Shown: piece after piece, positions 1 through 64,000 of the stretch | How positions within the stretch are numbered: position 1 is the first letter of the stretch | How the letters are laid out: the number at the start of each line of letters is the position of its first letter | The notes under the pieces: model-generated | Told to the model about the DNA's origin: nothing | Database searches by the model: none | What the model saw: only the letters and a program-made list of their open reading frames with translations | Assembly (NCBI GenBank): GCA_045631345.1 | Contig: JAZQUP010000004.1 | Span: 15,727-79,726 of the forward strand | DNA from: Candidatus Avispirillum sp. | GTDB lineage: Bacteria; Bacillota; Clostridia; Oscillospirales; CAG-272 | DNA length: 64,000 nucleotides | Direction of reading: 5' to 3' | Translations under genes and position numbers: made by a program

Positions 1-7
1 AATCAAA

Positions 8-2074
8 GTGCTGAACAAATTGATACAGAAAAGGCGTCAGGTAGCTGCGAGCAGTGATGAACGCCTGAGGGGTGTAAAAAGGAATATATATACCCGCTCC
101 ATAGGCTTGGTAGTATTCATTGTTGTGGTAACAGTAACTCTTTTGTTTGCTGTAACAACAGCATGGTATACCAATACTATTGCAGTTAACGGACTCACAT
201 TCAAGGCAGAAGCTTGGGGATTTGATGGTTCGGTATCTGTTAGTGAAGAGGCTATAGAAGCAGCACCAGGAGATTCAGGCCTTATTGAGCTTCATATAAA
301 GAATAAAAGTGATCTGGCAAGCTCAATTGGCTTAAGTATTTCCAAACAATATATGGAAGAAGCGCAGATGCAAAAGCGCATATACTTCTATGTAGATAAA
401 ACCGCTGTTGTAAACGGTGAAACTATTGACAAAGTATATCTTAACAATTCAAAGGGTTATTCTTATACACTGTATGGCCATAATGAATTGATTCTTTCAG
501 AAGAAATTTGCACAGATGTTCCGCTCAAATGGGAGTGGGTATATGATGTTGTAGGTTATTATTTTGTTGGAACAATAGATCAGATTGATCAGGAGTCTGC
601 TATTGTAGTTGAAGAATATCTTCGTCCCGTAGAGTATTCATTTGATGATGCAACCTATGATGAAGATGGAAATCTTCTTACAGTTGATGGTGAAAAAACT
701 ATAGTTGAGTATTTGTCAGAGATAACAGCAGCTGACGGATATGAGGGTGCATATACAGTAGCTGATGATAAGCTTATGTATGGCGAAGAAGAGGTTGCTA
801 TTGAAGTTCCTAATTGTTATCCTGTGGATATAGAAAACAATATTTGGATATATTTCTGCACAAAAGTAGAAATTGAGGCCAATACTGTATGGGATACTCT
901 TTATGGAACAACTGCAGAAACAGATAAAAGAAGCTATCAGGCTAGAATTTCTGTAACAGGCGAGCAGCTTAACCAGCAGGTTGTAACTTTGGAGGCTAAT
1001 TCTGATCTTACAGAAGCTCTGAATTCAAATAGCGGAAACATTGTTCGTCTTTCCAATAACATTACTGCAACCAGCTCTATTAAAGTAGGCGTTGCAGCAA
1101 CAGAAGATGAAGAAGGCGTATATGTAAATGCGTTGGTAGACCTTAATGGTTGTGAAATAAATGTAACAGATGCAAAGCTTACGTCAATATTTGAAGTAGC
1201 GGAAGGATCAAGCCTCACTTTGTTTAATGGTGTCATCACAGGAGATACAGGAACAAAGGCGTCAGGTGTCAAAGCGGTTGGTAGTGCTGTAACTATGAAC
1301 AACATCAGTATGAGCGGCTTGAATACGGGTGTTTATATTGAAGATAACGCTTCAAATGGTGCAAACTCAACCGTAATTATTACTGACTGCGATTTGGAAG
1401 CTTCAGTTGGCGCTGTAAGAATTATTGGTGATGGTTATGATACAGCTGCCATGACGCAGCTTATTGTTCAGGATAGTAGACTTGTAAGTACCACATTCAG
1501 TGCTATTTACGGTAACGGAACAATAGGCAAAAACGGAAGCAATGGCACAACTATTCAGGTTATAAATAGTACTCTTGAAGGATATTATGCATCTATATAT
1601 CATCCTCAGATGGATAGTGTGCTTTCCATTGAGTCCAGTACATTAAAGGGTATGACAGGCCTTGCTGTTAAGGGTGGCGATATCAGAATTTCTAACAGTA
1701 AGGTTATCGGAACAGCAACAGATGATAGCCCTATAGTTGTTCCTACAGAAGATAAGTTAAGTATGAGTGGCTTTAGTGATACAGGTGATGGTATCTATAT
1801 TGAAAGTAACTATGGATATCCTGTTAAACTTACAATAACAGGCGACTGTGAAATCAGCCATAATGCAAGAACTGCAAGAGCTATCAGAGTATTCCCCGAG
1901 GCCGAGCATGTCAAGGTATATATAGATGGAGGAGTATTCACATCAGATGTTTCTGACTTCCTCACAGAAGAATATCAGTGTGTAGAAGAAGAAAAGCAAG
2001 TTGAAGGTAGCGAAGAAACTATCACGGTTTATAAAGTCTCATTGAAGGAAGAAACCAATAACGAAGAAAATTAA
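8..2074 (+). CDS. SipW-class signal peptide protein with TasA/camelysin-like N-domain and C-terminal right-handed beta-helix
   Basis: Basic n-region, hydrophobic stretch, then 'VTTAWYT'; 'AAPGDSGLIELHIKN' resembles the TasA-family PGD..N motif; domain ends 'ISVTGEQ'; C-half has beta-helix-like repeats (VDLNG.., ITDCDLE, INSTLEG). GTG start at the window edge is uncertain. Confidence 0.65.
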   Translation: MLNKLIQKRRQVAASSDERLRGVKRNIYTRSIGLVVFIVVVTVTLLFAVTTAWYTNTIAVNGLTFKAEAWGFDGSVSVSEEAIEAAPGDSGLIELHIKNKSDLASSIGLSISKQYMEEAQMQKRIYFYVDKTAVVNGETIDKVYLNNSKGYSYTLYGHNELILSEEICTDVPLKWEWVYDVVGYYFVGTIDQIDQESAIVVEEYLRPVEYSFDDATYDEDGNLLTVDGEKTIVEYLSEITAADGYEGAYTVADDKLMYGEEEVAIEVPNCYPVDIENNIWIYFCTKVEIEANTVWDTLYGTTAETDKRSYQARISVTGEQLNQQVVTLEANSDLTEALNSNSGNIVRLSNNITATSSIKVGVAATEDEEGVYVNALVDLNGCEINVTDAKLTSIFEVAEGSSLTLFNGVITGDTGTKASGVKAVGSAVTMNNISMSGLNTGVYIEDNASNGANSTVIITDCDLEASVGAVRIIGDGYDTAAMTQLIVQDSRLVSTTFSAIYGNGTIGKNGSNGTTIQVINSTLEGYYASIYHPQMDSVLSIESSTLKGMTGLAVKGGDIRISNSKVIGTATDDSPIVVPTEDKLSMSGFSDTGDGIYIESNYGYPVKLTITGDCEISHNARTARAIRVFPEAEHVKVYIDGGVFTSDVSDFLTEEYQCVEEEKQVEGSEETITVYKVSLKEETNNEEN

Positions 2075-2089
2075 GAAAGGGTGGCAAGT

Positions 2090-2704
2090 ATGAGCAGTAG
2101 AAAAAACGGCATATTGCTGAAAATATTGTTGTTACTGCTCATTGCTTGCACTGTGCTTGCTGTAGGGGTAACTTATGGTAGGTATCAAAGCTCTATAATA
2201 TCAGCTTCTTTTAATGTAACTGCAGTTTCTGCAGATTCATTCAGTATTTTCGGTGGTGCATTGGATCCTGAGAAAATGACAGAAGCGTGGCCGGAGCTTG
2301 ATGAAGGCTGGTCAATGAACGATTTAGGCGCAGAACTAAGATTTTTTGTTTCTAATGGTGATTCCGTAGAAAGCTATTCTCAGAGAAGCAGAAATTATAG
2401 TATTAAGATTGTTTCCGGCTCATTAGAGCAGCTTAATGTTAACTTGTCTTATATTGATGAAAATGGAAATCTTATGGAGCTGCCTGCCAATCCTGAAAAA
2501 ATCAATAAGGGAAGTCAGTTGTATGACTCATTTGGCGATGGCTGGGTTTATACCTTCCTTGATACAAATGAGGAGGAGGTTGAATTCGTCCTGGAGGGCG
2601 AAAAGTTCAGCTATAGAAACTTCACATTAAATGTGTGGGGAGAATCTGACCCGAGCCTTTTAAATGTTATTGTAACAGGAAATATTGTAACAGAAAATTC
2701 ATAA
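2090..2704 (+). CDS. small secreted protein with SipW-like signal (TYGRY), putative minor fibre subunit
   Basis: SD GAAAGGGGTG before ATG 2090; hydrophobic helix followed by 'GVTYGRYQS'; beta-rich acidic mature part. Confidence 0.55.
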   Translation: MSSRKNGILLKILLLLLIACTVLAVGVTYGRYQSSIISASFNVTAVSADSFSIFGGALDPEKMTEAWPELDEGWSMNDLGAELRFFVSNGDSVESYSQRSRNYSIKIVSGSLEQLNVNLSYIDENGNLMELPANPEKINKGSQLYDSFGDGWVYTFLDTNEEEVEFVLEGEKFSYRNFTLNVWGESDPSLLNVIVTGNIVTENS

Positions 2705-2728
2705 CCAATTTCAGAAAGGGGAGCGTGA

Positions 2729-4675
2729 ATGGGTAAGCGCAGAATTAAATATTTGCCGTTGGCGGCTGTGCTGATCTCAGTAGCAATGCTCACCGTTATT
2801 GTTTCTGGAATCGGTATAACTCAAGGAAGAATAAATAATGTTCTTGCTTGGAATTCAGTTTATTCAACCACATCAGGTGAGCTTGAAAGTAATCACCTTG
2901 AAAAAGGTGGCCAAACGGTTTTGCTTGAAAGCTGGAGTATAGAGCAGGGGATTCAATCAACAACAGAGACTATCAACCTGTCAAGCACAACTGGAACAGT
3001 TGAAGGAACACTTACCTGCATAACAAGCTCTGACCTGATAAGCGCAAGTATTGATAAAAATGCAGTTGTTGCCGATGAAGACGGCGAATCAGTAACTCTT
3101 GTAATTACAATGAAAGAGAATGCTCTTTCCATAAATAAAAAAACAGAGGTTTCTGTTCAGGTTGGTTGGATTCCGTCTGATTCTACAGATGGAAATATAA
3201 CTCACTATGCAGATTTCAAAATTGATATATACCCTCAGGATATGAACGCTGAGACCGGTGAAGAGGTAGCTGAGCTGATTTCAAGCAATTATCTTGCTGT
3301 TGGGGGCAAAAACATAGTTTTCAGCGATTGGTATACATCGGCCACTTCCACTTATAGAATGTGGGATCTTGAGCTTATATCCAATGACGGTGACCAGACA
3401 GGTACGTTATTTTGCGAAACAAATTCCAAATATCTGCAGGTTATGTTAGATAATTCGGAGATTGCTCAGAGTATAACAGTTGGCGAGGACAGCAAATATA
3501 TATCAGTGCTGAAAATAATTTTGTTGGAGGATGCAGGATTTCTTGCAGAGCCAATAAAAGAAACAGTGCGTGTTACCTGGATACCGGATTCAGTTGTTGA
3601 CGGCAATCAGGATATGTGGGCAGAGTTTGTTATCAATATAGTGCCTGCATATAGCGAAGAGCTTGATGATAGCGAAAATATGGACACATTGAATTTTGAA
3701 AATGTGCCATCACAATTTGTATGGGACAGTTTTTTTGAAATTCCTGTAGAATGTTCGCAAAAATCAGATATAATAGAGCTAAGCTACAATGGTGGAGAAT
3801 TTCCTGCCGGAACAGAGTATAGCAGCGATGGTATAACTCAATACGAGCTTGGTGATAAAAGCAAAATAAAAATCAAAGCAACTCCGGAAGAAACTGTTGA
3901 TGTTTTGATAAAGCTTAAAGAAAACTCAAAAATTGAAAATGTGGATATAGGTGTAACTGTCTATTCGTATAGCGAAGCAATTGCACGTGGCACTAAGAGC
4001 CTCACTCCATATTCCGAAAACGAAGAGAAAGAATTGCTTGAATCAGGAGCATATCCTTCCGAAATTTCTTCAAAAGAAGAATTTCTCCTGGAGGTTAATG
4101 TTCCTGAAAATGCCAATCTGATAAAGCTTGGCTATAATGGCGGAGCATTTCCATCATATGTGCGCTACAGAACAGATGACGGACAATATGTAAAGCTGGG
4201 TAGAAGTGAAAAAATAGAAATTTCTGCAAAATCAAGCATTGATATATATATAGATTTTTCTCAAACGCAAGAAAATCTCCCTGAAAGCGTTTCCATAAAA
4301 GTGGAGGCATATAAAGGGGATATTCAATTGACAGAAAAAGAAATTCAAATAAAAACAACATTGAACCCGCTTTCAGCGAAATACGACCTGTCGCAGATGA
4401 TCATTCACCACGACGGAGAAATTTCGTTTCAGTTAGCAGGAGAAAATGAAAAAACTATTTTGAAGGTTCAGAAGTTTTCCTCAGCAGACGGACAGATGGC
4501 CTATGTGGAAGATGAAAATAATTTTGGCCTGAACGTTAAAACGGAAAACGGAGTGCTCAGCATTTCGAACCTAGCAGGAAAGGCGAAAGCCGGAACCTAC
4601 CGAATTGTTTTATTGCGGGAACAAAACGGACACGAGCTTATCCGAATAGAAATCCCGTTTTTCATACACTATTAA
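2729..4675 (+). CDS. secreted multi-domain protein with internal duplications (A-A-B-B), SipW-like signal
   Basis: SD AAAGGGGAG; N-terminal hydrophobic helix then 'GITQGRIN'; two pairs of internal repeats visible in the translation. Confidence 0.55.
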   Translation: MGKRRIKYLPLAAVLISVAMLTVIVSGIGITQGRINNVLAWNSVYSTTSGELESNHLEKGGQTVLLESWSIEQGIQSTTETINLSSTTGTVEGTLTCITSSDLISASIDKNAVVADEDGESVTLVITMKENALSINKKTEVSVQVGWIPSDSTDGNITHYADFKIDIYPQDMNAETGEEVAELISSNYLAVGGKNIVFSDWYTSATSTYRMWDLELISNDGDQTGTLFCETNSKYLQVMLDNSEIAQSITVGEDSKYISVLKIILLEDAGFLAEPIKETVRVTWIPDSVVDGNQDMWAEFVINIVPAYSEELDDSENMDTLNFENVPSQFVWDSFFEIPVECSQKSDIIELSYNGGEFPAGTEYSSDGITQYELGDKSKIKIKATPEETVDVLIKLKENSKIENVDIGVTVYSYSEAIARGTKSLTPYSENEEKELLESGAYPSEISSKEEFLLEVNVPENANLIKLGYNGGAFPSYVRYRTDDGQYVKLGRSEKIEISAKSSIDIYIDFSQTQENLPESVSIKVEAYKGDIQLTEKEIQIKTTLNPLSAKYDLSQMIIHHDGEISFQLAGENEKTILKVQKFSSADGQMAYVEDENNFGLNVKTENGVLSISNLAGKAKAGTYRIVLLREQNGHELIRIEIPFFIHY

Positions 4676-4719
4676 AGAGTATTATTCCTTAAATCCGACA
4701 AAACAGGAGGCATACTTAT

Positions 4720-7700
4720 ATGACCGAAACACAAAAAAGGATAAAAGCATATCAAAAGGCTCTGCCATTCATGAAGGAACGAGTTATGGCAGTTGCACTG
4801 CTGTTTGTTATGTCAATCTCTATGATGGCATCAGCAACATTTGCATGGGTAACATTGTCTCGTAGTCCTCAGATAAGTGGACTTTCAACAACAGTTGCAA
4901 CAAATGGTAACTTGGAGATTGCCCTTTCTGATGAGGACGGAAACGAACCTGATCCTACATCTGTTACAGACGGCAGCGGAGATATTACAGAGAGTAACTT
5001 AAAATGGGGAAATCTTATAAACCTGTCTCATGGTAGCTATGGTTTGTCCAGCCTTACTCTTCGCCCCGCTTCACTTAACCAGGGATCACTTCTTACAGAG
5101 CCTCTTTACTCTGTTGAATATGCATATGACGGACGTATATCTAATGTTATTTACGATTTTGCATATACAAACTATGAATCCAGAGATGGAGCAAATGCAT
5201 TCTTTGTTCCTGACCAGGTTAAATATGGTGTGCGTGCTATTTCTTCTGTAACATACGATAGTGTTACAGGTAATGCAACACTTCAGACTCTTAACAATAA
5301 TGTAAAGCAGAAGTATGCTGAGGCATATAGCACTTTTGAAGCTCTTTGGAGTAATTCAAGTTATATGAACAGTATTACAGGCTTGGCTGGTGTATATCTG
5401 AGTTGGCGAAGTAGTGATGACGGTAATGGAGGAAATGTTGACCAGGATTGTAGCAGCTATGTAGAAATTATAAATGATATGTACAGCGAGTTCAGAAATA
5501 GTATTTTGGTTACAGGTGAGGTATTTGTTGCCAGTGCAAATGTATATAATTTCATTAATAATCAGCAGAATTTTATACCTTTTACCTCTGATGATCTGTA
5601 CGACGGTACAATTAAAACAACGCTTGCTGCCCAAGGTGTTACACTTGATGGGCTTGATTCTTTTATCAAGGACCATAATTTGTTTATTGGTACAAAGGCT
5701 AATAACTACGAAGATGGCCTTTATGAAAAATACAAGAAGAATGTATATGAACCCTATAAACAGAACCAATCTATCGGTTGGGTGTTGATGAGCAGCTATA
5801 TCAATCCTGTAGCTGATGTCAATACAGCAACAATTGATGGAAAAGCCGCCAATGTTCTTGGAGCTGGTGATCTTGTTTCAATCGCATTTGGTAAACCTGT
5901 TTGTGAGCTTCAAAAGGGTATTCTCTGGAATATGGACTGGTACTTTGGTGGTGAAATTTCTGTTGCCAATGTTAAAGCCGTGGCAATGGGCTTTACTGTT
6001 AATATCAAAGAAATCAGAACAAGCGTTAAGGGAAAGGTTGAAGATCCTTCCAATAAAACGTATACAAACTATCCTATAATAGAAACTAAGAATAAAGCAA
6101 TTGCAAGAGCAAATCAGGGCGGTCTTACAGCAACTGATGCTATTGCTGCGGATACCTACGGAATGGTTGTAGACTTCTGGCTTCGCACTAATGCAGCGGA
6201 TGCACTCCTTTCTCTTGCAGGTAAGGTTAATACAGCGCAGGAACAGCTTTATGATACAGAGGGAAATCCTGTTTATGATGATAACGGAAATCCTGTTTTT
6301 GAAACTGTTGTTCTTGGATATTCAGGAGAGAACAGAATCTGGGAAGAGGACGATGAGCTTTCCGCACTTGGTCCCAGCACATCACAGGGCTCAGGTAGCT
6401 GCTATATCTTCTATCCTGAAACTCCTGAGGATCAGGCGCAGGCTCTTGAAATGCTTGCGGCAATGAGAGTTGCCTTTATTGATGAAGAAGGAAATCTCCT
6501 TGCTCAGGCTGATATGGATACAACAATGGCATTTGAGCAGGAGGGCCGAGTTCTTGTTCCTCTGCAGCTTCGTGCTAAGTCTATTATCACAGGCACAGAC
6601 GAAGAGGGAAATCCCATTACAGAAAATGCATATTACATCACAAAGCTTGTTCAGAATGAGGCAACAAGAATAACAGCTATTGTTTATCTTGATGGTTCTC
6701 GTCTTGAAAACAGTAACGTTCTTGCGGCAGGATCTATCAAGGGTCAGCTTAATATCCAGTTTGATTCAAGCGAAGATCTGGATGCTAAAGATGACCAGGA
6801 TTTGATGGATGAATTCTATGATATTTCTATTGAGGCGATTGGCGAAACAGAATTTGATAAATTTGATCCTGATAACAAGCCTCAGGTAAAGCTTAGTCTT
6901 GCTGTTGTAGGTATGAATCCTGATAATATCAAGGGTCAGTTCGTTTCATATATTTCTGAAACACAGGGTGCCAGCCAGCCTGAGTTTGATTTTGAGAAAA
7001 CAGATAATGGCTGGGAGGCAACAGTAACCTTTGAAGGATCCGGTAGCTTTAAGCTTAGAAATATCCGAATTGACGGTGTTGACTACGCTCTAAAGGAAGA
7101 CCAGATAATCACAGTTGAAATTGCCGGTGTAACAGTAAACAGTATCTTCTGCGAAGGCTGGGATAATAAAAACACTAAAACTGTTATGACAGCAGATTCC
7201 TATTATCAGCTTAATTCATCTATAGGATTGAATATAAGTGCCGGTCAGAATCCCAAAAAGGTTCAGGCAGTGTTTGCTCATAATGAAGGACAGAGTATTA
7301 CCGTTGACTATAATAAAACTGAAAATGGTTGGACGGCAAGCGCTATGTTCACCACTAGTGGTACCTATGAATTGACATATGTTATCATAGATGGTGTTTA
7401 TACTCCTCTTCCTGAAGAATTGCATAAAAAGATCACATTGTATCTTGGTCTTAAGGCGCAGGTATTCCTCAGCCAGCCTATGACTGAAGAATATCAGAGT
7501 AAGCTTGCCGAAATTGAGGATGCTGAGGCGGCAGAGATTGCAGCATACAGAGCTGCAAATGCAGGCGCAACATCAGAAGAGCTTTCTGCAGGTATTGCAG
7601 CAATTCAGAAAAAATATAATCTTCAGAAGGATAGTCTCTATGATGAAGCATATGGCGAGGATGGACTTAAAATGACAACCTCCGCTTCAGGCTATTCACT

Positions 7701-9414
7701 TATATATGATGGATCAGAATCTCTGTATATGAATGTCAGCTGTATCATCAGAGATGATAAGGGTAACGCAATAACCGGTCTAAAGGATGTTGTTCTCTAC
7801 TATAGTGGCGGTTCAATGAACGTAATCGATACAAACCTTACATGGAATAGTAGTAGCGGCAGATATGAGGGTCCTGATGCAAGTGAAACTGAGAGCACAG
7901 GTCGATTTAAAATCAGCCTTCCCAGTATCTATTCCTTCCAAAGTGTTGTAATAGGTAAGGGTGAAGAAAAGAATACCATCTCTGTTGCAACAGACGCTCC
8001 TACAATAAGAGCCCTTTCACCTACACCTATTTCTTATATAGGTAAAGCGACTGAATCTTATGTTGGTGAAGAAGATAAGTATTTGTATAAGGAATCTGTA
8101 GTAGATATCAGCACTTCTGCAAATAGATATATGAGCGTATTGCTTAAGGATGCTATTTCTGCAGAAGTACAGCTTAAGATTCAGAATATTGATGAGGGTG
8201 CTCAAGGAGAAGTATCAGATTGGTTAGATGCAGAAAAGATTGATCTTGGTACAGAAAGCAGATATTTGTATAATGTAAAGGCTCCTACAGATGGTGTATG
8301 GAAAATAGTTGGTATTCGAATCAAGAGTGTATATTATAACGATGTACTGTATGATGGCGAAGAGGGCTCAACAGGTTGGCTTGATTGGACTGATAAGGTT
8401 GTGGCAAGTAATATTGTAACAAAGTTCTTCACAACAATTAATGTGTCAGCAACTGAAAACCCCAGTAACATCACATACACTACAGGATTTATGGAAGGTA
8501 AGAAGTTTGATGATATTTCTCTTATCATAACCGACTATCTTGGCAGACCTGTTGAAGGAATCAAGGTTGGTCTCAAATATGAATGGCAAGGTTATAGAAC
8601 AGCAGGTATCACAGATAATAGTTCCGTTCTTCCTGCTAGCTATAAAGTATTTGGTTCAGATGATGTTGCCTCAAGTGATGGTAAAACATTCAGTATTGGA
8701 GCAGTTCATTTCCAGCTTGACGGCACATATAAGTGTACATTCAAGATAATCTACGACGGAGTAGAATATAGCAATCTTGCCAAGGGCGGTTTTGATGCTA
8801 ATAATGTAACTATTGAGTGGGAACAGTTGGATGTAATAACAATTTCAGCAATTACCCCCAATGGTAAGAACTTTGCGATAGATGATATTGCTAGTGGTAC
8901 TACTACTGATAGTAGTAGAACAGAAGGCTGTGATACAATTTACACTACTGCCGCAGCTCACAAGAACGCAAATAGCCATAATTATACTGCAGAAATCACT
9001 AATAATGGAAAAACTGCATCTGTCTATATTGTTTGTGAAGATTATTCTTCTGCTGGAGATGATCATGAGTGTGCGCCCGCTGAGGTTACATTGACCATGA
9101 CCGCAATAGAAAATGTTACAGCGGCAACATTAAATTTTGTAAAACAAGGTGGCGGTACAGTACATTTGTACACTTCCTACTCAACTAGTCTTACAAACTG
9201 GGATGCAGATACAGAAGGACAAACCTCATCTTATACATGGTCAAGCGGTTCAGGTACTTGTATGCGTTATGTAGGTAAGGTAGGCGGATCATCTTCAAAT
9301 TCTGATAGTAAAACTGCAGCAGGAATTCTCGAGTCTCAGTCTATTACTCTCACATACAACGGAATTCAGTTTACACTTCCTTATACAGGAATAACAATCA
9401 AAAACGAAAGATAA
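4720..9414 (+). CDS. large (1564 aa) SipW-class secreted adhesin-like protein
   Basis: SD CAGGAGG; 'SATFAWVTLS...ATNGNLEIAL' fits the SipW-cognate signal/donor-strand pattern; repeated Ig-like modules; Cys-containing C-terminal domain; no LPxTG or C-terminal TM. Confidence 0.65.
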   Translation: MTETQKRIKAYQKALPFMKERVMAVALLFVMSISMMASATFAWVTLSRSPQISGLSTTVATNGNLEIALSDEDGNEPDPTSVTDGSGDITESNLKWGNLINLSHGSYGLSSLTLRPASLNQGSLLTEPLYSVEYAYDGRISNVIYDFAYTNYESRDGANAFFVPDQVKYGVRAISSVTYDSVTGNATLQTLNNNVKQKYAEAYSTFEALWSNSSYMNSITGLAGVYLSWRSSDDGNGGNVDQDCSSYVEIINDMYSEFRNSILVTGEVFVASANVYNFINNQQNFIPFTSDDLYDGTIKTTLAAQGVTLDGLDSFIKDHNLFIGTKANNYEDGLYEKYKKNVYEPYKQNQSIGWVLMSSYINPVADVNTATIDGKAANVLGAGDLVSIAFGKPVCELQKGILWNMDWYFGGEISVANVKAVAMGFTVNIKEIRTSVKGKVEDPSNKTYTNYPIIETKNKAIARANQGGLTATDAIAADTYGMVVDFWLRTNAADALLSLAGKVNTAQEQLYDTEGNPVYDDNGNPVFETVVLGYSGENRIWEEDDELSALGPSTSQGSGSCYIFYPETPEDQAQALEMLAAMRVAFIDEEGNLLAQADMDTTMAFEQEGRVLVPLQLRAKSIITGTDEEGNPITENAYYITKLVQNEATRITAIVYLDGSRLENSNVLAAGSIKGQLNIQFDSSEDLDAKDDQDLMDEFYDISIEAIGETEFDKFDPDNKPQVKLSLAVVGMNPDNIKGQFVSYISETQGASQPEFDFEKTDNGWEATVTFEGSGSFKLRNIRIDGVDYALKEDQIITVEIAGVTVNSIFCEGWDNKNTKTVMTADSYYQLNSSIGLNISAGQNPKKVQAVFAHNEGQSITVDYNKTENGWTASAMFTTSGTYELTYVIIDGVYTPLPEELHKKITLYLGLKAQVFLSQPMTEEYQSKLAEIEDAEAAEIAAYRAANAGATSEELSAGIAAIQKKYNLQKDSLYDEAYGEDGLKMTTSASGYSLIYDGSESLYMNVSCIIRDDKGNAITGLKDVVLYYSGGSMNVIDTNLTWNSSSGRYEGPDASETESTGRFKISLPSIYSFQSVVIGKGEEKNTISVATDAPTIRALSPTPISYIGKATESYVGEEDKYLYKESVVDISTSANRYMSVLLKDAISAEVQLKIQNIDEGAQGEVSDWLDAEKIDLGTESRYLYNVKAPTDGVWKIVGIRIKSVYYNDVLYDGEEGSTGWLDWTDKVVASNIVTKFFTTINVSATENPSNITYTTGFMEGKKFDDISLIITDYLGRPVEGIKVGLKYEWQGYRTAGITDNSSVLPASYKVFGSDDVASSDGKTFSIGAVHFQLDGTYKCTFKIIYDGVEYSNLAKGGFDANNVTIEWEQLDVITISAITPNGKNFAIDDIASGTTTDSSRTEGCDTIYTTAAAHKNANSHNYTAEITNNGKTASVYIVCEDYSSAGDDHECAPAEVTLTMTAIENVTAATLNFVKQGGGTVHLYTSYSTSLTNWDADTEGQTSSYTWSSGSGTCMRYVGKVGGSSSNSDSKTAAGILESQSITLTYNGIQFTLPYTGITIKNER

Positions 9415-9425
9415 CACAAACGAGC

Positions 9426-9455
9426 ATGAGCCAATTCCATATTGGGTTGGCTCAT
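9426..9455 (+). other. intergenic stem-loop (possible attenuating/stabilising hairpin)
   Basis: ATGAGCCAA...TTGGCTCAT inverted repeat with a T-run shortly after. Confidence 0.5.
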
Positions 9456-9503
9456 ACGAAGTTATTTTTTGGCAATAAACTTAGATATATTAGGAGGACG
9501 CAT

Positions 9504-11291
9504 ATGCGCCAAAATATTTTAAAACTGAATATGGGGCGGGTAATTGCCGTCCTCCTTGCATTTGTTTTTCTTGTTTCAGTAGTGCCGAGGAGTAGTGCAG
9601 CAGAAACAAGTGGTGAGTGCGGAGAAGGCGTTTCATGGACCTTCACCAACGGTATTCTCACCATCAGCGGCGATGGCACAATGAAAAATTATTCAGAGAA
9701 TTCTACTGCTCCTTGGTCTGAATATAAAGAAATTATCACTGTTGTAAATATTGAAGATGGTGTTGCTAATATTGGTAGCTTTGCTTTTCTTAATTATGAA
9801 AAGCTTATGTGCGTTAATATTGCAGGCTCTGTTAAAACAATTGGCCAATATGCCTTTTATGGTTGCACTCAATTGAAAATGATCAATATTTCTTCAGGTG
9901 TTGAAGTAATCGGTGCCAGAGCTTTTAAGCTTTGTGAAAGCTTGACCAATATACGCCTGCCAGAAACCATCACAACCATTCGCCAAGAAGCGTTTTATAG
10001 ATGCGAAAGCCTTTTAGGAATTACAATTCCTGCTTCTGTAACAACTCTTGAGGCTTCTGCTTTTGCTTATTGTTCCTCTCTTAAAAACGCTATAATTCTT
10101 GCAAATGTTGCAGAACTTCCTTCTTGGGTATTTTATGGCTGTTATGCGCTGGCTGAGGTGTCAATTTCAGCTTCTGTAAGCAATATTGGCGTTCAGGCAT
10201 TTCAGGATTGCTATGATCTTACGGTAGTAAACTATGCCGGAGAGGGCGATGTTGCAGATAGTGTCAGAGAAGATCTTCCTTACACTGTAACAAACTTCAA
10301 TTCAAATGCTAATATTTCTGCAGATAGTGAATTTTCTTCAGTTAAATCTGAAACTGACGAAAATGGTAATACAGTAACTACAAACAAAACCTACAAGGAA
10401 ACAGAAAACAGCTCTGTTTCAACTGATGTTATTCACACAATGGGCAGCGGCGAATATAAGGCTGAGCTTAAGCTGGATGCAACGGTTGAAAATGAAGATG
10501 GCTGGAACGATGTTAAGGAGCAATTGGCAAGTGCTATGGCTAGCCGTGAATACGGGACCAAAAAGGAAACGATGGATATAAATATTCATCTTAAGGGCAA
10601 TGCCGTTATTTCCAGCAAAAGCCTTAATATGTTCACAAATAAAAATGCTTTTGTTTCTATTTACACAAGTCAGGGAGCGAAATGGAGATTTAACGGAACT
10701 GATCTTCGTGAAAAGGATCTCATAGGTAATTATGATCTTTCATATACTTTTGAGCTCTTGACCGATCCGGATAAAAATCAGGAAGCGGTTGTTGGCACAA
10801 AAGGATATTTGCTCAGATTTAATTCCGATCTTAATTTCAAGGTAGAGATTCATCTGCCTGTTGGGATTGAAAATGCTAGGTTAATATCCTCATTTTATTC
10901 ACCTGAATTTAAAAAAGGTTACACACTTTTGCAAACATCCGTTATTGATAACGAGGGTATAGCACATTTCTATCTTGCAAGTGTAAAAGCTAAATCTGAT
11001 TATCTTGTTGGTATTGGATACCATGCCGATCTTGATTTGGATGGTCTTGACGAAGCAATCGTTCCTTCTGAATTGGAAGGTGACTATCCTAAAGCAGACT
11101 ACAGAGAGCCTATACAGTATGTAGTATCTGATGTTAAATCCTCTTGGGGTCTTGATATCAATCAGGTAACATGGATTCTTGTAGGAGTTATGGGTGGATG
11201 TATCCTTGTTGTAGGCGTTGTGGTTTATATTATATTCAAGATGAAGAGAAGAAACTATTACGACCCCTATCTTGACGGAAAGAAAAAATAA
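9504..11291 (+). CDS. BspA-type leucine-rich repeat surface protein with C-terminal membrane anchor
   Basis: SD AGGAGG before ATG 9504; signal peptide; 'SGECGEGVSWT..GILTISG' cap and IGxxAFxxCxxL repeats; C-terminal TM plus basic tail. Confidence 0.85.
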   Translation: MRQNILKLNMGRVIAVLLAFVFLVSVVPRSSAAETSGECGEGVSWTFTNGILTISGDGTMKNYSENSTAPWSEYKEIITVVNIEDGVANIGSFAFLNYEKLMCVNIAGSVKTIGQYAFYGCTQLKMINISSGVEVIGARAFKLCESLTNIRLPETITTIRQEAFYRCESLLGITIPASVTTLEASAFAYCSSLKNAIILANVAELPSWVFYGCYALAEVSISASVSNIGVQAFQDCYDLTVVNYAGEGDVADSVREDLPYTVTNFNSNANISADSEFSSVKSETDENGNTVTTNKTYKETENSSVSTDVIHTMGSGEYKAELKLDATVENEDGWNDVKEQLASAMASREYGTKKETMDINIHLKGNAVISSKSLNMFTNKNAFVSIYTSQGAKWRFNGTDLREKDLIGNYDLSYTFELLTDPDKNQEAVVGTKGYLLRFNSDLNFKVEIHLPVGIENARLISSFYSPEFKKGYTLLQTSVIDNEGIAHFYLASVKAKSDYLVGIGYHADLDLDGLDEAIVPSELEGDYPKADYREPIQYVVSDVKSSWGLDINQVTWILVGVMGGCILVVGVVVYIIFKMKRRNYYDPYLDGKKK

Positions 11292-11298
11292 TGATCTG

Positions 11299-11331
11299 AA
11301 TCCGCAGAGACTTGTTTCTCTGCGGATTTTG
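11299..11331 (+). terminator. Rho-independent terminator
   Basis: AATCCGCAGAGA-loop-TCTCTGCGGATTTT. Confidence 0.75.
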
Positions 11332-11378
11332 TGTTAGAATAAGTAAAAGCATTGAAAATTTTAAAAGGGAGACTATAT

Positions 11379-12473
11379 ATGATGAATCCTACAGAAAACA
11401 GAATATATTCAAATGCTCCCGATCCGGTACAGCTTTTAAACAGAGATGCAATTCAGATCAATTCAGCTGAAATAGATCAGTATGTAATGGATAAGGTGGT
11501 TCTTATCACAGGTGGTGGAGGATCTATCGGGAGTGAGCTTTGCCGTCAGATTGCAGCGAGAAAGCCTAAGAAACTTATCATATTTGAGATCAGCGAATAC
11601 AATGCTTATATTATAGATTATGAGTTAAGAGAAAAATTTCCTCAGCTTCAGTTGGAGGTTCTTATTGGCTCAGTGAGAGACAAAAACAGGGTGAATAGTA
11701 TATTTGAAAAATATAAGCCTCAGGTTGTTTATCATGCCGCAGCGCATAAGCATGTGCCTCTGATGGAGAACTCTCCTTGTGAATCTATAAAAAATAATGT
11801 TTTTGGAACGTTGAATGTGGCTGAAGCTGCCCATAATAATGATGTTGATAGATTTATTCTTATCAGCACAGATAAGGCTGTCAATCCCACAAGTATAATG
11901 GGAGCCTCAAAACGTATTTGTGAAATGATTGTTTGCAATTTGTCATATCGCTCAAAAACAAAATTTGCTTGTGTACGCTTTGGAAACGTTATGTGTAGCA
12001 GTGGAAGCGTTGTTCCGTTGTTTGAAAAGCAGATTTTAGCAGGAGGACCTGTCACTGTAACAGATAGAAATGTTATAAGATATTTCATGACCATTCCTGA
12101 GGCTGTTTCTCTTGTTTTGCAGGCAGGGGTATATGCAGACAAGGGTGAGATCTTCGTGCTTGATATGGGCGAAGCAGTACGTATAGACGACCTGGCAAGA
12201 AGTCTTATCAGACTTTATGGTTTTGAGCCTGATAAGGATATTAAAATTGTTTATACAGGTCTCCGTCCCGGAGAAAAGCTTTTTGAGGAGCTGCTTCTTA
12301 CAGAGGAGGGTCTTGAGCAAACTCCAAATGAACTGATTTATTGTGGTAAACCTGAAAAAATAGATAGTGTTGCTTTTGTTAATCAGCTGAGCAGGCTCAG
12401 AGAGGCATGTGAAAGCAATAGTGATAACATTAGGGAGTTTGTTAAAGATATCGTTATCGCATATTCCACATGA
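11379..12473 (+). CDS. CapD/PglF-like UDP-sugar 4,6-dehydratase (catalytic domain only)
   Basis: TGGGGSIGSEL, HAAAHKHVP, ISTDKAVNPTSIMGASKR, RFGNV and GLRPGEKL motifs; no N-terminal TM region. Confidence 0.88.
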   Translation: MMNPTENRIYSNAPDPVQLLNRDAIQINSAEIDQYVMDKVVLITGGGGSIGSELCRQIAARKPKKLIIFEISEYNAYIIDYELREKFPQLQLEVLIGSVRDKNRVNSIFEKYKPQVVYHAAAHKHVPLMENSPCESIKNNVFGTLNVAEAAHNNDVDRFILISTDKAVNPTSIMGASKRICEMIVCNLSYRSKTKFACVRFGNVMCSSGSVVPLFEKQILAGGPVTVTDRNVIRYFMTIPEAVSLVLQAGVYADKGEIFVLDMGEAVRIDDLARSLIRLYGFEPDKDIKIVYTGLRPGEKLFEELLLTEEGLEQTPNELIYCGKPEKIDSVAFVNQLSRLREACESNSDNIREFVKDIVIAYST

Positions 12474-12477
12474 AAAT

Positions 12478-12506
12478 TTGACAAATTTTAATAAAGGTGA
12501 TATAAT
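12478..12506 (+). promoter_or_regulatory. sigma-A promoter of atp operon
   Basis: TTGACA-17 nt-TATAAT with extended -10 TG. Confidence 0.85.
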
Positions 12507-12588
12507 ACTGTTTGTATGTAATCTAAGAAAGGAGCTGGCTGTCTGATAAGGGGAGTTGGTTCCTTTTGCGCTTTTTTGGAGAACATTG

Positions 12589-12969
12589 ATGAGAAAAATA
12601 GATGAAACTGTTTTAAAGGAAACTAAATATATAGCATTCTGGGTGCTTGTTTTCAGCGTATTGATGCAAGCTGTATTTTTGATTATTGGAGAATGGAACT
12701 ATACAGTTCTTTTGGGTAATTTGCTTAGCGCATTTTTTACTGTTATAAATTTCTTATTGATGGGTATAACTGTTCAAAAGGCTGTGATGAAGGAAGAGAA
12801 GGATGCAAAAACTTTGATGAAGGTTTCTCAGCTTTATCGAAGCCTTATGATTCTTGTGGTAACTGTAATCGGAGTTGCTTTGCCTTATTTCCACACAGTT
12901 GCAGTTATAGTTCCGGTATTTTTTGTAAGAGTAGCGGTGGCTATCCGTCCGCTTTTTGATAAAAAGTGA
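12589..12969 (+). CDS. atpI: ATP synthase protein I
   Basis: Four-TM small protein first in the atp operon. Confidence 0.75.
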   Translation: MRKIDETVLKETKYIAFWVLVFSVLMQAVFLIIGEWNYTVLLGNLLSAFFTVINFLLMGITVQKAVMKEEKDAKTLMKVSQLYRSLMILVVTVIGVALPYFHTVAVIVPVFFVRVAVAIRPLFDKK

Positions 12970-13003
12970 TTAATCTCCCGTAAGTATGTGAGGTGATATT
13001 AGA

Positions 13004-14196
<1,193 letters not shown>

Positions 14197-14214
14197 TAAT
14201 TTAGGAGAAATACT

Positions 14215-14721
14215 ATGCAAACATTAGACGTCATTTCTGTCAACATATGGCAGATTTTGATTGCTCTCATAAACCTTGTTTTGATGTTTCTCATTATAAA
14301 ACGCTTTTTGTTCAAGCCTGTAAAACAGATACTTGCAAAGCGCCAAAGCGAAATTGATGGTCAGTATGAAGCTGCCCGTATTGCTGAGATCGAAGCGAAT
14401 GAAAGCAAAGCTCGTTGGAATGAAAGACTGTCAGGCGCAGATGCAGAAGCGGATGCTATAATTCAGAAAGCAACAGATAACGCTAAGTATCGCGGAGAAA
14501 AGCTGGTTGCAGAAGCAGAGGAAAAGGCCGAAAGCATTATTCGCATAGCGAAGACAGAGGCTGAGCTTGAGCGTAAAAAAGCAGTTGAAGGTATTAAGCG
14601 AGAAATCGTTGAGGTTTCAGGAGCGCTTACAGAAAAGATGCTTGAGCGTGAAATAAATAACGAGGACCACAGAGCATTGATTGATTCATTTATTGAGAAA
14701 ATAGGTGAAGCAGATGAATGA
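14215..14721 (+). CDS. atpF: Fo subunit b
   Basis: N-terminal TM, KP..L.KR motif, coiled coil; operon position. Confidence 0.93.
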   Translation: MQTLDVISVNIWQILIALINLVLMFLIIKRFLFKPVKQILAKRQSEIDGQYEAARIAEIEANESKARWNERLSGADAEADAIIQKATDNAKYRGEKLVAEAEEKAESIIRIAKTEAELERKKAVEGIKREIVEVSGALTEKMLEREINNEDHRALIDSFIEKIGEADE

Positions 14722-15244
14722 TATTGGTAAGGAATACGGAGCGGCGCTTTTTATGCTTGCTTCGGAGGAGAATGCTAAGGATGAATATGCGGATGCTCTT
14801 GAGAGTCTCAAAAAGAGCTTTGAAGACTCTCCTGATTATGTCAGCTTTCTAGCATCTCCGGGAATATCATTGGGTGAAAGATTGGCAGCAATAGAAGCTG
14901 CTTTTGCGGAATACATTCCCACAAATGTTCTTTCCTTTGTTCAGCTTATGTGTGAAAAGGGAAGAATAGAAAACTTTTTTGAAGCGGCAGAGGAATTTAA
15001 AGCCTTGCTTGATGCTTCAAAGCATATATCAAACGCAAAGATAACAAGCGCTGTTGAGCTTACAGATGATGAAAAATCTAAGCTTTATGAAAAACTTAAA
15101 GCCATGAGTGGCGGAGAGATTCAGGCTGAATATTTTGTTGATAGTTCATTGATGGGAGGACTCATCGTTGAGCTGGATGATAAAATTATGGATGGAAGCT
15201 TGAGAAATCGTTTGCGTGAGGTAAAGGATGTGATAAATTCATGA
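14714..15244 (+). CDS. atpH: F1 subunit delta
   Basis: YGAALF; SAVEL; D.SLMGG...DGSL; ATG 14714 overlaps the end of atpF. Confidence 0.93.
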
Positions 15245-16734
15245 ATACAAGACCTGAAGAAATCAGTAATGTTATAAAAGAGCAGATTAAGAATTACAGA
15301 TCCAAGATCGAAATGAAGGAGACGGGAACTGTTATTCTTGTTGGTGACGGAATTGCTCGTGTATATGGTCTTCGTGAGTGTATGGCAAGCGAGCTTCTTG
15401 AATTTGAAGATGGAAGCTTTGGCATGGCTCAGAACCTTGAAACAGAAACTGTTTCTGTAGCGCTTCTTTCAGATAACAATAATATAAGAGAAGGCTCTTC
15501 TGTAAAACGAACAGGTAAAGTTTTGTCTGTTCCTGTAGGTGAGGCTCTTCTTGGCAGAGTTGTAAATGCTCTTGGCGAGGCGATAGACGGTAAAGGTCCT
15601 GTTGTAACAAACGAAACAAGACCTATTGAATCTGAAGCTCCCGGTATTATTGAGAGAAAGAGCGTTTCAGTTCCCCTGCAAACAGGAATCAAGGCTGTGG
15701 ATAGTATGATTCCGATTGGCAGAGGTCAGAGAGAGCTTATCATTGGCGACAGACAGACAGGTAAAACAGAAATTGCAATTGATACAATTATCAATCAGAA
15801 AAATTCTGACGTTATCTGTATTTATGTAGCGATCGGACAGAAAAACAGCTCCGTTGTTCAGCTGGCAAATGAGCTTACAAAAGCAGGCGCAATGGAATAT
15901 ACAATTATCGTTTCTGCATCTGCATCAGAGTCTGCGCCTCTTCAGTATGTTGCGCCTTATTCAGGATGCGCAATGGCTGAATATTTTCGTGAGCAAGGAA
16001 AGGACGTGCTCATCATTTATGATGACCTTTCAAAGCACGCCGTTGCATATAGAGCGCTTTCATTGCTTATTCGTCGTCCTCCAGGACGTGAGGCATATCC
16101 CGGAGATGTATTTTATCTCCATTCCCGTCTTCTTGAAAGAGCAGCTTGTGTTGCGCCCGAATACGGCGGTGGGTCAATAACAGCACTTCCTATTATCGAA
16201 ACACAAGCGGGTGACGTTTCAGCATATATTCCCACTAATGTTATTTCTATTACAGACGGACAGATATTCCTTGAAACAGAGCTTTTCCACGCAGGCGTAA
16301 TGCCGGCTATTAACCCCGGTATTTCTGTAAGCCGAGTAGGTGGTTCAGCTCAGCTTAAAGCTATGAAAAAGGTTTCAGGCGAGCTCAAATTGCTTTATTC
16401 GCAGTATAGAGAGCTTCAGTCCTTTGCTCAGTTCGGAAGCGATCTTGACGCTGATACAAAGGCGAGACTTGCTCTTGGTGAGAGAATAGTTGAGGTGCTC
16501 AAGCAGGGAAGAAATGCACCTGTAAGAGTTGGTTGCCAGGTTGCAATAGTATATGCGGTTATCAATGGCTATCTCAACGAAACTCCCGTTAAGAAGGTTA
16601 AGGAATACGAAAGAGACTTATATGAGCTTCTTGAAAATAAGTATCTCAGTTTTCTTGAAAGAGTTGAAGGCGGTTCTTGGGATGAAAACGATATAGAAGA
16701 GCTTAAAACAGCACTTTCTGAAATGAAGAGGTGA
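15241..16734 (+). CDS. atpA: F1 subunit alpha
   Basis: [31 protein letters not shown]. Confidence 0.98.
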
Positions 16735-16738
16735 GTTT

Positions 16739-17542
16739 ATGGGCGCTGATATTAAACAGCTGCGAACACGAATAAAAAGTGTTGATTCCACCCTTCATTT
16801 AACAAAGGCAATGGGGCTTGTTGCTTCATCTAAAATACGCAGAGCAACAGATGCGATGAATAAAGGAAAAGAATATTCTGATGCGCTTGGCGAAACGGTT
16901 GAAATGCTTTCAACCTATGAGGAATGCAGAAAAAGTCCTTATATGGCAAATCGTGATGGTGAGTGCATATGTCTAGTAGTAGTTGCAGGCGATAGAGGCC
17001 TTGCAGGAGGATACAATGCGAATATATTCCGCCTTATGCGTGAATATCCTGATGCAAAGGTAATCCCTGTGGGAAAGAGAGCTTGCGAGCGTTATGACGG
17101 CGAGCTTTTGTATGCTGAGGATTTTAATTATGAAAATGCCAAAGCAATAGCAGAGGAAGTGTGCCGTGATTTTGTGGAAGCAAAGATAGACCGCTTTGGT
17201 GTTGTTTGCACAAAATATCATTCGCTTATGTCACAGGAAGCCTATGTTAAATGGCTACTTCCTATTGAGAAGGCTGAAAATAAAGAATCTTCAGGCGCTA
17301 TATTTGAGCCTGATGAAATAACTGTGCTTAGCGCTGTAATTCCTGAATATGTTGCAGGAATGATAATTGCCTGCGTGAAAGAAAGCTTCGCTTCTGAGGT
17401 TGCAGCACGTCGTGTTGCTATGGATAGCGCAGGAAAGAATGCGCAGGAGATGATAGATAGCCTTTCTCTTGAATATAACAGAGCAAGACAGGGTGCAATA
17501 ACACAGGAAATCACCGAAATTGTAGCCGGAAGCGGCATATAA
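16739..17542 (+). CDS. atpG: F1 subunit gamma
   Basis: DRGLAGGYN; YNRARQGAITQEITEIVAG. Confidence 0.96.
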   Translation: MGADIKQLRTRIKSVDSTLHLTKAMGLVASSKIRRATDAMNKGKEYSDALGETVEMLSTYEECRKSPYMANRDGECICLVVVAGDRGLAGGYNANIFRLMREYPDAKVIPVGKRACERYDGELLYAEDFNYENAKAIAEEVCRDFVEAKIDRFGVVCTKYHSLMSQEAYVKWLLPIEKAENKESSGAIFEPDEITVLSAVIPEYVAGMIIACVKESFASEVAARRVAMDSAGKNAQEMIDSLSLEYNRARQGAITQEITEIVAGSGI

Positions 17543-17565
17543 CTTGGTGAAAGGAGAAAAAATAA

Positions 17566-19226
<1,661 letters not shown>

Positions 19227-19228
19227 TA

Positions 19229-19261
19229 AAAAGCAGACACTTTAAAAGTGTCTGCTTTTTT
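19229..19261. terminator. bidirectional terminator between atp and pilus operons
   Basis: AAAAGCAGACACTT-TAA-AAGTGTCTGCTTTTT between convergent genes. Confidence 0.85.
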
Positions 19262-19832
19262 ATAGCTTACAGTATATGATAGTATATTTGCTGGGGTAGG
19301 AATCTTTAATAAATAAAACAAAATCAAAGTCTTCAGTAGAAGTGAATTCGGCAGGCAGATCGTTTTCAACTGAAATATTGCTTACTGAATAGGTGAATTT
19401 TGCACCTGTCATATCTATGAAGCAAATCTCTTCTCCTATATTAATAAGTTTAGAGAAGTTTAGATGTTTGTCCGTTCCACCTATAACGAAATTTTCTGAA
19501 TAAATGCTTCCGCTATAACGGCAAGGCTGATGCTTGAAGTTATCTTTATTCCATGTATGAGACACAGGACAAACTGTATTGTATTGAGGTATCTCAATAA
19601 TTCCTACGTAATCGGTGCCGTTGATCTCAACGGTTGCCATAGATGTGTCAATTCTGTCGTCTATAAATCCCATATAAGTTTCGGGGATAAGAGAATAAAG
19701 GGTTTCAGTAGTTTGCGGCATCTTTTTAGTAGAATCAGTTTGGTTGATATAAAGCAATGCAACCAAAGCAAGAGAAAAAACGATCAGCGCAATTCCGCAA
19801 TATAGGATTATGTTAGATAAGATCCTTTTCAT
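19260..19832 (-). CDS. sortase-fold protein lacking catalytic residues (pseudo-sortase)
   Basis: N-terminal TM; 'GIIEIP...PV...P.RYSGS....FVIGG...GEEICF.D..G..FTYSV' sortase pattern, but no His, TC or Arg at the expected positions. Confidence 0.7.
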   Translation of the reverse strand: MKRILSNIILYCGIALIVFSLALVALLYINQTDSTKKMPQTTETLYSLIPETYMGFIDDRIDTSMATVEINGTDYVGIIEIPQYNTVCPVSHTWNKDNFKHQPCRYSGSIYSENFVIGGTDKHLNFSKLINIGEEICFIDMTGAKFTYSVSNISVENDLPAEFTSTEDFDFVLFIKDSYPSKYTIIYCKL

Positions 19833-20758
19833 TGCTCGCTCCTTTTAAGAAGAAGAGCTATTATCATAAGCAAAATTCCCGAAACGCTCATAGCAATAAT
19901 ATAAGGCTCGGTGGTGCTTATATCTCCTGTCTGAGGCGGGTTTTCAGGCGCATCAAAGCAGGTATTTGTAACGATTATAGAAGTATTATTATATTCAACA
20001 GAAACAACATAATCGCTTGAAATATTGCGTTCTACAGCCTGCCATTTGCTGCCGTCATCTTCGCATTTCCATGTATAGCACCAGTTGTTGCTTGCGTCAA
20101 GAATTACAGAGGTGTGAACAGCTCCATCCTTTAAAAGATCAATTTCCACGCTGTCAGGTCTGTCTGCAGAGTTGCCTTCGTCCTTCCATTGCTTGACTAT
20201 TTTATAGGCAAACTCTTTTTTTGTTGGGGTATAAGCGGAATGTTTCGGGCGAGCAAAAACATCATATAGATGTTCGTTTTTCTCGCTCGGAGAGGGAACA
20301 GCTGTGAGAAAGTTTTCAAATGTGATAACAGTTTCTCCTGAAACAACCTTTCTCTCCAATATGAGATACATTCCTGCTTCTATATTTTCAAATTTTGCGC
20401 ATCCGTTTGTATCTGTGATTGCTTTATATGTGGGTTCAATTGAATCTGCAGCAATATAAGAGGCAAGCGTTGAGGCAACCTTTTTCCATTCAGACTGAGC
20501 TGTAATCCCATAGATGTTTACAAAGTAGTTGCTAAACTCCTTTGTAAGCTCATATGTGCCGTCTTCAAAAACATCTGCAATTTTATATGTGTATATTTCC
20601 AATCCATCAAAAAGCGTTTCCGAATAGCCATATTCAACAGTTAAAGAACAAGGCTTGTCTGTGTCAATAGGATTGATAGCATATGATGAAATCGATGATG
20701 TAATCGTAGAGAGTAAAACTAAGCAAACAGAAATGACAGATATTATTTTTTTCATCAA
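19829..20758 (-). CDS. minor/basal pilin with Cna-B domain
   Basis: Signal peptide; 'KQWKD...RPDSVEIDLLKDG...NNW' CnaB; sorting signal PPQTGD + TM + basic tail. Confidence 0.85.
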   Translation of the reverse strand: MMKKIISVISVCLVLLSTITSSISSYAINPIDTDKPCSLTVEYGYSETLFDGLEIYTYKIADVFEDGTYELTKEFSNYFVNIYGITAQSEWKKVASTLASYIAADSIEPTYKAITDTNGCAKFENIEAGMYLILERKVVSGETVITFENFLTAVPSPSEKNEHLYDVFARPKHSAYTPTKKEFAYKIVKQWKDEGNSADRPDSVEIDLLKDGAVHTSVILDASNNWCYTWKCEDDGSKWQAVERNISSDYVVSVEYNNTSIIVTNTCFDAPENPPQTGDISTTEPYIIAMSVSGILLMIIALLLKRSEQ

Positions 20759-21591
20759 AAATCATCTCCTAAATCGTCTTTTTTGATTGGTTTGAAAAGC
20801 ACTATCATCATCAGAGTGAACAGCATAGGTAGCGCTACAATGGGTGTAACGATAAGAGAGTCTATCAGGTGCGCATCTGATGTTATGTAAATAGTTTTTT
20901 GCTGAACGTAATCAGTTTTAACGCCTCTTACAAGAAGGCGGTGAGTATTAATTCCGTAAGGAGTGCAGGTGAGAAGAGTGCAGTATTCTTCTCCCGGAAC
21001 GATTGTCAGATCCTCTGTGTTGGTTGGGTCAACTGTTTTTATCTGATCTACCTGATAGGTGAAAGTTCTGTCAAGAATTGTGAACTGAAAATAATCACCG
21101 ATCTCAAGGTGGTCGAGATTAGTAAACAGAGTAGCTGTGGGAAGTCCTCTGTGAGCAGAAACAACAGTATGTGTTCCGGGGTCTCCCACGGGGAAGCTTG
21201 TTCCTTCAAGGTGGCCAACAGCGTGGCTTAAAACGTCGTTGCTTGTTCCGTGATAAATAGGGAGCTCAATTCCGATTTTTTCTATAGTAATGTATCCCAT
21301 CATACCGGTGCCGCTAATGTCCAGAATATCCTTATATCCACTAATGCTGTTATATTCAAGCAAGGGGAAAGCAAGGGTAGCAAGCTGAGCGTTATAATCA
21401 TAAGCGGCGTCAAAAACAGCGGTATAGTCTTTTTTGGGAAGACTTTGCAGCATTTCTTCGTAGTCAACAATGGCTTCCGTTTGAGTTTTAGAGTTCCAAT
21501 AGCTGCTTATTGCAGGATATAACATTACGGAGAGACCCACGAAGAAAAAAAGCAATAATATGAATGTGGACCATTTGTTTTTCTTTTTCAT
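20755..21591 (-). CDS. srtC: class C (pilus) sortase
   Basis: SAHRG, LLTCTPYGINTHRLLVRG; N- and C-terminal TM; SD GGAGAGG before ATG 21591. Confidence 0.93.
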   Translation of the reverse strand: MKKKNKWSTFILLLFFFVGLSVMLYPAISSYWNSKTQTEAIVDYEEMLQSLPKKDYTAVFDAAYDYNAQLATLAFPLLEYNSISGYKDILDISGTGMMGYITIEKIGIELPIYHGTSNDVLSHAVGHLEGTSFPVGDPGTHTVVSAHRGLPTATLFTNLDHLEIGDYFQFTILDRTFTYQVDQIKTVDPTNTEDLTIVPGEEYCTLLTCTPYGINTHRLLVRGVKTDYVQQKTIYITSDAHLIDSLIVTPIVALPMLFTLMMIVLFKPIKKDDLGDDF

Positions 21592-21619
21592 ATTCCTCTC
21601 CCTGATGTTATAGTTTTGT

Positions 21620-21647
21620 ATGGGGTGCGGAATTATCCGCACCCCAT
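21620..21647 (-). other. stem-loop after major pilin gene
   Basis: ATGGGGTGCGGA-ATTA-TCCGCACCCCAT. Confidence 0.7.
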
Positions 21648-21670
21648 ATTAAATTCAGAAAATGTTTTGC

Positions 21671-23137
21671 TTATTCAGCAATCTGGGACATTCTCTTCTT
21701 AGCGAAGAGGAGAACGCCTGCTGCGAGAACAACAATGCCACCGAATGTGATGAACAATGTTGAGCCGAGGCCACCTGTTTCGGGAAGCATAGAACCTGTC
21801 TTGTTCACTACATGAACACCGGAACCTGTGGAGAAGATACCATCGTTGAAGATAGCATCGAGGTTGCCATCAGAAATGATAAATCTCTGACGAGCTGTGA
21901 GCTTGTTGTAACCCTGAGGAGAAACTGTTTCTTCGAGGTAATATGTACCATTGTCAAAACCAACAACTCTAACCTGTCCATCCTTAACTACGATGGAAAC
22001 TCCAGTCTCGTCTTCTCTTGCGCGGCGATATGTAACGCCATCGTCCATGAGAACCACTTCAACTTCATTACCGCCTGTGAGAGCATCATAGATCTTGAAT
22101 TCAGCTCCGTCAATAAGTGTGTTCTGGGAGTCTGTCTTGATAAGATCAAAGCCGAATGTCTTTGTGTTAACTGTGTCATTTGTTGTGTAGTGATCTTCAC
22201 CGTATTCAAGGCGTGCATCGTTCACGTTGCCTTCGCTTGCAATGATTGCGTTACGGTTAAGCATTGCAGAGTAGTAAACGATAACCTTATCGTTTGTTTC
22301 GAGAGTGTCACAGAATGTGTTGGAGAAAACAACCTCAAATGTGCAACCATCTGTAATACCAGTTGTATTAACAGTGTATGCGCTGGGATCTACAGTTGTT
22401 GTTGTGCTGCCGCTTCCGCTGGGAACTACAAGTTCAATCTTGGAAACGCCCTGGAATGTAAGACCTGCAGACATTGTATCGTGGAGAACATAGTTTTCTG
22501 CACCTGCATGAACATTGATAGTTACGCGGTAGTTAACAGTCTGGCCGATGTCAGCTGTGTTAGCATCGCCCCACTGCTCTGTGGAGTCTTCCTGAACCTG
22601 CTTGTCGATTGTGGGGCTACCGTTCTTTGCATTGATGGATGCGTTGGGATTAGTTGTTGTAAGTCCGCAAAGAGCACCCATTGTGGAGTCTACAAGATAG
22701 TAACCAAGCTCAAGGCCGGAGAACTTACCGTTTGTGTTTTCGCCAACTGTTGTAATAACAAATTCGCCTGTATTGGAAGAGGACTTAACAGGATCGATAC
22801 CGTTAGCCTTTGCATAAGCGAGAGCTTCCTTAGCGAAAGCTGCAACTGTTGAATCGTCTTCAGCTGCTACCCATGTAACGTAGCCTGCATCGTCAATATC
22901 AACATAAAGATAAGCTTCAGCTGTTTCAAAGAATGTTGTCCAATCGGGGTTTACTTTGTAGGAATAAACGCCTTTTGTTGTGTTGTAGCTTTCGAGATCG
23001 AGAATCTTGTAGATCTCGTAAACGTTGTCTGTGCTTACGCCATTAATTGTGATGGATCCATCAGCTGCAGCAACTGCGGGAGCTGCGAGTGCCAGTGTCA
23101 TCATAACAACGAGCATAATAGCAAAAAGTTTTTTCAT
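21671..23137 (-). CDS. major (backbone) pilin, SpaH/EbpB/SpaA-like
   Basis: Signal peptide; pilin-motif-like 'INAKNGSP', E-box YYLEETVSPQGY, LPETGG sorting signal; strongly biased codon usage. Confidence 0.92.
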   Translation of the reverse strand: MKKLFAIMLVVMMTLALAAPAVAAADGSITINGVSTDNVYEIYKILDLESYNTTKGVYSYKVNPDWTTFFETAEAYLYVDIDDAGYVTWVAAEDDSTVAAFAKEALAYAKANGIDPVKSSSNTGEFVITTVGENTNGKFSGLELGYYLVDSTMGALCGLTTTNPNASINAKNGSPTIDKQVQEDSTEQWGDANTADIGQTVNYRVTINVHAGAENYVLHDTMSAGLTFQGVSKIELVVPSGSGSTTTTVDPSAYTVNTTGITDGCTFEVVFSNTFCDTLETNDKVIVYYSAMLNRNAIIASEGNVNDARLEYGEDHYTTNDTVNTKTFGFDLIKTDSQNTLIDGAEFKIYDALTGGNEVEVVLMDDGVTYRRAREDETGVSIVVKDGQVRVVGFDNGTYYLEETVSPQGYNKLTARQRFIISDGNLDAIFNDGIFSTGSGVHVVNKTGSMLPETGGLGSTLFITFGGIVVLAAGVLLFAKKRMSQIAE

Positions 23138-23206
23138 GATTTTTTTCCTTTCTTTAGAAAAATAATTTTTTTGTTTGTTTTATTTTGGATGATATCTCGG
23201 CCTAAA

Positions 23207-26200
23207 CTAAGCCGGAGGCTTTTTTTTCCTCCTTTCCCGCTTATGCCTTAATATGCATCCAGTTAGTAGTGAGCCAAGCATCAGCCCATAGCCACTAATT
23301 AACCAAGGTGGGTAACCGTAACTACCTGTGGATGGGAGCTCAACTCCATATCCTGCGGTGTTTCGGTTGGTGATAAGCGTGTTATAAGATCCGGGAGTTC
23401 CTGACACATATGTCATATTTCCAACAGTTGTTTCCCATCCGCTAACATTGAACACTTCTTTGACGGAATAGACTATTGTGTTTCCTTCATTGTCCTTGAA
23501 GGGAAGTCCTCCGAAGGTAACTGTCCATCCGTTTTGCAGAGATAGGATTTCTGTTCTTCCCGTATAAACTCCATTGGAATAGAGCTCAACAGGAATTTGA
23601 TATGTATTATGTATCTGAGATGGGTTGATACCCATGTCCCAGTTCTTGTTAACTGTAACAGAAGTCTGATTACTGAGAGGAATCGGAGTATTGGTTGCTC
23701 TGTAAACAAAGCTTCCGTCCTCTGTGATAATTTCTTCTGCTTTTTCAACCAGAGGCTTGAATATAACGGCGCCTGATTGGTTTGCGGAATAAATACCGTT
23801 ATATTCCAGAGTTCGATTTCCGATATAATATCGCGTATTATTCCAGGATTCATTATAATCATGGAATATACGAATGCCTTGACCACTGGCTTGTTCATAT
23901 TTCATTGTGATGTGATTGTTATCGGTAACTGTAGTAAAAATTGAATCGCCTACATTACCGCCACGATAGCTAAGGTGGAGATATTGATTTGCGCCATTTT
24001 TAAATGTAACTGTTCCGTCTGATGAAACTGTTGCTGTCCATAGCGCATATTGGGAGGTTTTGGCTGACTCTGCATCAACCCATATGAGGCAATTGCTGGA
24101 GCTGCTTGTTGAAAGCGCTCCGTATTGTGATGCCAGAACATATTTTTCACCGGTTTCAAACTGATATGCCTCAGCCCATACCTTGTCACCGCTTGTAGTT
24201 TTGTCAACCTTCTGGATAGTGGATGTATATCCCGGTAAATACGATTCCTCAACTATGTATTCAATTGGTTCGGTCGTGTTTCCGTCTGCGTCAACATAGT
24301 ATTTGGGAAGATTTGTCCATGTGTATTTCCAGTTGTTGTCCTGACCCAGCTTAATTTCTCGTATTCTACGATAGGTTCCGTCAGGTTCTTTAACAAGAAG
24401 ATAGAAAACAGGAAGATCCTTTGAGTGGTCAGCATTGTCGTTCCATTTTTTAGAAACTTCAACTGTTGTGACCTCACGAACCCAATCTTCTGCGTTGGTA
24501 ACAACTACATAAGCTTCTTGTTTATCAACGTCAACTTTTAGTCCGTGAACAGTAAATCCGGGAGAAACCGTTCCTGTATAGTCTTCGATTATGTCAACCG
24601 TATATGATGCATATCCTTTATGATCAAGGGTTAAGCATATTATACCATTGGCAAGGCTATAATTTGCGGCATCGGGAGGTCCGGTTTCTTTAATATAATA
24701 AACCTTTCCCGAGGTCATGCCCCACATGTGAGCTATGCCATCAATAACAGTAAATGTATTGGTTGGAGCAATGCCGCTTTCATATGCTTCTTCTGATGTC
24801 CAGAGCTCTGCGGGAATGGTGCATTCAGCATCTTTGTAAACTGAGAATTCAGCACCGTTCAATGTTTCCTGAGTCAGAACATCTTCTTTTCTGATGTCAA
24901 AATCAAATCTGGGAGCCAGGTTGAAGTAAATCTCGCAGTTGGATTTGGAGCTTCCTCGCTCAAGGTAGTAGACTGTGAGCGTATGTTCTCCGTATGTAAT
25001 TCCGTAATCAGCAAGATTTCCGGTAATTCTGCCGCCCTGTGTGATATCACCTGTAGAGAAGTTGATATCACCAACCATGATATCGTGGATACCGCCGATA
25101 TCAAGAACCAGCTGTCCGTCAATAAGAATCCAAACGTCATCGTCACCGGAGAAATGGAAGTGCATCTCGTTGCCGTAGATGTCATGATTTCCGTTATCGC
25201 CGGGATTATCGGGAAGGAAGAAGTCGATTTCAACATTCATTCCGTACCAATAGTTGGAAACAACTCTGTTTGTGCTGTTATTGCTGTCGCTGTAGCAGGA
25301 GTCGTAAGCATAGTGTTGAATTCCTTTTCCGGCAAATTCACCATAGTCACCATTATAATTATAGCGCTGTATTGACTGACCATTAGTGTTTGCATAAGGA
25401 GAGTTGAATGGAAGGAAGTCTGAGTGGCCTCCGAGACCGCCGTCTCTGAGTGAGTCCACGGTACATTCCAAATAATCATATACATAGAATCGCTTTTCGC
25501 TCTGGTTATAAGAAGCAGCGTTCAATTTTGAGTCGTAGAAGTAATATCCGTAGTGAGGGCTGTCCGGGTCATTTTCAAATCTGAAAAGATAGTCTCCCGT
25601 TCCAAGATAGGTTTTGCCAAGAACTCCCTCTCCCGTTTCCGCATTCATGGAATTGTTTTCGCCAAATAGCATTTCTATAAGGCGCGTGCTGTAAATTCCT
25701 GTGGTAACGGTGTCTTGTGTTGAGTTTGTAGTTTGTCTGTTGTTAACATATGTCAGTGATCCGCTGGCATCATAGTCAACGAAAACAATTCCCAGCGCAT
25801 CATGACCTGAGGCTCCTGTTCCGTTTGTGGCAAGATTCCAGGTTTCGCTGTGCCCGTTTGCATTAACAGAAACGCTGACTGTTGAGGAGTTTGTATTGAT
25901 AAGCGCGTTATAATCAAACAATTTAACAGTAACGAAATTTTCCGTGCTTTCTGTGGGATGAGTATATTCGTTGAAGAATCCGACATCATATGTGGCGGGT
26001 ATCCAGTCCGGATAGAACACCATATGGCTGTTAACTATGATTTCATCTCCCGGTTCATAATATTTTCCGTTTATCAGGTCGAACCAGCCACGGATCTTAT
26101 ATTCATATTTGGTGGGAGATTGCCATGTTTCGGGCAATTTCAAAAGGTTGCCCTGAGTAACAAAATAAGCTGTGTTGGGAGAACCTGCAAGGCTTCTGTT

Positions 26201-27589
26201 CAATCCTCCACAAGTTCCGTCAAACCATACAGCGTATTCCGGGAGCGATTGTCCGAAATAAAGTATTGAAGCGGAGCTTTGGTTTGTAGTGCTTGTAAAG
26301 GTTGAATTGTTTTGCAGAACAGCATAGGAGTTTTGGCGTGCTCCTCTGACTTTAACTCCATTTCCGTTACGGTATAGAGCGCTTTCCCATCTGCCGTCCA
26401 GAATAGCATTAAATTCATTTCCATTTAAATATGGATGCAAGTATCTTCCTGCAGTGGAGTTATAGATGTAATATGTTGGCTGTGAATCATAAGATGAAGC
26501 ACTTTCAAAGGTCCAATAAAGTAGGCTTGTACTTGTGCTGTCAGTTGTGATATAGCCCTGAGAATCAACAAATACCTCAACGGCATTACCGTTTCCACTT
26601 AGGGCATAGTATTTACCATCCGTACCCTGTGTGTATAGAATGAATTTGCTGCCTGAGGTGAACATATTTGTATTAAAAGCTTTTGTTTGGGCAATCGTGT
26701 ATGAACCTGATGCATAGGAGAGGGGAGTATCCACAACTTCTATGTTATTGTCCATATCAACGATGCCGTATCCAATAATAACATCGTCAAAAATTGAGTA
26801 AGAGGCTTCCGAAACAGCGTTTTCCAGATCGCCCTCAATCACTAAAACATATCCATCTGCAATACCTGTCACAACAGCTGTGGTTTCAGCAGTTCCGTTC
26901 AGGTTTTTATCAAGGAAAATGACATCTCCGGGGAAAGGTATGTAATCATCCTTGCTTTTGTAGAGTGATGATTCATCCCATTGAAGTCTCATAGAGTCTG
27001 CTCCTGCGCTAATGGGAACATCCGTAAGGCCTCCGTATCTGAGGCAAAATGCAGTAAACATATTTGCCCAGTCGCCATAGCTGTTTCCGAACCATTCGCC
27101 ATAACGGGTGTAACCATATCTGGTATTGTCGGAGTCAATGGTGAAATTTAAAGTGCTTTCATTATATCCCAGCTGAGATTTTGCAACCTGAACAACAGTT
27201 TCACCGATTGTCAGATCAGATGGAATATCACTTAAAGTTGCTTCCCAATCTTTTGCAGATTCAAGGTCAGCAGTTATATCTGAATAGCAGGATGAAATAT
27301 GAATATGCTCTTCAAGCTCGCACGCTGAAGATATTTCATAGCAAGCTTCAATATGCTCGTGCTCCTCCGTGCAGATAAGTAATGATCTTTCTTCACAAGC
27401 TTCAGAGTGAACATGTTCAGTATAACCGCAGAATGCCTCTCCTGCGAGAGTGATACCTGTCAGCTTAAGCCACCAGAAAATCCCCAGAATAACGAATATA
27501 GAGAGAAGGGGGAGAATAGCCAGCATATTTCGCTTGACAGATTTGTTACGTTTTTTAGTGATTAAATATTGATTGATATTGTCATTTAT
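23207..27589 (-). CDS. tip pilin/adhesin: His-Cys repeats, degenerate CHAP, fibro-slime/PA14, SpaA and Cna-B domains, LPSTG
   Basis: FSGDDDVWILIDGQLVLDIGGIH and YLERG (fibro-slime); KKWND/KNWD CnaB; LPSTG + TM; the track start is ATG 27526 but the SD and basic n-region point to ATA at 27589. Confidence 0.85.
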   Translation of the reverse strand: MNDNINQYLITKKRNKSVKRNMLAILPLLSIFVILGIFWWLKLTGITLAGEAFCGYTEHVHSEACEERSLLICTEEHEHIEACYEISSACELEEHIHISSCYSDITADLESAKDWEATLSDIPSDLTIGETVVQVAKSQLGYNESTLNFTIDSDNTRYGYTRYGEWFGNSYGDWANMFTAFCLRYGGLTDVPISAGADSMRLQWDESSLYKSKDDYIPFPGDVIFLDKNLNGTAETTAVVTGIADGYVLVIEGDLENAVSEASYSIFDDVIIGYGIVDMDNNIEVVDTPLSYASGSYTIAQTKAFNTNMFTSGSKFILYTQGTDGKYYALSGNGNAVEVFVDSQGYITTDSTSTSLLYWTFESASSYDSQPTYYIYNSTAGRYLHPYLNGNEFNAILDGRWESALYRNGNGVKVRGARQNSYAVLQNNSTFTSTTNQSSASILYFGQSLPEYAVWFDGTCGGLNRSLAGSPNTAYFVTQGNLLKLPETWQSPTKYEYKIRGWFDLINGKYYEPGDEIIVNSHMVFYPDWIPATYDVGFFNEYTHPTESTENFVTVKLFDYNALINTNSSTVSVSVNANGHSETWNLATNGTGASGHDALGIVFVDYDASGSLTYVNNRQTTNSTQDTVTTGIYSTRLIEMLFGENNSMNAETGEGVLGKTYLGTGDYLFRFENDPDSPHYGYYFYDSKLNAASYNQSEKRFYVYDYLECTVDSLRDGGLGGHSDFLPFNSPYANTNGQSIQRYNYNGDYGEFAGKGIQHYAYDSCYSDSNNSTNRVVSNYWYGMNVEIDFFLPDNPGDNGNHDIYGNEMHFHFSGDDDVWILIDGQLVLDIGGIHDIMVGDINFSTGDITQGGRITGNLADYGITYGEHTLTVYYLERGSSKSNCEIYFNLAPRFDFDIRKEDVLTQETLNGAEFSVYKDAECTIPAELWTSEEAYESGIAPTNTFTVIDGIAHMWGMTSGKVYYIKETGPPDAANYSLANGIICLTLDHKGYASYTVDIIEDYTGTVSPGFTVHGLKVDVDKQEAYVVVTNAEDWVREVTTVEVSKKWNDNADHSKDLPVFYLLVKEPDGTYRRIREIKLGQDNNWKYTWTNLPKYYVDADGNTTEPIEYIVEESYLPGYTSTIQKVDKTTSGDKVWAEAYQFETGEKYVLASQYGALSTSSSSNCLIWVDAESAKTSQYALWTATVSSDGTVTFKNGANQYLHLSYRGGNVGDSIFTTVTDNNHITMKYEQASGQGIRIFHDYNESWNNTRYYIGNRTLEYNGIYSANQSGAVIFKPLVEKAEEIITEDGSFVYRATNTPIPLSNQTSVTVNKNWDMGINPSQIHNTYQIPVELYSNGVYTGRTEILSLQNGWTVTFGGLPFKDNEGNTIVYSVKEVFNVSGWETTVGNMTYVSGTPGSYNTLITNRNTAGYGVELPSTGSYGYPPWLISGYGLMLGSLLTGCILRHKRERRKKKPPA

Positions 27590-27630
27590 AGCAACCCCCC
27601 TCCTTTCTGAGAATTTTGCTTAGGGGGAAT

Positions 27631-28215
27631 TTAGTCGATCAAAGAAATATTCTTTACAGGCCAGACCTTGAGGAAAATTTTGCCGATAATCTGATCCTGA
27701 GGGATACAGCCGATCACAGTACTTCGGCTGTCAATGGAGGTATTTCTATGGTCGCCCATAAGAAAAAATTCATTTTGAGGAACCTCATAAGGAAACTCTA
27801 TGTCGCATTCTCCAAGTCCTTTTTCCGAAATGTAAGGCTCGTCAATTTTTATATTGTTTACATAAACTGTGCCTTCCTCATCAATAACGATATAATCGCC
27901 CGGCAGGCCTATAACTCGTTTGATAAGGATTTTGTTTGAATATGAAAAGCCGCAAAGATCGCCTCTTTCAAGCTTTGTGGTTTTAAAAAGAACAACGATT
28001 TCTCCGTTATTCAGAGTAGGCTCCATACTTGTTCCTGAAATTTGAAGAACGGGGAGCACCAGCGTTGCAATAAGAACAGCTATTGCTGCAACCAGAACAA
28101 GCGCATAAAGAGAGCTTTTGATGATTTTGCGAAATCTGATTCTATTGCGCTCGTATTTTAACTCAGAGCTTATTTCGCTGGTTGTTGGTAGATTATTTAC
28201 GTTTATTTTTTTCAT
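27631..28215 (-). CDS. lepB: signal peptidase I (pilus-associated, S26)
   Basis: GTSMEPTL (Ser), IKRVIGLPGD (Lys), GDHR..S.DSR. Confidence 0.92.
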   Translation of the reverse strand: MKKINVNNLPTTSEISSELKYERNRIRFRKIIKSSLYALVLVAAIAVLIATLVLPVLQISGTSMEPTLNNGEIVVLFKTTKLERGDLCGFSYSNKILIKRVIGLPGDYIVIDEEGTVYVNNIKIDEPYISEKGLGECDIEFPYEVPQNEFFLMGDHRNTSIDSRSTVIGCIPQDQIIGKIFLKVWPVKNISLID

Positions 28216-28675
28216 TTTTAGTTTCGTTTTCAGTTAACTTAACATTTGTGAACATACTGTTGAATTCGCCGCAGATAGCACGAAGTTTAGTTATTTTTTC
28301 TTCAATTTCCTTAAGCCTTGCTTCTGAGCGTTTTTCACGTTCATAGCATTTGATTTCAGCATCTGCGATCATATCCTCAGCCTTTTTCTTTGCTTCTGAT
28401 TCCATAGCAGAAACCTTTTCGTCAATAGCAGAGCTTTGGCTTATAATGTTTTCCAGATATTGATCGGCGGCAGACTGTGCAGATTTAAAAACATTATTAA
28501 GCTTGAGCGCAGCCTCGGCAATGTTGCCTGCCTGCAGTTCGGTCATCTGTCTGTCACGAAGCATATCCTCAGTTGCCTTCAGCTTTTTCTCAAGCTCGTC
28601 TGTGCGTTCAGTTTGAACAAGGAGCAGCTCAAGCAGTTGCTTACGATTAAGTTTGCGTAATTCTTTTTCTTTCAA
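28193..28675 (-). CDS. coiled-coil protein (DivIVA-like C-terminal half), first gene of pilus operon
   Basis: TTG start with SD AGAGG; heptad-rich helical sequence; overlaps lepB. Confidence 0.6.
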   Translation of the reverse strand: MKEKELRKLNRKQLLELLLVQTERTDELEKKLKATEDMLRDRQMTELQAGNIAEAALKLNNVFKSAQSAADQYLENIISQSSAIDEKVSAMESEAKKKAEDMIADAEIKCYEREKRSEARLKEIEEKITKLRAICGEFNSMFTNVKLTENETKNEKNKRK

Positions 28676-28762
28676 AATATACCTCTGTAGTTTATGGTTA
28701 CAAATTCAACCCGAATGTTGAAAAGATACAATTATTTCATTATAATAAATGATAGTGTAGAA

Positions 28763-28791
28763 ATTATACTATTTTTGTCTAAAAAAGTCAA
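28763..28791 (-). promoter_or_regulatory. sigma-A promoter of pilus operon
   Basis: Minus strand TTGACT-17 nt-TATAAT. Confidence 0.75.
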
Positions 28792-28824
28792 GTTTTACTA
28801 GGGGGAATTTGCATTTTTACATAC

Positions 28825-28857
28825 AAAAAATCCGCCAACTTTTGTTAGCGGATTTGA
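28825..28857 (-). terminator. terminator downstream of GH20 gene
   Basis: AAAAAATCCGCCAAC...GTTAGCGGATTT; T-run on the minus strand. Confidence 0.65.
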
Positions 28858-28871
28858 GGTTTTTAGTAAGT

Positions 28872-30320
28872 TTATTTTATCATTTTGAAGTACAGCTCAC
28901 GCACGTGATCAGCAGCAGCTTTTACGCTATCGTAAGCCTTTCTTTTTTCAACATTCCAAGTGTTTTCTGCGATAAAGGGCAAACGCTCTGCAACACTCTT
29001 AAGTCCATCAGCACGGCCGAGAGCGCCATTTTCGTAATAGTCGGTTTTTTCAACGAAATCTCCCCAGGAGTTGAGCTGACCACCAATGAGATTCTTGCTT
29101 TCGGGCATTCTCATTGCGCCATTGCAATAGGGGGAAGCATCATTTATTGTGCCAAAGGAACGAATATCCCAATCATAGCATGCCTTTTCGCTGTAAACCC
29201 AGAGAGGAGTTACAACATATGTAGGAAGCCATGAGCAGTTGATAACTTCAAAACCATCAGCAATAAGTGATGAAGCAAGCTGGAAGCTGGAATCCCAAAC
29301 CATAACCTTAACTTCCTTGGGAATCATGCTGTTAGTAGTTTTGTGGAAACCTTCCCAAACAAGAGGAGTTTTGCCCATTTCAATAACCTGTTTGGCATTT
29401 TCTGCAATGTAGTGAGCAAGGAATCTAAGCATAACCCATTCAGGCTGAGAAATGCCGGGAGCTTCATCTTCCATTTTAAAGCCAAGTGTGCGACCATATT
29501 CAAGACATTTGTCACAACCGAGCCACCAGCCGAGACGACCTTCGTCTCCGCCGATATGAATATAGTCAGAGTGGGGGAACATTTCGCAGATTTCACGATA
29601 GATAGCCTTTGTTCCTTCGATTGCTTCTGCATGGAATCCGAGAATACCTTCTTTGTCAAATATCTCGGGGTAACACTTCATAATGAGAGTGGTATGTCCG
29701 GGAGTGTCAACCTCAGGGACAATCTGAATATTTCTTGAAGCAGCATAGCTGTCAAGCTCAGCGATTTCAGCGGGAGTATAGCTGTTGCCCTGCTGAGAAA
29801 GAAGGGGGAATGCTTTGCAGGGAAGAGTGAAACTTTCGTCGTCTGAAAAATGGATGTGAAGATATTTGATCTTATAGATCCAGCAAAGATCAACGTAGTT
29901 TTTCAGCTCACAGAGTGGATGAAAGCTTCTTGCTGTGTCAACAAGAAGTCCTCTGTAATCGCAGTCAGGCTTATCAGTAACTGTGATCTGGGGAAGCATG
30001 AGCTTGCCTTCAAAAACAGAAGTAATCTGAAGAAGCGCTGCAAGGGCATAAGCTGCGCCATATGCATCTCCGGCAAAGATTTCTACCTTATCGGCAATAG
30101 CAAGACGATATTCGCCTTCTGCCATATAGTCAACGTAACTAATAATAAAATCGGCATTTTCTTCAGCTAAAACAAAATCAATATCAAGAGCTTTTTTTGC
30201 CTGCACTATGAATGTTTCAGCCTGAGCTGCAAAATCTTTCGCAAAAATAACGGGAGAAAAAGCTTTAAGCTCTCCGCATCCCCACTGACCCTTGGGGGAG
30301 GGAATCATATTATTTATCAT
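28872..30320 (-). CDS. GH20 beta-N-acetylhexosaminidase (cytoplasmic)
   Basis: YRGLLVDTARSF, HIHFSDDES, PEVDTPGH, HIGGDE; no signal peptide. Confidence 0.92.
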   Translation of the reverse strand: MINNMIPSPKGQWGCGELKAFSPVIFAKDFAAQAETFIVQAKKALDIDFVLAEENADFIISYVDYMAEGEYRLAIADKVEIFAGDAYGAAYALAALLQITSVFEGKLMLPQITVTDKPDCDYRGLLVDTARSFHPLCELKNYVDLCWIYKIKYLHIHFSDDESFTLPCKAFPLLSQQGNSYTPAEIAELDSYAASRNIQIVPEVDTPGHTTLIMKCYPEIFDKEGILGFHAEAIEGTKAIYREICEMFPHSDYIHIGGDEGRLGWWLGCDKCLEYGRTLGFKMEDEAPGISQPEWVMLRFLAHYIAENAKQVIEMGKTPLVWEGFHKTTNSMIPKEVKVMVWDSSFQLASSLIADGFEVINCSWLPTYVVTPLWVYSEKACYDWDIRSFGTINDASPYCNGAMRMPESKNLIGGQLNSWGDFVEKTDYYENGALGRADGLKSVAERLPFIAENTWNVEKRKAYDSVKAAADHVRELYFKMIK

Positions 30321-30437
30321 TGCTTTTTAACCGATCCTTTCATGTATATATAATTATTCTATCATAAAAGGGTGTAAAGTGCAATAAGATAGGCGTTTAA
30401 ATCATAAAAAAGTATTGATTTTATAAATTTATTTTGT

Positions 30438-30466
30438 TTGACATAGTAGCCGACTGATAGTAAAAT
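30438..30466 (+). promoter_or_regulatory. sigma-A promoter
   Basis: TTGACA-17 nt-TAAAAT. Confidence 0.7.
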
Positions 30467-30504
30467 ATATTTGTAACAACTTGTATATCAAGAGGTGCAG
30501 ATTT

Positions 30505-31617
30505 ATGGTAAACGTTTTTGATGTAACTGAATATGGTGCTGTTGGAGATGGAGTAGTTGATTCAACCGCAGCTTTTCAGAAAGCTATTGATAAAGCAGGA
30601 GATGTTAAGGGAGCAGTTATAGTGCCTCCGGGCGTGTATATATGCTCAACACTTTATATGAAGCCCAATGTTTGCCTTATGGGATATAGTGGCTGGGGAT
30701 ATAGAGAAACAGGCGGGTCTGTAATTAAGCTCAGAGATGGAGATTGCAGCTGTCTGATAGAAATGTCAGGGGCTTTTGGCGCACGCCTTCGTGATATTCA
30801 GCTTTTAGGAAATCATTGCGCAGGAGAAAATATTCACGGTGTAAATGTAAAATGGGTTGATCAGGTCAGTCGTCTTAACGATGATCCTGTCCGAGAGGAT
30901 AATGCCTTGCCCGAAAAATGCCAGATAGGTTTTCGTGAGGATAGTGTCACGATTGAAAGCTGCCATATCAAAAATTTCAGTGGTGATGCCGTTCATCTTG
31001 AGCGCATATGGGCATTTACCATCAAAAACAGTATGTTTGTTGCAAATAAAGGAAATGCCATATATATAAATGGCTGGGATGGTTGGATAACCGATTGCAT
31101 AATGCATACAAATCATGGAGCAGGGATATTTACTGATGTTGTTTGCGCAGCAGTTACAATAACAGGCAATCGCATTGAATGGAACAGACGAGGCGGTATA
31201 AATCTTGTGAATTCCAATCTGCTAAATATAACAGGAAATTATTTTGATCGTGCTTATGGTCCTGCAATCAAGCTTGTTGGAGAGAGAATACCTTGTCATA
31301 ATATTGCCGCTACAGGTAATATTTTCAATCGTAGTGGTAAAGCAACGGAGGATTTTCCTGTAAGTGAATATGAAAAAAGTCATTTGTATTTTGACAATTG
31401 CTATAATCTTGCATTTACAGGAAATACGTTTATCAACGGCAAGGATGATTTTGGAGAAGAAGGCGGCTATGGTCCTGATTATAACGTGGTATACAAACGC
31501 CTAAATTCGTGCGTTGTTTCAGCCAACACAATGCAAGGAGGAAGTTTAAAAAAGGCGATTGTAGATCTTGGGGAGAATGGTGAAAATAATATAATACGTG
31601 ATAACGCAGGTGCCTAA
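30505..31617 (+). CDS. right-handed parallel beta-helix protein (pectate lyase 3/GH28-like N-terminus)
   Basis: DVTEYGAVGDGVVDSTAAFQKAID..VPPG; ITGN repeats; SD GAGGTG. Confidence 0.82.
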   Translation: MVNVFDVTEYGAVGDGVVDSTAAFQKAIDKAGDVKGAVIVPPGVYICSTLYMKPNVCLMGYSGWGYRETGGSVIKLRDGDCSCLIEMSGAFGARLRDIQLLGNHCAGENIHGVNVKWVDQVSRLNDDPVREDNALPEKCQIGFREDSVTIESCHIKNFSGDAVHLERIWAFTIKNSMFVANKGNAIYINGWDGWITDCIMHTNHGAGIFTDVVCAAVTITGNRIEWNRRGGINLVNSNLLNITGNYFDRAYGPAIKLVGERIPCHNIAATGNIFNRSGKATEDFPVSEYEKSHLYFDNCYNLAFTGNTFINGKDDFGEEGGYGPDYNVVYKRLNSCVVSANTMQGGSLKKAIVDLGENGENNIIRDNAGA

Positions 31618-31792
31618 AATTAAATATAAAACAATTATAAATAATATTTGATCAGTACATTCAAAAAACGGAAATAAAAGACAAAATACATCCGTAAAAT
31701 AAAGTAATAATTGCTTGCATTTGGTAGATCTTTGTGGTAACATAAATTGGATTGAAATAAATCCAATATTAAGAAAGAAGGAACTTTTTCTA

Positions 31793-33103
31793 ATGGCTAA
31801 CGATGTTAAGAAAAACGGCGGTTGGAGAACTAACAAGTGGATCAGAGCTGCAATTCCTGCGCTTCTGCTTCATTGTAGTATAGGAACAGTTTATTGCTGG
31901 TCTATCTTCAGCCAGGAAATTGCTGAGTATATCGGCTTCTCCAAGGGCGCAACAGAATGGGCATTCAGCTTTGCGATCTTCTTCCTTGGTATGTCTGCGG
32001 CATTCCTCGGAAATATTGTTGAAAAAGATATTCATAAATCATCCCTTATCGCTGCAATCTGCTTTGCAGCAGGTATGGCAGGAACAGGCGCTTTCATCTA
32101 TTATGGTGGTCTTAATAAGGGTAGTGTTCTTGCTCTCGTAGGTATCTATGTTTGCTATGGTCTTATTATGGGTATCGGTCTTGGAACAGGCTATCTTTCT
32201 CCTGTAAAAACACTTATGCTTTGGTTCAAGGATAAGAAGGGCCTTGCAACAGGTCTTGCAGTTGCAGGATTTGGCGCAGCAAAGGCTATCGCAAGCCCTA
32301 TCATGCAGGCAATGCTTGAAGGTCTTGGCGAGGGCGGCATCTATAAGATGTTCTTTATTCTTGCTTGTGTATACTTCGTTATGATGTTTGTTGGACATCT
32401 TCTTCTCAAGAAGCCTGATGATTGGCATGAGCCCAGCAACAAAGAAGAGAAGCAGAGCATCATTGCAGTTATCAAAACAAGACCCATTATGAACTATGTT
32501 GGTATCTGGCTTATGTTCTACATAAACATCACATGTGGTCTTGCTCTTATTTCTCAGGAAAAGGCAATCGTTAAGTGCATCGGTCTTGCAAGTGTTGTAG
32601 GTATCGTTTCTACAGTATCTGCAATCTTCAATGCAGGCGGCCGTCTTGGTCTTTCCGCTCTCGGCGATAAGATGAAGGATAGAAACACAATTTATAAGAT
32701 CATCTTCATTGCATCAATAGCAATGACAGCTGTTGTTATAGCTACAGGCGCTATCACAAAGGGTGCTGAAAACGGTGTTCTTGCAGCTATCGTTCTCGTT
32801 CTCATTATGATAGTGAATGCAGGCTACGGCGGAGGCTTTTCCAACGTTCCCACGCTTCTTTCTGACCACTATGGCATGGGAAGCATCAGTGCACTTCACG
32901 GCATCACACTTTCCGCATGGGCATTTGCAGGTCTCTCAGGTAACCAGCTTGCAACTTGGATCGTTAATCACATTGGCGATACAGAAGCGGCATATAACAC
33001 AGTTGGTTATCAGACAGTTATGTATGTAACAATTGCTCTTTATGCAGTTGCTCTCATTCTTAGCTTTGTGTTTGTAAAACCTGTAAAAAAAGACGCTGAA
33101 TAA
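31793..33103 (+). CDS. OFA-family MFS transporter (oxalate/formate antiporter-like)
   Basis: 12-TM pattern; GTVYCWS, GYLSPVKTLMLWF..KGLATG, FNAGGR, YGGGFS. Confidence 0.88.
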   Translation: MANDVKKNGGWRTNKWIRAAIPALLLHCSIGTVYCWSIFSQEIAEYIGFSKGATEWAFSFAIFFLGMSAAFLGNIVEKDIHKSSLIAAICFAAGMAGTGAFIYYGGLNKGSVLALVGIYVCYGLIMGIGLGTGYLSPVKTLMLWFKDKKGLATGLAVAGFGAAKAIASPIMQAMLEGLGEGGIYKMFFILACVYFVMMFVGHLLLKKPDDWHEPSNKEEKQSIIAVIKTRPIMNYVGIWLMFYINITCGLALISQEKAIVKCIGLASVVGIVSTVSAIFNAGGRLGLSALGDKMKDRNTIYKIIFIASIAMTAVVIATGAITKGAENGVLAAIVLVLIMIVNAGYGGGFSNVPTLLSDHYGMGSISALHGITLSAWAFAGLSGNQLATWIVNHIGDTEAAYNTVGYQTVMYVTIALYAVALILSFVFVKPVKKDAE

Positions 33104-33109
33104 CTTTTT

Positions 33110-33142
33110 TGCACCGCAGATTTACATCTGCGGTGTTTTTGC
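33110..33142 (+). terminator. Rho-independent terminator
   Basis: GCACCGCAGAT-TTAC-ATCTGCGGTGTTTTT. Confidence 0.8.
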
Positions 33143-33156
33143 ATAATATAAACCGG

Positions 33157-33185
33157 TTGACATAGAAAGTTAATTGTGATATTAT
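33157..33185 (+). promoter_or_regulatory. sigma-A promoter
   Basis: TTGACA-17 nt-TATTAT with TG extension. Confidence 0.65.
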
Positions 33186-33297
33186 ATTTTTCGGATACAA
33201 TATAAGTCAGACAGTTTTGTGATTTGGTCACTGAAAGTAGTCTGATTTATGAGTATACTAATAACAGAACTTAAAACTGAAAGGTTTGGTGATAAGT

Positions 33298-33963
33298 ATG
33301 GCAAAATGGAAATGTAAAATTTGCGGCTACATTCACGAAGGCGAAATGACAGACGATTTCAAGTGCCCTAAGTGCAGACAGCCCGCTTCAGTATTCGAAA
33401 AAATTCAGGAGGATAATAAAATGGCAAAGAACATTTACGCAGGAACAAAAACAGAAAAGAACCTTTGGGAAGCATTCGCAGGCGAAAGCCAGGCAAGAAA
33501 TAAGTATACATATTTTGCTTCCGTAGCAAAAAAGCAGGGATTTGAGCAGATCGCAGCTCTCTTCCTTAAGACTGCTGATAACGAAAAGGAACACGCAAAG
33601 CTTTGGTTCAAGGCTCTTGGTGAGCTTGGCGACACAGCTGAAAATCTTCTCCACGCAGCAGAGGGCGAAAACTACGAATGGACAGATATGTATGACACAT
33701 TCGCAAAGGAAGCAGATGAAGAAGGCTTCCATGAACTTGCAGAGCAGTTCAGAGGCGTTGCAGCAATCGAAAAGGCTCACGAAGAAAGATATCGTGCTCT
33801 TCTCAACAACGTTGAAACAGCTCAGGTATTTGCAAAGAGCGAAGTTAAGGTTTGGGAATGCAGAAACTGCGGACATCTCGTAGTTGGTACAAACGCTCCC
33901 GAAGTATGTCCTGTTTGCAACCACGCACAGGCTCATTTCGAAGTTCACGCAGAAAATTATTAA
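33298..33963 (+). CDS. rbr: rubrerythrin with additional N-terminal rubredoxin-like domain
   Basis: [30 protein letters not shown] di-iron motifs; C-terminal CRNCG..CPVC. Confidence 0.92.
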
Positions 33964-33971
33964 TTTGAGAG

Positions 33972-34004
33972 AAAGACCTCCCCGAGAAATCGGGGAGGTC
34001 TTTT
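33972..34004 (+). terminator. Rho-independent terminator
   Basis: AAAGACCTCCCCGA-GAAA-TCGGGGAGGTCTTTT. Confidence 0.88.
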
Positions 34005-34047
34005 GCCTTCCCCAGCGGGAAAGGGGAAATGCTTGCGGTGGATGAGG
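34005..34047 (+). repeat. REP-like palindromic unit (family 1, degenerate)
   Basis: GCCTTCCCC...GGGAAAGGGG...GGTGGATGAGG resembles the reverse complement of 48711-48755. Confidence 0.6.
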
Positions 34048-34171
34048 GTTAATGAGACGGACTTTATTAGCCCCGCTAAAGTTTGGTTTTGAAATGCTTT
34101 CTTGTAATAGTATTAAAGTAGTGATATCATATAATCAGTAAAGCGCTTTAAAACCATAAAGAGGTGATTAT

Positions 34172-35314
34172 ATGTCTATCGGAACAAATATAAAAAGAAT
34201 ACGCCGAGAAAAGGGAATAACTCAGGAAAAACTGGCGGAACTTTTAGGAATAACTCCATCGGCAATTTCACAGTGGGAAACGGATAGAGTTCTTCCTGAT
34301 ATAACACAAATACCTTTGCTTTGCAGCATTTTTGATGTCACTTCTGATGAAATATTGGGGATAAGTAACGATAGCAAAATGCAGGAGATTGATAAAATTG
34401 AAGATGAAGCTATTGATTTCATTGATAAAGGTGAGTATGAAGAAGCCGTAGAAACAGTCAGAAGAGGGCTGAAGAAATACCCTGACTCTTATGATCTGAT
34501 GCAATCTCTTGCCTATTGTTTGGAGGTACAGAATTCTCGAGAAAGCCTTGATGAGCGAATCGACCTCTATAGTAAACTTCTTAATGATACAAACGATTAT
34601 ACAAAGAATTGGGCAACGGGGAATTTGTGCAGAGCATACGCCATGAAGGGGGAAAATGATAAAGCATTGGAACTTGCTGATAGTGTGATTGAACTTATTT
34701 ATACAAGAGATAATTGCAGATTGTTTGCTCTCAAAGATACTATGCAGTGGGTGGATGAATCTTGTATTCAAATTAATAAAGCTTTTGAAAGGTTGATTTC
34801 GGGTCTGTACCTTGTCGCAAGAATAGTGAAATACCGAATGAATGACGATGAGGCTATAGAACTTTGGCGAAAAATGTTCTTATTCATAGAAACCTATTAT
34901 GAGAAGGGCGATTATGGAAATAAATATGACATATTGCTTGAGGGGTGTTGCGATGCGGCGCACAGGAGTGCTTCTTTGGGCAAGTACGAACAAGCAGCGA
35001 GTTATCTAAAAAAGATGGTAGGCTATATAAAAGAAATTGAGCATTATTTTGCTGACCCAAATAAACGATTTGGGTGTAGTATAAGAATGCTGTTGCATAC
35101 TTCTTTAGTTCCTCATTTTGACGAAAGTTATGCAGGGCTCTTGCATACAGTCGAAGTAGAACTGTTTGTAAAGAAAGCCTATGTAATGCTTGCAAATGAA
35201 GAATTTCCACAACTTTGTGAAATGGATGGAGTACAAGAAATTAAAGCATACTTAAAAGAAAAATGTGATCAGTTAGAGGCGTATATCAAGGTTAACCGTG
35301 TTGAAGAAGGTTGA
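34172..35314 (+). CDS. XRE-family HTH regulator with helical TPR-like C-terminal domain
   Basis: IKRIRREKGITQEKLAELLGITPSAISQWE..PD; all-helical C-terminus. Confidence 0.85.
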   Translation: MSIGTNIKRIRREKGITQEKLAELLGITPSAISQWETDRVLPDITQIPLLCSIFDVTSDEILGISNDSKMQEIDKIEDEAIDFIDKGEYEEAVETVRRGLKKYPDSYDLMQSLAYCLEVQNSRESLDERIDLYSKLLNDTNDYTKNWATGNLCRAYAMKGENDKALELADSVIELIYTRDNCRLFALKDTMQWVDESCIQINKAFERLISGLYLVARIVKYRMNDDEAIELWRKMFLFIETYYEKGDYGNKYDILLEGCCDAAHRSASLGKYEQAASYLKKMVGYIKEIEHYFADPNKRFGCSIRMLLHTSLVPHFDESYAGLLHTVEVELFVKKAYVMLANEEFPQLCEMDGVQEIKAYLKEKCDQLEAYIKVNRVEEG

Positions 35315-35335
35315 TGGATATAGTGTGCAATCAAA

Positions 35336-35629
35336 AAGCCTACTCCTTTAGGAGAAGGCTTAGGGGATTTCGCTCTCTGCGGAGAGCGACCAAGAAGCTT
35401 CGCCTCTTGGATTACCGGTGAGAATTAGGAATGTCGCGTCTGCGGACGCGACAGGGGCTCTGCCCCATGTCCCCGCAATCTTTTTTAGGAAAAGATTGAT
35501 CAAAACCTTTTTGCGACATTAATTTAGCTGTTAAATGAAGAAAGCTCCCCGAATTTTGGGGAGCTTTAAAAATTATTCAAAAGCTTTGGAGAGGTCAAAG
35601 GAGAACCTTTCCTTAAAAGGTTCTCCTTG
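35336..35629. repeat. cluster of REP/MITE-like palindromic elements and a terminator
   Basis: Several hairpins, including two related TCGC..TCTGCGGA..GCGA units and the AAAGCTCCCC/GGGGAGCTTT terminator at 35541-35567. Confidence 0.7.
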
Positions 35630-35637
35630 AAAAATCA

Positions 35638-37077
35638 TTAGCACTGGCGCATAAGTCTTACGTAAAACTCAACTGCCTTAACTGCGCAATCGATACGAAC
35701 TCTTTCATTATTGCCGTGGATAGTAGCTCTTTCCTCTTTTGTAAGGTCCATAGCAGAGAAGCGATAAACCTTATCGGAAATTCTGCCGTAGTGACGGCTG
35801 TCAGAGCACTGCATCATAAGATAAGGGGAAACAATGCAACCTTTCCATGTTGATGCAACAGCTGAAGCAACCTTATCCCATGCGGGACAATATGTTTCGG
35901 AAATACGGCTGGGATTCATACCGTTAAGAAGAGTTATCTCAACATTATCGTCATTAACAGTTTTTCTGAGATACTCAAGAGCTGAGTCAATAGTATCCTC
36001 AGGGTTTAGACGCATATTTGAAACCATAGTTGCCTCAGGAGGAATAACATTTGAAGCGGAGCTTCCTTTCATCTGAGTGAATGCAACTGTTGTTCTCATA
36101 ATTGCATTCAGCTCACCACCGGAGGATTTGCATATCATATCAAGCAGACCTGAGAAGCACCAGAGATTAGCAAAGATCATTCTGTAAAGAAATGTGGAAT
36201 GTCTGCCAAGCGTGTCAAACATTTCGGCAACAGGTTTGGTGAGGTGAGATTTAAAGGGGTGATTTTCAATCTTGCAGCAAGCACGGGAAAGCACACCAAC
36301 AGGTGTGTGTGGTGCGGGAGCGGATGCGTGTCCGCCGCCGCAATTCACTTTGTAATGAACGTCCATAAGTCCCTTTTCGGCGATTCCGATAACGCCGCAG
36401 GGAATCTTAACTCCGGGGAAAACATTTTCAACAACAGCGCCGCCTTCGTCAACAACTAAAGCAGGTGTTATACCGTTCGCTTCAAACCAGTCAACAATGT
36501 TGATAGCGCCCTGTCCGTTTGTTTCTTCGTTTCCTGAGAAAGCAAAGTACATATCGTTTTCGGGAATAAATCCTTCGGCAATGAGCTTGTCTGCTGCACT
36601 GAGAACTCCGTTGAATGTGCCCTTTGTGTCAAGAGTGCCTCTGCCCCATATAACATCGTTTTCTATAACTGCTTCAAAGGGGGGCTTTTTCCACATTTCT
36701 TCGTTAACGGGAACAACGTCGTAGTGCGCCATCATAATGGCAGGATCACCGTGATTTTTACCTTCCCATTTAAAGAGAAGACCACGATCAGCGAGTCGTG
36801 TAAGAGTGCAAGCCTTGAAAACATTTGGATAAAGCTCGGGGAGCATATCTATCAGCTTTTCAAACTCTGCTTCATCCTCAAGAGAAGGGTCTCTGTAGGA
36901 AATTGTTTTACAACGAACGAGACGGCAAAGTCGTTCAATAATAAGCTCACGCTCAATTGTTTCTTCACCTTCAAGGATTTTTGCATTGGCCTTAGGCTTG
37001 AATGCAGCTGTGCGAATAAGAAGCACAGCAATAAATATTATCAGAAGGGCGGGAATTATAAGCAAAAATTTCATCAT
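35638..37077 (-). CDS. M20 family metallopeptidase/amidohydrolase (Gly-Xaa carboxypeptidase-like)
   Basis: AHYDVVP, GRGTLDTKG, GNEE, DEGG, IHGNNE; N-terminal TM anchor. Confidence 0.9.
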   Translation of the reverse strand: MMKFLLIIPALLIIFIAVLLIRTAAFKPKANAKILEGEETIERELIIERLCRLVRCKTISYRDPSLEDEAEFEKLIDMLPELYPNVFKACTLTRLADRGLLFKWEGKNHGDPAIMMAHYDVVPVNEEMWKKPPFEAVIENDVIWGRGTLDTKGTFNGVLSAADKLIAEGFIPENDMYFAFSGNEETNGQGAINIVDWFEANGITPALVVDEGGAVVENVFPGVKIPCGVIGIAEKGLMDVHYKVNCGGGHASAPAPHTPVGVLSRACCKIENHPFKSHLTKPVAEMFDTLGRHSTFLYRMIFANLWCFSGLLDMICKSSGGELNAIMRTTVAFTQMKGSSASNVIPPEATMVSNMRLNPEDTIDSALEYLRKTVNDDNVEITLLNGMNPSRISETYCPAWDKVASAVASTWKGCIVSPYLMMQCSDSRHYGRISDKVYRFSAMDLTKEERATIHGNNERVRIDCAVKAVEFYVRLMRQC

Positions 37078-37742
37078 AGCCACCCTTTTTTGTACATAAT
37101 TCTTGCAACTGCAATAGTAAAGAGAACTCCAACAGGCACCATAATACCAACTGTACTCTTGTTAAGTGCAGGCACAAAAATGAAAAGTACAAGCATAAGG
37201 ATGATAGGAGCCACAGAGAGCTTTGCGTTTTTAGAAACAAAAACAACTGCAAGTCCGCCAAAGAGCGCAGGGAGCATCTGCTCAAAAGCAGGAGTGAGAA
37301 CTTCGCTTTCAAGAATGGGTGTCAGAGGAGCTATAAGAATAACACCTATAATGATGATAACAGTGGTAACAATGCTTGAAACAGCAATTGCGATAGTTGA
37401 GATGATTTCCCCCTCTTCAGAGCTGGCTTTAACTTCAGCTCTTTCCATTGCGTCAATTGCGCAAGGGAGCTTCAGGTTTGAGATATTGCCTGTAACAAAG
37501 GAGAGGTAAGCGCCGCCTGCGCCAAGCATAGGAACATAAGTGAACATCTCAACGATACCAACAGCCCAGTACATAGGCATAACGGCAATAGCGCCCTTGA
37601 GAAGAGCGTTCCAGTTGGGAACTGCTTTGAATATCAGACAAATAGCAACAGGAAAAAGGAGAATAATGAGGCATAGCGCAACGCCCCAGATGCGTCCGTC
37701 ACGATGAACGCTTTCAAGATATGTAAGCTTTTCTTTTTTCAT
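37074..37742 (-). CDS. uncharacterised membrane protein (partner of DUF5058-like protein)
   Basis: About 6 TM; 'Y.SF.TGN.SNLKLPCA' motif; translationally coupled to the M20 gene. Confidence 0.7.
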   Translation of the reverse strand: MKKEKLTYLESVHRDGRIWGVALCLIILLFPVAICLIFKAVPNWNALLKGAIAVMPMYWAVGIVEMFTYVPMLGAGGAYLSFVTGNISNLKLPCAIDAMERAEVKASSEEGEIISTIAIAVSSIVTTVIIIIGVILIAPLTPILESEVLTPAFEQMLPALFGGLAVVFVSKNAKLSVAPIILMLVLFIFVPALNKSTVGIMVPVGVLFTIAVARIMYKKGWL

Positions 37743-37757
37743 TGTAATTCTCCTTTC

Positions 37758-38495
37758 TTATGATAACCATGTAGTGATCGGTATAGCTGCAGCCATTCCG
37801 CAAAGAAGACTGATGGGAAGCGCATAGTCATTCATCCATTTCATAGACTTAACCTTCATGGCGCAAACACCGCAAATAGCCATAACAACAGCGGATACTG
37901 CCATTACGCAAACGGGAATAAGACCAACAAAGTCTCCTGAAAATGCATTTGAAACATCGCAGAAAACGTATCCGAGAAATGCGGAGATCATACCGAGGAA
38001 CATAGAGTTATTGAAAATCTCGCCCCATTTTTTATCTCGTTTCTCCATACTTTTAAGACCGCCCTGGATTTTCTTTGTGCAGAAGGGAACAAGTATAAGG
38101 CCGATTGCGATGCCAATAGTCATAACAAACAGTACAGTAACAAAAGCAGAAGCATCTGTTATCTGAGTTGCTGTGTTAAGGCCAAGTGCTTCAAGCGCAG
38201 AATTCGCTGCAATTGATTCATATGAAAGAGAACCAACAACGGAAAGACGAAGCCAAGGAATTGCAATACCCAGACTTTTAGAAAGCGTTGCCACACCAAC
38301 AAGAATAGCAACAGCGGGTGCTATTGTGAAAATAGCAGCGCTGGAAATAGTTTTGCTAACTATTCCCTTGGCAATACCAAGCTCTTTTGCTCGCTTCATT
38401 GCTCGTATCAGAAAAAAGATTGATTGAGCAAGAACGAATGCAATAACAATGCCTACCATAACAAAAAGGATAGGGCTGTTTACATTAAATTTCAT
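37758..38495 (-). CDS. DUF5058-like membrane protein
   Basis: Multi-TM; 'PWLRLSVVGS..YE' motif recalled from DUF5058; SD AAGGAG. Confidence 0.7.
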   Translation of the reverse strand: MKFNVNSPILFVMVGIVIAFVLAQSIFFLIRAMKRAKELGIAKGIVSKTISSAAIFTIAPAVAILVGVATLSKSLGIAIPWLRLSVVGSLSYESIAANSALEALGLNTATQITDASAFVTVLFVMTIGIAIGLILVPFCTKKIQGGLKSMEKRDKKWGEIFNNSMFLGMISAFLGYVFCDVSNAFSGDFVGLIPVCVMAVSAVVMAICGVCAMKVKSMKWMNDYALPISLLCGMAAAIPITTWLS

Positions 38496-38620
38496 CAAGA
38501 ACAACTCCTTAATTTAACATGTTGATATAATTCTATCATAATGTTAGTATTTCTTCAACCATTTGACAAAAAATAGAGAATTTTATGTAATATTTTGTTT
38601 GCTTTTTTGTTAATAAACTG

Positions 38621-38649
38621 TTGAAAAAATAACAAAGATATTGTATAAT
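38621..38649 (+). promoter_or_regulatory. sigma-A promoter of xpt
   Basis: TTGAAA-17 nt-TATAAT. Confidence 0.6.
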
Positions 38650-38688
38650 TAATATAATTATATTAATATGCAAAAAGGTCGTTTAACT

Positions 38689-39261
38689 ATGAAACTTGTA
38701 GAAGATAAGATTAGAGAAATGGGGAAAATAGGTGAGGGAGATGTTCTTAAAGTAGATAGCTTTCTCAATCATCAGATGGACCCTATGTTGCTTGCAGATA
38801 TGGGAGAGGAATTTCTGCGCCTTTTTGAAAAAGAGGGTGTAACAAAAATTCTCACTATTGAAGCTTCCGGCATTGGCATAGCAACAATGGCTGCTTATAG
38901 ATTTGGAGTTCCTATGGTTTTTGCAAAGAAAACCAAAACCAATAATATATATGCAGATGTTTATAAATCAACAGTTGAATCTTACACTCATAAGAAAACC
39001 TATGAGATCGTAGTTTCAAGAGAATTCATCAATCCCGGTGACAAAGTTCTTATTATAGATGATTTTCTTGCAAAGGGAAGCGCTCTTCTTGCTCTTATCA
39101 GCCTTGTTAAAGAAGCAGGTGCTGAAGTTGTTGGATGTGGTGTTGTGATTGAAAAAGCATATCAGGGCGGCGGAAAAATCGTTCGTGATATGGGAATCAG
39201 AGTTGAAAGCCTTGCCCGCATCAAAGAAATGAGTGTTGAAGGCGGAATAACATACTGCTGA
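38689..39261 (+). CDS. xpt: xanthine phosphoribosyltransferase
   Basis: LKVDSFLNHQMDP, TIEASGI, VLIIDDFLA.G. Confidence 0.95.
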   Translation: MKLVEDKIREMGKIGEGDVLKVDSFLNHQMDPMLLADMGEEFLRLFEKEGVTKILTIEASGIGIATMAAYRFGVPMVFAKKTKTNNIYADVYKSTVESYTHKKTYEIVVSREFINPGDKVLIIDDFLAKGSALLALISLVKEAGAEVVGCGVVIEKAYQGGGKIVRDMGIRVESLARIKEMSVEGGITYC

Positions 39262-39405
39262 TACAGTATAAAACAAAGATGGAAGAGCAAAATTGGAATA
39301 GTGTGCAACAAGCAATTTAACATCTCTTTTTTCTTTGTGTATTGTGTTTATCTAGGTTCAAAACCTTGATATAAATAAACAATTCTTATTTGGAGGACAA
39401 TTAAG

Positions 39406-40665
39406 ATGAACAGAAGAATTCTTGCGATTCTTCTCGCTATGTGTCTTGTATTCTGTGCTTTCAGCTTCACAGCTTGTGGCGAACAGAAAGACGGCGAGAA
39501 TGATGGCGAAGACAAGATCAAGATCGGCGTTATCAGCGTTGGTGACGAAAATGAGGGCTACACATATGCTCACATGGACGGCATTAGAAAAGCTGCAGAA
39601 AAGCTCGGTATTGATGAAGAAACACAGATCATCTGGAAGAACAACATTCCTGAGAGCGAGCTCTGTAAGGACGCAGCTCTTGACCTTGCTGATGCAGGTT
39701 GCGATCTCGTAATCTCCAACAGCTATGGCCACCAGGACTTCATGAGCGAGGCTGCAACAGAATGCCCCGACGTTCAGTTCGTTTCTATGACAGGTGATAA
39801 GGCTGCTAACAGCGGTCTCAGCAACCTTGCAAACGCATTCACAAGCGTTTACCAGTCCCGTTACGTATCCGGTGTTGTTGCCGGCATGAAGCTCGCTGAG
39901 CTTATCGCAGACAACAAGCTCACAGATGCTAACTATGACGAAAACGGCAACATTCTTCTTGGTTATGTTGGTGCATATCCTTACGCAGAAGTTGTTTCCG
40001 GTTACACAGCATACTACCTCGGCGTTAAGAGCGTAGTTGAAAACGTAGCAATGCTCGTTCAGTACACACAGTCCTGGTTTGACATCGCAGCTGAAGGTGA
40101 AGCAGCAAATGCTCTTCTCGCTAAGGGTTGCGTAATCATCTGCCAGCACGCTGACTCCACAGGTGCACCTGCAGCAGTTGAGGCAGCTCTTGCAGCAGGC
40201 AATGTTTGCTACTCTGTTGGTTACAATGTAGATATGCTCAGCGTTGCTCCCAATGCTGCTCTTACATCTGCAACAAACAACTGGTCTGTATACTACGAAT
40301 ACCTCTTCAACGCAGTAATGAATGGCGAAGAAGTTATGACAAACTGGTCTGAAGGCTATGCTAAGGATGCAGTTGCAATCACAGCTCTCGGTGCAAGCTG
40401 CGCTGAAGGCACACAGGAAAAGGTTGACGAAGTTGTTAAGAATCTCAAGGATGGCACACTCAACGTATTCAGCACAGATTCCTTCACAGTTAACGGCGAG
40501 AAGCTTGATAGCTACGTAGTTGACCTTACAGGCGACTATGATACAGACGATGAAGGCGATAAGGAAGCAATCTGGGATGGTTATTTCCATGAGTCTGAGC
40601 ACCGCAGTGCTCCTTCCTTCGATATCCGCATCGACGGTATTACAGAACTCTCTGACGAGAAGTAA
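39406..40665 (+). CDS. BMP-family ABC transporter substrate-binding lipoprotein (nucleoside)
   Basis: Lipobox FTAC; GYTYAH..G, SWFD...E, QHADS. Confidence 0.9.
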   Translation: MNRRILAILLAMCLVFCAFSFTACGEQKDGENDGEDKIKIGVISVGDENEGYTYAHMDGIRKAAEKLGIDEETQIIWKNNIPESELCKDAALDLADAGCDLVISNSYGHQDFMSEAATECPDVQFVSMTGDKAANSGLSNLANAFTSVYQSRYVSGVVAGMKLAELIADNKLTDANYDENGNILLGYVGAYPYAEVVSGYTAYYLGVKSVVENVAMLVQYTQSWFDIAAEGEAANALLAKGCVIICQHADSTGAPAAVEAALAAGNVCYSVGYNVDMLSVAPNAALTSATNNWSVYYEYLFNAVMNGEEVMTNWSEGYAKDAVAITALGASCAEGTQEKVDEVVKNLKDGTLNVFSTDSFTVNGEKLDSYVVDLTGDYDTDDEGDKEAIWDGYFHESEHRSAPSFDIRIDGITELSDEK

Positions 40666-40676
40666 TTTTTATAACA

Positions 40677-40709
40677 AACCAAGGGAAGCCGTAAGGCTTC
40701 CCTTATGGT
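40677..40709 (+). other. stem-loop after BMP gene
   Basis: AAGGGAAGCC-GTAA-GGCTTCCCTT. Confidence 0.75.
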
Positions 40710-40723
40710 CTGTTTATAGAATG

Positions 40724-40791
40724 ATGAATAATCAATAATGAAAAATTCCATTAGTTTTCATTATTCATTATTTACTATTCACATTTCACTA
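40724..40791. repeat. inverted heptamer tandem repeats
   Basis: ATGAATA-like x3 facing TTCATTA-like x5. Confidence 0.7.
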
Positions 40792-40815
40792 AATAATGAA
40801 TTGCGGGGTGTAGTT

Positions 40816-42351
40816 TTGGAAACAAAAACAGCTATCAGGTTAAGCCATGTTACCAAAACCTTCGGACCTGTTGTCGCTAATAACGATGTCAGTCTGGAGA
40901 TTCGCCATGGAGAAATTCTTTCTCTGCTTGGCGAAAATGGTAGTGGTAAAACCACTTTAATGAATATGCTCTCAGGAATTTATTATCCTGACAGCGGTAA
41001 GATTTACGTAAATGATGAAGAGGTTACAATAACTTCTCCTAAAGATGCTTTTGATTGCGGAATAGGTATGATCCATCAGCATTTCAAGCTTGTTGATGTT
41101 TTTTCAGCAGCTGAAAATGTTATTCTTGGTATTGATGAAAAATGCACTATCAAGGAAGCTGAGATTAGAATTTCCGAAATCTGCCAGAAGTATGGATTTG
41201 ATATAGATCCTAAGCAGAAGGTTTATGAGATGTCCGTTTCTCAGAAGCAGACACTTGAAATCATTAAGGTTCTTTATCGTGGCGCTAATATTCTTATTCT
41301 TGATGAGCCCACAGCAGTTCTTACTCCTCAGGAAACTGATAAGCTCTTTGATATTATCAAGAATATGAGAAACGACGGAAAATCCGTTATTATTATCACA
41401 CATAAGCTTCACGAGGTTCTTCGAATTTCTGACAGAGTTTCCATTCTTCGTCGTGGCGAATACGTAGGAACTGTTGATACAAAGGATGCAACAGCTCTCT
41501 CTCTTACAGAAATGATGGTTGGTAAAAAGGTTGAACTTAATATTGATCGTCCTGAACCTGTTGATCCTAAGCTTCGTCTTGAAATCAGAAACCTCACAGT
41601 TAAAAACTCTGAGGGATTCAATGTTCTTGATAATATTAACTTTGATATTTATAGCGGAGAAATTCTTGGTATTGCAGGCATTTCAGGTTGCGGACAGAAG
41701 GAGCTTCTTGAAAGTATTGCAGGTCTTCAGATGACAGCTCCCGGAAGTAGTGTTATGTACACAGCTCCCGATGCTGATGAGGCCGTTCAGCTTCTTGGTA
41801 AGAATCCCCGTCAGATAAAGAATATGGGTATCAGCCTTTCCTTCGTACCTGAGGACCGTCTTGGTATGGGCCTTGTTGGTTCTATGGGTATGACAGATAA
41901 TATGATGCTTAAAAGCTATAACGAGGGCAGATCTTTCTTTACAGAAAAGAAGGCTCCCAAGGAGCTTGCTGAACGTATTATGCAGGAGCTTGAGGTTAAC
42001 ACTCCCGGTGTAAGCACTCCTGTTCGTCGTCTTTCCGGCGGTAATGTTCAGAAGGTTCTTGTTGGTCGTGAAATTGCAGCAGGTCCTAAGGTTCTTATGA
42101 CAGCGTACGCAGTTCGTGGTCTTGACATTCATACATCCTATACAATTTACAGACTTCTCAATGAGCAGAAGCAGGCAGGCGTTGCCGTTGTATACGTAGG
42201 TGAAGATCTTGACGTTCTTATGGAGCTTTGCGATAAAATCCTTGTGCTTTGCGGCGGCAAGCTTAATGGTATTGTTGATGCTAAGACAAGCACAAAAGAA
42301 GAGGTTGGTCTTCTTATGACACATCTTAAAACAGAACAGGAGGCAAAGTGA
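40816..42351 (+). CDS. nucleoside/sugar ABC transporter ATP-binding protein (two ABC domains)
   Basis: GENGSGKT, LDEPT, LSGGNVQK; probable TTG start 40816 after GGGGTG. Confidence 0.92.
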   Translation: METKTAIRLSHVTKTFGPVVANNDVSLEIRHGEILSLLGENGSGKTTLMNMLSGIYYPDSGKIYVNDEEVTITSPKDAFDCGIGMIHQHFKLVDVFSAAENVILGIDEKCTIKEAEIRISEICQKYGFDIDPKQKVYEMSVSQKQTLEIIKVLYRGANILILDEPTAVLTPQETDKLFDIIKNMRNDGKSVIIITHKLHEVLRISDRVSILRRGEYVGTVDTKDATALSLTEMMVGKKVELNIDRPEPVDPKLRLEIRNLTVKNSEGFNVLDNINFDIYSGEILGIAGISGCGQKELLESIAGLQMTAPGSSVMYTAPDADEAVQLLGKNPRQIKNMGISLSFVPEDRLGMGLVGSMGMTDNMMLKSYNEGRSFFTEKKAPKELAERIMQELEVNTPGVSTPVRRLSGGNVQKVLVGREIAAGPKVLMTAYAVRGLDIHTSYTIYRLLNEQKQAGVAVVYVGEDLDVLMELCDKILVLCGGKLNGIVDAKTSTKEEVGLLMTHLKTEQEAK

Positions 42352-42352
42352 T

Positions 42353-43456
42353 ATGGCCAGAAATGTTAAAAATCATAGAGAACCTCTTGTTAGAATAGTA
42401 AAGCGTGATACAATGCCTATGGCCAAAGCAATTCTTGTTCGTGCTGCGGCAATAGCGCTTTCACTTGTTGTATGCGCTATAGTAATCTATTCTATAACAA
42501 AGATGAACCCTCTTAAAGTATATGCAACTATGTTTGAGGGTGCATTCGGTAGTAAGCGCAGAATATGGATGCTTGTTCGTGATGCAATGATGATGCTTTG
42601 TATCGGTGTTGCATTGGCGCCTGCGTTTAAGATGCGATTTTGGAATATCGGCGCTGAGGGACAGGTGCTTGTTGGTGGTATTGCAACTGCAGCTTGTATG
42701 ATTTATCTTGGCGATGTTCTTCCTACTCCTGTGCTTTTCGCAGTTATGGTAGTTACAAGCTGTGTATGTGGCGCCATCTGGGGTATGATTCCCGCAATCT
42801 TCAAATCCAGATTTAACACAAATGAAACATTGTTCACTCTTATGATGAACTATGTTGCCATTCAGATAACAGCGTATTTTGTCTCTATCTGGGAAAATCC
42901 CTACGGTTCAAATACTGTTGGTATTATCAACCCCCAAACAAAAATCGGTTGGTTTCCCTCACTTTTCGGTGAGCAGTATATGATCAATGTGTTTATCGTA
43001 TCTGCTCTCACAATAGCAATGTTCTTCTATCTGCGCTCAAGTAAGCACGGATATGAAATTTCTGTTGTTGGTGAATCTGAAAACACAGCGAGATATGCAG
43101 GTATCAATGTTTCTAAAGTGTTTGTTCGTACTATGATCATTTCCGGTGCGGTAGCCGGTCTTGCAGGATTTATAGCAGTTTCCGGTGTCAGTCATACAAT
43201 CTCAACCGATACAGCAGGCGGACGTGGATTTACAGCTATTATCGTTGCTTGGCTTGCTAAGTTTAACACTCTTACAATGGTGCTTATTTCATTCCTTATT
43301 ATTTTCCTTGAAAAAGGCGCTATTGAAATTGCTTCAAAATTCCAGCTCAGCGAATATGCTTCCAAGATCATCACAGGTATTATCCTGTTCTTCATTCTCG
43401 GCAGCGAATTCTTTATAAACTATAAGCTTATAATCGCTAAGAAGGGGGCAAAGTAA
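42353..43456 (+). CDS. nucleoside ABC transporter permease
   Basis: NIGAEGQ, GESENTARYAGI, G.GFTAIIVA. Confidence 0.9.
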   Translation: MARNVKNHREPLVRIVKRDTMPMAKAILVRAAAIALSLVVCAIVIYSITKMNPLKVYATMFEGAFGSKRRIWMLVRDAMMMLCIGVALAPAFKMRFWNIGAEGQVLVGGIATAACMIYLGDVLPTPVLFAVMVVTSCVCGAIWGMIPAIFKSRFNTNETLFTLMMNYVAIQITAYFVSIWENPYGSNTVGIINPQTKIGWFPSLFGEQYMINVFIVSALTIAMFFYLRSSKHGYEISVVGESENTARYAGINVSKVFVRTMIISGAVAGLAGFIAVSGVSHTISTDTAGGRGFTAIIVAWLAKFNTLTMVLISFLIIFLEKGAIEIASKFQLSEYASKIITGIILFFILGSEFFINYKLIIAKKGAK

Positions 43457-43458
43457 TT

Positions 43459-44442
43459 ATGGATATGATAGTAACTCTTATTCAGGCTGCTGTTGCCTTC
43501 GGTACAGTAATAATGTTCGGCTGTGTAGGCGAGATTCTCACAGAAAAATCAGGTAGCCTTAATCTTGGTGTTCCCGGTATTATGTATATCGGTGGTATTG
43601 CCAGCCTTTCAGGAACATTCCTTTATGAAAGATCAACTGAAAATCCCAACACATTTATTTGTCTTGTATTAGCTCTCGTTTGTGGAATTGTTGGTGCAAT
43701 GCTCGCAGGCCTCCTGTTCGGCTTCCTCACAATCACACTGAGAGCAAATCAGAATGTTTGTGGTCTTGCACTTACAATCTTTGGCACAGGTATTGGTAAC
43801 TTCTTTGGCGGCTCTCTCAATAAGCTGGCAGGCGGTGTAGGTCAGATTTCTGTTCCTACAACAAGTGCAGCCTTCAGAGCAAGAATACCTTTCCTTGCAG
43901 ATCTTGGCGTTGTAGGTGATATTTTCTTCCAATATGGCTGGATGGTGTTTGCAGTTATTATAATTGCAGTTGCATTGCATTTCTTCCTCAACCGCACAAA
44001 TACAGGTCTTAACCTTAGAGCAGTTGGTGAAAACCCTGCAACAGCAGATGCTGCTGGTATCAATGTAACAAAATATCAGTATCTTTCTGTTTGCATCGGC
44101 GCTGCTATAACAGGTCTTGGCGGTGTATATTACGTAATGGATTATATTAAGGGTACATGGGCAAATGATGGTTCTATCGAAAAGCTTGGATGGCTTGCTC
44201 TTGCACTTGTAATTTTCACAACATGGAAGCCTCTCAATTCTATCTGGGGTGCATATGTTTTCGGTGTACTTTATTGGGCTTATTATTATATTCCCGGTCT
44301 TACACGAAGCAGTCAGGAGCTCTTCAAAATGCTTCCTTATGTTGTAACAATTGTAGTTCTTGTATTTATCAGTGTTCGTAATAAAAAGGAAAATCTTGGT
44401 CCTGCTCATCTTGGCAGATCATATTTCCGTGAGGACAGATAA
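43459..44442 (+). CDS. nucleoside ABC transporter permease
   Basis: EKSG.LNLG..G, LRAVGENP..ADAAGINV, LPYV.T. Confidence 0.9.
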   Translation: MDMIVTLIQAAVAFGTVIMFGCVGEILTEKSGSLNLGVPGIMYIGGIASLSGTFLYERSTENPNTFICLVLALVCGIVGAMLAGLLFGFLTITLRANQNVCGLALTIFGTGIGNFFGGSLNKLAGGVGQISVPTTSAAFRARIPFLADLGVVGDIFFQYGWMVFAVIIIAVALHFFLNRTNTGLNLRAVGENPATADAAGINVTKYQYLSVCIGAAITGLGGVYYVMDYIKGTWANDGSIEKLGWLALALVIFTTWKPLNSIWGAYVFGVLYWAYYYIPGLTRSSQELFKMLPYVVTIVVLVFISVRNKKENLGPAHLGRSYFREDR

Positions 44443-44448
44443 AAAATT

Positions 44449-44483
44449 AACCGTCTCTTAGGTAATAAGAGACGGTTTTTTTA
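44449..44483 (+). terminator. Rho-independent terminator
   Basis: AACCGTCTCTTA...TAAGAGACGGTTTTTTT. Confidence 0.85.
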
Positions 44484-44582
44484 TATTATTCAATAAAAAA
44501 GGTTAAACTGTTAACAATTTATGGATATAATTATATATCACAATATAATTATCATATGCCATTATGGCAGAATGGAGAGTTA

Positions 44583-47198
44583 ATGCAATATTATTCAGAA
44601 AAAATTGATGTTGTTTGTGAAGAACTGAAAACAGATAAGCTAAATGGTCTGTCACAAACAGAAGCAGAGAAGAGAATCGCTCAATATGGTGAAAATAAGC
44701 TGCGTGAAAAGAAGAAAAAGTCCTTGTTTGCAAGATTTCTTGATCAGCTGAAGGATGTTATGATTCTGATTCTTCTTGCGGCTGCAGCAGTTTCTTTTGC
44801 TATTGCTATTATTGAAAAGGATATGGGTGAGCTTTTTGAGCCTATTCTTATTCTTCTAATAGTTGTTTTAAACGCAGTTATGGGTGTTTTTCAGGAGAGC
44901 AAGGCTGAAAAGGCTCTTGATGCCCTGAAGAGTATGTCTGCGCCTCATGCAAGAGTAATTCGTGATGGTGTTGAAAAGGTTATAGAATCTGCATATCTTG
45001 TTCCAGGTGATGTTATTCATCTTGAAGCAGGCGATTTTATTCCTGCGGATGTACGCCTTATTTCAAGCTCATCTCTTAAAAGTGAAGAATCTGCACTCAC
45101 AGGTGAAAGCGTACCTTCTGAAAAAGACGCTATGGCAGATATTGCCGATAATGCACCTTTGGGAGATAGAAGCAATATGCTGTTCTCCGGTTGTAGCGTA
45201 ACATATGGCACAGCTACTGCAGTTGTCTGTGGCACAGGTATGGACACAGAGATGGGTAAAATAGCCAATATGCTTGATAATGAAGAAAGCACTCAAACTC
45301 CCCTTCAGCAGAAGTTGGCTCAGCTTGGTAAATATCTTGGTATTGTAGCCCTTGCTTGCTGCGCTGTTATATTCATCGTTGGCGTTGTAAACAAGATTGA
45401 TGTTCTTGAAATATTTATGACAAGCGTATCCCTTGCAGTTTCAGCAATACCTGAGGGCCTTCCTGCTATAGTAACAGTAGTTCTTTCAATAGGCGTTCAG
45501 CGAATGGTTAAGAAGAATGCAATTATTCGTCGCCTGCCTGCGGTTGAAACTCTCGGTAGCGCATCTGTTATTTGTTCAGATAAAACAGGAACACTCACTC
45601 AAAACAGAATGACCCTTGTTTCTGTTTATTGTGATGGAGAAGAAAACAGAGTTGCAATTGAAAGCGCTACAGATGATAAGAGCATGAACCTGCTTCGTCT
45701 TTCAACACTTTGCTGTGATGGCTCTATTAATGTAAACGATGAAGAAATACAGCATATAGGAGATCCTACGGAAACAGCTATTGTTTATGCTGCATATAAA
45801 AAGGGAATGACAAAGGATGAGATCGGGAAGGAATATCCCAGAATTCTTGAATTTCCCTTTGACTCTGACCGTAAGCTTATGACAAGCATTAACAAAATCG
45901 GTGATAAGAAAATCGCTATAGTTAAGGGCGCATTTGATATGATGGCAAAGCTTTGTGTTAATGGGGACATAGAAAGAGCTCGCCGGATAAACAATGAAAT
46001 GAGCGAAAACGCACTAAGAGTGCTTGCAGTAGCGTATAGAGAGCTTGATAATATCCCTGAAAATGCTAAAGCAGAGGATGTTGAATGCCAGCTCACCTTC
46101 CTTGGCCTTGTTGGTATGATAGACCCTGCTCGTCCCGAGGCAAAGGCTGCAGTTGAAGTATGTCGTGGAGCAGGTATCCGTCCTGTTATGATCACAGGCG
46201 ACCATGTTGTAACTGCAACAGCCATTGCTAAGGAGCTTGGTATTTTCAGAGAAGGCGATAGAGCAATCACAGGCGCAGAGCTTGATAATATGACAGATTC
46301 AGAGCTTGATGCAAATGTTGAAAGCATTTCTGTTTATGCAAGAGTTTCTCCCGAGAATAAGATAAGAATAGTTAAGGCTTGGCAGAGAAAGGATAAAGTT
46401 GTTTCTATGACAGGCGACGGAGTTAACGACGCTCCTGCGCTTAAAGCGGCAGATATTGGCTGTGCAATGGGCATTACAGGAACTGACGTTGCTAAGGGTG
46501 CCGCTGATATGACTCTGACAGATGATAACTTTGCAACAATAGTTGATGCAGTGCGTGAGGGCAGAGGAATATATGCCAATATTAAAAAGGTTGTAGGATT
46601 TTTGCTTGGAACTAATATTGGTGAGGTTATTGCAGTATTTGTTGCAATGCTTCTTTGGCATAGAAGCCCTCTTCTCTCAATGCAGCTTCTTTGGATAAAT
46701 CTTGTTACAGATTCGCTTCCTGCAATTGCTCTCGGTATGGAGGATGTTGAAAGTGACATAATGGAAAGAGCTCCAAAGCCTAAAAAGGAAGGACTTTTTG
46801 CCGGTGGTCTTGGCGTAAGAGTCGTTTTACAGGGCGCAATGTTTGCGGTTCTTTCCCTCCTTGGCTTCTATTTTGGGTGGATTATGACAAACGATGTTGC
46901 CGGCGGACAGACACTTGCATTTATGGTTCTGGCGCTTTCTCAGGTTATTCAGGCGCTGAATATGCGTAGCGATCGTTCACTCTTTAAGATAGGCTTCTTC
47001 ACAAACAAAACGCTTAATTGGGCGCTCCTCGCCTCTGTTGTTATGGTTGCAGTTGTTTTGTTCACTCCTCTTCGTATTCCTTTTGGTATGGTGGTTCTTC
47101 CCGGTAAGCTCTATCTCATAGGTCTTGGCCTTGCTCTTGTTCCTATGGTGGTTATGGAAGTTTCTAAGGCTATTACAACGATAATGAAAAAGAAATAA
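44583..47198 (+). CDS. P-type IIA cation (Ca2+) transporting ATPase
   Basis: DKTGT, TGES, IPEGLP, GDGVNDAPALK, LWINLVTD. Confidence 0.95.
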   Translation: MQYYSEKIDVVCEELKTDKLNGLSQTEAEKRIAQYGENKLREKKKKSLFARFLDQLKDVMILILLAAAAVSFAIAIIEKDMGELFEPILILLIVVLNAVMGVFQESKAEKALDALKSMSAPHARVIRDGVEKVIESAYLVPGDVIHLEAGDFIPADVRLISSSSLKSEESALTGESVPSEKDAMADIADNAPLGDRSNMLFSGCSVTYGTATAVVCGTGMDTEMGKIANMLDNEESTQTPLQQKLAQLGKYLGIVALACCAVIFIVGVVNKIDVLEIFMTSVSLAVSAIPEGLPAIVTVVLSIGVQRMVKKNAIIRRLPAVETLGSASVICSDKTGTLTQNRMTLVSVYCDGEENRVAIESATDDKSMNLLRLSTLCCDGSINVNDEEIQHIGDPTETAIVYAAYKKGMTKDEIGKEYPRILEFPFDSDRKLMTSINKIGDKKIAIVKGAFDMMAKLCVNGDIERARRINNEMSENALRVLAVAYRELDNIPENAKAEDVECQLTFLGLVGMIDPARPEAKAAVEVCRGAGIRPVMITGDHVVTATAIAKELGIFREGDRAITGAELDNMTDSELDANVESISVYARVSPENKIRIVKAWQRKDKVVSMTGDGVNDAPALKAADIGCAMGITGTDVAKGAADMTLTDDNFATIVDAVREGRGIYANIKKVVGFLLGTNIGEVIAVFVAMLLWHRSPLLSMQLLWINLVTDSLPAIALGMEDVESDIMERAPKPKKEGLFAGGLGVRVVLQGAMFAVLSLLGFYFGWIMTNDVAGGQTLAFMVLALSQVIQALNMRSDRSLFKIGFFTNKTLNWALLASVVMVAVVLFTPLRIPFGMVVLPGKLYLIGLGLALVPMVVMEVSKAITTIMKKK

Positions 47199-47200
47199 AC

Positions 47201-47240
47201 AAAAAAACAGGCTGCTTTTTTGAGGCGCAGCCTGTTTTTT
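47201..47240 (+). terminator. Rho-independent terminator
   Basis: AAAAAACAGGCTGC...GCAGCCTGTTTTTT. Confidence 0.82.
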
Positions 47241-47294
47241 CTATAAAAACAATATTTAAAACCACACGGGAATTTTCATTTAATGATGACTGTA

Positions 47295-47350
47295 TTGCCA
47301 CCATTTGCAAGGTATGATAGAATAAGTATACAGAAGTAAAGGTACCTTAA
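47295..47350 (+). promoter_or_regulatory. sigma-A promoter plus palindromic operator candidate
   Basis: TTGCCA-17 nt-TAGAAT; AAGGTACCTT palindrome just downstream. Confidence 0.5.
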
Positions 47351-47382
47351 ACTGCTCTGAATAAAAACTGAGAGGTATTGTT

Positions 47383-48579
47383 ATGAAAAAAACATTTGGT
47401 CAGATTGTTCGTGAAAAGAGAAAAATATTAAGTCTTTCTCAAGCGGAGTTAGGAGAAAAGATTGGAGTTTCTGTTCAAACAGTTTCGAGATGGGAATGTG
47501 ACGGTGGCATGCCTGATATATCACAGATAGTTCCTCTAGCAAAGGTTCTCGGAACAACAACAGATATTTTGCTAGGTATGGAAAATTCAGAAGATGAGGC
47601 AGTTGAAACAGTTTTAACTGAGGTGCGTGATATTTGGAACAACGCAAAAATCAACAATTCAGTTGTAGGAACAAGAGATTGTGATTATCGAAAAGCAGCG
47701 TATGAAAAACTGAGGGAGATAGTTCGCAAATACCCAACTAATCTTCGTTTGCTTGAAGCGTACACAAATAACGGAGTATCATATTTAAAGAATATTGTTG
47801 TGCATCATTTCTTTGAGATCCCCGAAAAAGAAATTCATAATATGTATGTTGAATTGGAACGAATGATAAATACAAGATTGAATTTCGAAAGCGAACTAAA
47901 TAAAAAAGAAGCCGCAAAGCATTTGTTGGCGTCTTTGTATGCTATTATGGGAAACAAAGAACGCGCTTTAGCTGAAACAGAAGAACTTTCAGCTGAAATG
48001 AAGTACTACACTCAGATCAGAATAGCGATGAATATGAGTGATCATGATGAACGGCTTATGTCAGCAAAAAAACTGTTTCATCATTCGGCAAAGGAACTGT
48101 TGTACGCATTTGATCATTTGAGTGGCGCTTATGCAGCTTTGGGTGAGCCGGAACGCGATAATGCAATCAAGATATTTGAAAAGTTTTCCGATGCGGCCGA
48201 TTTTCTTGAAAGTTGTCTTGACAGTGAATTTATATATTACTATAAAATCTGGATAAATAAATGTATATGTGTTCAATATATCCGTGCAGGAGAGTATGAC
48301 ACAGCACTTGGTTATATTGAAAAAATGACGGATAGTTGTGAGAAGTTTTGGAATATATGTTTGAAGGAATGTGACGAGGACGGAACTGTTCCTCTGTATG
48401 TGGAAACAGAAGCAAAAAATAGGGTTTGGACCACTTGCTCTAAAGATGAACTTAGAAAAAAGCTAGAATGTGAACTTATAGAAAGCTGGGGCGAACTAGG
48501 AGATAAAGAAAACAATCCAGTTGTCACAAGTGAGAGATACAAGAGATGCTTTGAGAGAGTGAGTAATTTGAAAGCATAA
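47383..48579 (+). CDS. XRE-family HTH regulator with helical TPR-like C-terminal domain
   Basis: SQAELGEKIGVSVQTVSRWE..MPDISQI; 'KYP' helix motif shared with the 34172 protein. Confidence 0.85.
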   Translation: MKKTFGQIVREKRKILSLSQAELGEKIGVSVQTVSRWECDGGMPDISQIVPLAKVLGTTTDILLGMENSEDEAVETVLTEVRDIWNNAKINNSVVGTRDCDYRKAAYEKLREIVRKYPTNLRLLEAYTNNGVSYLKNIVVHHFFEIPEKEIHNMYVELERMINTRLNFESELNKKEAAKHLLASLYAIMGNKERALAETEELSAEMKYYTQIRIAMNMSDHDERLMSAKKLFHHSAKELLYAFDHLSGAYAALGEPERDNAIKIFEKFSDAADFLESCLDSEFIYYYKIWINKCICVQYIRAGEYDTALGYIEKMTDSCEKFWNICLKECDEDGTVPLYVETEAKNRVWTTCSKDELRKKLECELIESWGELGDKENNPVVTSERYKRCFERVSNLKA

Positions 48580-48597
48580 ACGATAATTTATCGCTAT

Positions 48598-48755
48598 AAG
48601 GCTTCCCACAACTGTCCTTTGGAAAGTTGGTGGGGAAGCTGGCTAGCGCTAAGTGCGATGCTGTTTGAGGCGTCTAGGCTTCGAATATTGTTGATTTCAA
48701 GCCCAGACTTCTCATCCACCACTACGTGGTGTCCCCCTTCTCCCAGGAGAAGGCT
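48598..48755. repeat. paired inverted REP-like units (REPIN/BIME-like)
   Basis: GGCTTCCC..GGGGAAGCTGG..TGAGG facing CTCATCCACC..CCCCTTCTCCCAGGAGAAGGCT, with an internal hairpin. Confidence 0.65.
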
Positions 48756-48761
48756 AATAAC

Positions 48762-48797
48762 ATCAAAAATACCGATCGAAAGATCGGTATTTTTGAT
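48762..48797. terminator. bidirectional terminator
   Basis: ATCAAAAATACCGATC-GAAA-GATCGGTATTTTTGAT between convergent genes. Confidence 0.88.
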
Positions 48798-49321
48798 CAG
48801 TAACAAACTGACATTATATATTTTGCACTGTCGAATTCAATCGTACAACAGAAAAAGCTTTTATTATTAAAGTCTGCCTTAAAAGCATCGGCTAAAACGG
48901 AACCATTATTTTTGCAAAATGCCTCAGCCTTGGTCCAATGATAAACAAAATCTTCTGCTGTATCGAAAGTTTTATCAAAAAATCGAGCGGCTATTTTGTT
49001 GAGTCTTTCAAGCTCGTTGTCAGAAGGGAAAGCTTGAATATCAATTCCTATCTCACCTTCGCCATCCTCAAAAACTGTGAAAACGTCTTCGGGCAGATTA
49101 TAGTTTTCTTCGTGACATCTCATAGCGCAAACTGCTATTTCGTTTGTGTGACTAATTGAAAAATGATAACGCGGATCATCTACATAAGGCTTCCCGTTTT
49201 CTGTTCTTTTAACCTCGTCGATTATACCAAAGAAAGAAAAAAGCCTGTCTCTAAGAGCAACTCCTGCTTCATGTTGTGAAGCAGGAGTGTTTTCGCATTT
49301 CATAAAAGCTATATAAATCAT
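48797..49321 (-). CDS. 4'-phosphopantetheinyl transferase superfamily protein
   Basis: NGKPY, FSISH, IGIDIQ, WTKAEA..K. Confidence 0.8.
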   Translation of the reverse strand: MIYIAFMKCENTPASQHEAGVALRDRLFSFFGIIDEVKRTENGKPYVDDPRYHFSISHTNEIAVCAMRCHEENYNLPEDVFTVFEDGEGEIGIDIQAFPSDNELERLNKIAARFFDKTFDTAEDFVYHWTKAEAFCKNNGSVLADAFKADFNNKSFFCCTIEFDSAKYIMSVCY

Positions 49322-50088
49322 TTTTTGCCAAGCTTATACATCCATGTTCCGAAATAGAACTTGGGAAGGCTCATCATTCTGCCGATTCGCTGAGGCTGGC
49401 AAAGAAGGCGATAAAACCATTCAAGGCCAAGATCTATGAACACCTTGGGCGCTCTCTTAACGTTGCCTGTGTAGCCGTCAAGGCTGCCACCGAGCCCCAT
49501 AAAGAGTTTCACATTGGGAAGACGATCACGGTTTGCGTCTATCCATTTTTCCTGAGCGGGACAACCAAGGCAAACGAAAAGGATCTTTGCACCGGATTCA
49601 TTTATAAGGCGGATGGTTTCATCATTTTCTTCGCCATCCTTCTTGAAATATCCGTGTCGTGTGCCTGCAAAAACAATGCCGGGAAGCTTTTCTTCCATAA
49701 CCTTAACGCACTGGTCTGCAATTGAAACGCCGCATTCACATCTTGTTTCATCTGCGCCGCCGAAAAGGAAAACAGGATATTTCTTTTCCTGTGCCATTTT
49801 TAAAACCCTGAGGCCAAGATCAAAGCCAGCAACCTTTTCCTTAATAGGTGTTCCAAGAATTTTTGCGGCTTTAACAACGCCGATTCCATCAGGAACAATA
49901 AGTTCAGCTTTATTTATAAGTGTTGAAAATTCAGGCTTATCAATGCAAAGCTGAACTATTTCGGAGTTAGGAGTATAAACAGAAGTGGTTTCGTTGTTTC
50001 CCATTCTTTCTCGGATAAAAGCATCAGCTTCATCCATTGTAACATTGGAAATATTTACGCCACGAATATTAACTTTTTCAATTGTCAT
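49318..50088 (-). CDS. tagA: WecB/TagA/CpsF family glycosyltransferase (GT26)
   Basis: TPN.E, PDG.GV, G.DL, LG.P.QEKW, GGSLD...KRAP....LGLEW.YRL. Confidence 0.9.
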   Translation of the reverse strand: MTIEKVNIRGVNISNVTMDEADAFIRERMGNNETTSVYTPNSEIVQLCIDKPEFSTLINKAELIVPDGIGVVKAAKILGTPIKEKVAGFDLGLRVLKMAQEKKYPVFLFGGADETRCECGVSIADQCVKVMEEKLPGIVFAGTRHGYFKKDGEENDETIRLINESGAKILFVCLGCPAQEKWIDANRDRLPNVKLFMGLGGSLDGYTGNVKRAPKVFIDLGLEWFYRLLCQPQRIGRMMSLPKFYFGTWMYKLGKK

Positions 50089-50143
50089 AATAATCTCCAT
50101 TCTTAAAAAAATGGGCTACGGATATATGTAGCCCATAATTTTA

Positions 50144-50374
50144 TCAGTTGCCAGCTTTTTCTGTCATGTAAGCAACAACGTCGCCTACAGTTGTGAATTT
50201 CTGAATATCGTCATCGTCAATAGCGATGTCAAAACGCTCTTCGCAGAGAAGAACAAGGTCAGCAAGCTCAAGAGAGTTGATGCCAAGGTCGTTTACAAGT
50301 TCAGCTTCAAGCTTGATGTCATCAGCGTTAACAGAAAGCTCGTCTACAAGGATTTCCTTAAATTTCTCAAACAT
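50144..50374 (-). CDS. acpP: acyl carrier protein
   Basis: 76 aa, acidic; DLGINSLE (Ser attachment site), TVGDVV. Confidence 0.88.
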   Translation of the reverse strand: MFEKFKEILVDELSVNADDIKLEAELVNDLGINSLELADLVLLCEERFDIAIDDDDIQKFTTVGDVVAYMTEKAGN

Positions 50375-50408
50375 AACTAAAGTCTCCGTATATTAAATAT
50401 TTTTTATT

Positions 50409-52109
50409 TTATTTAACAAGAAAACGCTTGATCTTCTTGCTGAGTGTTCTTTCGAAATCTTCATGGCGGATTTCGAACTTATTGATGTGCTTATAAGGGG
50501 GAAGTGTGCGGTTGATCTGTGCGATTGCTTCTTTAAGAACAAAGCTGATTGCTGTGTCGGAGGAGCTTTCGCCGAGCACGTCAAGGTTGGGAACGATAAC
50601 TGCTGTGATTGTAACGTTGCTGGATTCTTCGCGACCAACAACAACGCATTCTTTAACAGCATCGATTTTCATCAGATGCTCTTCAAGCTCTTCGGGGAAC
50701 ACATTCTTACCGTTGGAAGCGATGATGATGTTCTTCAGTCGGCCTGTTATTGTGATGTGGCCCTGCTTATTCATCTTTCCAACGTCGCCTGTGCGATACC
50801 ATCCGTCAGATGTAAATGCTGCACGAGTTGCTTCTTCGTTCTTGAAATAGCCAAGCATAACGTTTCCGCCACGAACAAGGATTTCACCTTCGTTGCCTTT
50901 GCCTTCGCCGTCTTCAAGAGGAACAATCTTAACTTCGCAATTGTCAACAGGCTGACCAACGGAATCAAATTTTATATTTCCGGGGCGGTTAACTGCAACG
51001 AGAGGAGAGCATTCTGTAATGCCGTAGCCCTGGTGAACAGTGATACCAAAGGAATAGAAATCACGGAGGATCTGAGGATCGATGGGAGCGCCGCCGCAAA
51101 CGATACTGCGGAGTTCGCCGCCGAAAGCAGCTGTAACTTCAGAGAAAAGCTTAGGTCTCAGGTCAACACCCATCTTCAGCATAGAATCACTGAATGCCAT
51201 ACCTGCACGAACCTTCTTTTCCATGCCTTTGCGCTTGATCTCATCCCAAATTCTCTTATGAACAGTTTCAAGGAAGAGAGGAACGAGAACGAGAGCTGTG
51301 GGCTTATATTCCTTAAAGTTTCTTGTTGCATATCTGAGGCCTTCGCAGATAAACATTGAAGCTCCCTGATTTGAGAGTGCAAGCTGACCTGCGGCAAGCT
51401 CATATGTGTGGTGAATGGGAAGAACAGAAACGAATCTGTCATCCTTGCAGTACTGTGTAGCATTGCAGGATGCATTAATGCAGCAAATAAGATTTGCGTG
51501 AGAGAGCATAACGCCCTTACTTGTTCCTGTTGTGCCTGATGTGAAGAGAAGGATGCTCATTTTTTCCATATCAAGCTCGTTTGTATCAAAGAAGTCTTCG
51601 CCTTCGTCAAGCGCAGCCTGTCCGATTTCAACGATCTTATCAAAAGACATCGCATCATCTTCTTCAGGTGAAATGGGAATATAGTATTCCAAAGGAAGCT
51701 CTTCAGCAATGCCCTTGAACTTCTTGTTGAGGGATGCTGTGTAAACAACAGCAGCGCACTCAGCAATCTTCAAAAAGCCTGTAGCTTCTTTGGCATCAAG
51801 ATCACGGTCAAGAGGAACTGCAACACCGCCTGTAGAAATTATAGCAATAAATGCTGCTGTCCAGTTGGGGTGAGTATCCCCTGAGATAGCAATTGTTTTT
51901 CCGGCAAGGCCGAGCTTATAAAGACCTGTACCGAAAGCTCTTACTGTTTTGTTAAAGTCGCTGTAAGAAACAGAAATATTTTCACCATTCTGCTTGTAGA
52001 TATATAAATCCTTGTCACCGTATGTGTCAGCATTAGACTGAGCCAGCTGGCGAAGAGTTTCAACAAGCTTAGGTTCCTGATAGGGTAAAAGGTTATTGAA
52101 TGTTTTCAT
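50409..52109 (-). CDS. AMP-binding long-chain fatty acid ligase (acyl-CoA/acyl-ACP synthetase)
   Basis: FTSGTTGTSKG, QGYGITE, RTGD.G, GRLKN. Confidence 0.9.
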   Translation of the reverse strand: MKTFNNLLPYQEPKLVETLRQLAQSNADTYGDKDLYIYKQNGENISVSYSDFNKTVRAFGTGLYKLGLAGKTIAISGDTHPNWTAAFIAIISTGGVAVPLDRDLDAKEATGFLKIAECAAVVYTASLNKKFKGIAEELPLEYYIPISPEEDDAMSFDKIVEIGQAALDEGEDFFDTNELDMEKMSILLFTSGTTGTSKGVMLSHANLICCINASCNATQYCKDDRFVSVLPIHHTYELAAGQLALSNQGASMFICEGLRYATRNFKEYKPTALVLVPLFLETVHKRIWDEIKRKGMEKKVRAGMAFSDSMLKMGVDLRPKLFSEVTAAFGGELRSIVCGGAPIDPQILRDFYSFGITVHQGYGITECSPLVAVNRPGNIKFDSVGQPVDNCEVKIVPLEDGEGKGNEGEILVRGGNVMLGYFKNEEATRAAFTSDGWYRTGDVGKMNKQGHITITGRLKNIIIASNGKNVFPEELEEHLMKIDAVKECVVVGREESSNVTITAVIVPNLDVLGESSSDTAISFVLKEAIAQINRTLPPYKHINKFEIRHEDFERTLSKKIKRFLVK

Positions 52110-52222
52110 AAATTGAAATCAATCCTTCCTTTCATTTGCAAATATTTTTGCAAATGGTGTTTGAAAGCGGCAAGATGTACAGTGTCGAAAAAACACTTAT
52201 CCACCATTGCACATATATAAGT

Positions 52223-52251
52223 ATTATAAGTGATTATTTCTTTTATGTCAA
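52223..52251 (-). promoter_or_regulatory. sigma-A promoter of ligase-ACP operon
   Basis: Minus strand TTGACA-17 nt-TATAAT. Confidence 0.85.
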
Positions 52252-52284
52252 GGATAAAGTATCAAAAATATCTCATAACCTCAC

Positions 52285-52313
52285 TTGACATTCATAACAC
52301 AAGAAAATATAAT
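52285..52313 (+). promoter_or_regulatory. sigma-A promoter of GNAT operon
   Basis: TTGACA-17 nt-TATAAT. Confidence 0.85.
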
Positions 52314-52333
52314 AAATTTGAGGTAATATTATA

Positions 52334-53089
52334 ATGAACGTAATTGTAAAATTTATAACTTCTCCTTTTGGAGAATATCTTGAGGGCATAGTAAATCTAT
52401 GGAAAAATGTCTTTGGAGACAGTGAAGAATTTGTGCTGAATATAATGTCATCAAAAAGCTATATTGGTGCGGCAATTGCTTTAATGGATGATAAGTTGGT
52501 CGGAATGGCTCATCTTCTTGGGCTTGAGGGAGAGATCAAGGCTTTTTATTGTTATGCTGTTGCAACAAGCGAGGAGTATCGTGGCAAAGGAATTTGCAAA
52601 AATATGATGATGTATCTTAAGGATAAATGCGCAGAAGAAAACGCATCATTGCTGCTCCATCCCGCTGAAAAATCTCTTGTAGCATTTTATGAGAAGCTTG
52701 GTTTTTCAGTGTTTTCATATGACTATGAATTTGCCTGTCAGGGAGATGGCGGAAAGCTGTATGAAATATCTCCTTCAGAATATAAATTGCAAAGAGATTT
52801 TCAGCTTGGAGGTAAAGGATTTTTTGGATGGGATGAGAATGTGCTATCTTTGTCCGGGCTGAAATTCTATGGGTTTGATATTGACGGTGAGTATATGTGT
52901 GCCGCGGTATCCGAGGCAAAGGTATGCGAATTGTGTGCTCCGCCTCATATGCTTAGTAAAGCTGCAAGACGAGCGGCAAACATCGTTGGAAAAGTGGTTA
53001 TGGAAGAAGCAAATCCCCTTGGTGCAGAGGTGTCAGTTATGGGGTATAACGTTTCAAATTATAGTTATTTTAATTTATATCTTGATTAA
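52334..53089 (+). CDS. GNAT family N-acyltransferase
   Basis: AVATSEEYRGKGI acetyl-CoA motif A; FYEKLGF. Confidence 0.85.
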   Translation: MNVIVKFITSPFGEYLEGIVNLWKNVFGDSEEFVLNIMSSKSYIGAAIALMDDKLVGMAHLLGLEGEIKAFYCYAVATSEEYRGKGICKNMMMYLKDKCAEENASLLLHPAEKSLVAFYEKLGFSVFSYDYEFACQGDGGKLYEISPSEYKLQRDFQLGGKGFFGWDENVLSLSGLKFYGFDIDGEYMCAAVSEAKVCELCAPPHMLSKAARRAANIVGKVVMEEANPLGAEVSVMGYNVSNYSYFNLYLD

Positions 53090-53106
53090 AACAGAGGAAT
53101 TTTCAA

Positions 53107-53820
53107 ATGAACATCCTTGTAACAGGCGGAAGCCGAGGAATAGGCGCCGCTATAGTGAAATACTTCAGTGAAAAAGGCAACAAAGTTGCTTTTGTTTATA
53201 ATAAAAATGATGAGGCAGCAGAACGTGTTTCAAAGGAAAGCGGAGCATATAAAATAAAGGCTGACATATCTGATTTCGGTGCAGCTGAGCTTGCGTATGC
53301 CCAAGCAGAAAAGCACCTTGGCGGAGTTGATGTACTGGTAAATTGCGCAGGTATTGCGCTTATTTCACAGATATGCGATACTAACGCAGAATTGTGGCAT
53401 AAGGTTGTAAACACAAATCTTACAAGCGCGTATGCAATGAGCAAAGCTGCTTCAGTAGAAATGGTGCGAAGAAAGAAGGGCTCCATTATCAATATCGGTT
53501 CGGTATGGGGCAGAGTTGGCGCATCCTGTGAGAGCGCATATAGCGCTTCCAAAGCAGGTTTGAGAGGCTTAACAATGTCTCTTGCTAAAGAACTGGCTTT
53601 GTCAGGAGTTCGTGTAAATTGCGTTGAGCCCGGCGTGATTGATACAGAGATGAACCAAATGCTCGGAGAAGAAACCATTTTGGCAATCTGTGAGGAGATT
53701 CCTCTTGGCAGACTTGGCAGAGCGCAGGAGGTTGCGGAGCTTGTAGGATTTCTTGCAAGTGAAGGAGCAGAATATATAACAGGACAGATCATTGGTATAG
53801 ACGGTGGTTTTGGTCTTTAA
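53107..53820 (+). CDS. FabG-like short-chain dehydrogenase (YmfI-like)
   Basis: TGGSRGIG, NCAG, YSASK; 'S.WG..GASCE..YS' resembles B. subtilis YmfI. Confidence 0.85.
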   Translation: MNILVTGGSRGIGAAIVKYFSEKGNKVAFVYNKNDEAAERVSKESGAYKIKADISDFGAAELAYAQAEKHLGGVDVLVNCAGIALISQICDTNAELWHKVVNTNLTSAYAMSKAASVEMVRRKKGSIINIGSVWGRVGASCESAYSASKAGLRGLTMSLAKELALSGVRVNCVEPGVIDTEMNQMLGEETILAICEEIPLGRLGRAQEVAELVGFLASEGAEYITGQIIGIDGGFGL

Positions 53821-53843
53821 GCAGAAAGGATTGATCAGCAATT

Positions 53844-55337
53844 ATGAAAAGAATTCTGTGTTCAAGAAGAATGAAGGCTTGCGACAGAAGAGAAATTGAA
53901 ACAAGAACCCCTTCTGCAGTTTTGATGGAAAAAGCAGCAAAAGCTGTTTACGACATATTGAAAGAAAGATTTGACCTCAGCCGAGCGCTGTTTGTTTGTG
54001 GTGGAGGTAATAATGGCGGTGATGGCCTTGTTGCCGCAAAGCTTTGTGCCTTTGATGGAAATGAGGTTCATATTTTGTTTTGCGGAAGTGAGGATGCGTG
54101 CACAGCCGAAACTTCTCGCAGATTGGCAGAAGCCAAATCAGCAGGTATAAAGTTTATTTCGGCGTTTGACGAAAACTATACAGTAATAGTTGACGCTATG
54201 TTTGGTATAGGTCTTTCAAGAGAGATAGACGGGGAAAATGCAGAGATTATTTCAGAAATAAATCGTAGTCGTGCGAAGGTGCTTTCTATAGATATACCTT
54301 CAGGTGTATGTGCTGATAATGGTGAAATCCTTGGGTGCGCGGTTAAAGCCGATGAAACTGTTGCAATTCAGGCGTTTAAAAGAGGACATTTTCTTGGGGA
54401 CGGCGTAGAATATTGTGGAAAGCTCACTTGTGTTGATATAGGAATATCTTGTGCCGGTGCCGAAGGATTTGAGGGTGAGGGTGATATTGTACCCTATGTT
54501 CTTGTTGAAAATGATATTCAGCTTTTGTCAAAAAGAAAAAAAGATTCCAATAAAGGAACCTACGGAAGAGCAGTTATAGTTGGTGGCGCTCCCGGAATGT
54601 GCGGAGCAGTTTATCTTTCTGCGCTTGCCGCATATAGAAGCGGAGCAGGGCTTGTTGAAATATTCACAGCTGAAGAAAACAGGATCCCGCTTCAAATGCT
54701 TATTCCTGAGGCAATCGTTACAACAACTAATTGGGACGAGCCTGATACAGAAAAGCTTGTAGAAGCACTTGATAGAGCAAGAGTTGTATGTGTAGGTCCC
54801 GGAATGAGCATGGGCACAGGAGCTGTTAAAATTCTTTCGGCGGTATATGGTAATGTCAAAGTGTCTCTTATTGTTGATGCGGATGCACTTAATCTTACAG
54901 CAAAATTTGGCCTTGAATATCCAGTTGGAGTTCCTACAATTGTAACACCTCATCCGCTTGAGCTTTCAAGGCTTTGCGGCAAAGCTGTTGAAGAAATAAA
55001 AGCAGATTTATGGCAGTCTGCAAAGGACTATGCAGATAATCATCATGTTGTTTGTGTTGCAAAGGATCATCATACTGTAATTGCGCATAAAACAAATATC
55101 TTTGTTAATGCAAGCGGAACTCCTGCTCTTGCAAAGGGTGGAAGCGGAGATGTGCTTTGTGGAGTTATTGCAGGACTTCGCTGTGGAGGACTTTCCATGC
55201 TGGGTGCTGCGTCTCTCGGTGTATATATACATGGCCTTGCAGGCGAGAAGGCTGAGGAGAAGTATGGTGAAAATGCCCCTCTTGCCCATGAGGTTGCAAA
55301 CCTTGTAGGAGAGGTGCTTAGAGAGGCGGGAAGATAA
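53844..55337 (+). CDS. nnr: bifunctional NAD(P)HX epimerase/dehydratase
   Basis: G.GNNGGDG, DIPSG, NKG.YG, GPG, VDADAL, TPH..EL, GSGDVL. Confidence 0.93.
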   Translation: MKRILCSRRMKACDRREIETRTPSAVLMEKAAKAVYDILKERFDLSRALFVCGGGNNGGDGLVAAKLCAFDGNEVHILFCGSEDACTAETSRRLAEAKSAGIKFISAFDENYTVIVDAMFGIGLSREIDGENAEIISEINRSRAKVLSIDIPSGVCADNGEILGCAVKADETVAIQAFKRGHFLGDGVEYCGKLTCVDIGISCAGAEGFEGEGDIVPYVLVENDIQLLSKRKKDSNKGTYGRAVIVGGAPGMCGAVYLSALAAYRSGAGLVEIFTAEENRIPLQMLIPEAIVTTTNWDEPDTEKLVEALDRARVVCVGPGMSMGTGAVKILSAVYGNVKVSLIVDADALNLTAKFGLEYPVGVPTIVTPHPLELSRLCGKAVEEIKADLWQSAKDYADNHHVVCVAKDHHTVIAHKTNIFVNASGTPALAKGGSGDVLCGVIAGLRCGGLSMLGAASLGVYIHGLAGEKAEEKYGENAPLAHEVANLVGEVLREAGR

Positions 55338-55807
55338 TGGCAGCTTTCAAAACAAATGCAATGCGTATTCTTGAAAGAAATAAGATTGCGTATTATCATT
55401 ATGAATATGACGCTGAAGAAACTGACGGTGTAAAAGTTGCGGCTTTGGTCAGTCAGGATGCAGAAAGAGTTTTCAAAACTCTTGTAACTGTGTCTGCAAA
55501 AGGAAATAACTATGTATTTGTTGTTCCTGTAGGAGAAACTCTGGATTTAAAAAAAGCGGCAGCGGCTGTTGGCGAAAAGTCCATTGCAATGATAAAGCAG
55601 AAGGAGCTTCTCGGACTTACAGGGTATATTCATGGAGGATGTTCTCCTGTTGGAATGAAAAAACTTTTCCCAACAATGATCCACGAAAGCGCACAGAAAT
55701 TTGAAAATATCTGCGTTTCGGCTGGGCAGAGAGGTCACCAGATTGATGTACCTGTTGCTTCACTTGCTAAGGTGGTAAATGCTAAGTTTGGAGATATAAT
55801 CGTATAA
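55337..55807 (+). CDS. ybaK: Cys-tRNA(Pro) deacylase
   Basis: KTNAMR.L, VFKTLV, TGYIHGGCSP.G, SAG.RG. Confidence 0.93.
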   Translation: MAAFKTNAMRILERNKIAYYHYEYDAEETDGVKVAALVSQDAERVFKTLVTVSAKGNNYVFVVPVGETLDLKKAAAAVGEKSIAMIKQKELLGLTGYIHGGCSPVGMKKLFPTMIHESAQKFENICVSAGQRGHQIDVPVASLAKVVNAKFGDIIV

Positions 55808-55837
55808 AAAAAGCCCGATTTGATCGGGCTTTTTTTG
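55806..55837. terminator. bidirectional terminator
   Basis: AAAAAAGCCCGAT-TTG-ATCGGGCTTTTTT. Confidence 0.88.
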
Positions 55838-57937
55838 TTAATTGAAATCAAAAACAACTTTATCTCCGTCAAGCTTAAGAGCTCCATCAAAAGGTTTGTC
55901 ATTTTTTGAAATAAAACCTTTAAGTTTAGCAGTTTTTCCTGTTTCAAGCAGCTCTCGTGCGGCAGAAATAGGAATGATTCGTTTGCAAATTTCAAGGCTA
56001 ATTTTGAATTTGCAGCCTTCTTTATAACCCATGCATCCATAGTTGTATCTGCCTCTTACAACGTTGTTTTGACAGATTGGACATTTTCCAACTATCTCTC
56101 CTGCAACACCCATATCACGATCTTCATCGGGGGGGAGAGGAGTCTGATTGAAAACTTCACTGATCTCATCTTCGGCAAGTTTAACGCAGTCGGTAACTGT
56201 TATTTCATTTCGGTAAACCTTTTTCAGCGCTCGGCCCAGATGAGCGGTTTTCTCTTTTTCCATATTGATGCCGAGGCGTTGAAGCGTTTCAATCAGGAAT
56301 ATACCGCCGTTTAAAATATAATAGCTGTTGTTTTTCAGCTCAATATATCCTGAGTCTTCAGCATTTCTTATAATGCCTGTTCGTGTTGCTTCTGTACCAA
56401 TTTCAACACCTTCAAAAATAGCCTTGTATTCCTCCATATCATCCTCGTTTTCGCTGTCCTGAGCGGCAGCCTTCAGATCACGATATGGATTTTTTAAAAA
56501 GTTATTGAGAGTTTCAACCGTATAGTGCTTAGGCGGAGAGGTTTCTTTTTCTTTTGGTTGAAAATCTGTGTTAACCTTATCTCCCTTTTTTAGATTAGGA
56601 AGAACTTTATTTTTTGATGGCGGATCTTCAAATTTTGTCCAACCCTTTTCAAGAATGATAGTTCCTTTGAGGGTGAATTCTTCATAATCTCCAACTTTCA
56701 CCTTTATCTCTGTTTTTTGAGCAACGCAATCTTCAGAGCAGAAAACAGCAACAAAGCGACGAAAAACAGTTTGATAAACTTTGTATTCATCTTCAGTTAA
56801 TGAATCCTTTTTTGGAATTTTAAAAGTTGGAGTCAGGGCAGAGTGAGATTCAATTTTTGCATCGTCAAAAATTGTTTTCTTATCCTTGAATTTAACAGGA
56901 TAACCAACAGCGGCGATATTTTCTATAATTTTAGCAATCTTACTTTTTTCAGCGGTTGCAAGATATTCTGAGTTGGTTCTGGGATATGTAAGGTATCCCT
57001 TTTCGTAAAGGTCCTGAACGATCTTCAGGGACTCGTCCATAGACATTTTATATTTTTTGCCAAGCAGGTTTTGTAGCTTGGAAAGAGAGAAAAGCTTGCC
57101 GGGATTTAGAGTGTCTTTTCTTGTGGTTTTTTCGGTAACTATAGCGTCGCAGGCGTTGTAAGCGGCGCAGCATCTATTGGCTTTTTCAAGCTCCTCCTTT
57201 GCATATTTGCGAGTGCTGACAAGTTCAATTTCTTCGCCGTCTGTAACTGCTTTACTTATGATTCCGTAATACGTGGTAGGAACAAAGTTGCGAATAGCCA
57301 TATCTCGGTCATATATGGCTTTAACGATCGGGATAATAACTCTGCCAACACGCAGTAGCGCTCCGGATTTGAGAGTTGCATATCTCGTGAGATTAATACC
57401 GTATAACCAATCCACATATGTTCTTGAAAAGCCTTCAGAGGCAAGATTGTTATAGCCGTTGCTTTCCCTCAGCTGAGAAAGCTCAGCTTGAATAGTTTCT
57501 TTTGTCTGGTCAGGTAACCATAATCTGTATAATTCTTTAGGGCTTTTCAGAGCGTTCTGTATGCATAGGCGGATGATAATTTCACCTTCACGGTCTGCGT
57601 CTCCCGCATTAACTATTTTATCAACATCATTTCGGTTGCAAAGGTGTTCTATAACAGAAAATTGCTTTGCTACACCGGGATCAACAGCCTTGGTTTTTGC
57701 TTTTGTTCTCAGCTTATATCGGAATTCTTTCGGATAGAAGGGAAGATTATCCAGTTTCCAACGAACATTTTCTTCGCCTGTGTAGTCTTCAAGATCGCAA
57801 AGCTGAAAAAGATGTCCAAGCGCCCAGCTAACAATGTATCCATCGCCTTCATAATAGCCGTCACGTTTTTTCATATTGCCTATGGCATCGCAAATGTTTC
57901 GTGCCAAGCTGGGCTTTTCTGCAATTATCAAAATCAT
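55838..57937 (-). CDS. type IA DNA topoisomerase (TopB-like)
   Basis: IAEKPS, DADREGE, TYPRT (catalytic Tyr), GTEATR; C-terminal zinc-ribbon/topo C-repeat. Confidence 0.9.
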   Translation of the reverse strand: MILIIAEKPSLARNICDAIGNMKKRDGYYEGDGYIVSWALGHLFQLCDLEDYTGEENVRWKLDNLPFYPKEFRYKLRTKAKTKAVDPGVAKQFSVIEHLCNRNDVDKIVNAGDADREGEIIIRLCIQNALKSPKELYRLWLPDQTKETIQAELSQLRESNGYNNLASEGFSRTYVDWLYGINLTRYATLKSGALLRVGRVIIPIVKAIYDRDMAIRNFVPTTYYGIISKAVTDGEEIELVSTRKYAKEELEKANRCCAAYNACDAIVTEKTTRKDTLNPGKLFSLSKLQNLLGKKYKMSMDESLKIVQDLYEKGYLTYPRTNSEYLATAEKSKIAKIIENIAAVGYPVKFKDKKTIFDDAKIESHSALTPTFKIPKKDSLTEDEYKVYQTVFRRFVAVFCSEDCVAQKTEIKVKVGDYEEFTLKGTIILEKGWTKFEDPPSKNKVLPNLKKGDKVNTDFQPKEKETSPPKHYTVETLNNFLKNPYRDLKAAAQDSENEDDMEEYKAIFEGVEIGTEATRTGIIRNAEDSGYIELKNNSYYILNGGIFLIETLQRLGINMEKEKTAHLGRALKKVYRNEITVTDCVKLAEDEISEVFNQTPLPPDEDRDMGVAGEIVGKCPICQNNVVRGRYNYGCMGYKEGCKFKISLEICKRIIPISAARELLETGKTAKLKGFISKNDKPFDGALKLDGDKVVFDFN

Positions 57938-57964
57938 CGGGTAATCCTCCTTTCAGTTTTTTAC

Positions 57965-57998
57965 AAAGAAGAAATCCGCTTTTGCGGATTTCTTTTCT
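57965..57998 (-). terminator. terminator-like hairpin between panK and topoisomerase
   Basis: AAGAAATCCGC-TTTT-GCGGATTTCTT. Confidence 0.65.
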
Positions 57999-58001
57999 AT
58001 T

Positions 58002-58859
58002 TTATTTTTCAGAACGTTCAATATCGCATCCTGCAAGCGCTGCACCGATAACAGTTCCGAACTGTGCGTATTTGGGGATAATAAAATTCATATTGAACAT
58101 ACGGTTGAGGTTTTCAAAAACTTCCTTTGCCTGAGGAACGTTTGTAAGATTTCCTGTAAGCACTATGTTTTTAATATCAAAGTTTCTTGCTGCGAAAACG
58201 CTGACCATGCCCACTGTTTCAAAAACCATATTTATAAGGCCAAGTGCTATATCACTTTTAGTGGCGAGATCACTCAGCTTACCGAAATTGGAGGCGGTCA
58301 TAACGTCACTATACCCGGGAACAATATCCTGGCGTGAAATATCGCTTATTTTAAGGTCAATGTTATGAATATCACCTTCTTTGGCAAGATCAGCAATATG
58401 TTCAATGTTGTTCATTCCAAGAAGCTGCTTGGAAAGGCCCAGCAGAGTACCTCCGCCAACACCGGTACCACCGAGATACTGAGGTTCTTTTCCGTTTTCT
58501 GCGTAAACAAGAGCTGTACCGGTTCCCATACTTACAATCAGAGATTTATCATATTCTGAAAGATAAAGTCCGCCAAGTCCTATAGAGCGGAATTCTTTAA
58601 TAGTTTCGCATTTGAGGGAGTAAATGTTTTTGGTAACATATGAAGAACCAACACCTGTTATCATAACTCTTGCTATATCGGAAAGCTCAAGGTTGTTTAT
58701 ATCAGTAAACTTACCGAAAGCTCCGTATATGGAGGTTATAGGGTCAGTTGCACGAACAAAAATAGGTTCAATAAGCACGTTTGTTTCACCGCTGATATCA
58801 AAACCAACTATTTTTGTTGTGCTTCCGCCAACATCAATTCCTATAACTATTTTTTTCAT
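58002..58859 (-). CDS. coaW: type II pantothenate kinase (CoaW-like)
   Basis: GIDVGGSTTK, TGVG, EF, S.GTGT, GGTGVGGGT, ASNFG. Confidence 0.82.
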   Translation of the reverse strand: MKKIVIGIDVGGSTTKIVGFDISGETNVLIEPIFVRATDPITSIYGAFGKFTDINNLELSDIARVMITGVGSSYVTKNIYSLKCETIKEFRSIGLGGLYLSEYDKSLIVSMGTGTALVYAENGKEPQYLGGTGVGGGTLLGLSKQLLGMNNIEHIADLAKEGDIHNIDLKISDISRQDIVPGYSDVMTASNFGKLSDLATKSDIALGLINMVFETVGMVSVFAARNFDIKNIVLTGNLTNVPQAKEVFENLNRMFNMNFIIPKYAQFGTVIGAALAGCDIERSEK

Positions 58860-58876
58860 ACCAATAACCAAACCTT

Positions 58877-60085
58877 TCAGTTATAAAGCTCTCCAAAAAC
58901 ATTTTTGCAAAGCTCCTGTAAATAAGATAGTGAAAATGAGGAGTCTGAATAGACTATTTCGTTTTGAGAGGCAAGCTCTTCGGTGTAATCTGAAAGCTTG
59001 TAAACTGTGCACTGTCCCTCTCCACTTTTAACGTGTGAAACAATGGGGATAATACCATAGTCTGTGATTTCTGCACTATCCTCAGTCTTAGTAATTGTTA
59101 TATCTGCGAGAACGCCAAGCATTCTGTTGGCAATTCCTTTTCCTTTTTGGGCAGTAGAGTTAATATAGTTTCCGATAGAGTAGTATACAAGCATAGAGTG
59201 CTCGTCATTTTCTATCAGCTCTACAGGCTCAACAACGTGGGGATGAGTTCCGATAACAAGATCAACGCCCGCTTCAAAAAAGATGTTAGCCCAATATTTC
59301 TGATTGTTATCTGTTGTAAGAATATATTCCGTTCCCCAATGAGGACAGGCGATAACAAAATCAGCAGATTCTTTAGCCTTGGCAACATCGCTGACGATTC
59401 TGTTTTTATCAAGCAAGTTAACAGAGAATGGCATATCTGATGGAAGCGGAATACCATTTGTTCCATATGTATAATTGAGTATGGCAAATCTTATGCCCTC
59501 TATTTCTGTAATATAGATGCTTTCAGATTTTTCCTTTGTATCAGCGATTCCCAAATATGCAATATGAGGATAGCGTTCTTCCCAAAATGAAATGCAGGAA
59601 AGAAGTCCCTTTTTTCCTTTATCAAGGGCGTGGTTTGTGGCGTGAAGCACAATGTCAAATCCACTTTCAACCAGCGCATCTCCAACCTCATATGCTCCGT
59701 TAAAATTAGGATAGCCTGAAAGACCAAGCTCACGTCCGCCAAGAATAACCTCTTGGTTTACTATTGCCAGATCAGCTCTTTCAATATCCTCTTTAACATT
59801 AGAAAACATATGGTCATAATTGTAGGTTCCGTCGCTCATTTTTCCTGAGGCCGCAACTTTGTCATGAAGAAGAATATCTCCTGCCATAAGAATTGAAACA
59901 ATACCATCGTTTGACGTATCTATCATAGGCTCTGTTTCAGCCTCGGTTTCCACTTCAGTTACAATTTCTGTGATTATTTCTGCTTTAGTTTCTTCGTAAA
60001 CCGTTGAATCAATCGGATCGTCCTCAATCTTCCTGCAACTGCTTAAAATCAGAAGCAGAGCCAGGATAATTGTAAATTTTTTCAT
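58877..60085 (-). CDS. CapA/PGA_cap metallophosphatase-family lipoprotein
   Basis: Lipobox LSSC; AGD, N.E, ATNH..D, HWG.EY, G.HPHV, YS.GN. Confidence 0.88.
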   Translation of the reverse strand: MKKFTIILALLLILSSCRKIEDDPIDSTVYEETKAEIITEIVTEVETEAETEPMIDTSNDGIVSILMAGDILLHDKVAASGKMSDGTYNYDHMFSNVKEDIERADLAIVNQEVILGGRELGLSGYPNFNGAYEVGDALVESGFDIVLHATNHALDKGKKGLLSCISFWEERYPHIAYLGIADTKEKSESIYITEIEGIRFAILNYTYGTNGIPLPSDMPFSVNLLDKNRIVSDVAKAKESADFVIACPHWGTEYILTTDNNQKYWANIFFEAGVDLVIGTHPHVVEPVELIENDEHSMLVYYSIGNYINSTAQKGKGIANRMLGVLADITITKTEDSAEITDYGIIPIVSHVKSGEGQCTVYKLSDYTEELASQNEIVYSDSSFSLSYLQELCKNVFGELYN

Positions 60086-60086
60086 C

Positions 60087-60863
60087 TCAGTTCATTATCT
60101 GTCTGAGATAATCAATGCTCATTTTTGCGCATTCAAGATTAGTTTTCCCAAATGCTGCAGTATCCTGCTCAACAACAATCCATTCAACTCCTGCAGCTTC
60201 TGCTGCGTCAAGGATGTGAGGAATTCTCTGTATGCCGTATCCAACAGGGCGCAGCTCGCCTCTGCCCTCGGTAATTTCTTTTTTACGGTAGTAATCTTTT
60301 AAGTGAATAAGAGCGCATCTGTCTGCATTTGCATTGATATATTCAACAGGGTCAATATTCATAACAGCTATCCACGCTGTGTCATATTCTGCTTTTAGAG
60401 ACGGAACACCATCCATAATGTGTTCCATAATATATTTGTCTTCAAACATATGGAATTCTGTTTCGTGATTGTGGAAGCAGATCTGAATTCCATATTCCTT
60501 AGCTTTTTCGCAAACCATCTGTATGTCTTCGTAAACGCCCTCGTGCTTTTCTCCACCGGGAAGCTTTTCAGGAAGCATATAGGGCATTGCAAGATATTTA
60601 CAGCCCAGGGCTTTATGGAATGCCAAAGTTCCGTCAGTGTCTTCAAGGAGAGTTTCGAGGCTGATGTGAGCGGAAGGAACCTTGAGGTCAATTTCATTCA
60701 TAAATTCAATGAACTCTTCAGGAGTAAATCCGTAAAGATCCTTGCCGCCGTAGGGCTCAACTCCGTCATAGCCCATATCCTTCAGTGCTGTAAGTGTAGC
60801 GCGTGCATCCTTTTCAAGATCATCACGCAGTGAAAATAGTTGGATAGAAACAGGGAATGCCAT
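60087..60863 (-). CDS. sugar phosphate isomerase/epimerase (xylose isomerase-like TIM barrel)
   Basis: QLFSLR, GYDGVE, FHNH..EF, D..W, H.KD, VEQD. Confidence 0.88.
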   Translation of the reverse strand: MAFPVSIQLFSLRDDLEKDARATLTALKDMGYDGVEPYGGKDLYGFTPEEFIEFMNEIDLKVPSAHISLETLLEDTDGTLAFHKALGCKYLAMPYMLPEKLPGGEKHEGVYEDIQMVCEKAKEYGIQICFHNHETEFHMFEDKYIMEHIMDGVPSLKAEYDTAWIAVMNIDPVEYINANADRCALIHLKDYYRKKEITEGRGELRPVGYGIQRIPHILDAAEAAGVEWIVVEQDTAAFGKTNLECAKMSIDYLRQIMN

Positions 60864-61003
60864 AAAATTTTCTCCGAATAATAAAAAAATATATAAACAT
60901 TTTAATATAAATCTGCAGGTTTTTCAAGGCTATTTTAATTTTCTTAACACTTTGTACTAAAAATATGATATACTGTTGTAAAAAATAGAAAGGAGATGAG
61001 CCT

Positions 61004-63691
61004 ATGAAAAAAATGATATGTTTTGTAATGGTTGTTATATTTTTGATTTCATTGGTAACAACAGCTTTTGCAGGATATGTGGTTTCAGGAAATCAAACGC
61101 TGTACGAAGATTCAGTAAAGCTAGAATGGTTTAATGAAGACAATTGGGAGACTGTTTCAGGAATAAGAGATATAACCATAAGAAATATGGGCTCATCCAA
61201 TGTAATATACGTCACTTCAAACAGAGAGAGTGAATCAATGACCATTGCATATTCTGATAAGGATGGCATTGACCTTAGCGCTTATAATGAGCTTGTTGTT
61301 GAAATGATAGTAAATAATGGTAAAAATTGTACTTATTCAATTACTTATTATTACGAGGATGGAAGCTTTACAGATAAGGTAAATGGTACAACAGGATCGA
61401 AAAATTTTGTTTACTTTATGTTGCCAATAGAGAACAAAAGTAATATTACTAAAATAGAGTTTTCTGTAAAAAGCATAGAAGACGATATAGATAACTTCGC
61501 AATTGCCAGTTTTCATGCTGACAGTAATTGGACTTATAGCTATTCGGAGATTTTTCAGAGCCGTAGATTGTCAGCCGTAAAAGGTAGTGCTCAGTTTTTT
61601 GAAAGCTATGTGGAGATGATTCCTGAAGAGAATGAAGCGGGTATAGAATGCGAGTTGACAGAAAACTATAAAGAATCATCAGTCCTTGTAGTAGTTGAAG
61701 TAAATAGCTTGAATGCAGGTATGATTTCGGCTGAAAATTCGTCTACAGGAGAAATAAACACATCAGCGCTTTATAGTGGGGTAGCAAAATATAGCTTCTA
61801 TCTGTCTGATGTTAAGAATAAGATCAGAATTGGTTTTTCCGGAGGCGATAATTCGGCAGGTAATATTCTGCAGTTATTATCGGTTAATATTATTCCTGTA
61901 ACAGAAGATGAATCCGTAAAGTATGGAACCGTGGAAAATTGTTATTATGATGATGGAAAGATAGTAGTAAAGGGAACAGTTGATCCTGATGCAACTATTA
62001 AATATATCAATTCTTCTTTGGCACTGTATAAAGTTCCTTATGACTATAATGGCGAGCTTACTGACGAGCCTGAGGTTGAAATGAGCATATCAACCGTTTA
62101 TACATTGGAGGCACCGGTTGATTATGATTATACACAATATAAATATGTTGTGGCATTAAAATCAAAATATAATATTGTTTCTTTAACCAGCCCTGTTTTT
62201 GCAATAGCAAAAACGTCGGAACCAACAATAACGCAGGATTGTTATATAGGTATTCATAATGCTGAAAGCGCTTCTGTATTTGAAAGCGAAGTAGATAACG
62301 TTATTGTTGATATGCACGCCGATCGTTTGTTTGCGTCATCTGATACGGTGGCAGCAGTCCGTTATGCTTATAGAGATAATGTGTATTATCTTAATAGTGA
62401 CTATATTAATGAAATATCATCAAATATCAGCTTTAATGTGTCCATCGGCTGCAAGGTTTATATACGATTGTTTTCTGATGAAGATGGCTCTTTCGGATAT
62501 GATGTAAAGCAGAAAAGCTCTGTGGATCTGATGTGCGCAGCCGCTTCCTATATAGGAAGTCATTTTGATAAAGTATCAGGTGTTATTGTTTTGAGTGGCT
62601 TTAATTATCATAGTAATCCTGATAATAAAGCTAAAGAGGCATCGTCTTTGCTGGGATTATTCTCGTCAGCGTTCAGAAGTGTAAATAGTAATGCTGAGAT
62701 TTTTGTTTCAATATCCGATGATGTCGGATATGCGGCGGCAATAATGGCCACATACAATAAGGCCAACGGAATAAATAATATGGGCCTTTTATATGAATGT
62801 GATGCGCCGGAAAACAGCATAGTTTCTTTGCAGTCAGTTTGCGATTCGGCTAATACTTATGGTAGTTCTTTTGGTAATCAGATGATTTTATGCAAGATCA
62901 AAAAAGATGAGCTGGGAACAGATGATATCAAAACACTATATGTAAAAGCAGTACAAAGCGCAGTTTCGGGAATTGTCTTTTCTGTTAGCGGTAATATGAC
63001 AACTGATGAAATCTGTGCATTGGTTGACAGTGTACAAGGCAATGAAAATTCAAAAAAGGAATTTGTTGCGTTTAAAAACTCTGTGGATTATCGTGGCGAA
63101 TATGCTCTGTGGGATTTCACTCAAGCATATAATACGTTTGGATGGTTAGCCGGAGGAAGCTGTTTAGCTCCCGAAACACAAAAATCTGTGTTTGGTGAAA
63201 AGAGAGTGCTTAGAAGTAAAATAGTTGCATCCTATGGCGAGGAAGGTATCCTTGTAGGATGGCTTGAGGGTGGCGCAGACCTTTCTGTTGCTGATGCCAT
63301 GAAAATAGAGCTTGCCCTTGAAACTGAGCTTCATAGCGAGATGCCTGTTCGTATAGTTCTAGGCGGAGACGGCGCTAAAGCGGAGTATAGCGCTTCTGCA
63401 AAAAAAGGAGAGCAAAATATCTATCTTGACATAAGTAATTATAAAAATTCTGACAGGGTAGAGTATGTGGCTGTTATAATTGATAGCAAAGCAGATATAA
63501 ATCTGGAAATATCCAAGGTGAGTATGCTCAGCCATAGCTTAGCAGAAAATGAACTTAAGGATGTATTAGGGCAATCAAATAGTAGCGTGGAGCAGAATTC
63601 TGTGCTTTACATATTTATTGGAGCAATAGTATCATCAACAATTATAGTGTTTGTCGCTTTAAGCAAAAAGAAAGCTATAAAGTATAGATAA
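61004..63691 (+). CDS. large secreted, C-terminally membrane-anchored protein (possible DUF5722/GH-like barrel with flanking beta domains)
   Basis: Signal peptide (AFA), C-terminal TM + KKK; central segment resembles DUF5722 by recall only. Confidence 0.55.
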   Translation: MKKMICFVMVVIFLISLVTTAFAGYVVSGNQTLYEDSVKLEWFNEDNWETVSGIRDITIRNMGSSNVIYVTSNRESESMTIAYSDKDGIDLSAYNELVVEMIVNNGKNCTYSITYYYEDGSFTDKVNGTTGSKNFVYFMLPIENKSNITKIEFSVKSIEDDIDNFAIASFHADSNWTYSYSEIFQSRRLSAVKGSAQFFESYVEMIPEENEAGIECELTENYKESSVLVVVEVNSLNAGMISAENSSTGEINTSALYSGVAKYSFYLSDVKNKIRIGFSGGDNSAGNILQLLSVNIIPVTEDESVKYGTVENCYYDDGKIVVKGTVDPDATIKYINSSLALYKVPYDYNGELTDEPEVEMSISTVYTLEAPVDYDYTQYKYVVALKSKYNIVSLTSPVFAIAKTSEPTITQDCYIGIHNAESASVFESEVDNVIVDMHADRLFASSDTVAAVRYAYRDNVYYLNSDYINEISSNISFNVSIGCKVYIRLFSDEDGSFGYDVKQKSSVDLMCAAASYIGSHFDKVSGVIVLSGFNYHSNPDNKAKEASSLLGLFSSAFRSVNSNAEIFVSISDDVGYAAAIMATYNKANGINNMGLLYECDAPENSIVSLQSVCDSANTYGSSFGNQMILCKIKKDELGTDDIKTLYVKAVQSAVSGIVFSVSGNMTTDEICALVDSVQGNENSKKEFVAFKNSVDYRGEYALWDFTQAYNTFGWLAGGSCLAPETQKSVFGEKRVLRSKIVASYGEEGILVGWLEGGADLSVADAMKIELALETELHSEMPVRIVLGGDGAKAEYSASAKKGEQNIYLDISNYKNSDRVEYVAVIIDSKADINLEISKVSMLSHSLAENELKDVLGQSNSSVEQNSVLYIFIGAIVSSTIIVFVALSKKKAIKYR

Positions 63692-63823
63692 GTTACACTT
63701 GTAGAAAATAATCGTCAAAAAAACTTAAATTTTCTTAAATTTATCAAAATTTCTACTTGATAAATTGTATATTGTTGTTGTATACTATGTTTTGAGCTTT
63801 AGCTTCATTTTAGGAGGATTTAT

Positions 63824-64000
63824 ATGCAGAATAATACAAGACCCGAAGATATGCTTCGTATCACAAATAAGGAACTTGCGGATAAGTTCATTGCAGAGCA
63901 GGTTGAAGAGGTTCGTGCACAGGTGGGCGACAAGAAGGTTCTTCTTGCTCTTTCCGGCGGTGTAGACAGTTCAGTTGTTGCGGCGCTTCTTATCAAGGCT
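63824..64000 (+). CDS. guaA: GMP synthase ATP-pyrophosphatase subunit (5' part, runs off window)
   Basis: SD AGGAGG, ATG 63824; [13 protein letters not shown]...[23 protein letters not shown]. Confidence 0.88.

Follow-up and report, generated by a model that had tools for sequence, protein, structure and literature searches.

A 16-gene SipW cluster with a membrane-tethered McrB/McrC-like pair in Candidatus Avispirillum and the probable pilus subunits encoded by its downstream arm

What surface structure do five adjacent genes for large exported proteins of Candidatus Avispirillum sp. serve, and which other genes belong with them? The window analyzed here, a 64,000-nucleotide stretch of contig C4 of genome G000, carries five plus-strand open reading frames at 8-11291. 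Their coordinates and short intergenic gaps (6, 24, 44 and 11 nt) bear out the close-packed, co-oriented arrangement given in the preliminary description. ORF1 (688 aa; 8-2074) combines a SipW-type signal with a predicted beta-sandwich domain and a beta-helix passenger, ORF2 (207 aa; 2081-2704) is a small exported subunit with a motif of the x-A/G-R-Y type, ORF3 (648 aa; 2729-4675) is an exported subunit with internal duplications, ORF4 (1564 aa; 4720-9414) has a pilin-family module followed by a variable passenger, and ORF5 (621 aa as first called; 9426-11291) is a BspA leucine-rich repeat (LRR) protein. A 13-bp hairpin followed by T-rich bases on the plus strand (11298..11329; z -5.3) is the likely terminator of the cluster. 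A link of the cluster with the capD-like and ATP synthase genes that lie downstream was considered and rejected, since this terminator intervenes and relatives have other neighbours. At the other end, the GTG start of ORF1 overlaps by 50 nt the gene of a signal peptidase, SipW2, whose last 57 nt are in the window (1..57, plus strand) and whose full gene lies at 14941-15783 of C4 (window coordinates equal C4 coordinates minus 15726).

The DNA upstream of the window was analyzed in stretch L001 (C4 1-17800). ORF1-5 are the 3' third, the downstream arm, of a 16-gene cluster of about 27 kb with two SipW peptidases and a membrane-tethered McrB/McrC-like pair, and this gene order recurs in Clostridia genomes. 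Ten cluster genes lie upstream of SipW2, outside the window; the upstream genes include those of a 754-aa protein, two small pilins, an McrB-like NTPase and its DUF2357 partner. The cluster also holds a dockerin/cohesin-like pair, and its start falls off the contig, so that the front of the dockerin gene is missing; tblastn did not find it on another contig. By its sequence features, the McrB/McrC-like module matches CoCoPALM, a system type named in one paragraph of Bell et al. 2024 with details deferred to a later paper. Rfam at gathering level returned tRNAs alone in eight stretches, two of which (L054 and L056) cover the DNA upstream of the first cluster gene in relatives, and a consensus scan of the upstream part for promoters and terminators gave promoter-like sites near shuffle level.

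The composition of the cluster was compared among 32 loci fetched via the McrC-like protein. SipW was present in 30 of them, ORF1 in 26, ORF4 in 24, ORF2 in 23 and ORF3 in 19, counts obtained with flanks ending at 10 kb and profiles built from the same loci, in which kin are not independent. Signal peptidase genes were also present in 16 of 17 further loci. Within the order, the ORF1 domain was found in 6 of 301 genomes, each time 4.1-4.3 kb from the McrB gene. ORF1-3 are absent from their usual place in some otherwise similar loci, namely L057 as well as L024, L027, L029 and L031, in which ORF4 directly follows McrC; they may therefore not belong to the core of the fibre.

The relationship of ORF4 to the upstream proteins was determined by sequence and profile comparison. 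Residues 43-700 form a pilin-family module homologous to the upstream 754-aa protein, and ORF4 and the 754-, 332-, 453- and 388-aa proteins constitute one family (blastp E 4e-25; hhalign 94.1, 99.9 and 91.5%). The '..GNLEI' strand noted earlier in ORF4 is a family feature: in 58 members the N, G, L and E of NGNLE do not vary. The beta domain of ORF4 contains a helical-bundle insertion (plus strand, 5260..6129; aa ~181-470), natural members without which exist (L027, 385 aa), and the variable passenger of ~860 aa has a repeat (730-794/841-900), with a few Cys towards its end. Clustered at 50% identity, the subunit family comprises 1336 representatives, and the best 120 database matches listed carry no Pfam domain. 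No profile link beyond the signal region was found between ORF1-3 and the 754/332 family (hhalign <=57%). The 754-aa protein, whose codon bias is at the 97th percentile, is likely the major pilin. The major subunit that had been expected upstream is thus likely present, although at 754 aa it is not the short protein that was predicted. The 388-aa member has no cleavage motif and a long basic N-terminus unlike the others, and is a candidate membrane-tethered, uncleaved, anchor-like subunit; its family occurs in 21 of the 32 loci and beside McrB in 12 of the 17 further loci.

ORF1 showed a different organization, with a predicted beta-sandwich domain at aa 53-321 and a right-handed beta-helix at aa 322-680 (971..2047, plus strand). 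The beta-helix best matched the structures of Vag8 (Z 26.8, rmsd 2.8, 276 aligned) and of the adhesin PfbA (Z 25.4, rmsd 3.1, 300 aligned), as well as the L. reuteri SRRP in a PDB sequence search (E 0.0014), in agreement with the beta-helix passenger proposed at the outset; ORF1 likely displays it as a glycan-binding domain. The PGD..I.N motif is also present; across 25 orthologue domains its P and G do not vary, and its N hardly does. In the alignment of this N-terminal domain, N4 and E86 are invariant and K61 nearly invariant, which makes them a candidate counterpart of the N-E-K triad of BsaA.

ORF2 and ORF3 have related N-termini (hhalign 91.7%), and in one relative (L046) ORF2 is fused to an ORF3-like part. 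ORF3 contains two internal duplications (aa 52-171/184-309 and 314-412/430-528) and a conserved C-terminal AGTYR..FF.Y domain. ORF5 has an ordinary signal peptide, BspA LRRs (LRR_5, E 7e-56), a conserved stalk and a C-terminal transmembrane (TM) helix at 11157-11249 (aa 578-608 by the original call), and is therefore the membrane-anchored LRR protein that it had been taken for; judged from the sequence, its more likely start is the ATG at 9504, which is preceded by AGGAGG.

Surface anchoring signals were then considered. No sortase gene was found in the locus, the sortases of this genome sitting in other loci, and no LPxTG followed by a TM helix and basic tail was found, in support of a sortase-independent system. 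The claim that ORF1-4 lack LPxTG, SLH, lipobox and C-terminal TM held in part. Neither SLH nor any other Pfam/NCBIfam family was over cut-off in ORF1-4, and no C-terminal TM was found in ORF1-4 or in any complete ORF1-4 orthologue tested; on the other hand, ORF4 does contain LPYTG (aa 1553) and ORF2 a lipobox-like LIAC (aa 20-23, within the hydrophobic helix). LPYTG was rejected as a sorting signal because no TM follows it, and it is absent from the ends of seven orthologues. ORF2 was rejected as a lipoprotein because its Cys is not conserved, being a mere 35-60% consensus residue.

The likeness of these subunits to TasA was analyzed by using AF2 models of ORF1 and ORF4 (pLDDT 86.4 and 83.3). 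Both models have the free mature N-terminal strand that had been foreseen, unstructured at residues 1-18 in ORF1 and 1-19 in ORF4, a disorder equally expected of any linker; the mature N-termini show an alternating hydrophobic pattern. In a wide fold search with the ORF4 model the matches went to the helical insertion and were generic bundles (Z 8.8 at best). In the search with the ORF4 core (model 12-644), ten helical matches outrank the best beta match, the TasA fibre 8aur (Z 5.4, rmsd 3.8, 145/233 aligned), which is tied with a carbohydrate-binding module (Z 5.2) and followed by the S. acidocaldarius 0406 filament (4.5) and AbpA (4.3); Foldseek E-values for ORF4 were 5e-3 and 1.7e-2. The ORF1 N-domain itself gave no fold match, both searches with the ORF1 model being dominated by the beta-helix; its nearest named Atlas cluster is PF12389 (0.91, a language-model likeness, with PF12389 on 14-36% of the members), as is that of the 332-aa protein (0.82). 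PDB sequence searches with the pilin alignments brought no useful match to the cores. The TasA/camelysin families PF12389 and NF046066 were not over cut-off in any member tested, and the best NF046066 match (E 0.022, in 1 of 32 N-termini) was at the level of junk matches in the same search. The suggested TasA-like fold is thus weakly indicated for ORF4, by a match tied with a carbohydrate-binding module, and for ORF1 by language-model look-alikes alone.

From the sequences and models together, ORF1-4 are probably minor, passenger-bearing subunits of a SipW-processed, sortase-free, TasA-like pilus that would be built by donor-strand exchange. Alternatively, the processed proteins could form a loose, released biofilm matrix, as TasA/CalY or BsaA oligomers do, or act as monomeric adhesins, with the 388-aa protein and the NTPase doing something else. 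Matrix fibres are released in known SipW systems, according to passages of the respective papers (PMC9674648, PMC11580942, PMC13082335), and the anchor role of the 388-aa protein is a putative one. Many distinct single-copy subunits in a fixed order, large variable passengers and a conserved uncleaved family member suit an ordered appendage better, and we consider a released matrix or monomeric adhesins unlikely.

Processing of the putative pilus subunits was assessed from their N-termini and from the peptidases. As described previously, a single hydrophobic helix at the N-terminus of each of ORF1-4 precedes a T-x-A/G-W/R motif: TTAWYT at aa 50 in ORF1, TYGRYQ at aa 31 in ORF2, TQGRIN at aa 31 in ORF3 and TFAWVT at aa 40 in ORF4. 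In every family checked these motifs are conserved: small residues stand before a W that is invariant or an R/H that is conserved; in ORF1, whose predicted site is TTA/WYT (155..172, plus strand; cut after A), A-W-[YFH] is kept in 27 of 27 aligned orthologues. A pattern composed after the motifs had been seen matched 16 of the 411 proteins of the genome having an N-terminal hydrophobic stretch, seven in this cluster, three in a second SipW locus, two being ORF4 paralogues and four elsewhere; this clustering exceeds chance. The SipW gene predicted to lie upstream of the window proved to be two genes, SipW2 and, 6 kb further upstream, SipW1. Both products are over the TIGR02228 cut-off, and their Ser and His are retained in 33/33 and 32/32 aligned orthologues. 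The proposed recognition of these proteins by TIGR04088 and by the camelysin/TasA model PF12389 failed: TIGR04088 was over its cut-off in none of 32 N-termini nor anywhere in the genome search, its best score, reached in one of 51 distant relatives, being 17.3 bits where the cut-off is 19. This result and the long, hydrophobic helices would fit uncleaved anchors of an NTPase-driven surface or export complex in which SipW serves as a chaperone, like streptococcal SipA, and a SipA match is listed for the CoCoPALM peptidase in the supplement of Bell et al. However, both peptidases retain their Ser and His, every family checked keeps the motif, and the sole member without it, the 388-aa protein, has a different N-terminus, so that such anchors appear very improbable.

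The McrB/McrC-like pair was analyzed for its sequence features. The NTPase, whose best PDB sequence match is McrB (E 7e-4), has a TM helix (aa 52-89) in place of the DNA-binding domain of McrB and a coiled coil judged from sequence. The NxD signature followed by D is present as NNDDS in 32 of 32 members, although the same letters align ungapped to the NxxD of E. coli. When E values up to 0.1 were accepted, DUF2357 was detected in 18 of 32 McrC-like members (best 3.9e-10); the copy of the window genome is not among the 18. The C-terminal part of the McrC-like protein consists of E/K/R/Q at 62%. An anti-phage or conflict system with the exported proteins as decoys or sensors would suit the derivation of the NTPase and DUF2357 from Type IV restriction systems and the patchy occurrence of the NTPase (30 of 301 genomes of the order), but is hardly credible given the TM helix at the DNA-binding position and the failure to find a nuclease, either in the McrC-like protein (none by family scans, and a PD-(D/E)xK-like pattern in a single C-terminal part out of 31) or over cut-off among the 16 cluster genes. 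Rather, we tentatively speculate that this nuclease-less McrBC-like NTPase may act from the cytoplasmic side to power or gate subunit feeding, extension or release.

Assembly of the proposed pilus could proceed as follows. SipW1 and SipW2 would cut the seven proteins whose signals end in x-A/T-W or x-A/G-R, and each cut is predicted to free a strand of about 19 residues with alternating hydrophobic residues. By analogy with TasA and the BsaA model, the next subunit, itself still held by its signal, would have its beta-sandwich completed by the freed strand, and the fibre would therefore grow at its base; base addition of signal-anchored subunits is a published model for BsaA, as set out in sections of PMC11580942. 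The 754-aa protein would form the shaft. ORF4, which could sit in line since it shares the donor strand and core of the major subunit, would enter the fibre at or close to its distal end and display its variable passenger, ORF1 would present its beta-helix to glycans, and ORF2 and ORF3 together may be linker or starter subunits. The motif-less 388-aa member would take the last strand and anchor or end the fibre, and ORF5 may be a separately anchored LRR adhesin or a helper. A bolder reading is a nucleotide-powered pilus machine of Gram-positive gut bacteria, in which an McrBC motor has been co-opted to assemble in order, extend or retract a donor-strand pilus of the TasA family. Two SipWs would serve two classes of signal, an uncleavable pilin would anchor the base, and giant adhesins (ORF4 and its paralogues elsewhere in the genome) would be interchangeable; we put this reading forward as a conjecture that is somewhat more likely to be wrong than right.

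A similar logic is known from the Type V pili of Bacteroidia, in which precursors are tethered to the membrane, a protease triggers the exchange of strands, and there are large tip subunits and an uncleaved anchor subunit. Those pili use lipoprotein precursors, a C-terminal donor strand, a gingipain-type protease and the outer membrane, and no homology to them is claimed.

Among TasA-type systems, the B. subtilis tapA-sipW-tasA operon (8aur; passages of PMC9674648) is alike in its dedicated SipW, the free N-terminal strand after the signal and possibly a jelly-roll-like core, the last by a weak structural match. It comprises three genes whereas the cluster described here has 16, with no PF12389 match, large insertions and passengers, two peptidases, an uncleaved member and an NTPase. 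The clostridial operon sipW-bsaA-bsaB-bsaC of C. perfringens, as described in sections of PMC11580942, also combines a SipW with TasA-like subunits and has a large accessory protein. An N-E-K isopeptide bond locks BsaA, whereas no invariant or nearly invariant Lys was found in the 754/ORF4 and 332 families, and the same sections make no mention of an McrBC pair. The archaeal AbpA/AbpB pili (7ueg; PMC9245690) resemble the present case in having a divergent TasA homologue found by sensitive searches alone and an operon of several genes, one of them for a multi-domain accessory subunit that has been proposed to start the pilus and to serve as its adhesin; they have no dedicated peptidase, and their predicted GTPase gene is not conserved across species. 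In these published accounts, TasA-type fibres come from small operons with no conserved motor (PMC9674648, PMC11580942, PMC9245690).

The likeness to CoCoPALM, within the paragraph of Bell et al. that names it, lies in an McrB-like GTPase fused to a TM and coiled coil, a coiled-coil McrC/DUF2357 protein, adjacent signal peptidases and an NxD-type motif followed by D. That paragraph leaves subunits, anchor and fold undescribed, and no paper describing a CoCoPALM fibre was found in the open-access literature. Beyond what the paragraph gives, the present subtype has the 754/ORF4 family, the cassette of ORF1-3, the LRR protein and the dockerin/cohesin-like pair. The system type already has a name; the subunit family is large and unnamed. 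Seven subunits with predicted cleavage, one candidate anchor and a conserved NTPase would make this an organised pilus of Clostridia of animal guts, formed without a sortase, and the CoCoPALM label becomes a parts list with proposed roles, including the possible reuse of a restriction motor in surface assembly.

The five plus-strand genes at the start of the window, ORF1 to ORF5 (8-2074, 2081-2704, 2729-4675, 4720-9414 and 9426-11291), agreed with the preliminary description in gene spacing, in their single N-terminal helices and in the four signal motifs. No Pfam or NCBIfam family was matched above cut-off by ORF1 to ORF4, and the same scan with TM prediction identified ORF5 as a BspA LRR protein with a C-terminal TM segment. 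The reported absence of LPxTG and lipobox signals from ORF1 to ORF4 holds functionally but not literally: ORF4 carries LPYTG twelve residues before its C-terminus, ruled out as a functional signal because no TM segment follows, and ORF2 carries LIAC inside the helix, ruled out as a functional lipobox because its Cys is only 35-60% conserved. A signal-motif pattern, composed post hoc with the motifs already known, matched 16 of the 411 proteins of the genome having an N-terminal hydrophobic stretch, and 12 of these 16 were SipW-locus proteins or ORF4 paralogues. A 13-bp hairpin with a T-rich tail (z -5.3) lies 3' of ORF5 and likely marks the end of the transcription unit. Between this putative terminator and the ATP synthase operon, a short CapD/PglF-like dehydratase of 373 aa, comprising the catalytic domain only, is encoded at 11352-12473.

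The 15.7 kb upstream of the window (positions in this paragraph are those of contig C4, JAZQUP010000004.1, on which the window begins at 15727) contained eleven further genes co-oriented with ORF1 to ORF5. Two of them encode the SipW-type peptidase predicted to lie there, SipW1 (9121-10050) and SipW2 (14941-15783, overlapping the start of ORF1). Both scored above the TIGR02228 cut-off (86 bits against 51.85) and below that of the Bacillus SipW model (85-88 against 190), and their catalytic Ser and His were kept in 33/33 and 32/32 aligned orthologues. Of the other genes, one (2885-4351) encodes a protein combining HD with a degenerate EAL, the next (4355-5521) a 388-aa protein whose TM segment is internal (aa 113-140), and three (5619-7883, 8110-9108 and 13599-14960) proteins of 754, 332 and 453 aa with SipW-type signals. 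Two more, at 10142-11743 and 11770-13560, encode a 533-aa AAA+ protein carrying a TM segment (aa 52-89) and a 596-aa protein, respectively. At the cluster head (306-2855), the C-terminal end of a giant dockerin protein (306-1589; front cut off by the contig start, 2188 to >2700 aa in relatives) adjoins a TM-anchored protein (1605-2855) with a weakly cohesin-like N-domain, for which cohesins were the top three PDB matches (best E 0.029) and Pfam cohesin gave no match; the two may form a cohesin-dockerin surface-display pair.

The first 700 residues of ORF4 and the 754-aa protein were homologous (E 4e-25 and 9e-13), and profile comparison linked this shared core to the 332-aa protein (94.1%), which was linked in turn to the 453-aa protein (99.9%) and, over the last strands, to the 388-aa protein (91.5%). 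L016-L018 were excluded from the family alignments as duplicates. Relative to a reference of six genes chosen by motif, codon bias placed the 754-aa gene at the 97th percentile, as for highly expressed genes, and ORF1 to ORF4 at percentiles 47, 24, 7 and 61. A strong hairpin lies 3' of the 754-aa gene, of which relatives have one to three copies in tandem. On account of its codon bias, hairpin and tandem copies, the 754-aa protein is likely the major subunit, which had been expected upstream of the window. The 388-aa protein lacked a cleavage motif after its TM segment in 23/23 aligned copies and had a strongly conserved basic N-terminus. Alternating hydrophobic positions were conserved in the donor region in all three alignments checked. 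A conserved WLEG.D.DC motif, possibly a metal site or a disulfide, ends the 388-, 332- and 453-aa proteins; the 754/ORF4 type has YLDG, without Cys, at this position. With an E limit of 0.001, the 332-aa profile retrieved 1336 representatives of the family; no Pfam domain was present on the 120 best database hits listed.

The complete ORF4 orthologues compared ranged from 1533 to 2325 aa and diverged after approximately residue 950. Two stand-alone paralogues of the ORF4/754 family (1278 and 1715 aa) lie on the minus strand of L021, a stretch of contig C1 of the same genome, at 4108-7944 and 8615-13762; their signals are intact and their passengers differ, one being DUF285/LRR repeats. They may be alternative adhesins supplied in trans. 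ORF1, ORF2 and ORF3 showed no link to the 754/332 family outside the signal region in profile comparison. An x-A/G-R-Y type motif is common to ORF2 and ORF3, whose N-termini are related (91.7%), and parts resembling the two are fused in L046, a related locus.

The model of mature ORF1 (27-row alignment, pLDDT 86.4) showed an unstructured stretch (residues 1-18), a beta-rich domain and a beta-helix matching Vag8 (Z 26.8) and PfbA (25.4); many further matches were glycan-binding or glycan-cleaving beta-helices. Mature residues 4, 61 and 86 of ORF1 (window 164-421) are an invariant Asn in the donor strand, a nearly invariant Lys and an invariant Glu, possibly a BsaA-like isopeptide triad. In the model of ORF4 residues 43-700 (58 rows, pLDDT 83.3, pTM 0.59), residues 1-19 were unstructured and a helical bundle interrupted the beta domain. 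Foldseek ranked AbpA fifth and the TasA fibre twelfth, both with weak E-values. After realignment to Foldseek's top 1000 chains the best beta match was TasA 8aur (Z 5.4, rmsd 3.8, 145 aligned), tied with carbohydrate-binding modules and outranked by ten helical matches. Among language-model look-alikes, PF12389 was indicated for the ORF1 N-domain (0.91) and, as a lead only, for the 332-aa protein (0.82). The TasA/camelysin likeness first read from short motifs did not extend to profile searches, where no cluster protein reached the TasA, camelysin or TIGR04088 cut-offs. Since these structural and look-alike leads stand against profile scores below cut-off, the subunits likely function in a TasA-like manner, yet fall outside the formal TasA family.

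A search with the 596-aa protein yielded 32 loci out of 131 candidate stretches, with record titles naming Clostridia, Oscillospiraceae, Lachnospiraceae, Acutalibacteraceae and Eubacteriales; gut material, ruminant or other, was the source of many. L026 is the sole record titled Bacteroidaceae, which may reflect mis-binning or transfer. Counted with profiles built from the same 32 loci, McrB-like proteins were present in 31, SipW and small pilins in 30 each, the 754-type and ORF1 in 26 each, ORF4 in 24, ORF2 in 23, the 388-type in 21, ORF3 in 19 (7 by direct search, the remainder by position), HD-EAL in 17 and ORF5 in 6; flanks end at 10 kb or a contig edge, and distal genes are therefore undercounted. 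An Lgt-family membrane protein (E 2.5e-17) is encoded directly 5' of ORF5 in L031 (10746-11459), and similar-sized genes fill this slot in L008, L012, L024, L027, L028 and L074; no such gene occupies the slot in the window genome. Among 301 genomes drawn evenly from the order, of which the window's own genome and G028 (and perhaps others) had fed the profiles, the NTPase was present in 30 and the ORF1 domain in 6, in all 6 at 4.1-4.3 kb from the NTPase gene. In 17 further genomes of the 30, SipW lay one or two genes upstream of the NTPase in 16, small pilins were present in 14, the 388-type in 12 and ORF1 in none. Because SipW, small pilins and the 388-type recur beside the NTPase in these 17 genomes and ORF1 does not, we take the anchor-like protein, pilin, SipW, McrB and McrC, on gene content, to be the cluster core and ORF1 to ORF5 a subtype-specific arm.

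Only McrB matched the AAA+ alignment among PDB sequences at E up to 0.01, and Walker A, Walker B and NNDD were kept in 32/32 members. The 596-aa-type partner matched DUF2357 in 18/32 members and ends in a charged coil; a nuclease motif was absent from its C-terminal part in 30 of 31 tested. This NTPase family is arranged differently in L068 (G198:C37), where a DUF2357-like gene is flanked by two McrB-like genes and no SipW was detected in the vicinity.

The genes and motifs observed, the intact peptidases, the family relations and the conserved gene order, together with the predicted free N-terminal strands, ORF1 beta-helix and weakly matched TasA-like core of ORF4, make it probable that the cluster encodes a SipW-processed, sortase-free, TasA-like donor-strand pilus with ORF1 to ORF4 as minor subunits. 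Subunit signals would be cut by SipW and the subunits joined by donor-strand exchange, as described for TasA (PMC9674648), the fibre growing at its base onto subunits still anchored by their signals, as in the BsaA model (PMC11580942). ORF2 and ORF3 would be starter or linker subunits by analogy with TapA/AbpB (PMC9245690). The fibre would end on the uncleavable 388-aa member. More speculatively, the NTPase might power or gate assembly via those parts of SipW1 and of the 388-aa protein that are conserved and likely cytoplasmic, and the two peptidases might correspond to the two signal classes. The type V pilus offers a further comparison.

A separate classical sortase pilus locus lies on the minus strand of the window (19260-28215), with an S26 peptidase-family gene, a 1439-aa Cna-B protein, a backbone pilin, a sortase and a Cna-B protein. 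On contig C19 (116088-127969) a second SipW locus brings SipW and sortase together: besides two SipW it encodes three proteins with FAKY/YARY signals, a TM protein with an LPxTG-like motif, one protein of 1441 aa and a sortase, which we take from its motifs to be class B-like. Given the sortase pilus locus, the genome therefore has at least three fibre-type loci.

Sortase-free TasA/CalY heteropolymers are already known (PMC13082335). McrBC-derived systems of this kind were named CoCoPALM by Bell et al. 2024 (PMC11090510), where their treatment is deferred to a later paper; among the open-access matches listed for the name, only that article and its preprint were relevant, and the available preprint text adds nothing on CoCoPALM to the published version. 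No description of the subunits of a CoCoPALM-linked fibre was found in the open-access literature. A supplementary neighbourhood figure in Bell et al. may depict part of the cluster. The cluster is thus placed as a TasA-like SipW fibre within CoCoPALM, a named but uncharacterised system.
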